Shown here: piece by piece, positions 1 through 28,529 of the stretch
Numbering within the stretch: position 1 is the first letter of the stretch
Layout: each line of letters begins with the position of its first letter
Source of the DNA: a virus
Lineage: Duplodnaviria > Caudoviricetes
IMG/VR virus record: IMGVR_UViG_3300037751_000192
Location: 1-28,529 of that record
DNA length: 28,529 nt
Reading direction: 5' to 3' (one strand)
Program-made: the position numbers and the translations under genes
Notes under the pieces: model-generated
The model's database searches: none
What the model was told of the DNA's origin: nothing
The model's input: only the letters and a program-made list of their open reading frames with translations

Positions 1-315
1 GGCATCATCAAAAGGATCGGCTTCTAGCTTGAAATCCTGCCCCAGGGTTTGAAGCTGGTTAGCGTATTGCTGCTCTGGAAGCTGATCTTGTTCCGCGAAA
101 GATTTAAGGCCCGGAAGCCCAACTTCCTGCCCTGCCTCAAGGTATGGTTTAAAATCCTGCCGTGTGACATCGTACATATCCCATTGGACCTGAGCTGATG
201 CGTCTGCGGCATATCTTTGGGCGTCTGCGGTTGCCTCAAATCCCTTTTCGGCAGACCTAGAAGCCATATACCCACCAGCAAGCCCTACAACTGCCGCCCC
301 AGCAATGTAATACAT
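1..315 (-). CDS. P22 gp7-like DNA transfer/ejection protein, N-terminal part (runs off the window edge; not in the ORF track)
   Basis: Manual translation from ATG at 315 is open to base 1: MYYIAGAAVVGLAGGYMASRSAEKGFEATADAQRYAADASAQVQWDMYDVTRQDFKPYLEAG... The Gly/Ala-rich leader followed by Q-x-DMY-x-x-TR-x-D-x-x-PY-x-x-AG resembles gp7-type ejection proteins. It starts just after the upstream stop at 317. Confidence 0.75.
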   Translation of the reverse strand, partial: MYYIAGAAVVGLAGGYMASRSAEKGFEATADAQRYAADASAQVQWDMYDVTRQDFKPYLEAGQEVGLPGLKSFAEQDQLPEQQYANQLQTLGQDFKLEADPFDDA

Positions 316-316
316 A

Positions 317-1348
317 TCAAACCCCCTTAATCTGGAAACCGTCCTTCCAGCCTTTGTCTATGCCTTCTGAAACAATTTGAGCGATTGGAACAGGATAACA
401 CCTGTAATCTCTACCAAGCATGTACACCGGCCTTGAACAGATATGATAATCAAGATTTTCAACTGTCGGTGCAGAGGCCAGAGAAATCTCCCGGCCCTCT
501 TTGGTTATCATGTACAGGCAGTAGATGTTGCTTTGCTCTGATTTAACAGACTGCACAGGGCAATATTCTGAAAATTTGTTCAGAAACGCCTTGTGGAGTT
601 CGGAAAGAAAAAGCGTTTTTTCGCCCTTATTTCCCCAATTATGAAACATGGTTCTAATTCTGAGCATCCCGTACAGGTGCTTTGTTTCGTCATAAAAATC
701 TTTGATGAAATCAAGTTCATCAAGGCTTTGAATGGAAAACATCATGCAGGCTGCTTTCAGCCCGGCCTTGTCCATGTTGTCCAGGGTCTTAAGCTTCTTG
801 TTGTAGATTTCCTCAGAATAATTCTTCGGATGTTGAAAGCTCATGGCAAAACGGTACTGCTTAGTATTCAGCGTTACAAACGCCTCATTCATGGTCCGTT
901 TGAAAAACTTCTCGTCCGAAAGCGTTATCATGTTCGTGATTGTTGAAGGGTTCCACCCAAGCCGGTATGCCTGTTCGACAAAATCAACATAATCAGGTCT
1001 GATTGTTGGTTCACCGCCTGAAAACATGAACGAGAAACCCTTGTATGGTTCTCGCAAAAGCTGGTCATAAAACATCAGATCGTGCATTTTTTCCTTGCCC
1101 TCAACATAGTAACACCAGGGGCATTTCATATTGCACCGGTCTGATATGTGAATGATGATCGAATTTGTTTTACCCATCGTCCCGGGTTGATAAAAATTCG
1201 ACACGTGCTGAAAATCAGGGTCAACCAAAGCCTCAAAACTTCCATGAACGTCGCATTCTTTTTCCATCCAGGCTTGGCCGTTTCTGTAAACGATATATGC
1301 CGGCACCTTCTTATAACAGACATTGCAAAGTGACATGGTTTCTATCAT
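317..1348 (-). CDS. Radical SAM protein with N-terminal CxxC...CxxHG metal-binding domain
   Basis: CNMKCPWC (CxxxCxxC) and SGGEPT motifs. N-terminal SLCNVC...MEKECDVHG. Confidence 0.85.
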   Translation of the reverse strand: MIETMSLCNVCYKKVPAYIVYRNGQAWMEKECDVHGSFEALVDPDFQHVSNFYQPGTMGKTNSIIIHISDRCNMKCPWCYYVEGKEKMHDLMFYDQLLREPYKGFSFMFSGGEPTIRPDYVDFVEQAYRLGWNPSTITNMITLSDEKFFKRTMNEAFVTLNTKQYRFAMSFQHPKNYSEEIYNKKLKTLDNMDKAGLKAACMMFSIQSLDELDFIKDFYDETKHLYGMLRIRTMFHNWGNKGEKTLFLSELHKAFLNKFSEYCPVQSVKSEQSNIYCLYMITKEGREISLASAPTVENLDYHICSRPVYMLGRDYRCYPVPIAQIVSEGIDKGWKDGFQIKGV

Positions 1349-1947
1349 AGTGTAGAGTCGTCCCTGCTGCCAAACGCAGCCACAGTTATATGAAAACCAA
1401 CCGTTTTTGCCAGTACTGTAGCCCCATAGTTTGAGGCAACCGCTGTATCTCTTTTGAGATTAAAACTGAATTGGGTGTTCGGGCCAGCCAAAGAAACATC
1501 GATTACCGGGAAGTCCGCCCGCTTATTTTCGCCAGCGGTTCCATCCGCGGTGTCCGTAATTGAAATAGTGGTTTCTGCTGGCTCAATATCTCCTATGGCC
1601 GTCATGGTATAGGTCATGGCCCATTTTACGTTGCCGGTGCCCGTAGTTGTTGGAACCCAATGAACGTGTGGCTTAATCGATTGGACAAGCCTCATACCAT
1701 GTGGAAACTCTATGGCATCGTCAACGTCTCGATCAGAGGTATGGATAAATCCCGGATATCTAATAGCCCCACCACCATATGTTGTCGGGGTAGGGGTTGT
1801 CCCGCCGGTAAGCGATATAAGGGGACAATTTACGTCAATAACTAGCTCACGGTTAACCTCGTAGCAAAGTGCCTGTAGCACCCGCCAGAGTATTTCCGGA
1901 TCGGTGGTTATCTTTTCCCTTGGTGGGATTACCTTACCGATTCCCAT
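1345..1947 (-). CDS. Putative virion/tail-associated protein
   Basis: 200 aa, Thr/Gly-rich and beta-type in composition. Overlaps both neighbours in the tail operon. Confidence 0.6.
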   Translation of the reverse strand: MGIGKVIPPREKITTDPEILWRVLQALCYEVNRELVIDVNCPLISLTGGTTPTPTTYGGGAIRYPGFIHTSDRDVDDAIEFPHGMRLVQSIKPHVHWVPTTTGTGNVKWAMTYTMTAIGDIEPAETTISITDTADGTAGENKRADFPVIDVSLAGPNTQFSFNLKRDTAVASNYGATVLAKTVGFHITVAAFGSRDDSTL

Positions 1948-2762
1948 TAGAGTTTCATGATATACGCCAGTGCGTAAAATTTTGGGATACTCGGAGTGCT
2001 GGCCGCTGCTGAGCCGGAACCTACAGAGACTGTATGCGAGTGCCCCCCACTTAGTCCACTGGTTACCGTCCCTGACGCCGTATTTGCACCCAACAGTTCT
2101 GAGCCGAGGCCAACAGCACTACCGGCCGGCAAACCATGCACATGATCTCCGGGGTTGTTAGTTGTTCCGGTATGTGTATGATCCAGCATGGTATTACTGC
2201 CGCCCGTATCCCCCACATTTCGAGTCCCCGCAGCGTCGGCGTCAGCATGAATAACAAACCGGTCTGTGAGATTAGGCGTACCGTTTGTTCCGTCACAAAT
2301 CGCCCATCCCGTTGGGATAGCAGATATTGCCCCGCTCCACAATCCGATAAATCCGGAAGGGATAGCGGAAAGAGGTCCGACAACATTCGTTCCATTTGAC
2401 GAAACAAGCTCCCGGGCGTTCTGTGCTATGGTTACACCTGTGCCGCTAACGGTCTTCAGTGTTAGCGTGAATGATCCCGTGGTGTTGTTGTAAACCACAT
2501 ACAGACGCTCTCTGCCATCTGGAACAGTGACGTTTATATTCCCGGTCAACTCCCCTGTAAAAGTTAAAGAACCCTTGAGCGACTCAGCATTGGTCAAGGC
2601 AACATCGGAAGCACCCGCGACACTCTTTGATAGATGAAGATCCTCCATTAATATCGCCGTAGGGATATTTCTTGTCACGTTTGAATTGGTAACATCCGAG
2701 ACAACTATCTCCTCAGCACCATCAGGCGCTGTCAGATTTGTATAGCTTTGAATTGCTGGCAT
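1947..2762 (-). CDS. Tail fibre/tail-collar domain protein
   Basis: Collar-like motif IPSGFIGLWSG...IPTGWAICDGTNGTPNL, HxH repeats (HTH, HVH, HSH) and C-terminal P-x-FYALAYIMK. Confidence 0.8.
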   Translation of the reverse strand: MPAIQSYTNLTAPDGAEEIVVSDVTNSNVTRNIPTAILMEDLHLSKSVAGASDVALTNAESLKGSLTFTGELTGNINVTVPDGRERLYVVYNNTTGSFTLTLKTVSGTGVTIAQNARELVSSNGTNVVGPLSAIPSGFIGLWSGAISAIPTGWAICDGTNGTPNLTDRFVIHADADAAGTRNVGDTGGSNTMLDHTHTGTTNNPGDHVHGLPAGSAVGLGSELLGANTASGTVTSGLSGGHSHTVSVGSGSAAASTPSIPKFYALAYIMKL

Positions 2763-2777
2763 TGATTACACCTCTAT

Positions 2778-4265
2778 TTATATTTCTTCTTCCAGTTCTG
2801 GACTTACCAGGATTGGAGCCGCATCACTGATAACAAATTCAAGCTGTCTGTTGTAATATGCCCCGTTCCTTCTCCACGTCGCCCTAAAGGTAGTGTCGTC
2901 AACCTGGGTTATGGATGCATTCCGCGCGGTTGTCCAGGTGCTTGACCCATTGTTCCGGTATCTAAGCGACACCGTGATATCATCGGTGGAAACTGTTGAA
3001 AACCGTTTCAGGGTCATCGTGTATTTTGAGCTAAACTTCCGCTTGGAAAATGCCCCATGGGATACCACTGGGGGCCTTATAACCATTCTGATGTCGGATG
3101 AATCTTCACCAGCTATCAGTGGATTGTCGTCAGAGTCAAGGATAAGATCGCCGTTTGAATCTTCAACGTGTCCCTGTCCCGGAGTATAATAATTTGGGTC
3201 AATTTTGTGCAGAAGCCCGCTATTTTTATCACCGACAAGACGGATATTCCAAGCATCAGCAAAGGCAATTCCTACTGCATTCAGCCTTTTATAGTCAGTC
3301 CCGTCCCATTCACCCCACGGGTGCCACCTGTTGCCGATAATGTCATAAAGAATGGTCTTATCTTGCGTTGGGAAATCCATCTTTACAAAGTGCCGCCCGG
3401 CTATGACATACGGCTCAAGGATTGCATCTGATATTGTCGCGAACCCCTGAAGGTACAAAGAAAGAGATTGTGACTGCTGGGAAGGCAAAGGCTCGATCAT
3501 TGCCCCATTCAGTCTTACTAGGTCGCGATTTTGGTTTATCCAGTAAAACTGGCCAAGGACAAAGGTAAAGGCGTTTTTCCCAATAATCCCGCCATCAGAC
3601 CAATGACCGTTGTACTCAGGCACAAACGGGGTTAATCCGTCATCAACCCATATCTCAAGGGAATGTGAACCCCAGAGCCATAGGCGGTCATTTCCTACGG
3701 CCAATGCTTTTAGATCATCGGGAATTCGGTTCGGTGAAGCGAAATTGTTAGTCCATGAAGTGGGGGCATCGGCGTCGGACCATTCAAAGGTCGCGGGAAG
3801 TGAAGTATCTAGCGCAATCAGCTTTCCATTCAAAACCGCAACGTGGCTAACGGTTGTCGGTGCGTCCCCGTCCGCCAAATATGAAGCGTTTCCGCTTGAC
3901 GGGATAGCAATTATCTTTCCACCATTCGCGGCATAAAGAGATGTACCGAAATCCGCAAAATATGCCCTTGTGGCATCCTCCGGAGTTCCTGTTCCGGTTA
4001 TTTCGGCATTTGTTCCAGCGGCGGCAGTAATCTTGTAAATCTTCTGGGCTGAGATGTAAATTGCCATGCTTTGCTTGTACCACCAGTACAGCCCGTCACA
4101 TGGCGCGTTGGTGCTGATATCCACGATGGTGCTCATGCCCGGGCGTTTGCGGATGTTGTTTAGTTCATCCACATAGACATCTTGCAACACCGCGCCCAAT
4201 GTTCCGAGGTCAACCTCGTCAACGTTTCGGTATGAGCCTAGATATAGTGGGATTTTTTCAAGCAT
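2778..4265 (-). CDS. P22 gp10-like tail stabilisation/nozzle protein
   Basis: 495 aa, beta-propeller-like composition with motifs KRPG, PD...LWLWG..S.EIW and T..YD....WH. Follows the gp4-like gene. Confidence 0.75.
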   Translation of the reverse strand: MLEKIPLYLGSYRNVDEVDLGTLGAVLQDVYVDELNNIRKRPGMSTIVDISTNAPCDGLYWWYKQSMAIYISAQKIYKITAAAGTNAEITGTGTPEDATRAYFADFGTSLYAANGGKIIAIPSSGNASYLADGDAPTTVSHVAVLNGKLIALDTSLPATFEWSDADAPTSWTNNFASPNRIPDDLKALAVGNDRLWLWGSHSLEIWVDDGLTPFVPEYNGHWSDGGIIGKNAFTFVLGQFYWINQNRDLVRLNGAMIEPLPSQQSQSLSLYLQGFATISDAILEPYVIAGRHFVKMDFPTQDKTILYDIIGNRWHPWGEWDGTDYKRLNAVGIAFADAWNIRLVGDKNSGLLHKIDPNYYTPGQGHVEDSNGDLILDSDDNPLIAGEDSSDIRMVIRPPVVSHGAFSKRKFSSKYTMTLKRFSTVSTDDITVSLRYRNNGSSTWTTARNASITQVDDTTFRATWRRNGAYYNRQLEFVISDAAPILVSPELEEEI

Positions 4266-4952
4266 TTATCTTTCAGGGCAGAATTGAATTGAAACCGGTT
4301 CACTGTTAAACTGCTTCAGCTCTTCAAGCAATGCTATTGCCTCAGTCGCAAGAACTGTATCAACCCGCCCGGTGTATTGGCGCTGTAGTCTTACTGCGAG
4401 ATTCTTTACCAAAGCCAAATACCATTCTTGCGGGAAGTCGGGAGTATCTGTGGTTGAATCAAAGTCTTCCAGCGGCCGGGCTACGGTAATTATCACTGTA
4501 GTATTGTTGGTAGATCCGGTCGGCCAGACATAAAGAACCCCATTGCTTACCTGAGGATCGTAATAAACCCCATTTGCCGGTGCCTGAGTTGATTTTACCG
4601 GGAGGCTCATATACTCTTCTCGGGAATAAACATCAATCGGGATATCAACACTGTTTGAATCTTGGCGTCGCGCCGAAATTACCTTGAGCGGCCTCGCAGT
4701 ATTAACCGTCAAGCCGGTTCCTACGGTATAACTTTGCGTGCCGGGAGTAAGCGTTACCGTGACATCTTTCAGCGGCCAGATGTCCGTGTGGACCTGCCAG
4801 TTTTTTACCAGCATGTTCAACATTCTGGACGCATCTGAAGTCTCATCCGAAGAGGGGTCTTCCCCCGCATCAAGTGCCCCTATTTCAAGCAGAGCATCCT
4901 TGATTATGTCGTCGCGTGATACGGAAAAATTACTGGAACCCGATGTGCTCAT
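4266..4952 (-). CDS. Head-to-tail adaptor (P22 gp4 / tail tubular A-like)
   Basis: II..AL..IGAL..GE.P.......A...LN.LV..W at the N-terminus and FPQEW..AL..NLA.RL near the C-terminus. Confidence 0.75.
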   Translation of the reverse strand: MSTSGSSNFSVSRDDIIKDALLEIGALDAGEDPSSDETSDASRMLNMLVKNWQVHTDIWPLKDVTVTLTPGTQSYTVGTGLTVNTARPLKVISARRQDSNSVDIPIDVYSREEYMSLPVKSTQAPANGVYYDPQVSNGVLYVWPTGSTNNTTVIITVARPLEDFDSTTDTPDFPQEWYLALVKNLAVRLQRQYTGRVDTVLATEAIALLEELKQFNSEPVSIQFCPER

Positions 4953-5551
4953 AAATCACTCTGCGAAATTGAAGAATTTACCGGGTAAACCGAAAGTCCT
5001 GAAATACTGCCGATGAAATCACTCGATGGCGTTATGACCACCGTGTCCGTTGTTCCAGATGACGAGAAGGAAATATCGGCCGTGGTGTCGCCATTTACTG
5101 TCAAGTCTCCGGCCTCGTCGGCAGATGTGGTCAACGATATAGTCAGCTCCCCGGAAACGTAACGGGTGACTGTGACCATGAGTTGATAAACCGTCTCATC
5201 CGTAAGGCCGGTTAACGCTCGCGAAAGCGTGTTGACTCCGGAAGAGTGATAAAACTCGTCGGTGTTATGGGTCCATCCAGATCCAAGAGTCCAACCGGTG
5301 GTTGATGTGCAATCATCGTTTAGTCGTGCCTGATATGTTTCAATCCGTGCATCCTTAACTGCTATCCTGTCGGCTCTGCCTCTGATAAATTCCTGAGGGT
5401 GGCGTGGTTCCCAATCATTAAAACAGACGATCATGCCGTCCCACCGTTTTCTGGTCTTCGATTTGCGGAAAGTTCTCCCACACTCATCGCAAATTACCCA
5501 GTAATCACCGGGCCGGTAATGATCCCCGATATAAAGTCCGGTTTCAATCAT
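4949..5551 (-). CDS. Phage structural-region protein with N-terminal zinc-finger-like motif
   Basis: ICDECG...WDG..VC...WEPRHPQEF followed by a Ser/Thr-rich beta domain. Overlaps neighbours by 4 bp. Confidence 0.6.
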   Translation of the reverse strand: MIETGLYIGDHYRPGDYWVICDECGRTFRKSKTRKRWDGMIVCFNDWEPRHPQEFIRGRADRIAVKDARIETYQARLNDDCTSTTGWTLGSGWTHNTDEFYHSSGVNTLSRALTGLTDETVYQLMVTVTRYVSGELTISLTTSADEAGDLTVNGDTTADISFSSSGTTDTVVITPSSDFIGSISGLSVYPVNSSISQSDL

Positions 5552-5961
5552 CTTTCAACGATAAGCTGAAGGGTTAACTTCAGAGAAACGCCCATGTTGT
5601 CACCTACCAGCCATGCCCCTGTTCTCGGAAGCATGATTTCCTTGTACGCTCCCCCGAAAAGCGGGGTAATCGGATTATCTGCCGAGATGGACATATTTAC
5701 TCCTGCGCTACCAAGCAAGTCAGCCTTTATAGTCGTGTTGTCGTTATACAGGTAGACATCAAACAGCGTGGTAGGCGTGTCGTCCTCGTCGGCCATGACG
5801 TATGCCTCTTTCAGCTTACCCTCAATATATGGGAGTTGCTGAAGAACATCGCCGGAGGCATCAGAAACAACGGTGAACTCGTAAAGCCTGGTTGAAGTAA
5901 CCCGGCTTCTTGATAAAACTTTTTTATTGTTAAATGTGGCTGTAACAGTTCCAGTTGCCAT
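5548..5961 (-). CDS. Hypothetical phage protein (structural operon)
   Basis: 137-aa ORF with a G-rich RBS, coupled to neighbours. Confidence 0.6.
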   Translation of the reverse strand: MATGTVTATFNNKKVLSRSRVTSTRLYEFTVVSDASGDVLQQLPYIEGKLKEAYVMADEDDTPTTLFDVYLYNDNTTIKADLLGSAGVNMSISADNPITPLFGGAYKEIMLPRTGAWLVGDNMGVSLKLTLQLIVER

Positions 5962-7006
5962 TTCCCCCCCTTATGGGTGTGTTAAATAATCCAAGCCACG
6001 TAATAGCCATCATGGCAGTTGTCCCGATATGAAACGGAAAATTAACAAGTGAGTTAACCAAAATTATAACCCCGGCAATTAATGCTATGCTTTCGGCTTT
6101 CCAAAAATATGAACACACAAACCCAAGAATTAACATTGGCGTCTTTATACCCATCTCAAACCATGATTGAAAAACGTCGTTATGCAAATATCCCCACTGG
6201 GTGTCTAATAATGGAAAAACTGTCTTGAAATTCCCCAACCCGCACCCAAACCTTGGATGTTGTCTGGTTATATTCCACCCTTCGGCCCATGCTTGTAACC
6301 TCGCAGAAGAGCCGGGCTGGTCTATATATTTTAGATAAATCAACCCACAGAACCCAACCAAAAGCAACCAAACCGTTTTTTGATTTCCCCTGATTAGTGC
6401 CCACACAATAACACCACTTGAAACCGCCAAAACTCCACCAAAGGTCTTGGCCATTATAAGCCCTAAAGCGGTTATCAGACTACCCATGATAATTAACGGC
6501 TTTGTTCTTAAAAAGGCTGGGAAACAAAAAGCCACGACCGCAGATGCCAAATTCTGGTTGCCCATATTACCTATCGGTGATCCGTTTTCCCCGCCATGAA
6601 GAATAAGTGTCCACCAACTGGTTATTTCTGGCTTTATATACGTCTGGATTGCCAAAAGACCAACAACGCAAGCCGAAACGACACACAAACAGTCCATTAT
6701 TATGTTTTTATCCGGCTTGGTTTTCGCCAAAAGCATATAATAAAGAACCCCGTACAATATCCATTGATAAGACAAGAACGCTTCCATCGTATATGCCGGA
6801 TAATGAAGAGATATCAGCGCGCTTACGTTGAATAACGATACCCATTTGTTTATTTTCCATAAATAGAAAGACAAACAGATAGATACCGCCGAACAAAACA
6901 GAACAATAAACAAAACCCTGTAATTGTTAGTCGGCACTCTGACCAGGCTTGCCAGAAGGAGGGCGGCCCCAAAGACCGCCCCCCATTTTTTACTGGATTG
7001 ACTCAT
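5930..7006 (-). CDS. O-antigen ligase/Wzy_C-family polytopic membrane protein
   Basis: Many hydrophobic segments plus the motifs GNQN, R...W......HP.FG.GLGNF and HND..Q...E.G. Start placed at ATG 7006 (ORF track start 7024). Confidence 0.75.
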   Translation of the reverse strand: MSQSSKKWGAVFGAALLLASLVRVPTNNYRVLFIVLFCSAVSICLSFYLWKINKWVSLFNVSALISLHYPAYTMEAFLSYQWILYGVLYYMLLAKTKPDKNIIMDCLCVVSACVVGLLAIQTYIKPEITSWWTLILHGGENGSPIGNMGNQNLASAVVAFCFPAFLRTKPLIIMGSLITALGLIMAKTFGGVLAVSSGVIVWALIRGNQKTVWLLLVGFCGLIYLKYIDQPGSSARLQAWAEGWNITRQHPRFGCGLGNFKTVFPLLDTQWGYLHNDVFQSWFEMGIKTPMLILGFVCSYFWKAESIALIAGVIILVNSLVNFPFHIGTTAMMAITWLGLFNTPIRGGNGNWNCYSHI

Positions 7007-7712
7007 AACAAAATTTCGCCCCAATCATCTCAAGATCACCAGTGCCGTCCGCGACATCATCTCGCCACAAGCCGAATGTTATCCAATCGCTTGATGTTAA
7101 TGCCGCAAAGTCCGTTGTCACAGACATGGTAATTTCATCCGGCGTGGACGTAGTCCCTGCCAAGGCAACGGGAGTTTGGTCGGTTGCCGCAGAATCAGAG
7201 GCTGTGCCATCAGAATTTAGATAAACCGAAAAGTCAACCTCGTTAGGCGTGGTAGAGTCGCTCTCCTTGAACAATCCATAAAAAGTTCCACCACTTGAAT
7301 AATCATCCGGTATCGGAAAGGTAATATCTGCCGGAGTTGTTTCACCATCTGCCCACACAATCCCCGGAACAAGATCATCTACCTCGATGCCTGGGGCCGT
7401 GGCGTTAGTTACCGGGACACCGTTTGTGATAAAAGATGCCAGTGGCAGGTTGACACATCTCGTGGTATCAGCAATCTCCCCGGCAGAAACATCCCCGGTT
7501 GGAAGAGTAACAGCACCGTCAAACCTGGCAGCGCCGTCAACCTCCAAGGTCCCGCTGATAAACATATCGTCTACGCCTGGGGTTACATCCGCAGTATCGG
7601 TTCTGTCGCCTACCCACAGACTGTCAAGATGGGTGATAGTTCCAGGCTTGGCCGCAAAAGCATTCCCGGACAATGCCGCAACAAGTACCAGACAAAGAAG
7701 GATCTTTTTCAT
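6990..7712 (-). CDS. Acidic protein with Sec-type signal peptide, structural operon
   Basis: MKKILLCLVLVAALSGNAFA-A (basic, hydrophobic, AxA). GGAGG RBS. Confidence 0.7.
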   Translation of the reverse strand: MKKILLCLVLVAALSGNAFAAKPGTITHLDSLWVGDRTDTADVTPGVDDMFISGTLEVDGAARFDGAVTLPTGDVSAGEIADTTRCVNLPLASFITNGVPVTNATAPGIEVDDLVPGIVWADGETTPADITFPIPDDYSSGGTFYGLFKESDSTTPNEVDFSVYLNSDGTASDSAATDQTPVALAGTTSTPDEITMSVTTDFAALTSSDWITFGLWRDDVADGTGDLEMIGAKFCYESIQ

Positions 7713-7713
7713 T

Positions 7714-8010
7714 TTAAACCTCCTTGAAAGGGTTCCGTTTCGGCGGCTTTCCCTTTGCTCTGGTCATAGCGTCATCAAGCAAAAGCGCTTTTTCCTCTTG
7801 CGACAAGTCGTTGAACCCGTCAACCACATGGACCATTGTTCCCTTGCGCTTGTAAACTGCAATCGCTTCTGCAATCCGGCTTTCTCGGATCTCCGCAAGC
7901 TTCTTTTTGTGCCGCTCCACTTCGCGCTGCAAAGAAAGCTCTTCAAGCTGCAAAGAAGTGTCTTCTGCCGTGCCCTTTACGGCATCTTCGGGCTTCGGGT
8001 CTTTTCCCAT
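7714..8010 (-). CDS. Hypothetical protein
   Basis: 98-aa charged ORF with AGGAG RBS, directly after the capsid gene. Confidence 0.6.
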   Translation of the reverse strand: MGKDPKPEDAVKGTAEDTSLQLEELSLQREVERHKKKLAEIRESRIAEAIAVYKRKGTMVHVVDGFNDLSQEEKALLLDDAMTRAKGKPPKRNPFKEV

Positions 8011-8022
8011 GTTTTACGCTCC

Positions 8023-8928
8023 TTATGCGCCTTCGCTGTAAAAGAATCCACGCCAATCAGCCCACCCGTAACCTTCACGGATAGTGCCTTTCATTTTGGC
8101 GTTTTCGGTGTCAAAATCATTGTCCTTGCCAAACTCAACCGCCCGGCGGGTCTGCCTGATCAACCCCTCCGGAGCGTTGGTGATGATTCCCCAGGCGTCG
8201 GCGTCGGTCAGATAGTGGTTGACCACAATGCCATCAGGAAGCATACCCAACATCTTCATAGCGTTCGGGTCATTGTTGGCCGTGCCGCTTTGAAGGGTTG
8301 ATTTCAAGATCCTGGTTGCCTCAAAAGAAAGCTGCACCGGAACCAGAAGCTTTTTACCAACCAGAGAAATGCGAAGGCCCTTGCTATCGGTTGCCTGGCC
8401 GATCTGGATCAGAAGATCCTCAATGGCGGTTTCGGAAAGATCTGCGGGAACGGAAAGCAAGTTGCTTTGGTTGCCGTTTGCCTCGGGGTGAGATGCGCTG
8501 CAAAGAACAACACCGTCCCCCCCGACATACCCAGCAGTGGTTGCCCGGTTGATGACGTTTGCCGCCACGTTCTCCTGGGTCTGCCGGATGGAAAAAGCAA
8601 TAAACCGGGCAATCCGCATTGCGATTGATTCATACTGGCCATCGTCAATCGCCTCACGGGTTACGATCCCGCCGATGCCGTAAGTGATGTTGGAGATCCG
8701 CGAAGTGTACCCCTGGCCGCCGTCCTCGAAGGAAATGGATTTCCCTTGAGATTTTACCGGGGCAAGACCGAGGCCGCGATACTGTACCCGTTCCTCAAAT
8801 GCTTTGTCGGATGTTTCATTTTTGAAAATCTTGAAAAACTCCTCCGGGTGTTCGTCGTAGGTGTGCCCGAAAAACACCTTGACCCCTGGCCATAACTCTT
8901 TGGGGTGTGCGCCTGTTGACATTACCAT
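8023..8928 (-). CDS. Major capsid protein
   Basis: 301 aa. L.PG....FG..Y, S.KAFEE, GGDGV.L.S..HP and C-terminal R.G.GWADWRG pattern. Position downstream of portal and scaffold. Confidence 0.85.
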   Translation of the reverse strand: MVMSTGAHPKELWPGVKVFFGHTYDEHPEEFFKIFKNETSDKAFEERVQYRGLGLAPVKSQGKSISFEDGGQGYTSRISNITYGIGGIVTREAIDDGQYESIAMRIARFIAFSIRQTQENVAANVINRATTAGYVGGDGVVLCSASHPEANGNQSNLLSVPADLSETAIEDLLIQIGQATDSKGLRISLVGKKLLVPVQLSFEATRILKSTLQSGTANNDPNAMKMLGMLPDGIVVNHYLTDADAWGIITNAPEGLIRQTRRAVEFGKDNDFDTENAKMKGTIREGYGWADWRGFFYSEGA

Positions 8929-8942
8929 TGTTGTGTCACCTC

Positions 8943-9551
8943 TTAAGAAGCGGTAACGCCCAGGATAGCCCCGGTAGCGTTCTCGGCGGTGTTAATCAAA
9001 ACCTCATAGACCGCACTGGCGGCTAAGGTATTGTCCTCAACATCCTTCACCCCGAGGACAAACAGGGGATAAGACTGGTCTGCGGCCGGGACCGTGCCAC
9101 TTTCCGCGAGATACTTCGAGGAAAGACCAGTGACAGTGGAACCTCCAGATCCGGTCAACACAGCATTTTGCCCAGGGATTGCCTTGGTGAGTGCCGTGCC
9201 GGACCCGCGCACCTCAAAAACGACATCCTTAGCCAAAACAACATTGGCAATTCGTTCGGTGCTGGCCGGATTGTAGACCTTGGAAAGGTCCGTTACCAAC
9301 GGCTCAAAGCTCGTGATGACACCAAGTATAATTGCACCATCGGTGCCGGCCGAGGCGTTGATGGTCAAGTACCGGCCTGTAGTGTCCTTTTCCGCCAAGG
9401 TGGGGGACAGCAGTACCGGTTCACCTACATACATGGCGGTTGCGTAGGACGCGCTTACATACATGGGGATGGTCGCGCCATTCCAGGCGCTTCCGTCTTT
9501 ATTTCTGATTGGTCGAAGCCCGAAGGCCCCTGTTGCATTTGCCATTGCCAT
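8943..9551 (-). CDS. Putative capsid decoration/cement protein
   Basis: MAN...AFGLRP start, Ala/Gly/Thr-rich, immediately upstream of the major capsid gene. Confidence 0.55.
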   Translation of the reverse strand: MAMANATGAFGLRPIRNKDGSAWNGATIPMYVSASYATAMYVGEPVLLSPTLAEKDTTGRYLTINASAGTDGAIILGVITSFEPLVTDLSKVYNPASTERIANVVLAKDVVFEVRGSGTALTKAIPGQNAVLTGSGGSTVTGLSSKYLAESGTVPAADQSYPLFVLGVKDVEDNTLAASAVYEVLINTAENATGAILGVTAS

Positions 9552-9556
9552 ACTCC

Positions 9557-10018
9557 TTATGGTCGATACTCAATATTTTTTGCATAGGTTGCGCCTTGGT
9601 CAGGCTTCAACCCGTGATTTTCTACGCCCGGTGTCTGCCCGCCACGAATAGCGTCATCAACCATCCTGTTGACTGATTCCTTTTTCGCTTTGTCTTCCTG
9701 AAAATATTCTTCGGGTATTGCCATCAAATATGAATATTGAGGGCTTCCATCCTTGTTGGTCCCGGTCATGTATTTTATGCGCCGGTCACGCTCCTGTGCT
9801 TCTTTAGCGTCTCCAAGCTCAACGCCTTCGGTCATGACAAAATCATACCCGCCTTGCTCCGCCGCAATCAACCGGCTGCCCGCGCCTTCGTCTTTAATCC
9901 AGCGAGGGCGTAACCCTTGCGCTTTCAGCCGTTTTTCGGTTTCGGCGTCAATGTTCAACTTCTTCCTTTGTACTCCAAACGGAACTCTTGCCCTTCTATC
10001 CTGCTTGCCTTTTGCCAT
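9557..10018 (-). CDS. Phage head-region hypothetical protein
   Basis: Start at ATG 10018 after AGGAG. RWI.D...R......GGY.FV and YLM.IP.E motifs. Confidence 0.6.
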   Translation of the reverse strand: MAKGKQDRRARVPFGVQRKKLNIDAETEKRLKAQGLRPRWIKDEGAGSRLIAAEQGGYDFVMTEGVELGDAKEAQERDRRIKYMTGTNKDGSPQYSYLMAIPEEYFQEDKAKKESVNRMVDDAIRGGQTPGVENHGLKPDQGATYAKNIEYRP

Positions 10019-10020
10019 AA

Positions 10021-10797
10021 CTATTCTCCTTGCGCCCAATACTCTTTAGCGTATGTTTCTTTTTTCAGTTCCCGGCCTTGCACCTTGAATTTTGAGGCCA
10101 ACCGATCATATGCACCTTTGGCATCGGCCGGCAAGTCGTTGAAAGTTTTCTCCGTCGTCTTTTTCCCGCCTGCTCTTGATCCCCCCTCCACATCTCCAGG
10201 CTTGTCCCGGTTCGGGTTGGTAAACTTGTGCGGAAACTGTTTTTTCGTCCTGGCCGTCATTTCCTCAGCCAATTTTGCCGGAGTAATCCCAGGGGTTTCG
10301 TGGACGATCTTGTGGCTAATAAAGTCGGCATAGTCGGCAAGGTCCTGGTCCTCTTGATACCATGGATTTTTTTCTTTCCATTCGGTGAAATGAGGCGGTT
10401 CCTGATTGACAGGTTTCGGCTCAGCCGGAGGCTTAATCGACTGCCGCTCTTTCTTGACCTCTTTGTATGCTTCGGTGTCGCCAACCTCGACCGCTTCAGC
10501 CTCTTTTCTGTCCAGTGCGGCCAGCTTGGATTCGTACTCCTGTTTGGCTCGATCGTATGACTCTTTCCGGACCTGCTCAAGCTCAGCCTTGGTCAGCTTA
10601 ACCGCCATATCCAGGTCTTTTTCCAGCTTGCTGACCTTGTCCCGCATTATTGGAATGATATTTTCCCCTCGCAAAACAAACTCTTTCGCAGGCCGCCACT
10701 TATCCGGGTCGCCTTTCCAATCTTCCTGGGGTACATGGCCCATCTTGGCCGCTTCTTCCTCGTAATTTCTTTCTTCGCTCATGTCATCATCCCTCAA
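10021..10797 (-). CDS. Putative scaffolding protein
   Basis: Highly charged and coiled-coil-like, with E.EA..MG..P...W.G....W..A.EF and W...NPWY. Lies between portal and capsid. Alternative start at 10782. Confidence 0.65.
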   Translation of the reverse strand: MRDDDMSEERNYEEEAAKMGHVPQEDWKGDPDKWRPAKEFVLRGENIIPIMRDKVSKLEKDLDMAVKLTKAELEQVRKESYDRAKQEYESKLAALDRKEAEAVEVGDTEAYKEVKKERQSIKPPAEPKPVNQEPPHFTEWKEKNPWYQEDQDLADYADFISHKIVHETPGITPAKLAEEMTARTKKQFPHKFTNPNRDKPGDVEGGSRAGGKKTTEKTFNDLPADAKGAYDRLASKFKVQGRELKKETYAKEYWAQGE

Positions 10798-11095
10798 TTA
10801 CTGCGCCGATCTCTTTGTCCGAAATCAGCCTGTAATCTTCGCCGTCCTGTCCTTTAACCGTTGCCCCTGCGTATTTGTCGAAAAGGATTTTGTCGCCAAC
10901 CTTGGGGTAATCCAGCCAGTTAGGGTCAGTAAAACAGATTGACCCAATGGCGATTATATCCCCGCGCTCCTTGGCGTACTTTTCCTTTTCCTTGGCGGAG
11001 TCGGGGATATAAAGCCCACCAGCCGTCTGTGCTTCAACTGCTTCTGGCTTCACCAGTACCTTGTACTCAACCGGTCTTATTCCTGACTTGTTCAT
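10787..11095 (-). CDS. groES: Co-chaperonin GroES (phage-encoded)
   Basis: IRP....VLVK....E..TAGGLYIPDSAKEK...G.IIAIG...KVGDKILF.KYAG..V...G.DY.LI...EI.AVIE matches Cpn10 throughout. Confidence 0.92.
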   Translation of the reverse strand: MNKSGIRPVEYKVLVKPEAVEAQTAGGLYIPDSAKEKEKYAKERGDIIAIGSICFTDPNWLDYPKVGDKILFDKYAGATVKGQDGEDYRLISDKEIGAVIEG

Positions 11096-11295
11096 TCATC
11101 TGCCTCCAAATTCAAAATTTCATCCACCATGTCATACTTGCCCTTGTAATATACTCCCAGCGATGTCTCCGGGTTGCATGGGTCCATTGCTTCCAGGCAT
11201 TGCTCCTGGCAGACCTCCTGGAACTTCCGGAGGCGGACCATTACTGCCTTGGTTTCCGGGAGCGCCTTCCATCCCGCCAGCTCTTCCTTGTTCAT
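11092..11295 (-). CDS. Small hypothetical protein overlapping the portal 3' end
   Basis: W...PET..V....... G...G pattern typical of post-portal small genes. AAGGTGAG RBS and 4-bp coupling to groES. Confidence 0.6.
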   Translation of the reverse strand: MNKEELAGWKALPETKAVMVRLRKFQEVCQEQCLEAMDPCNPETSLGVYYKGKYDMVDEILNLEADE

Positions 11296-13198
11296 TGCTC
11301 ACCTTAAATGCTTGCATTGATTGATCTAACCATGACTTATATTGATCCAGCTGTGTTCCTGCCTCTTTTGCTTCTGCGTCTGCGATGGCCCGGATGGCCT
11401 CTGCGTATGTCTTGATAGTCTCGGCAATCATCTTCGGTGATTCTTCTGATAGCCTGGTTGCCTTCATTTCTAGCTCGATAAGTTTCGGGTCAGGCCCAGG
11501 TTGCGGTCTCTTCTCCGGCGCCACAATCAGTGCCTCTTTGTTCGGTATTTCCAGTGCATCCAGAAAACGGCTGTTTATTTCGTCCTGATTAATTCCGGGG
11601 TCCCCCCTCAACATTCCAAGAGCTTCAGCTTTAGCTATCTTCTGCATCGTGGTGGAAATCTCAGGGTCTGATACCGGCTGAACATCCGTCCCGTCATTGC
11701 GGAAATCCTGCAAAGTGACAACGCCCGGCTTATCGGTGTCAAGCACTCGGAAATATGTCTCCGGCTGTAAATATTTCCCATTCAACTTGAACAATATTTT
11801 CAGCTCTTTTTTGAGGCACCGGTGAATCCGCTTATAAATTGCCGTAAAGACCTTGAGGCCCTGCTCAACCCTGGCCATTGTGGTTGTTGCAGTCTCGTTT
11901 TGCTGCTGCCCGCCGGTGAAAATATCCTGAACGCTGGTGATATCCTTGACGGCCTCAACCAAAAAACCCAGGAGATTAAAAAGAACCGCGGATGGCCCAG
12001 GGAACTGCATCTGATAGATTGCTTGATTGATCGGCACAGAGGCAGGCAACTTGATAGGCAAGAACTCGCCCATGGTGAACTTGACCGGCCCACGTTTTTG
12101 GTTGATACTGACACCATCCCGGACAAACCCGGATTGCAGATTGCTCAGTGTCCCAGCATCGAGCATCTGGTTGATTGTCGTGTCTACCGAGTTTGACAGT
12201 GGCCCGCATAACTGCCCGAAACCGATATCGTAAAACCCCCCATCAGGCGAAGGGATGAACGAGTACTTTGTAAAATAGTCCGTCCGCTCGATCTTTGATA
12301 TCTTTGTCCCACGGTCTGACCCGACAACCTGTAAAACCTCCGGGACATCCACGAGCTTAACAGTCTGCCCGTTTTTTGTGACCCTGATATCATCTGCGTT
12401 AAATGCGGCCTTGACCCGAACAACCTTTTCCGACTCTTTGTGAACCGTCACGCAGTACGGCTCTTTGTACCCGTCATCGTCCAGATCGATCAGACAATGC
12501 TGCTCATAAAACTCTTGCAGCACGTCCTCTTCGTCGTCGGTAACGCTGATATTGAGATCGACATCAGACCACAATCCAGACCGTTGTTTTTCTAAAATTT
12601 GCTGCGGATAGAACCACAGCCGATGCGTCATGCGCGGGCATGTCGATAGTGATTTTGTCTTATAGTCGACAATGAAGTCAATCGGCCTGACCCACTCACT
12701 GACGTTATGACCGAGGGCCGGATCGTAGTAACTCTTTTTGAACTCGCACCCCTCAATGGGTAGAGCGAGCAGAAGCCGATCCATTTCTTCTTCCCACTCT
12801 TCTTGTTCTTCCAGAAGTTGGTAATTCATAAAGTCGGAAACACGCTGCCCCTGCTGTGCCTTGGCCCCGTCCTTATCTGCGCCGATGATTTTTGGCTTAA
12901 CGATTTTGTTTCCCTGGACTATTGCCGGATATGCCCTGGCGTGAAACTGTAATGCGGCAGTGGTAATGAGTGGGTATTTGACATTGCTGGCATTTGGCCA
13001 CGGGAAAGTCTTTTCCTTTGTGACCTGTAGTGCCGCATCCATTGCCTTTTCTGATCTTGCCAGCCACTCCGATCTGCTGCCGTCATCCTGCACGGTCAAG
13101 CGCACAACGTCCCGCCCAAGTTTGATCAGCTTGTCGTCGTCAAACTCGTCAGCGATGTTTGTCGCATCTATGTATTTGAGCAGCGTTTTGATTGTCAT
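11132..13198 (-). CDS. Portal protein
   Basis: ~690 aa directly after terminase, with motifs KTFPWPNASNVKYP, FIPSPDGGFY..GFG and NQMLDAGTLSN. Start placed at ATG 13198. Confidence 0.85.
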   Translation of the reverse strand: MTIKTLLKYIDATNIADEFDDDKLIKLGRDVVRLTVQDDGSRSEWLARSEKAMDAALQVTKEKTFPWPNASNVKYPLITTAALQFHARAYPAIVQGNKIVKPKIIGADKDGAKAQQGQRVSDFMNYQLLEEQEEWEEEMDRLLLALPIEGCEFKKSYYDPALGHNVSEWVRPIDFIVDYKTKSLSTCPRMTHRLWFYPQQILEKQRSGLWSDVDLNISVTDDEEDVLQEFYEQHCLIDLDDDGYKEPYCVTVHKESEKVVRVKAAFNADDIRVTKNGQTVKLVDVPEVLQVVGSDRGTKISKIERTDYFTKYSFIPSPDGGFYDIGFGQLCGPLSNSVDTTINQMLDAGTLSNLQSGFVRDGVSINQKRGPVKFTMGEFLPIKLPASVPINQAIYQMQFPGPSAVLFNLLGFLVEAVKDITSVQDIFTGGQQQNETATTTMARVEQGLKVFTAIYKRIHRCLKKELKILFKLNGKYLQPETYFRVLDTDKPGVVTLQDFRNDGTDVQPVSDPEISTTMQKIAKAEALGMLRGDPGINQDEINSRFLDALEIPNKEALIVAPEKRPQPGPDPKLIELEMKATRLSEESPKMIAETIKTYAEAIRAIADAEAKEAGTQLDQYKSWLDQSMQAFKVSNEQGRAGGMEGAPGNQGSNGPPPEVPGGLPGAMPGSNGPMQPGDIAGSILQGQV

Positions 13199-13203
13199 GG
13201 CAT

Positions 13204-13239
13204 AAAAAAAGCCGCTCATGCACGAATGCACGGCGGCTT
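13204..13239 (-). terminator. Intrinsic-terminator-like hairpin immediately upstream of the portal start
   Basis: Minus strand AAGCCGC-CGTGCA-TTCG-TGCATG-A-GCGGCTT followed by a T run. Confidence 0.55.
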
Positions 13240-13370
13240 GGTTGTTCCAATACCAAAAAATCTACAGTTTTATAGTCTCTTCCTTGATTATATGTGTAAT
13301 TTTGCCATTTTGGAAGCAAATTGTTATTTTACCGTAAAAAAAACCATCTATAGCAGATTGCAGAATGGTT

Positions 13371-13622
13371 TTAAGCCTGGTCATATTTGCTCTGCATCTC
13401 GCTGTCTGTCAGCATCTCGTATCCTTCGGGGGCTTTGATCAGCCAGTCCCCATGACCGAGTTTTACCACTCGCCCGGCGCCGTATATGATGATTTTTTTG
13501 TTTGTTGCCTGGATGTCTATCCGCTCTGCCGTGTCCGCAAAACTCACTATCTCCGCCGTGTTGCTCCCTGTCCATTGCACGGCGTCAAAGGTTGCAAGAT
13601 GTTTTTGTTTGATTTTCATCAA
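13371..13622 (-). CDS. Hypothetical phage protein
   Basis: AVQWTG.N..EI..F...GDWLIK motif seen in small phage proteins. 4-bp overlap with the terminase C-terminal ORF. Confidence 0.6.
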   Translation of the reverse strand: MMKIKQKHLATFDAVQWTGSNTAEIVSFADTAERIDIQATNKKIIIYGAGRVVKLGHGDWLIKAPEGYEMLTDSEMQSKYDQA

Positions 13623-14371
13623 TACCCTGTATCCTCGTTGCGCTCGACTTTGCCGTAACCGTTGCCGCCCGCATCCATTGCGATGTCGCGCGATGTCGCC
13701 AATGGCATCCCAGAAACAATCAGGTACCGCATGCAGTCCATCAGATGATCATTGTCTTTGACAACCTTGCCGTTTTCGTCCCTGCGATAGAGTCTCAGCT
13801 CCTCCAACACAGCAGCGAGACTGCGGAAAATCTTAAGCCGCCCCGACACCATCCGCCTGTAAACGGCGTGTATGCCTGACTCAACTGCGTTATCAGCCAA
13901 ATCCAGAGACAACCCCATATTGACGTACTCGTCGTACAATTTAACGCCGTCTTTTTGGCTACGCCCACTTGCTGCCGGATCAATTACGCCAGGTATCCAT
14001 GCCCCCCTGCTCTTAATTGCATCAACATGAGTCGCAGGCTCTGCCATCCCCTGCTTATAGCAGGAGTACAGATACACCGTATCACTCTGCCTATCCCATG
14101 CACCCCAAAGTGCAGCTGTGTTGTTCCAGCCCACATCCATTCCAAAAGCGCACGGCCAAAACTCCGGCACCTCAACGTCATCGCAGACAATCCGCTCCTC
14201 TGCTATCGGGTAGATGGCCCCGGCTCCGAGTTGCGGAATCCCTTTGGCCCGTGCGTCCCGCTGATACGGAGGAATAGAGTCCCAAAGCTCCTGTTTTTGC
14301 GCTGTGGTCAGGTGGGGGCAGTCATCCCACGTAGCGGTTGTGACATATTTTGTTGCGCTCACAACTGGCAA
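13619..14371 (-). CDS. Terminase large subunit, C-terminal (nuclease) part
   Basis: TWDD.PHL, R.AR.KGIP..G.G.IYP, GMDVGW, IDPA and DHLMD..RY acidic RNase H-like motifs. AAGGAG lies upstream of the TTG start. Confidence 0.85.
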   Translation of the reverse strand: MPVVSATKYVTTATWDDCPHLTTAQKQELWDSIPPYQRDARAKGIPQLGAGAIYPIAEERIVCDDVEVPEFWPCAFGMDVGWNNTAALWGAWDRQSDTVYLYSCYKQGMAEPATHVDAIKSRGAWIPGVIDPAASGRSQKDGVKLYDEYVNMGLSLDLADNAVESGIHAVYRRMVSGRLKIFRSLAAVLEELRLYRRDENGKVVKDNDHLMDCMRYLIVSGMPLATSRDIAMDAGGNGYGKVERNEDTGY

Positions 14372-14440
14372 AACCGCTCCTTTCCGCCTAACATACAGCC
14401 CCGGAAATTTTGGACACTTTTGTTGAAATCATTAGATAAA

Positions 14441-15175
14441 TTATACTTCATTTTGCCTAACGCTTTGGGGTATTTTCCCATTGCTCAAAAATGTTTTAAC
14501 GACCTCAGATATCCCCAACAGCGGGGTGAACGTCAAAATCATCAGCCCGTCCGTGGTCATCGTCCTCATTAGACACTCGCTCCATATTGACAGGTCCGGC
14601 TCCTCGTCCAACCATATGACATGCTTCGCCGTGCCCTGAAAGGATTTGCGTTTCTGGTCATACGATTTCAGCCCCAGGCTTGACTTGCCGCCCGACACAT
14701 GCTTGATTGTCGCGCTCTGAATGGCATCCGGGACCCCGTTCCGCCGTGTTGTATCTATGATTGAGTCTGCTGGAATCAACCCCGTGCCCATCTCGCCAAT
14801 CTGCCCGAACAACTCTAACTGTATGATATCCCTGACTGTCTCGCTCGTATCTCCTGCCGCCCACACGCTGACCGGCCCCGTAAACCTGCGCCCCTGCCAC
14901 CACTGCGGATACCGGCCTGTGAGATGGCAGACAACCTCATACCCGCCGGCAATAGTTTTCCCGACACGGTTCGCGGCCATGAACAGCCGCTCCCGGTAGT
15001 GCGCCCCGGCGGCGAAATGTTCAGTATGTTTCCCGTACAGCTCCCGCCGCAGCGGCCCGTCATCCGGAAACAAGCTGTCAATCTTCCGCCCTCGCTCCCG
15101 CCGCCGCAACTCACTGAGGATCTCTACTGCGCGCTGCATCTGCGAGTAGCTGAGAGAGCTGAGATCGTAACTCAT
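14441..15175 (-). CDS. Terminase large subunit, N-terminal (ATPase) part
   Basis: Walker A AANRVGKT, Walker B IWLDEEP and coupling motif TFTP. Start placed at ATG 15175. Confidence 0.88.
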   Translation of the reverse strand: MSYDLSSLSYSQMQRAVEILSELRRRERGRKIDSLFPDDGPLRRELYGKHTEHFAAGAHYRERLFMAANRVGKTIAGGYEVVCHLTGRYPQWWQGRRFTGPVSVWAAGDTSETVRDIIQLELFGQIGEMGTGLIPADSIIDTTRRNGVPDAIQSATIKHVSGGKSSLGLKSYDQKRKSFQGTAKHVIWLDEEPDLSIWSECLMRTMTTDGLMILTFTPLLGISEVVKTFLSNGKIPQSVRQNEV

Positions 15176-15758
15176 GCTCGTCGCGTTTTGTGATGTCATC
15201 TATCTCCACATGTTGCCGATCCCCGTAGTCGCCGGGGTCTGTTACCTTTGCTAACCACCTATAATGATTAGCCAACTCGCGCGCCTTGGTGATTTCCGCC
15301 GGCGTAGCATCCGGCAGTAGTGCGTTGATAGCGTCTAAGGCCGCCCGTGCATACTCCTGAGCCAACAGCCGCCGGGTTTCGCGCGCGCGATGAATCCGAG
15401 CTGGATCTGCAACGAGCCACGCATGCAGCGTATCACTCCCGACCCCGCATTTTTTGGCGGTCTGCTTGTGTGTCGCCCCGTCGCTGATAATCCGGCATAT
15501 CTCATCTATCCCGATATTGTCGAGGGTCTCGCCCGGTGTGCGCGTAGTACTCGTTGTATCGTTCCGGGTAGTCGCGCCTGATTTTATCAACGAGTTGGCT
15601 GTATCTGTGATAGTAGCTGAGGATTTGCCCTGGGTAGCAATCGACTTGTTGCGCGAGGGCTTGGAGTTTGTCTTTGTCGTGAACGGCTTGGACGAGCAGC
15701 GGGACGGGGATTTGACGGAGCCTTTGCTCTCTGGTTTTTTTTTGGGTTGCCCGGCCAT
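15111..15758 (-). CDS. Terminase small subunit (Sf6 gp1-like)
   Basis: IC..I..G......A...GV...TL..WL HTH, RARE and RW.A....P..YGD. Start placed at ATG 15758. Confidence 0.75.
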   Translation of the reverse strand: MAGQPKKKPESKGSVKSPSRCSSKPFTTKTNSKPSRNKSIATQGKSSATITDTANSLIKSGATTRNDTTSTTRTPGETLDNIGIDEICRIISDGATHKQTAKKCGVGSDTLHAWLVADPARIHRARETRRLLAQEYARAALDAINALLPDATPAEITKARELANHYRWLAKVTDPGDYGDRQHVEIDDITKRDEHELRSQLSQLLADAARSRDPQ

Positions 15759-15976
15759 CACTCTAGCCCCGTCCTGACCAGCTCTGCCGTCCTGCGCCCG
15801 CACTCTGTGTACATGTCGGCCAACCTCAGCAGATACCGCCAGGCGCAGGCGTCCAGGTGGCTCCAACACAGCCCGGCGGCCAGCGCTATACATACGGCTA
15901 TTAGGGTTATATCAATCCAGTACCGCCGGATTACTGCAAGCACAATCCGGGGCACCCAGGGCGTAGGCTCTCTCAT
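15758..15976 (-). CDS. Small membrane protein
   Basis: 72 aa with one hydrophobic segment and a GAGGAG RBS. Confidence 0.4.
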   Translation of the reverse strand: MREPTPWVPRIVLAVIRRYWIDITLIAVCIALAAGLCWSHLDACAWRYLLRLADMYTECGRRTAELVRTGLE

Positions 15977-16235
15977 ACTCTCCTCACAAAAATACCCCGG
16001 CCAGAGCGGGATTGGGGTCCGCCTGACCGGGGCTCAGGAAAAGGAGGGGGAACGGAAAACATATCTTTTTATCTCATATATCAACGACTTAAGCAACTAA
16101 AATCTTTACCCGCCAAACTTTTTTCAAATTATTTTGCTGACTTTCTGCAACCTGTTGATTTTGTTAGATATTAAAAATCTCAGTTGCGCTTGACAAGGGC
16201 AAGGGATCGGGCGGCCATGGCGGTGGCCTTGTCGA

Positions 16236-16595
16236 TCAACTTATAACCTCTTCTGGCCCCGCCGTAAATCTAATCTCAACCTCGCCGCCCGGGCGCACCT
16301 CATCGCTCAAAAATGGGTGCGCCCGGAACCGGCGGTCATCAACCCCGAGCGCGTCTGCGATTCCGTCACGTGCATTTTTTATCGTGATGTTATCGTCATC
16401 CCTCCGCCTGCGGTCCGGCGGATAAAATTTAATCCACAAGTGGATATCCCCCGGCCAATTAATCACAATTCCAGCCTGCCGGGTAATAACAAATGCCTCG
16501 TGCCGGTATTTTTTGGCCGCCTTTGCTTTCGCGGCCCAATGTTTCCGTGCATTAGGCGATAGTTCTTTCGGGGGCCAGGGCAGGGTAATTTTCAT
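16236..16595 (-). CDS. RusA-like Holliday junction resolvase
   Basis: LPWPP..LSPN, F.PPDRRRRD.DN, K...DGIADALG.DD motifs. Confidence 0.8.
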   Translation of the reverse strand: MKITLPWPPKELSPNARKHWAAKAKAAKKYRHEAFVITRQAGIVINWPGDIHLWIKFYPPDRRRRDDDNITIKNARDGIADALGVDDRRFRAHPFLSDEVRPGGEVEIRFTAGPEEVIS

Positions 16596-17161
16596 CTAAT
16601 CCGCGCCTCGACGCTCGTGTCAATCCCTCGTACCCAACTGCGCTCGACCTCAGCCGGGGGATATTCATAACAGTTTTCCCGAGGGCAATTTTTCATTTCG
16701 TGGTACAGAGCATCGGAATATCGCACGCACTCAACCCGCCGGCCGTCAACCGTGCGCTTACAAAATGCGGCCCGATCAAATTCGCCTGGTTTCGGCAATT
16801 CCCGGTTGGCCGCGCTGGCCGCCCGGGCACAAGCCTTGCTGCAATATTTCGCTTTCCTCCGCCTCCTCGACTCTACCCCGCACACCTCGCAGATTATTAG
16901 GACAAGGCTTTGTTTTTTGCCTTTTTTTTTCAGCTCCTGCCGACATTCCGGCCGGTAGTTTGCCCGGCAGGTCTTCGGGTTTCCGGTTTCCCCCTCCATC
17001 AACGGCTGCCAATCCCCGCAATTTTCGCATTGATACCACGATTTTGCCGGGAGCGCAAAGCATTGAGCCTGGTGGGTTATCATCTGATGCCAATGGCTCT
17101 TGAAATAATATTTACGCTCAGTGTTACAGGTCTTTCCACACCCGCAATCACATAGTTTCAT
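16592..17161 (-). CDS. Cys-rich putative zinc-binding protein
   Basis: CDCGCG, CENC, CEVC and YCSKAC motifs. 4-bp overlaps on both sides. Confidence 0.6.
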   Translation of the reverse strand: MKLCDCGCGKTCNTERKYYFKSHWHQMITHQAQCFALPAKSWYQCENCGDWQPLMEGETGNPKTCRANYRPECRQELKKKGKKQSLVLIICEVCGVESRRRRKAKYCSKACARAASAANRELPKPGEFDRAAFCKRTVDGRRVECVRYSDALYHEMKNCPRENCYEYPPAEVERSWVRGIDTSVEARIR

Positions 17162-17346
17162 CGGCTCACCCTCACCCCGCCCGGCTCCGTGGTTACGTTG
17201 AAAATCAGATCATGATATGCGGCATACTGATCCGCAGCGTTTCTGATTGATATTATCTGCCTCGGGTTTTCCGCCGGGATAAAAATTGCTTCGCCCGCAG
17301 CTGCCCGGTCCCATGGGTATTTCAGTTTTCGCCCTCTGGTTTCCAT
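17158..17346 (-). CDS. Small hypothetical (possible DNA-binding) protein
   Basis: RGR..KYPW.....GE..F.P and GVRV.R motifs. GGAG RBS. Confidence 0.55.
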   Translation of the reverse strand: METRGRKLKYPWDRAAAGEAIFIPAENPRQIISIRNAADQYAAYHDLIFNVTTEPGGVRVSR

Positions 17347-17360
17347 GTCTCCCCCTTTGA

Positions 17361-17651
17361 TTATGGCTTTACCGGATACTTGATGCCATTTTTTTCTATC
17401 TTTTGCAAAATAATCTTTTCCGGGTCAACGCCTAGTTCGTGGCACATGGTCAAACAATAAATCATTACGTCCGCTACCTCGTCGGCAACATTTTCAATGT
17501 CCGGGCTCTTCCACTCCGGCCCCCACTGGAAATTGCGGTTTAGTTCAGCCCCTTCGATCATTATCGACCTTGCCAGGTTGGGGGGAGTATGAAAATCTTC
17601 CCAGTTTCGTTCATCCCGAAACGCTATCAGTTTTTTGATTATTTCTTTCAT
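17361..17651 (-). CDS. MazG-like nucleotide pyrophosphohydrolase
   Basis: FRDERNW..FH.P.NLA.SI.IE..EL...FQW, DEVADV and K..KN..KYP. Confidence 0.88.
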   Translation of the reverse strand: MKEIIKKLIAFRDERNWEDFHTPPNLARSIMIEGAELNRNFQWGPEWKSPDIENVADEVADVMIYCLTMCHELGVDPEKIILQKIEKNGIKYPVKP

Positions 17652-17660
17652 TTCGCCTCC

Positions 17661-18632
17661 TTATGCAAACAATACCCGTTGAATATTTTCTTTTTTCTTT
17701 ACCTGCTCCATGTTTTTTTCTGCCTGCCTGTAATAGCTGGTTTTAAGCTCTATACCAACACCCCTCCTCCCGTTCTGCACCGCAACAAAAACCTCCGAAC
17801 CCACCCCCATGAACGGGGACAAAACAACCTCTCCAGGATTTGACCTCAGTACGATAGCCCGTTCAATAATGTCGAGTTGCAACGGGTGGACATGCTTCTC
17901 GTCATCAGGCTCTTTACAGTCCTGATAAGGTAAAACCCTATTCATCCTGATGTCATCCCAGACAGAAGAGGCATATCGTCTCCATATCCAATGAGAATAT
18001 CTATTTTCCGTTTGTTTCCCCTTCCAACCTCGATACCGCAAAATATCAGCAGGCATCGGAGACTCCCCCGCATACTCTTCAAGGCCATAAGTGTGAGTAA
18101 CTGGTATTTTATTTTCTCCTTTTTTCCTAAAAACCAACAAATAGTCCGCGGTGGCAACCCCGCCATAAACTCCGTCATCCACAATGGTCTTATGGGATAG
18201 GTTTTTGGTCATCGTCCGGTTTCTCACCCATAACGGTTCTTTCCATATCGCGTGCCTGGCTATCATGCGAAAACCGTGCTTTTCGTGCAGCCTGATTATG
18301 TCGCCGGGGAAATCTATCAGGTAATCATCTTTTCCAGAGTTTGATGAAGGAATATCCGTGCAATGCACTGCGGATATTCGTCCAGGCATCGTCAATCTTT
18401 CTATTTCTTTCACGCAAAATTCATAATGACAGAGAAACGTCTCGTAGTCGTTGCAGTTTGATAAATCTCGCTCGTTGCTCGAATATTTATACAACCCACC
18501 GGTGCTCGTCCCGAACGGCGGGCTGTATATGCTCATGTGAACTGATTTTTCCGGCAGCGACCGCATAACCTCAATGGAATCAGAATTATAAATAGCAAAC
18601 TCATCGGTAATTTTTTGTGATATTACAGCCAT
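17661..18632 (-). CDS. DNA methyltransferase (N4-C/N6-A, beta class)
   Basis: Catalytic SPPF near the N-terminus, H..P motif and SAM-binding PF.G.GS at the C-terminus. Confidence 0.9.
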   Translation of the reverse strand: MAVISQKITDEFAIYNSDSIEVMRSLPEKSVHMSIYSPPFGTSTGGLYKYSSNERDLSNCNDYETFLCHYEFCVKEIERLTMPGRISAVHCTDIPSSNSGKDDYLIDFPGDIIRLHEKHGFRMIARHAIWKEPLWVRNRTMTKNLSHKTIVDDGVYGGVATADYLLVFRKKGENKIPVTHTYGLEEYAGESPMPADILRYRGWKGKQTENRYSHWIWRRYASSVWDDIRMNRVLPYQDCKEPDDEKHVHPLQLDIIERAIVLRSNPGEVVLSPFMGVGSEVFVAVQNGRRGVGIELKTSYYRQAEKNMEQVKKKENIQRVLFA

Positions 18633-20032
18633 GCCGGGACCTCCCCCTTGTTGATTATTTTGTTTTCTCTCTCTATCCCAACTGCGTTATTCATGTGTGA
18701 AACAAGCGACTCAAACATCTTGTCAGCGGCAACCATTTTTCTTTGAAGGTTGGCCATCACTTTCCTTTGTCCTTCCGTCATCACCAGATCAACGCGGACT
18801 GGTTTTTTCTGCCCAAACCTCCAACACCTCCGAACCCATTGGTAATACTGCTCATACGAATGAGACGGAAAATAGGCGATATGATTGCAGTGTTGAAAAT
18901 TAAGACCCCATGCTCCTATTTTGGGCTTTGTGATAAGGACACGGACCGACCCATCAACAAAGGCCATTATCTTTTCTTCCTTCGCCTCGTCAGAATCGCT
19001 ACCACTTATCTGGACAGCTCCTGGTATTATTTTTGATAGTGTGTCCCCTTCCAGGTTTAAATGACACCCAACAAACCCAGGATCTTCAGTATTCATCAAC
19101 TCTGCAACCTTGTAACATCGATCCTCTATTGTGCGCCTACTTTCTTCTCTTTGTTCCGGTAAGTTTCTAGCTGGTACAGAAAACAACATCCCCGGTGGTA
19201 GCGTTTCGGATTTTACGACATGTTCTGTTTCTGTTAGCCTTGGTAAAATAAAATTTTGATCATCAAAACCAACATCAGAGGGCTTTCTTATCGCCCTCGC
19301 CCACGAACAAACCCACTGCCAAAAAGGTTTTTCGGCGTGACCGCGAAAGCGCCACTTAGGAGCCTCTCCATACATCCGACGCATTGCGCTGTTGTTGCTG
19401 TCATTTTTAAAAAACCTGTTAAGCATATCCATAAAACCCAAATACCCGAGAGCTTCTGAGCTGGTACCCAACTCGAGATAATCATTCGGCGCGGCGGTTG
19501 CCGTACATAACAGCCGGTAGGGAACTTTCCGCATAAAATCAGTAATAGCCGCCCGCCTCGCTGCGTCTGCGTTTTTCAAACAGGATGATTCGTCACAAAC
19601 GACACCCGAAAAGCATTTCCAGTCAAAATGATGCAGCTTTTCATAGTTTGTCACTTGTATTTTATCAGACCTTCCACCCTCGTTCACCCTGGCGGCACAT
19701 ATACCAAACTTAGTCGCCTCTCTTATCGTCTGAGCCGATACAGCAAGTGGGGTGAGAACCAAAACCGGTTTATTTGTGTGCTCCACTACATTCTGCGCCC
19801 ATACCAAATACTGGATAGTTTTTCCTAAACCACAATCCTCAAACAATGCGGCCCGACCCTTAAAAAGAGACCAAAGAGTCATTTCTTTTTGAAAGTCTTT
19901 CATAATATCTGGCATAAAGGTTGGGCTAAATCCATGATTAGATCCCAGGTTTGTTTTTCCCTCCAAAAACCTCTTATACTCGTCCACCACTCCCCCTTTA
20001 TCACTGGTCCGCTTATTTTGCCGATATATCAC
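18623..20032 (-). CDS. SF2 (SNF2-like) helicase
   Basis: CGLGKT, DESS, TATAAPN, GLNFQ and Q..RRCWRFGQ. The true start is probably a GTG near 19987-19990. Confidence 0.88.
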   Translation of the reverse strand: MIYRQNKRTSDKGGVVDEYKRFLEGKTNLGSNHGFSPTFMPDIMKDFQKEMTLWSLFKGRAALFEDCGLGKTIQYLVWAQNVVEHTNKPVLVLTPLAVSAQTIREATKFGICAARVNEGGRSDKIQVTNYEKLHHFDWKCFSGVVCDESSCLKNADAARRAAITDFMRKVPYRLLCTATAAPNDYLELGTSSEALGYLGFMDMLNRFFKNDSNNSAMRRMYGEAPKWRFRGHAEKPFWQWVCSWARAIRKPSDVGFDDQNFILPRLTETEHVVKSETLPPGMLFSVPARNLPEQREESRRTIEDRCYKVAELMNTEDPGFVGCHLNLEGDTLSKIIPGAVQISGSDSDEAKEEKIMAFVDGSVRVLITKPKIGAWGLNFQHCNHIAYFPSHSYEQYYQWVRRCWRFGQKKPVRVDLVMTEGQRKVMANLQRKMVAADKMFESLVSHMNNAVGIERENKIINKGEVPAWL

Positions 20033-20186
20033 TATTTCGGTGTATCAACCGTGCTATCTCCCGGTCTGTGAGCTGCTGGATCTCTACAGCTGCATCCATG
20101 GATATTTTCCCCGCCAACATCCGGCGAATTATTTCAAATCGGTATTTGCCTACGGCTTGTGGTGTTTTCATGTCATCAACCATCAT
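20013..20186 (-). CDS. Small hypothetical protein (57 aa, not in the ORF track)
   Basis: Manual translation MMVDDMKTPQAVGKYRFEIIRRMLAGKISMDAAVEIQQLTDREIARLIHRNSDISAK fills the gap between neighbours. Confidence 0.45.
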   Translation of the reverse strand: MMVDDMKTPQAVGKYRFEIIRRMLAGKISMDAAVEIQQLTDREIARLIHRNSDISAK

Positions 20187-20373
20187 GCCGGGCCTGTTTC
20201 GGTTTTACCGATAAGCTGAAAAACTTACCCTTTTTGCCATCTTTCACCCAGGCTGAGAGTTCGTACTCCGTATTATTAATCAAAACATAACCGGTGTAGC
20301 CCGGCGCTTTGTCGCTGGTTGCTTTGTCGTTTTTGAATATTGCGCCGCTCTTGTCCCGTTTTTCAAAAGCCAT
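20176..20373 (-). CDS. Small phage protein, possible ssDNA-binding protein
   Basis: G.IFKN.K.....P.YTG.......Y.LSAW......KF.SLSV. GGAGG RBS. Located in the replication module. Confidence 0.55.
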   Translation of the reverse strand: MAFEKRDKSGAIFKNDKATSDKAPGYTGYVLINNTEYELSAWVKDGKKGKFFSLSVKPKQARHDG

Positions 20374-20385
20374 ACCATTTCCTCC

Positions 20386-20718
20386 TTACCCGAACATTGT
20401 CGGAAGTTTTTGGACTTCTTGTTTTATTTCCGCCAAATCACCAGCCTTTGTTGCAAGTTTTTTTGCAAACCCAGCGTTTTCAGAAACGTCTGCACTACTC
20501 CAAGGCACAGGCGGCGACTCTTCCATGTGCGCCATATAGGCCAGCGCCGTTTTTCTTTTGATAAAACTTGTAACAAGTTTTCCTGTTGGCCGGTGCGTAA
20601 CCGCATACCACGACTTTCCATCCATGTCGCATTTGTACACCCCAAAAAACTGAGTCATATGCCCGTCAACAACAAAAGAACCGTCCGGGCGCAAAATTTT
20701 AAACTCTCCTTTTCTCAT
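20386..20718 (-). CDS. Hypothetical protein
   Basis: 110 aa, 4-bp overlap with the primase-helicase gene. Confidence 0.55.
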   Translation of the reverse strand: MRKGEFKILRPDGSFVVDGHMTQFFGVYKCDMDGKSWYAVTHRPTGKLVTSFIKRKTALAYMAHMEESPPVPWSSADVSENAGFAKKLATKAGDLAEIKQEVQKLPTMFG

Positions 20719-22499
20719 CGTGGCATATACCTCTCTGGAAATGTTGTCGGGCTCGTGACATATTGCTGGCTTGCGGCTAAAAACCAGAGCCGAACCCGGG
20801 GCTCATCCTCCCCCTCTCGCTGTTTAGTGCAGAAACAAGCTCCATCCGGCTCTCCGTTCTTATCTTTCTTCCCTTCTTTCTTCGCTGCCTCTTTTGCCTT
20901 GTTCCGCCACCAAACCAGGCAATTGTCTGGTAAATCTGTTATCGACCCAGACCCCTTAACGTCCATCTTCCCGCCAGACTTGTTCTCATCTGACGACTTC
21001 CGCATGTGGGCCACAAGAATAACATGGACATCCGCATCCTTTGCAAAAGCCATGAGCTTGTTTATAAATTCCGCCTGCTTGTTGTAATCGTCCATACTGA
21101 TATTCAATTTTGAGAGATTGTCGATCACAAAAAGAGTAATCCCGTACTTCCTGCGGGCGTAATCGAATATGGATAAAATTTTCTCCGCAGATGCCACCCC
21201 GCAATAATCGTAAATCCAGAGCTTGTTCCCCAGCCACTCATGCGCTTGCCGGATCTCAATTATCGGCGGCTCTGCCTGGCAAGTGCCTTGACGTACCAAT
21301 CTTTTCAGGAGTTTTCTCGGCCTAAACTCCAAACTAGCAAGACATGCCTTTTCACCGTGCGCCATTGCCGCCAATGTTATCTGGCCCACACCCTGACTTT
21401 TACCATGTCCGTTTGTCCCGGCAAGGATTGTCACTTCACCAGGGCGAAACCTAAAATCAATCCCAGGCCACGGCATTTCAAAGCCTGTCACCCATCCTTC
21501 TGGGGGATAAAACTCTTTGATTACCTCGTCGCAATAATCCGAGCTGTTTCTTAATTCCTCAGGGTCCAGGCTCTTTGCGGCCTCAACTTTTATCCTAAAA
21601 TCAAAAACATCCATCCCTGCTTTCAACGCTTCGTTTGCGTCTTTGTGGCCCAACTCGATAACCTTGCACCGATGGCGCCCCAATCTTTCCGCAATATCGT
21701 TTGCGGCTTTCTTGCCCTCTTGGTCTGCGTCCAGACAAAGATATATCGTGTCGAACCGCTGGAGCCGATCATACTCGTTTTCTATCCAGGCATGTTTTGC
21801 TCCTTCGCCGCCACCAAAGGGAATTGAAAGGGCATCCATACCCATTTCCTTCACTGACATAGCATCAATCTCGCCCTCGGTGATGCAGACCGTTCTTGCT
21901 TTTGGGTCAACCGCCTGCCAGCCAAACAAACACGGCATCTGATTTGGCGATGTTGGTCGAATATCTTTCTTTCCGTTAACTCTTTCAAGTTTCAACCGTT
22001 TGATCATCTTCGGCTTGTCGTCATGGATGAAAGGAAAAACAATACAATCCCCACCATCCCCGATTTTAAACGCCACAATGGTATCCATCGACAATCCACG
22101 ATCTAGGAGATATTTTGTGACTGGGGTTTCATCCTTCGGAGTCCTGCATGAAATCATGGCCGGGTCGTCATAATTAGCCCGGCTGTTGGCAAAGGTCGCA
22201 TCATCCACTTGGATTTTCAGCAGCTTGCAAGCGCCCTGCATGGCCGCGGTTAATCCACACTGCTTAGCAGCCATCCAGAGGTCCAGTAGGTCCCCACCTT
22301 CTCCGCTGGCAAAATCGCACCACACCCCAGCTTTTGTCCCGGTAAGCCTGATTCCAAGCGACTGCCCTTCTTCCCCGTCGATAGAGCCTACCCGCCACTC
22401 GTGGCCGGACTGCTTTCCGTCAGGGTATAAGTACTCAGCGACAAAAGGGGCGTTCTCTGCCAGCACTTCGGCTATATGGGAAGGGGTCAATTTGCCCAC
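20715..22499 (-). CDS. Primase-helicase (Toprim + DnaB-like, T7 gp4/Twinkle type)
   Basis: ITEGEIDAMS, DAD..G and KDANE (Toprim). G..G.GKS, FVIDNL, LVAH.RK and VKGSG.I (SF4 helicase). Confidence 0.92.
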   Translation of the reverse strand: MGKLTPSHIAEVLAENAPFVAEYLYPDGKQSGHEWRVGSIDGEEGQSLGIRLTGTKAGVWCDFASGEGGDLLDLWMAAKQCGLTAAMQGACKLLKIQVDDATFANSRANYDDPAMISCRTPKDETPVTKYLLDRGLSMDTIVAFKIGDGGDCIVFPFIHDDKPKMIKRLKLERVNGKKDIRPTSPNQMPCLFGWQAVDPKARTVCITEGEIDAMSVKEMGMDALSIPFGGGEGAKHAWIENEYDRLQRFDTIYLCLDADQEGKKAANDIAERLGRHRCKVIELGHKDANEALKAGMDVFDFRIKVEAAKSLDPEELRNSSDYCDEVIKEFYPPEGWVTGFEMPWPGIDFRFRPGEVTILAGTNGHGKSQGVGQITLAAMAHGEKACLASLEFRPRKLLKRLVRQGTCQAEPPIIEIRQAHEWLGNKLWIYDYCGVASAEKILSIFDYARRKYGITLFVIDNLSKLNISMDDYNKQAEFINKLMAFAKDADVHVILVAHMRKSSDENKSGGKMDVKGSGSITDLPDNCLVWWRNKAKEAAKKEGKKDKNGEPDGACFCTKQREGEDEPRVRLWFLAASQQYVTSPTTFPERYMPR

Positions 22500-23317
22500 C
22501 CTTTCCCCGTAATAAACGAGTTCTCTTCCTCCCCCTGTGTTTCTTGAAGAAAACTATCCACATGCTTGCAATCCCGGCATATCAACTCAATGTCGTTGTA
22601 TTTGGTTTTTCTGTCGTTTTTCCCCATGTGGTGTTCCGATTTCCGGCATCCGTCAATAGCTTCTTTGAGTTGATCAACCGTGTAGTCTTTTAGCCTTGCC
22701 CGGATTTTTGATATTCTTTCTGGGCTTGCCTTTGCCTTTTCTGTGCCCATTACTTTTTGCCAGTGCCGGAAAACTTCCATCACCGAATCGTCGGGCGTGC
22801 TCGACAAGTCTTTTTTCTTTTCTTCTTTTGGAGAAGGAGAAGGAGCAGGAGCAGGAGCAGGGCTTATACGATTCGTTAACGATCGTTTAACGTCCGTTAA
22901 TAAATCGTACTCTTTTTTGGTGATTGACGTTCGTCCCTCGTTAATAAGCCTACCGTATAACTCCTTGTTAATTTTGGCTAACCGCGAGAACCTTGCCTTG
23001 TCTCCTCGGTTGTCAGCCCCAGCCGCCCAAGGATTATGTTCCGCCCATCCATGAAGGCGAAAACCATCTTCATTTTCTTCCAGCCAGCCCAAATCAACGA
23101 CCAGTTTCACAAAAAAACCGTTCTCTCCTGTCCACCTAGCAGCGATTTCAATATCTTCAGAATCCAACCCTATAAAATGCCCACACGGTTTATTTTGAGC
23201 CGCCCACAGCCATAGTATTTGAAGGCTTTTCACGGCATTAAGACCACCACGGCGTTCAAGTTTTACCGTTTTAGGATGATCCCAAAAATCAACGGCTATT
23301 CGGATGTCGGTATTCAT
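22487..23317 (-). CDS. Putative replication initiator
   Basis: N-terminal F..HPK...L / LW.WA domain, PAPAPAPSPSP linker and C-terminal VF..W...R..KI.ARL...AI.G domain. Directly upstream of the primase-helicase. Confidence 0.65.
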   Translation of the reverse strand: MNTDIRIAVDFWDHPKTVKLERRGGLNAVKSLQILWLWAAQNKPCGHFIGLDSEDIEIAARWTGENGFFVKLVVDLGWLEENEDGFRLHGWAEHNPWAAGADNRGDKARFSRLAKINKELYGRLINEGRTSITKKEYDLLTDVKRSLTNRISPAPAPAPSPSPKEEKKKDLSSTPDDSVMEVFRHWQKVMGTEKAKASPERISKIRARLKDYTVDQLKEAIDGCRKSEHHMGKNDRKTKYNDIELICRDCKHVDSFLQETQGEEENSFITGKGWAN

Positions 23318-23543
23318 TGAGCCCGGCCATTTATATAATCGTGCAAGCCATCATAAACAGCAAAAGCCCAGCCATAAGCACGCTTGAGGAGTGACACCCC
23401 GAAAGGGTAGGGCGGCAATCTGGTTTCTAAAACCATCGCAGTTATGGCCAGGCTTTTGATTTTTAGTGGGTACAAAATAAAAGGCTCCCTTTCTTTTGTG
23501 CTGTTGGGCTTCTCATTCCCAAAAGCATTAGGTGATTTTTTTT

Positions 23544-23572
23544 ATCCTATGTCGACACCCTCTAAATGTCAA
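23544..23572 (-). promoter_or_regulatory. Sigma70-type promoter for the replication operon
   Basis: Minus strand TTGACA-N17-TAGGAT. Confidence 0.6.
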
Positions 23573-23695
23573 CCGATTTTCGGTGTCAATGGGGGAAAAA
23601 CCACCGGTTAATTATTATAAAATATAACCATTGGTGGGTAGACAAAAAAAAATAAAACTCTACTCCCAGCCTAATATGGCAATCATCAACAGATT

Positions 23696-23932
23696 TTACT
23701 TTTTCATCGTCAACGACTGCAAATATTCCACTTGTTTTCGGACAACACTGTCTTTATAAAGTGCATATTGTACTATGGCTGGATACTTGAGCCACGAATG
23801 GGCATCCTGGCACACTTTATTAACATAAGCAAATGCGGGCGAGGTGTTGGTGCAATTTGGCCAATCAAGACATTGCTCTGCCGCCAGCCGATAACACGCA
23901 GCCGGTGGTTTTTTTGTTGGTAAATAGCCCAC
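23696..23932 (-). CDS. Hypothetical protein
   Basis: 78-aa ORF with no recognisable motif and a weak start. Confidence 0.3.
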   Translation of the reverse strand: MGYLPTKKPPAACYRLAAEQCLDWPNCTNTSPAFAYVNKVCQDAHSWLKYPAIVQYALYKDSVVRKQVEYLQSLTMKK

Positions 23933-24067
23933 TTTGGGGGTTGTAGCTATACAAAGACTTCAGCTTTTTCTGAGTTAATAATTGCCGCATTGCTATTCCT
24001 TTGTTTTAATCATTACCGAATATAGTCAGTCAAAAAAAGGCAAAAAAAATATTTAGGAAATTTTTCC

Positions 24068-24086
24068 CGATAATCATATGTTACCC
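24068..24086 (+). mobile_element. attI-like integron recombination site (array start)
   Basis: CGATAAT-CATAT-GTTACCC: an L-like box, 5-bp spacer and GTT core, after an A-tract region with no attC hairpin. The core is the reverse complement of the first attC start. Confidence 0.65.
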
Positions 24087-24440
24087 TGCCAGGGGAATCT
24101 TGTAATAGGCTCGGCAGGCTTCTTCAATCAGTGCCGCCCGGCTTTCTGGGCGGTTATCCATCCAGGTCAAAAGATCGGGCGGCAACAAAACAGACACGGC
24201 AACCTTTTTCTTTTCTTCCGGCAACTCCGGGCGGCCAGCGCCAGGGCGACGGCCGCCGCGCTGGGGTATGTTTTTTATGGCCCCGGCATTACCAACCACA
24301 CGGATTCCGCTGGCCAATTCGATCAAGCATCCCTTAAACAGGCCATCATCTCCGACGTATTCGCCAAGCGATTTGGCCCCTTCGGGGAGCGGTGACGCCC
24401 CCCAGTAAATGTTTTTGGCTTTTTCAGGGGTCATAATCAC
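24081..24440 (-). CDS. Cassette 1 gene B: C-terminal ribbon-helix-helix/antitoxin-like DNA-binding domain
   Basis: RGGRRPGAGRP...KVAVSVLLPPDLL.W......SRAALIEEA. Its TAA stop lies inside the GTTACCC core. Confidence 0.65.
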   Translation of the reverse strand: MIMTPEKAKNIYWGASPLPEGAKSLGEYVGDDGLFKGCLIELASGIRVVGNAGAIKNIPQRGGRRPGAGRPELPEEKKKVAVSVLLPPDLLTWMDNRPESRAALIEEACRAYYKIPLAG

Positions 24441-24640
24441 GCCCCCCTGTACATTGGGTTGCGGTGCTCTACCACCGTAGCCCCAGCAGCCTTAGCCTTA
24501 ACGAGGCCAGCTTCAAATTGTTCGGTCGGGTAAACACCAGCCTTACCGACAATCGACACCGTACCGGCGGTGTATTCGATAAAATTTTGAACTTGCCCGG
24601 TTGCCAAGGTCACTGTGATTTCGCGCTTCCAAGTTTCCAT
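24437..24640 (-). CDS. Cassette 1 gene A: hypothetical protein
   Basis: 67 aa, GAGGAG RBS, 4-bp overlap with gene B. Confidence 0.65.
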   Translation of the reverse strand: METWKREITVTLATGQVQNFIEYTAGTVSIVGKAGVYPTEQFEAGLVKAKAAGATVVEHRNPMYRGA

Positions 24641-24684
24641 TTTCTTTCTCCTCGGTTGTGGGCTTCTGCCCTTTTGTTGATTTA

Positions 24685-24713
24685 ATCATATCACTATATC
24701 AACCGAGTTACAA
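24685..24713 (-). promoter_or_regulatory. Internal promoter of cassette 1
   Basis: Minus strand TTGTAA-N17-TATGAT with an extended -10 TG. Confidence 0.6.
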
Positions 24714-24767
24714 TAGAAAAAATGATATTGGTTAATCTTTTTTTGTTCTGCAAAACCTGGCCGGCCA

Positions 24768-24856
24768 GGGTAACAAAACGGCCCAGCGGACCGGGGCAAG
24801 CGCCGCGTTGTTTCTGCCAGGTCACAGGTCCGGTCCGCTGGCCTCAATCGTTAGCC
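24768..24856 (+). mobile_element. attC site 1 (89 bp)
   Basis: GGGTAAC-AAAAC-GGC(C)CAGCGGACCGG...CCGGTCCGCTGGCC-TCAATC-GTTAGCC, with the extra C in the left arm. Confidence 0.92.
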
Positions 24857-25057
24857 TTCCCTCAATCCAAATTCGGTTGCACAATCAAAACAGTATGGTT
24901 TCCCATCCTCATCTTTGTACCCGTCCTCCTCGCAATACCCAGTCGCTTCTCCGCATTTACAGCAAATTTCTCTCGTTCCTGGATAATTATACGAGTTCCA
25001 CGCCTCATGTTCGCTTTGATCCAGCGCGTGACAATATCTACCTGGCCATGTATTCAT
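24851..25057 (-). CDS. Cassette 2 gene: small Cys-rich protein (68 aa)
   Basis: GGAGG RBS 7 nt before ATG 25057. CCKC...C and CFDC motifs. TAA stop inside the GTTAGCC core. Confidence 0.7.
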   Translation of the reverse strand: MNTWPGRYCHALDQSEHEAWNSYNYPGTREICCKCGEATGYCEEDGYKDEDGKPYCFDCATEFGLREG

Positions 25058-25074
25058 GTTCAAACCTCCAATTC

Positions 25075-25165
25075 GGCTAACAAGTCGTCAGAGCGGACGC
25101 CGAGAAGCGCCCCGGCGCTACCGCATTTTAGGTCATCGGCGGTGCCGCTCAACTCTGCGTTGTGC
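25075..25165 (+). mobile_element. attC site 2 (91 bp)
   Basis: GGCTAAC-AAGTC-GTCAGAGCGG(A)CGCCG...CGGTGCCGCTCAAC-TCTGC-GTTGTGC. Confidence 0.9.
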
Positions 25166-25169
25166 AGGC

Positions 25170-25897
25170 TCATACTCCACATTGGCACGGTGGGTATTCA
25201 ATTTCCTCCATGCCAGGCAGGGCAGTCTGCCGCTCGTTAATAATCTGACTCAACCTTTTACCGTTATTCAGCAACGTAAGGTCTTGGTTCCGTATCGTTT
25301 CCGCTCGGTGATGGTAATGTCCTCCAAGGTCTGCGCCGCGCAAAACAGCTCAGGATGCCGCCGCCGGAGTTGACGCCATTGCCCCTGGCGCTGAAACATG
25401 CAGAGGAAACAGCCGCTTTTCATCGGCAGCGGCAATCCGTGTGAGGCAATCACTCTCTTGCACTCCTCCCGGTCGATTCCTTCCTCTATCAGGGGGTATC
25501 TGTTTTCAATGCCTTTCTTGCTGTTCAGCCTTGCACGGTGGGACTCGCCAGCATCGATCCCAAGCAGCATAAAGCACGGCTTTTCAACGTGCTTAAAAAC
25601 TGGCCGGAGCTTAAATTTATCGGTGCAGTCCCGCTTCATCATGCTGGGCACCTTCTTTTTTGCGACGTAGTAATCATAGAGCTTCGCGTACCCCTCAACG
25701 TCCGGCGTCAAAACAGTCACGGGGTTGTGGCCATTATCCTTCAGCCAGGCTTGAAACATTTCAAAATACTCGTAGGTTTCAGGCCAATCCGCGCCATGAT
25801 CCACGAATATGCTTTCGAACTCTAGGCCCCAATCCAAGCACAGGAGATGCAGGGCCACTGAGTTCACGCCGCCGCCAAAAGAAAGATAGTTTTTCAT
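25170..25897 (-). CDS. Cassette 3 gene: PAPS-reductase-like (PP-loop, Fe-S) protein, probably frameshifted near the 3' end
   Basis: SFGGGVNS, CT.KFK, YPLI and KSGCFLC motifs. Start at ATG 25897. The frame stops at 25268, but the -1 frame continues to a stop at 25170. Confidence 0.75.
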
Positions 25898-25913
25898 GAC
25901 TCCACCCCCGCCT

Positions 25914-26002
25914 GCACAACCAAGCGCTTCACTGGAAGCCGGGAAGCGCTGGCATGTTTTCTGGTCGTTCATTGGCGGCTCCAGTGAGCTCAAGCGTTGG
26001 GC
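25914..26002 (+). mobile_element. attC site 3 (89 bp)
   Basis: GCACAAC-CAAGC-GCT(T)CACTGG(A)AGCCG...CGGCTCCAGTGAGC-TCAAGC-GTTGGGC, with two extra bases in the left arm. Confidence 0.93.
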
Positions 26003-26029
26003 GGCGTAGTCTGCAACCGCCCGGTAGCG

Positions 26030-26776
26030 TCAAATATATTTCACAATTGAAAACTTCCCAGTTTCTGAGGTGTATTTTACATCTAGGGATTGGGCTGATA
26101 AATTAATCTTGGTAATCCCAAACAAGCCGCACCTCCGCCTGTAATATTCGGCGGTGGGATTGGTAAAACATATACCGTTCAAGGCTTCAGGCTCAAACGG
26201 CCGCAACTCATCAAGGATTTTGTCCACCGTTACGGTCTGTAATTTTGACCCGGCAAAAGGGGCAAATTCGAGGAACCTAGGAATTGTATTTCGGTGCAGT
26301 ATGGCCTCTTTGTATATACTCTTCACCTCGTGAAGATTACGACTTGTGACAACGACGTTTATCTTTACCAGATCCACATTTTGCGCCATCCATGCGACCT
26401 TATTCCATATCTCCTCTGGAGTAATAAGGGTCTGCCCGGTGAGCACCTGAAATAACTCAGTATCCATGCTATCCAGCGACACATTTATCCTATTTAGCCC
26501 GGCATCGACCAAATCACCATAAAACCGAATGCTGGCCGTGCCATTGGTGGCCATCGACTGATGCATACCCATGAGGGAGGCAAACCTGATGTCTTTTACT
26601 AAATCAGTGCCTCGTAGTGTCGGCTCTCCGCCGGTCCAGTGGAGATGGTCCACCCCATTTTCGTGCAAGGCGGTTATATACTCTCGCAAATTTCCGCTTC
26701 GTTTCACGCCGAAATTAGAGATATCGCAGTACCCGCAAGCGAAATTACAACTCGTTGTTTTTATGCATGTTTTCAT
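26030..26776 (-). CDS. Cassette 4 gene: MoaA-like radical SAM protein
   Basis: CNFACGYC, TGGEPTLR, TNG, RINVSLDS, VKINVVV and RF.EF motifs. No C-terminal auxiliary-cluster cysteines. AGGAGG RBS. Confidence 0.8.
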   Translation of the reverse strand: MKTCIKTTSCNFACGYCDISNFGVKRSGNLREYITALHENGVDHLHWTGGEPTLRGTDLVKDIRFASLMGMHQSMATNGTASIRFYGDLVDAGLNRINVSLDSMDTELFQVLTGQTLITPEEIWNKVAWMAQNVDLVKINVVVTSRNLHEVKSIYKEAILHRNTIPRFLEFAPFAGSKLQTVTVDKILDELRPFEPEALNGICFTNPTAEYYRRRCGLFGITKINLSAQSLDVKYTSETGKFSIVKYI

Positions 26777-26808
26777 ATTGCCTCCTAATCCAAGTTCCGG
26801 GCAAAATC

Positions 26809-26899
26809 GCCCAACAAGCGCATCCCCGCCGTCTGCGTTGATGCGCGGTGGTTTTGGCGAGGCCTTGGTGCCGCCGCTGGTTATGCTGGGTCGTTATGC
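26809..26899 (+). mobile_element. attC site 4 (91 bp, degenerate left arm)
   Basis: GCCCAAC-AAGC-GCATCCCC...GCTGGTTATGC-TGGGTC-GTTATGC. Length and core chaining fit, but L-box pairing is poor. Confidence 0.75.
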
Positions 26900-27109
26900 G
26901 CTCAAAGCCATGTCAACTTTGTGCGCCCTGTTTCTATCTCTTTGCAGTTGAGATAACCCTTTCCCTTTCGCCAGGTAATTAATCAAATCGAGTTTATCGC
27001 TGAATTCATCGCACCGGAGATAAAACACGAACCACAGCCAATCCAGGAAAGATACCCTCCAAAACCTCAAAGCGGGTGTAAGTCTGTTAAAGTGTTCCAT
27101 GTTCATCAC
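26894..27109 (-). CDS. Hypothetical protein
   Basis: 71 aa, GAGGGAG RBS. TAA stop lies in the GTTATGC core of attC 4. Confidence 0.6.
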   Translation of the reverse strand: MMNMEHFNRLTPALRFWRVSFLDWLWFVFYLRCDEFSDKLDLINYLAKGKGLSQLQRDRNRAHKVDMALSA

Positions 27110-27303
27110 TTCTCCCTCTCGCTTTTAACAACAATGGTGAGGTAGTACCTCGCCTTCCTGGTTTGTATCCTGATCCCGTTCCGGCGAGCGAAATTGTGAG
27201 CGGCTATCTGTAGCCTATGCAGGGCAGGCTTCCCCCGGTATGGCATTTTAACCCCCTCGCCAGGACACATATCTAAAAGCATATGGAATTTGCTTTTTTT
27301 CAT
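27106..27303 (-). CDS. Small basic putative DNA-binding protein, probably leaderless
   Basis: ATG 27303 lies 7 nt from the -10 box and has no RBS. The ORF-track TTG start (27339) is the -35 box. Confidence 0.6.
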   Translation of the reverse strand: MKKSKFHMLLDMCPGEGVKMPYRGKPALHRLQIAAHNFARRNGIRIQTRKARYYLTIVVKSEREK

Positions 27304-27309
27304 ACTCGG

Positions 27310-27401
27310 ATCATAATCCATCTGGGGTGTAAATGTCAATCAGGGTTTTTATACATGTATAAAAATATTTTGTTGACATTCCCATTTGCCCGGATTACGA
27401 T
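27310..27401. promoter_or_regulatory. Divergent promoter pair with central palindrome
   Basis: Minus: TTGACA(27339-27334)-N18-TATGAT(27315-27310). Plus: TTGACA(27373-27378)-N17-TACGAT(27396-27401). Perfect 20-bp palindrome TTTTTATACATGTATAAAAA at 27346-27365. Confidence 0.75.
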
Positions 27402-27427
27402 AAGTGAAAATCAAAGGGAGGGAAACA

Positions 27428-27592
27428 ATGTGGAGAATAATAACCGAGATCATGATTCCGGCCTGCGTTATTTCCGTGATAATCGCGGGGCTATGGTGCG
27501 CCTTTCTGACGTGCGCCTCCGAGACTGCGCAAAAACAGGCCGCCGTATCTCGGAATTATGCTGCGATGTCTGTCGTCGAAAGTGTGAAATAA
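27428..27592 (+). CDS. Small membrane protein
   Basis: GGGAGG RBS before ATG 27428. One hydrophobic segment. Confidence 0.5.
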   Translation: MWRIITEIMIPACVISVIIAGLWCAFLTCASETAQKQAAVSRNYAAMSVVESVK

Positions 27593-27605
27593 AAAGGAGA
27601 GTGAA

Positions 27606-27923
27606 ATGAACATCAGACATGGGGATATGGCTCTAATCGGGGTAAAGGTATTACCGGACTGTCTTGTCGCATCGGGGGGCAAAACTCTCATGGTTGGTAT
27701 CGGGGGAAACAATCATGACGTTGATGACGGAGTATTCTACAAGTCGGAAAAAGATGGGTTTGTTTTTGGCTATCTTGTAGCGGGGGACAATTGTCAGCTG
27801 TTGCACCCAGATCACGGGGTGGGCAGTGGTTACAACAAATTAACTCCTGTCCCCTCTGGGGTTTACGAGCTGCGAAAACAATTTGAAATAACACACCAAT
27901 CTATGTTGCCAGTGGTGGACTAA
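27606..27923 (+). CDS. Hypothetical protein with RHGD...H...H.DH...GVYELR.Q.E motif
   Basis: AAGGAG RBS. His-rich motif pattern recalled from partners of DUF6745-type genes. Confidence 0.65.
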   Translation: MNIRHGDMALIGVKVLPDCLVASGGKTLMVGIGGNNHDVDDGVFYKSEKDGFVFGYLVAGDNCQLLHPDHGVGSGYNKLTPVPSGVYELRKQFEITHQSMLPVVD

Positions 27924-27937
27924 AAGGGGAATAAAAG

Positions 27938-28529
27938 ATGCCAACAAAAATAGAACGATTAGTAGATTCGCAAAAAGCCGCTATCCCGGCGTTTGTTAAA
28001 AAATGGATTGAGATAGGGCTAAAAACCGGGGAAACCGACTGGAACACATTTGATAAATATATGCCGATCTGCTACCAAAAGGCAGGGCTACAATACCCGA
28101 AAAAGGTAATAAGGGTGTTGTCTCCAATGGTTGGGGCTTTTGCCGCAGCGATAGCCGAAAGTCTATTGAAACAAAAACGCCCCGATGCCGTGCGCGATGC
28201 CGTGGCCGATGCCGTGGTCGGTGCCGTGCGAGTTGCCGTGCGCGGTGCCGTGGCCGGTGCCGTGCGCGGTGCCGTGGACGATGCCGTGCGCGGTGCCGTG
28301 GACGATGCCGTGGTCGGTGCCGTGGACGATGCCGTGGACGATGCCGTGACCGGTGCCGTGGCCGATGCCGTGGACGGTGCCGTGGCCGGTGCCGTGGCCG
28401 GTGCCGTGCGAGTTGCCGTGGTCGGTGCCGTGGCCGGTGCCGTGGACGATGCCGTGCGCGGTGCCGTGGACGATGCCGTGCGCGGTGCCGTGGCCGGTGC
28501 CGTGGCCGATGCCGTGGACGATGCCGTGC
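27938..28529 (+). CDS. DUF6745-like protein with tetrapeptide repeats (runs off the window edge; not in the ORF track)
   Basis: [31 protein letters not shown]...CYQKAGL..P..VI.V.SP, then (D/G/V)AVx repeats. Frame open to the window end. Confidence 0.7.
28184..28529 (+). repeat. 12-bp coding tandem repeat, about 29 copies, consensus G(A/G/T)T GCC GTG NNN
   Basis: Directly visible. TGCCGTG is invariant at a 12-bp period. Confidence 0.95.

Follow-up and report, generated by a model that had tools for sequence, protein, structure and literature searches.

The window, by which we mean the whole 28.5-kb stretch that was analysed (28,529 nucleotides), is an entire linear viral contig that is ~62% complete. 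Its minus strand carries phage genes for a terminase, a P22-like portal, a capsid, a primase-helicase, an SNF2 helicase and an MTase. An array of four cassettes lies between the replication genes on one side and divergent early promoters on the other, with the following features:

24068..24086, plus strand: attI-like simple site (CGATAAT, 5-bp spacer, G|TTACCC; no hairpin)
24081..24850, top strand plus: cassette 1, 770 bp, with its own promoter and two inverted genes; ends complementary over 9 bp
24081..24440, minus strand: 119-aa gene of cassette 1, with a conserved N-terminal domain and a variable C-terminal part; stop codon within the GTT core
24437..24640, minus strand: 67-aa gene of cassette 1; function not assigned
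24713-24685, minus strand: sigma70-like promoter of cassette 1, a consensus match only, overlapped by an operator-like 28-bp imperfect palindrome (24676-24703)
24768..24856, top strand plus: attC A, 89 bp, 37.1 bits; folds in its circular form
24851..25057, minus strand: cassette 2 gene, 68 aa, cysteine-rich, of no family; stop codon within the GTT core
25075..25165, top strand plus: attC B, 91 bp, 40.1 bits
25170..25897, minus strand: cassette 3 gene, PAPS reductase/SspD-like (phrog_424), with a frameshift near 25280 that is either real or an assembly error
25914..26002, top strand plus: attC C, 89 bp, 43.4 bits
26030..26776, minus strand: cassette 4 gene, radical SAM enzyme, 248 aa, below every equivalog cut-off; nearest clusters viral
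26809..26899, plus strand: site D, 91 bp, read as a broken attC in which the 15 bp of 26825-26839 have been inverted between inverted repeats of 7 bp
26894..27109, minus strand: 71-aa gene; its stop codon and the last GTT core overlap
27310..27401: divergent sigma70-like promoters, leftward at 27339-27310 (11/12 consensus) and rightward at 27373-27401, around a perfect 20-bp palindrome

The initial annotation had described four inverted repeats of 89, 91, 89 and 91 bp as attC sites, the GTT core at each boundary being the exact complement of the start of the next site. Its coordinates and 7-mer cores were all correct on re-checking, and the links proved perfect over 9, 7, 11 and 8 bp; given the core frequencies among 554 detected sites, four such links would arise by chance with a probability of ~1e-7. 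Sites A, B and C fit the attC definition in full (R''(AAC)-spacer-L''...L'-spacer-R'(GTT), 55-141 bp, L'' with an extra base), while the fourth repeat, as now read, does not; its L boxes are unpaired. A covariance model trained on 20 bacterial attC sites that terminate standard cassettes, with compensatory change in 8/14 pairs, matched A to C on the plus strand (E 1e-6 to 1e-7) and missed D; the best match on the minus strand reached 11.3 bits. The cassette chain itself is symmetric, and the orientation of the array is fixed by the attC extra bases. A strict attC detector returned 4 matches in the window, compared with 1 in 20 Markov shuffles; three were A to C, and the fourth, at 22768, lies inside a replication gene and was judged false. 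An earlier attC pattern, which was too narrow, gave 0 matches, and an Rfam scan of 23300-27700 produced no relevant match, only a chance match to a miRNA. In the integrated form, the bottom strands of A to C folded just modestly better than shuffled sequences (z of -2.6, -0.7 and -1.6, respectively; -0.1 for D). In the circular-cassette form, the minimum-energy folds of A to C paired the R boxes and the L stems, as the attC reading had predicted; that of D did not. The statement that no integrase lies beside the array can be extended to the entire contig (~62% complete), where no PF00589 or IntI match was found. With three model matches within 1.3 kb and no such integrase, the window holds a real CALIN-type array; it is neither a complete integron, which would have intI beside attI, nor a set of standard cassettes.

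The anatomy of site D could be explained with the help of a homologue present in two sediment metagenomes. An inversion of 26825-26839 predicts differences at 7 positions, and this homologue departs from site D at 7 of the 7, as well as at 3 further listed positions; we therefore read site D as a broken attC. The homologue continues leftward past the hairpin and ends at the right-hand GTTA. No partner core was found within 780 bp to the right of site D; the 71-aa gene is thus probably a resident of the original insertion point.

At the opposite end of the array, which is the 3' end of the genes, the core at 24080 is bare and stands behind TAAT and a 5-bp spacer. Of 27 bare viral array heads, 9 had the motif TAA[ACT]-N4-5-GTT, compared with 321/17,574 (1.8%) of all GTT trinucleotides, and so did 5/19 bacterial array heads; the 27 viral heads do not include that of the window, for which the walk began from the false site at 22768, and several of them look like missed attC sites. 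A near-identical head was found in a relative (G003), and a bare, attI-like end at the 3' end of the genes is shared by the window, G003 and a further locus (L278). By its sequence, 24068..24086 resembles an attI simple site, and an attI-like function is predicted for it. A 151-nt metagenome contig of depth 2 matched the left flank over 103 bases and departed exactly at GTTA, which is weak evidence but falls in the predicted place. We found no plus-strand match to a promoter left of the head, where a Pc promoter would be sought; the matches that would serve the genes were all on the minus strand. A dif/Xer reading of the head, made by eye against the consensus, was dropped.

In all four cassettes the genes run antisense to the top strand of attC, following phage transcription. 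They begin just beyond R'', and those of cassettes 1 and 2 stop inside the GTT core. This inversion, the attI-like left end and the break in site D had been overlooked when the cassette array was first described. Because the genes are inverted, they would be read by the phage leftward early promoter; judged from its consensus match, 27339-27310 would read the array. The cassette 3 protein matched phrog_424 (E 8e-39) and SspD (E 1e-28), and PAPS reductases are listed as candidate counter-defence genes in passages of PMC13551039. The 119-aa protein is RHH-like by eye and has one homologue named as an XRE regulator, but searches of Pfam, PHROG and folds gave no match. Its single-sequence structural model was poor (pLDDT 44), an alignment-based model reached a pLDDT of 70 with no fold match, and the Atlas matches were all <0.9. 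With a promoter that a palindrome overlaps, a small gene and a terminal gene for a putative regulator, cassette 1 is laid out like the acr-aca operons portrayed in passages of PMC13551039, a resemblance of layout only, as no Acr or Aca family or fold match was obtained. DNA-modification genes made up 7/19 PHROG matches of viral cassettes compared with 0/24 of bacterial ones, and the cargo of the array is predicted to comprise counter-defence and DNA-modification functions.

We then compared gene polarity across viral and bacterial arrays. An attC pattern applied to viral contigs yielded 35 loci and a second viral pattern 29 loci; the first pattern applied to GTDB genomes (9/64 parts) yielded at least 134 loci. 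Cassettes were counted as chained with ≤1 mismatch, genes were called by our own ORF score, and the viral set included the window and two loci of G003. Among the chained viral cassettes (81 of 100 intervals, 30 loci), 71 were inverted and 0 standard, 7 had no ORF and 3 were ambiguous; the 19 unchained viral intervals included 16 inverted and 1 standard. The chained bacterial cassettes (163 of 184 intervals, 38 loci) were standard in 106 cases and inverted in 10, with 36 lacking an ORF and 11 ambiguous. Thus, by one method, 71/71 orientable chained cassettes were inverted in viruses versus 10/116 in bacteria. The gene calls were supported by PHROG matches in 19/69 ORFs on the inverted strand versus 0/61 on the same strand as attC; ORFs from the second viral pattern had matches in 3/14. 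When loci were instead picked by their replication protein, with no use of attC, only 2 of 80 had an attC match, both opposite to the local genes, which indicates that arrays are a minority feature. Standard polarity does occur, in the phage TJE1 and in 3/8 cassette-borne PAPS genes, so that inversion of phage cassettes is a strong bias, not a law. Standard cassettes were also found within inverted arrays, with attC polarity unchanged (L044 and G003); the one in L044 matched the defence model LmuA. Hairpin inheritance was assessed in 3 viral homologue pairs, of which one favoured the upstream hairpin (0.89 vs 0.48) and two were uninformative; neither flanking hairpin was clearly conserved between homologous cassettes, and the same held for the PAPS copies.

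Relatives of the window phage were sought to compare cassette content. A blastn search of 50,697 GenBank phages gave no match to the window, and neither this search nor metagenome scans returned a close relative with both array flanks. The relative G003 (87% complete), whose capsid is 75% identical, carries two arrays with attC sites of 86-94 bp, similar to those of the window, and different cargo; G002 has two attC sites, and none were found in the analysed parts of three other genomes (G001, G004 and G005). The closest bacterial attC sites are just 69-75% identical to those of the window, and a host search via capsid clusters found no host. In a search of metagenome runs, 2 were listed, each with a small share (0.13 and 0.10), and no RNA run was among them; scans with the head site and with site D gave 0 matches each, and no circular-cassette or excision junction was seen in the metagenome runs, where coverage was very low.

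The PAPS reductase family allowed cassette-borne and plain forms of one gene to be compared. Before the tree was made, the copies in 25 loci and the window were labelled by context: 5 were inverted, 3 were standard and 14 were plain, with three fragments and one duplicate left out. A single clade was rejected for the inverted copies (p-AU 0.0011), for the standard copies (0.0004) and for all cassette copies together, and by this sequence tree the inverted-cassette, standard-cassette and plain forms are each polyphyletic. The ends of the inverted copies were perfect 11-bp complements in 4/4 cases, with four different sequences, compared with ≤3 bp in 13/13 noncassette copies. The same PAPS cassette core was found beside three different neighbors, one of which is a bare attI-like head; such changes of neighbor at the G|TT boundary are what a cassette array would be expected to show among relatives. 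A bold reading of these data is that PAPS genes may have been packaged into cassettes repeatedly. For the plain copies, the same tree would result if attC had repeatedly been lost or if sites had been missed, but this would explain the two polarities less easily.

How such arrays obtain a recombinase was examined in the viral records bearing attC. Tyrosine recombinases were present in 11/65 of them and in 3/10 near-complete ones, leaving 7/10 with none; 2 of the 13 matches were IntI above the TIGR02249 cut-off, and some records carried non-IntI enzymes. In G057, intI starts ~45 bp away from a core that is the perfect partner of the first attC, and in G026 it precedes a single attC; in both, it lies at the 5' end of the top strand, opposite to that strand and codirectional with the inverted genes. 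For most phage arrays, we favor an IntI supplied by the host, and a host IntI likely acted in trans on the window array. According to PMC5371416 and PMC11023631, the folded bottom strand is the preferred substrate of IntI, and recombination is more frequent for bottom strands that lie on the lagging template. A bioRxiv preprint (10.1101/2022.09.11.507474) reports that IntI in trans inserts cassettes at genomic GWT (attG) sites outside integrons.

We consider it likely that the locus is a chained array of four cassettes with attC sites, an attI-like head and all genes antisense, which was probably built by IntI, most plausibly that of the host. Sites A to C are presumably active in recombination. 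IntI would recombine their folded minus (bottom) strand, and circular cassettes would enter at the left head site or at the attC sites; cassette 1 would then be the newest, and the broken site D would mark the oldest. The inverted genes would be read from the leftward early promoter at 27339, and cassette 1 also by its own promoter, so that new cassettes would join the far end of an operon, the reverse of bacterial Pc logic. The data fit independent integrations into this phage as well as the uptake of a prebuilt block, and the two cannot be told apart. We regard as unlikely the stronger version of the latter, in which the array was built by IntI elsewhere and entered the phage once by homologous or illegitimate recombination, after which shuffling ended. 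It would account for a site D that is dead as read, a frameshifted cassette 3 and a contig lacking an integrase, and illegitimate capture has been suggested for phage CALINs in the accessible parts of Qi et al. 2023 (PMC9892861). It does not predict that A to C are intact with perfect links, that the attI-like head is intact or, a weak point, that the 151-nt contig leaves the flank at GTTA.

That the phage encodes an IntI of its own in the part of its genome that the contig lacks is quite improbable: the contig is ~62% complete and IntI does occur in 2/65 attC-bearing viral records, but in both of these intI abuts the head site, where the window has 760 bp of noncoding DNA in which no remnant of intI was found (best tblastn E 0.4), and G003, which is 87% complete with two arrays, has neither intI nor a remnant of it. 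Read on the coding strand, the array has an ordinary look, with stop codons in the core, and its cassettes might have the usual layout, each gene followed by its hairpin, with a different, Xer-like enzyme using the other strand; the symmetry of the chain and the non-IntI recombinases of some viral records are compatible with this layout. We nevertheless hold it to be very improbable, because two phages have a true IntI at the canonical position and one array combines standard with inverted cassettes under a single attC polarity, which favors an ordinary IntI. The bare attI-like end at the 3' end of the genes (in the window, G003 and L278) and the homologue of site D, which continues leftward past the hairpin but not beyond the right GTTA, also speak against such an enzyme. 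Finally, the weak folding z values of B, C and D and a terminator-like match within A could suggest chance hairpins or terminators, a negligible prospect that is refuted by the E values of the model and the improbability of the chain.

The inverted polarity calls for an explanation. The most likely, to which we assign about half of our confidence, is selection for expression: with this site polarity, the phage would read a cassette only if it is inverted, and standard cassettes from the host, which often carry defence genes, would lie antisense. Two further explanations are each less probable although conceivable: inversion may place bottom strands on the template of the lagging strand and thereby speed shuffling, or cassettes may form from phage genes with a bias. 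As an indicator of replication direction, GC skew was close to 0 in noncoding DNA, and the strand skew therefore comes from coding sequence. More broadly, and tentatively, we propose that phages run a mirror-polarity branch of the integron system and that new cassettes originate in them: ordinary phage genes would time and again be turned into cassettes with attC sites, for the most part inverted, and would be shuffled by the IntI of host or phage, while polarity separates them from the defence-rich host pool.

Integrons are viewed as bacterial stores of resistance and anti-phage genes, and to our knowledge the origin of cassettes is an open question. If our proposal is true, an opposite-polarity pool on the phage side would let phages use the same recombinase for counter-defence, and polarity would sort the phage and bacterial cassette pools, a rule that can be tested. 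The array likely enables the phage to exchange its own counter-defence genes by means of a borrowed integrase, and any host cassette that landed there would be read backwards. The array is also a source of candidate counter-defence genes, and the PAPS family, with plain, inverted and standard forms and covarying 11-bp ends, offers before-and-after pairs for studying how cassettes originate.

The window shares attC anatomy, the extra-base pattern, the R''/R' chain, an attI-like simple site and cassette size with bacterial integron arrays; it differs in that the contig lacks intI, the head lacks a Pc, the genes are inverted, expression is predicted from the far end and the cargo is phage-type. 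Passages of bioRxiv 2024.07.02.601686 describe anti-phage genes stored in chromosomal integrons. In SALINs (bioRxiv 10.1101/2022.09.11.507474), IntI acts in trans at GWT, and the first insertion in the window may similarly have occurred at a TAA-C stop context; the available passages of that work concern standard cassettes in bacterial chromosomes, and phage arrays with fixed inverted polarity are absent from them. Phage attC clusters have already been published: in the accessible parts of Qi et al. 2023 (PMC9892861), 17 CALINs were reported among 10,705 phages, five of six sites were recombined by IntI1, and the cargo included MTases. Those CALINs resemble the window array as attC clusters in phages without intI, whereas the window has genes antisense to attC, an attI-like head and a perfect chain. 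The inverted polarity is apparently the new part: we found no paper on inverted phage cassettes in searches that left subscription journals and bioRxiv supplements outside (PMC11551772, as far as its available text goes, proved irrelevant), and gene polarity is not mentioned in the main text and part of the supplement of PMC9892861, whose figures and Dryad annotation may show it. Among the examples of Qi et al., TJE1 is standard, and in MW202573 three model matches lie opposite to the annotated genes, an unremarked inverted case.

The viral record G057, a 98%-complete phage, carries IntI, an attI-like site and five attC sites (locus L253, 7403-13218), with its cassette genes inverted, that is, antisense to the attC top strand. 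This integron is complete, and G057 is the best model for experiments. A two-gene inverted cassette adjoins IntI in this phage, and a pair of resident window genes is ~41% identical to it.

Window 17661-20032: SNF2 helicase and N6/N4 MTase pair, resident
L253 9784-12059: the pair as an inverted cassette in G057
L059: locus also listed for the pair

The position of intI in G057 is occupied in the window by about 760 bp of AT-rich, non-coding DNA (23318-24067), where an origin or small RNA may reside. This stretch contains a promoter match and an inverted repeat; a palindrome lying between mirror-image promoters elsewhere beside the array is operator-like.

Window 23572-23544: promoter match, leftward
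Window 23354-23465: 24-bp inverted repeat
Window 27346-27365: perfect 20-bp palindrome

In the published phage MW202573 (L004), the covariance model of bacterial attC sites gave three matches at 2069-3738, on the strand opposite to the annotated genes, and by this arrangement the published CALIN (an attC cluster without intI) reads as an inverted array. The main text of Qi et al. 2023 (PMC9892861) carries no remark on inverted polarity in this array.

Standard, host-type cassettes, with the gene on the attC top strand, were found within inverted phage arrays at L044 (2276-2998), where the gene matches LmuA/protease defence models, and at L060 (4960-5840). In a Methylococcaceae MAG array (L088), two inverted small-gene cassettes (703-912 and 2825-2995) lie amid standard ones; a host may here be storing cassettes of the phage type. 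Some single phages (L255, L256, L258 and L259) have two arrays that run in opposite absolute directions, and these phages are useful for separating transcription from replication as the cause of polarity.

Three more cassettes or modules ending, as window cassette 1 does, in a small putative DNA-binding gene were found in the relative G003.

L062 2988-3763: cassette or module
L062 3926-5636: cassette or module
L060 5547-6283: cassette or module

Among the other window genes, the large terminase (13619-15199) reads as a Terminase_6N ORF and a Terminase_6C ORF separated by 70 bp, and the virion genes are interspersed with the following.

Window 317-1348: second radical SAM gene
Window 5930-7024: O-antigen ligase-like gene
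Window 10787-11095: GroES

The contig end falls inside 12-bp tandem repeats (28160-28529), which encode an Ala/Val/Asp-rich repeat.

What the first reader, a model, noticed from the sequence alone, without database searches (positions are those of the whole stretch)
24081..27109. Every cassette ORF is inverted relative to attC polarity, with stop codons built into the GTT core
Seen: the extra-helical bases lie in the left arm and the 5-nt/5-6-nt spacer pattern makes + the attC top strand, yet all five cassette ORFs are on the minus strand. TAA stops fall inside GTTA cores at 24081, 24851 and 26894. RBS+ATG sit 16-32 bp from the AAC end of the attC in cassettes 2-4. Established: canonical cassettes are mostly co-oriented with the array and read from Pc near attI, and inverted ones usually carry their own promoter. 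Inference: this is a mirror-image cassette class tailored to phage. Promoterless inverted genes would be read from the phage leftward promoter at 27310-27339, entering from the attI-distal end. Such cassettes would be silent or antisense in a normal host integron but expressed in the phage.
Basis: partly seen in the sequence, partly recalled or inferred. Interest (0 to 1): 0.9.

Follow-up and report, generated by a model that had tools for sequence, protein, structure and literature searches.

The report
Backwards integron cassettes in a phage
This phage carries four integron-type gene cassettes whose genes all face opposite to the bacterial norm, a layout common in other viral contigs and almost absent from the bacterial arrays sampled, and the genes are likely swapped in by an integron recombinase and likely read from phage promoters.

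Summary
Largely confirmed, with corrections. A 28.5-kb partial phage genome holds an attI-like core (24080) and four attC sites whose cores chain perfectly. A model built from bacterial attC scores three sites strongly and the fourth weakly, all on +; all cassette genes lie on minus.

Corrections: four closed cassettes, not five; cassette 1 has its own conserved promoter-like site; the PAPS-reductase gene is frameshifted; no integrase is in the record.

Mobility: a related contig diverges exactly at the 24080 core, and cassette 1 recurs (93% protein identity) between other attC sites.

Survey: viral cassettes 46 inverted, 10 canonical, 27 undecided of 83; bacterial 2 inverted, 76 canonical, 31 undecided of 109. 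The viral result depends on the search pattern and the gene-calling method.

Inversion is not a fixed trait of phage cassettes: the PAPS-reductase family occurs inverted (3), canonical (3) and attC-free (14). One cassette has changed its attC body at the 'wrong' core, a possible clue to cassette genesis.

The scan noted this class before on other DNA (40 findings). My seven completed literature searches found phage CALINs, not the inverted layout. Expression and recombination are untested.

The parts
24067..24086 (+). attI-like insertion site; crossover core G|TTACCC at 24080, no attC to its left; TAA-6 nt-GTT spacing
   Evidence: a related contig diverges right after 24083; same spacing as the Shewanella attI printed in PMC9892861
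24081..24434 (-). cassette 1, second gene (117 aa, unknown; C-terminal half loosely like small ribbon-helix-helix proteins, below naming bar); TAA inside the core
24437..24640 (-). cassette 1, first gene (67 aa, unknown); replaced by an unrelated gene in the relative L399
24685..24713 (-). cassette 1's own promoter-like site (TTGTAA-17-TATGAT, extended -10), conserved in L399
24768..24856 (+). attC A (top strand +); its left arm reads as a terminator-like hairpin on minus (24793-24779)
   Evidence: 39.4 bits
24851..25057 (-). cassette 2 gene (68 aa, Cys-rich, like small phage zinc-finger proteins); TAA inside the core
   Evidence: feature score 0.94, viral clusters; weak codon score 0.7
25075..25165 (+). 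attC B (top strand +)
   Evidence: 34.4 bits
25170..25897 (-). cassette 3 gene: phage PAPS-reductase-family protein, frameshifted near 25290 (main frame 25268-25897; C-terminal tail in another frame, to 25170)
   Evidence: phrog_424 E 8e-39
25914..26002 (+). attC C (top strand +), two extra bases in the left arm
   Evidence: 44.4 bits
26030..26776 (-). cassette 4 gene: radical SAM protein (248 aa, MoaA-like but under every cut-off)
   Evidence: PF04055 E 8e-19
26809..26899 (+). attC D, left arm degenerate
   Evidence: 10.9 bits; similar contigs in two runs stop matching at 26889-26896
26894..27109 (-). ORF beyond the last attC; TAA in the core; no closing attC, so a backbone gene or a cassette that lost its attC
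   Evidence: poor codon score -7 but a 60% viral homolog
27106..27339 (-). small ORF directly behind the leftward promoter (start uncertain)
27310..27339 (-). leftward promoter-like site, 11 of 12 consensus, facing the array from its attI-distal end
27373..27401 (+). divergent rightward promoter-like site, 10 of 12
22487..23572 (-). replication initiator gene with its own promoter-like site (23572-23544), downstream of the array in the phage's leftward direction

Best explanation
This is a phage-borne array of four integron-type cassettes whose genes lie opposite to their attC sites, likely built by an integron integrase acting in trans and likely read leftwards from phage promoters. Shown: the site anatomy, the polarity, the gene strand, and that relatives differ at the cores. 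Inferred: an IntI-type enzyme (the host's, or a phage copy since lost or lying outside this partial record) inserts circular cassettes at G|TT 24080 through minus-strand hairpins. The insertion site points against the phage's leftward early operon, so only cassettes with inverted genes would be expressed and kept. The promoter at 27339-27310 would drive two backbone ORFs and cassettes 4, 3 and 2. The newest position is farthest from that promoter, and cassette 1 would be read from its own promoter behind the terminator-like arm of attC A. Where a phage holds the insertion site the other way round, the same gene families sit canonically.
For: Core chain 4 of 4. Model hits on +. Polarity rule right in 9 of 9 sites beside bacterial intI and 6 of 6 model hits in three intI loci not used for training. 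One 151-nt contig (depth 2) matches 23981-24083 and continues with other sequence directly after the core. Cassette 1 recurs in L399 with an attC, not the attI-like flank, at its gene-3' end. Survey: viral 46 inverted, 10 canonical, 27 undecided of 83; bacterial 2, 41, 19 of 62; same-pattern bacterial control 0, 35, 12 of 47. In three other phage inverted arrays an IntI-like gene or its remnant sits at the attI end, co-directional with the inverted genes: L251 whole (TIGR02249 204 bits, cut-off 265), L210 and L334 remnants. Three viral pairs share attC body plus inverted gene up to R', as normal bottom-strand exchange predicts. Top- and bottom-strand rules: PMC5027507, passages.
Against: No tyrosine recombinase in the record, so the enzyme is not identified; Xer-type genes flank two other arrays (L047, L032). 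With the first search pattern viral cassettes were not mostly inverted (4 inverted, 5 canonical, 6 undecided of 15). An ORF-length-only call gave viral 41 canonical, 25 inverted, 18 undecided of 84; the inverted majority appears only with codon scoring. Cassette 1 and L399 share only the core-to-core segment and have unrelated attC bodies on the R'' side, which plain bottom-strand exchange does not explain. attC D is damaged and cassette 3 frameshifted, so the array may be decaying. Promoter matches overall are near chance (7 found, 5.1 +/- 2.3 expected).
Confidence: 0.7

Rival explanations
1. A phage-specific system: a different (Xer-type or divergent IntI) recombinase cuts at both cores, or at the core beside the gene's 5' end, so the moving unit is the core-to-core gene segment and attC bodies are re-paired freely.
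For: Window cassette 1 and L399 match exactly from core to core and differ on both flanks. The window and L334 PAPS cassettes have the same 7-nt cores but different attC bodies. One gene family occurs in both polarities, scattered on the tree. Xer-type genes lie beside arrays L047 and L032.
Against: Three viral pairs keep body and gene together up to R', and contigs matching attC D stop at R'. Site geometry is that of ordinary IntI substrates. IntI-like genes sit at the attI end of three arrays.
Confidence: 0.15
2. A relic: an array captured once (from a host integron or by insertions at a secondary attG site) and now shuffled only by phage homologous recombination at similar cores and leaders, with no site-specific enzyme acting.
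For: No integrase; damaged attC D; frameshifted cassette 3; the first gene of cassette 1 was swapped inside the cassette, which needs no integrase. attG insertion is described (10.1101/2022.09.11.507474, passages).
Against: All four core pairs are still 7 of 7 complementary; breakpoints fall exactly on cores; cargo is phage-type and bacterial arrays are almost never inverted.
Confidence: 0.12
3. Polarity is mis-assigned: minus is the top strand and the cassettes are ordinary.
For: attC A can be forced onto minus by the simple detector (21.3 against 27.0). Folding energies do not favour the minus strand in B-D.
Against: Model scores 34-44 bits on + against at most 12.3 on minus; calibration on intI loci; no attC left of 24080; natural breakpoints at + strand GTT.
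Confidence: 0.03

Closest known systems
CALINs in phage genomes (Qi et al. 2023, PMC9892861; read: parts 2-4 of 7, covering part of methods, results and conclusion, plus keyword passages; supplements not read)
   Same: Two or more attC sites, no integron integrase nearby, in a phage; small accessory cargo.
   Different: The text describes cassettes 'oriented in the same direction' as typical of bacterial arrays, plus one phage with divergent attC sites; it does not report genes systematically inverted against attC. Its supplementary annotation files, which I did not read, might show such cases. Here there is also an attI-like site with evidence of exchange.
Bacterial integron cassette arrays (attI, attC, IntI, Pc; PMC5027507 and PMC8876359, passages)
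   Same: attC anatomy, GTT crossover cores, core complementarity, TAA-6 nt-GTT insertion site.
   Different: Genes inverted; stop codon in R' rather than R''; no intI; expression would enter from the attI-distal end.
Wrong-orientation insertion by attC top-strand recombination (Nivina et al. 2016, PMC5027507, passages)
   Same: Yields a gene facing against the array.
   Different: There gene and attC flip together (my reading of their scheme); here attC geometry stays with the array and only the gene is reversed.
Cassettes with their own promoter, such as cmlA and toxin-antitoxin cassettes (PMC8876359, passages; that TA cassettes are often inverted is recalled)
   Same: Cassette 1 is a two-gene cassette with its own promoter-like site.
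   Different: Those are exceptions in a canonical array; here every cassette is inverted and three leave only 16-32 nt before the start codon.

Membership tests
attC site | R'' (RYYYAAC-type) and R' (GTTRRRY-type) cores, paired L boxes, unpaired spacers of 5 and 5-6 nt | tested here: met
   A-C. D: right arm intact, left arm degenerate (10.9 bits)
attC site | Extra-helical base in the arm that fixes top and bottom strand | tested here: met
   Left arm on + in A-C; rule calibrated on intI loci
attC site | Recombined by IntI on the bottom strand | not testable with these tools
   needs a strand-delivery assay
Integron cassette | Own R'' complementary to own 5' core | tested here: met
   4 of 4; not met for 26894-27109
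Integron cassette | Found in other array positions with breakpoints at cores | tested here: met
   cassette 1 in L399; other sequence at 24080 in run X1
Canonical (Pc-read) cassette | Gene co-oriented with the attC top strand | tested here: not met
   5 of 5 cassette ORFs on minus
Complete integron | intI beside attI | tested here: not met
   profile and tblastn searches find none in 28,529 bases; the record is partial
attI | L box, 5-nt spacer, R box at the array head, used as the insertion point | tested here: inconclusive
   spacing fits and one low-depth contig diverges there; an attG hot spot is not excluded; the 21-nt motif had no exact match in viral or metagenome contigs
CALIN | At least two attC sites and no nearby integron integrase | tested here: met

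The most novel reading that the evidence does not exclude
Phages are cassette factories. Ordinary phage accessory genes are repeatedly bracketed by inverted 7-bp cores and paired with attC bodies in either polarity, through rare top-strand exchange at R''. Phages keep a mirror-image pool, read from their own promoters and silent in host integrons, and the same step feeds canonical cassettes to bacteria.
Probability: 0.3. Interest if true: 0.9.

Novelty: new variant of a known kind. Interest (0 to 1): 0.7.

Why it matters
Integron theory rests on strand-selective attC recombination placing genes in line with Pc. A phage pool with the opposite gene polarity means phages use the same recombination hardware for their own gene shuffling, with the expression gradient reversed. 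How cassettes are first made is, to my knowledge (recalled), still open. One gene family seen attC-free, canonical and inverted, and one cassette seen with two unrelated attC bodies, give concrete natural substrates for testing cassette genesis.

Tried and rejected
Rfam scan: 0 hits. Close relatives through the primase: 2 loci at 40-44%, no array. Radical SAM relatives in viral contigs: 5 weak partial hits, not followed; protein search: self plus one 35% hit. Exact attI-like motif: 0 in viral and 0 in metagenome contigs. Sequencing runs: two DNA runs with 5-6% of words; no RNA holder listed; no joints. ORF-length orientation calls were dropped because many 'canonical' viral frames were antisense shadows; the codon score that replaced them was trained on 474 long ORFs from the same loci. 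The simple detector mis-called L201/L344 as + (the model says minus). Folding energy and base skew did not tell the strands apart. A small hairpin near 27120-27170 as a fifth attC: no model hit to E 5, and its core does not complement 26893; rejected. PAPS profile in 401 genomes of one phylum: 2 distant hits, not inspected. Pattern 2 in five single genomes: 0. Atlas searches named no family.
Full report
Context. The window is a whole 28,529-base virus record, a partial tailed-phage genome. Terminase, portal, capsid, methylase, helicase, primase-helicase and a replication initiator all read leftwards. The array lies between the initiator gene and a divergent promoter pair at 27310-27401. Rfam finds nothing. 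No integron integrase or other tyrosine recombinase is present.

The sites. Four attC-type elements follow a bare core at 24080. Each R'' is the exact complement of the core opening its own cassette, 4 of 4. My geometric detector found A, B and C on + (27, 22, 25) and no other site at 17 or more in the window; six resampled windows gave none at 21 or more. D has a damaged left arm. No complement of the 26893 core follows, so there are four cassettes, not five. The ORF 26894-27109 has one viral homolog, without a significant attC. It is either the backbone gene whose stop overlaps the right half of the original insertion site or a cassette that lost its attC; I cannot tell which.

Polarity. A covariance model from 35 bacterial attC scores C 44.4, A 39.4, B 34.4 and D 10.9 bits on +, and at best 12.3 on minus. 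The training sites were found with a recalled pattern, so I calibrated independently. Beside bacterial intI genes the detector gave the canonical layout in 9 of 9 sites in three loci. The model did so in 6 of 6 hits in three loci not used for training. Natural breakpoints agree. A 151-nt contig of run X1 (depth 2, a single record) matches 23981-24083 and continues with other sequence directly after GTTA. Contigs similar to attC D stop matching at 26889-26896, with other sequence after the R' core in X2.

Genes. All cassette ORFs are on minus. Stops fall in the cores at 24081, 24851 and 26894, but not in cassettes 3 and 4. Start codons of cassettes 2-4 lie 17, 16 and 32 nt from R''. Cargo is phage-type: a PAPS-reductase-family gene (frameshifted near 25290; error or decay unknown), a radical SAM gene, a small Cys-rich gene and a two-gene unit. 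Weak 9-of-12 matches inside attC B and the radical SAM gene are at chance level, so internal promoters are not excluded.

Survey. Pattern 1 gave 62 viral and 130 bacterial stretches (the latter scan stopped early, of about 2000). Pattern 2 gave 121 viral stretches (of about 310). Full flanks were fetched for at most 80 loci per scan. Among bounded cassettes, codon scoring called viral 46 inverted, 10 canonical, 27 undecided of 83 (34 loci: 21, 7, 6) and bacterial 2, 41, 19 of 62 (31 loci: 1, 25, 5). Pattern 2 run on 301 genomes of each of two phyla gave 0 inverted, 35 canonical, 12 undecided of 47 sites; of these 19 were bounded (16 canonical, 3 undecided). Keeping only sites whose strand a sequence profile confirmed gave viral 36, 8, 20 and bacterial 1, 40, 19. 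Against my reading: pattern 1 alone gave viral 4, 5, 6 of 15, and ORF length alone gave viral 25 inverted, 41 canonical, 18 undecided of 84. Loci are not independent, so the Fisher p of 1e-12 by locus overstates the certainty.

One family, three states. The PAPS alignment found 25 viral loci; I dropped one duplicate and three fragments. Of 21: inverted cassette 3 (L328, L334, L344), canonical cassette 3 (L332, L333, L346), a lone core 1 (L338), no attC 14. On the tree neither cassette state formed one side of a branch in any of 200 bootstrap trees, and well-supported branches force at least two changes each; 8 of 19 inner branches are open, so the order of events is not shown. Inversion is therefore not intrinsic to phage cassettes.

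Cassette 1 elsewhere. A metagenome scan found 14 loci; L399-L401 show the same sequence around the cassette, with 93% protein identity, so I count them once. The match to the window runs exactly from core to core. On the gene's 3' side L399 has an attC (29.6 bits) instead of the attI-like flank. On the 5' side it has a 58-nt attC (33.3 bits) unrelated to the 89-nt attC A. The first difference is ordinary cassette movement. The second is an exchange at R'', which bottom-strand recombination does not give. Three other viral pairs keep body and gene together up to R'. By my reasoning (inference), one top-strand by bottom-strand attC recombination would join a reversed gene to a canonical body, which offers an integrase-only route between the two polarities; phage recombination at similar cores is an alternative.

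Enzyme. Three viral inverted arrays have an IntI-like gene or remnant at the attI end, in line with the inverted genes (L251, L210, L334). Two arrays have Xer-type genes at the far end (L047, L032). Of nine records searched for PF00589, five had no match or nothing over cut-off; most are incomplete. The simplest reading is an integron platform captured in line with a phage early operon. That turns attI against transcription and would select inverted genes; after intI loss the host enzyme would act in trans. This is inferred.

Known work. Phage CALINs with working attC sites are published (PMC9892861; parts 2-4 of 7 and passages read, supplements not). Strand rules come from PMC5027507, cassette promoters from PMC8876359 and attG sites from 10.1101/2022.09.11.507474 (passages only). 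Seven searches of the open library (listings and abstract starts) showed no paper describing phage arrays with genes systematically inverted against attC; most subscription papers are outside the library. The scan itself lists 40 earlier findings on this theme in other genomes. These are unchecked notes, not support. What this window adds is the both-polarity gene family, the R''-side body exchange and a natural breakpoint at the insertion site.

Verdict. A real, mobile, inverted cassette array; a new variant of a known kind; interest 0.7. Best mechanism 0.7. Expression, enzyme and strand use remain untested.

Noticed in passing
window 13619-15199 (-): The terminase large subunit appears as two ORFs (Terminase_6N and Terminase_6C), possibly split by a stop or frameshift.
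   Followed up: no
window 27938-28529 (+): ORF with a 12-nt tandem repeat (21 in-register copies listed) running off the contig end.
   Followed up: no
window 317-1348 (-), 5930-7024 (-), 10787-11095 (-): A second radical SAM gene, an O-antigen-ligase-like membrane protein and a GroES-like gene among the structural genes.
   Followed up: no
L251 4997-7173: Complete phage integron: IntI-like gene at the attI end, transcribed in the same direction as its inverted cassette genes.
   Followed up: partly
L399 3697-4600: An apparently canonical cassette sits inside an otherwise inverted array.
   Followed up: no
L332 3967-3984: A canonical phage array begins at an attI-like core much like the window's (ATAAT-C-N-TAT-GTT); its record, rated 100% complete, has no PF00589 match.
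   Followed up: partly
L250, L263, L266, L268: In several viral inverted cassettes the best-scoring start codon lies inside the attC loop, so the site would encode the protein's N-terminus.
   Followed up: no
window 23317-24080: A 760-bp AT-rich spacer sits where other phage arrays have intI; no remnant was detected, and its 78-aa ORF scores as non-coding.
   Followed up: partly
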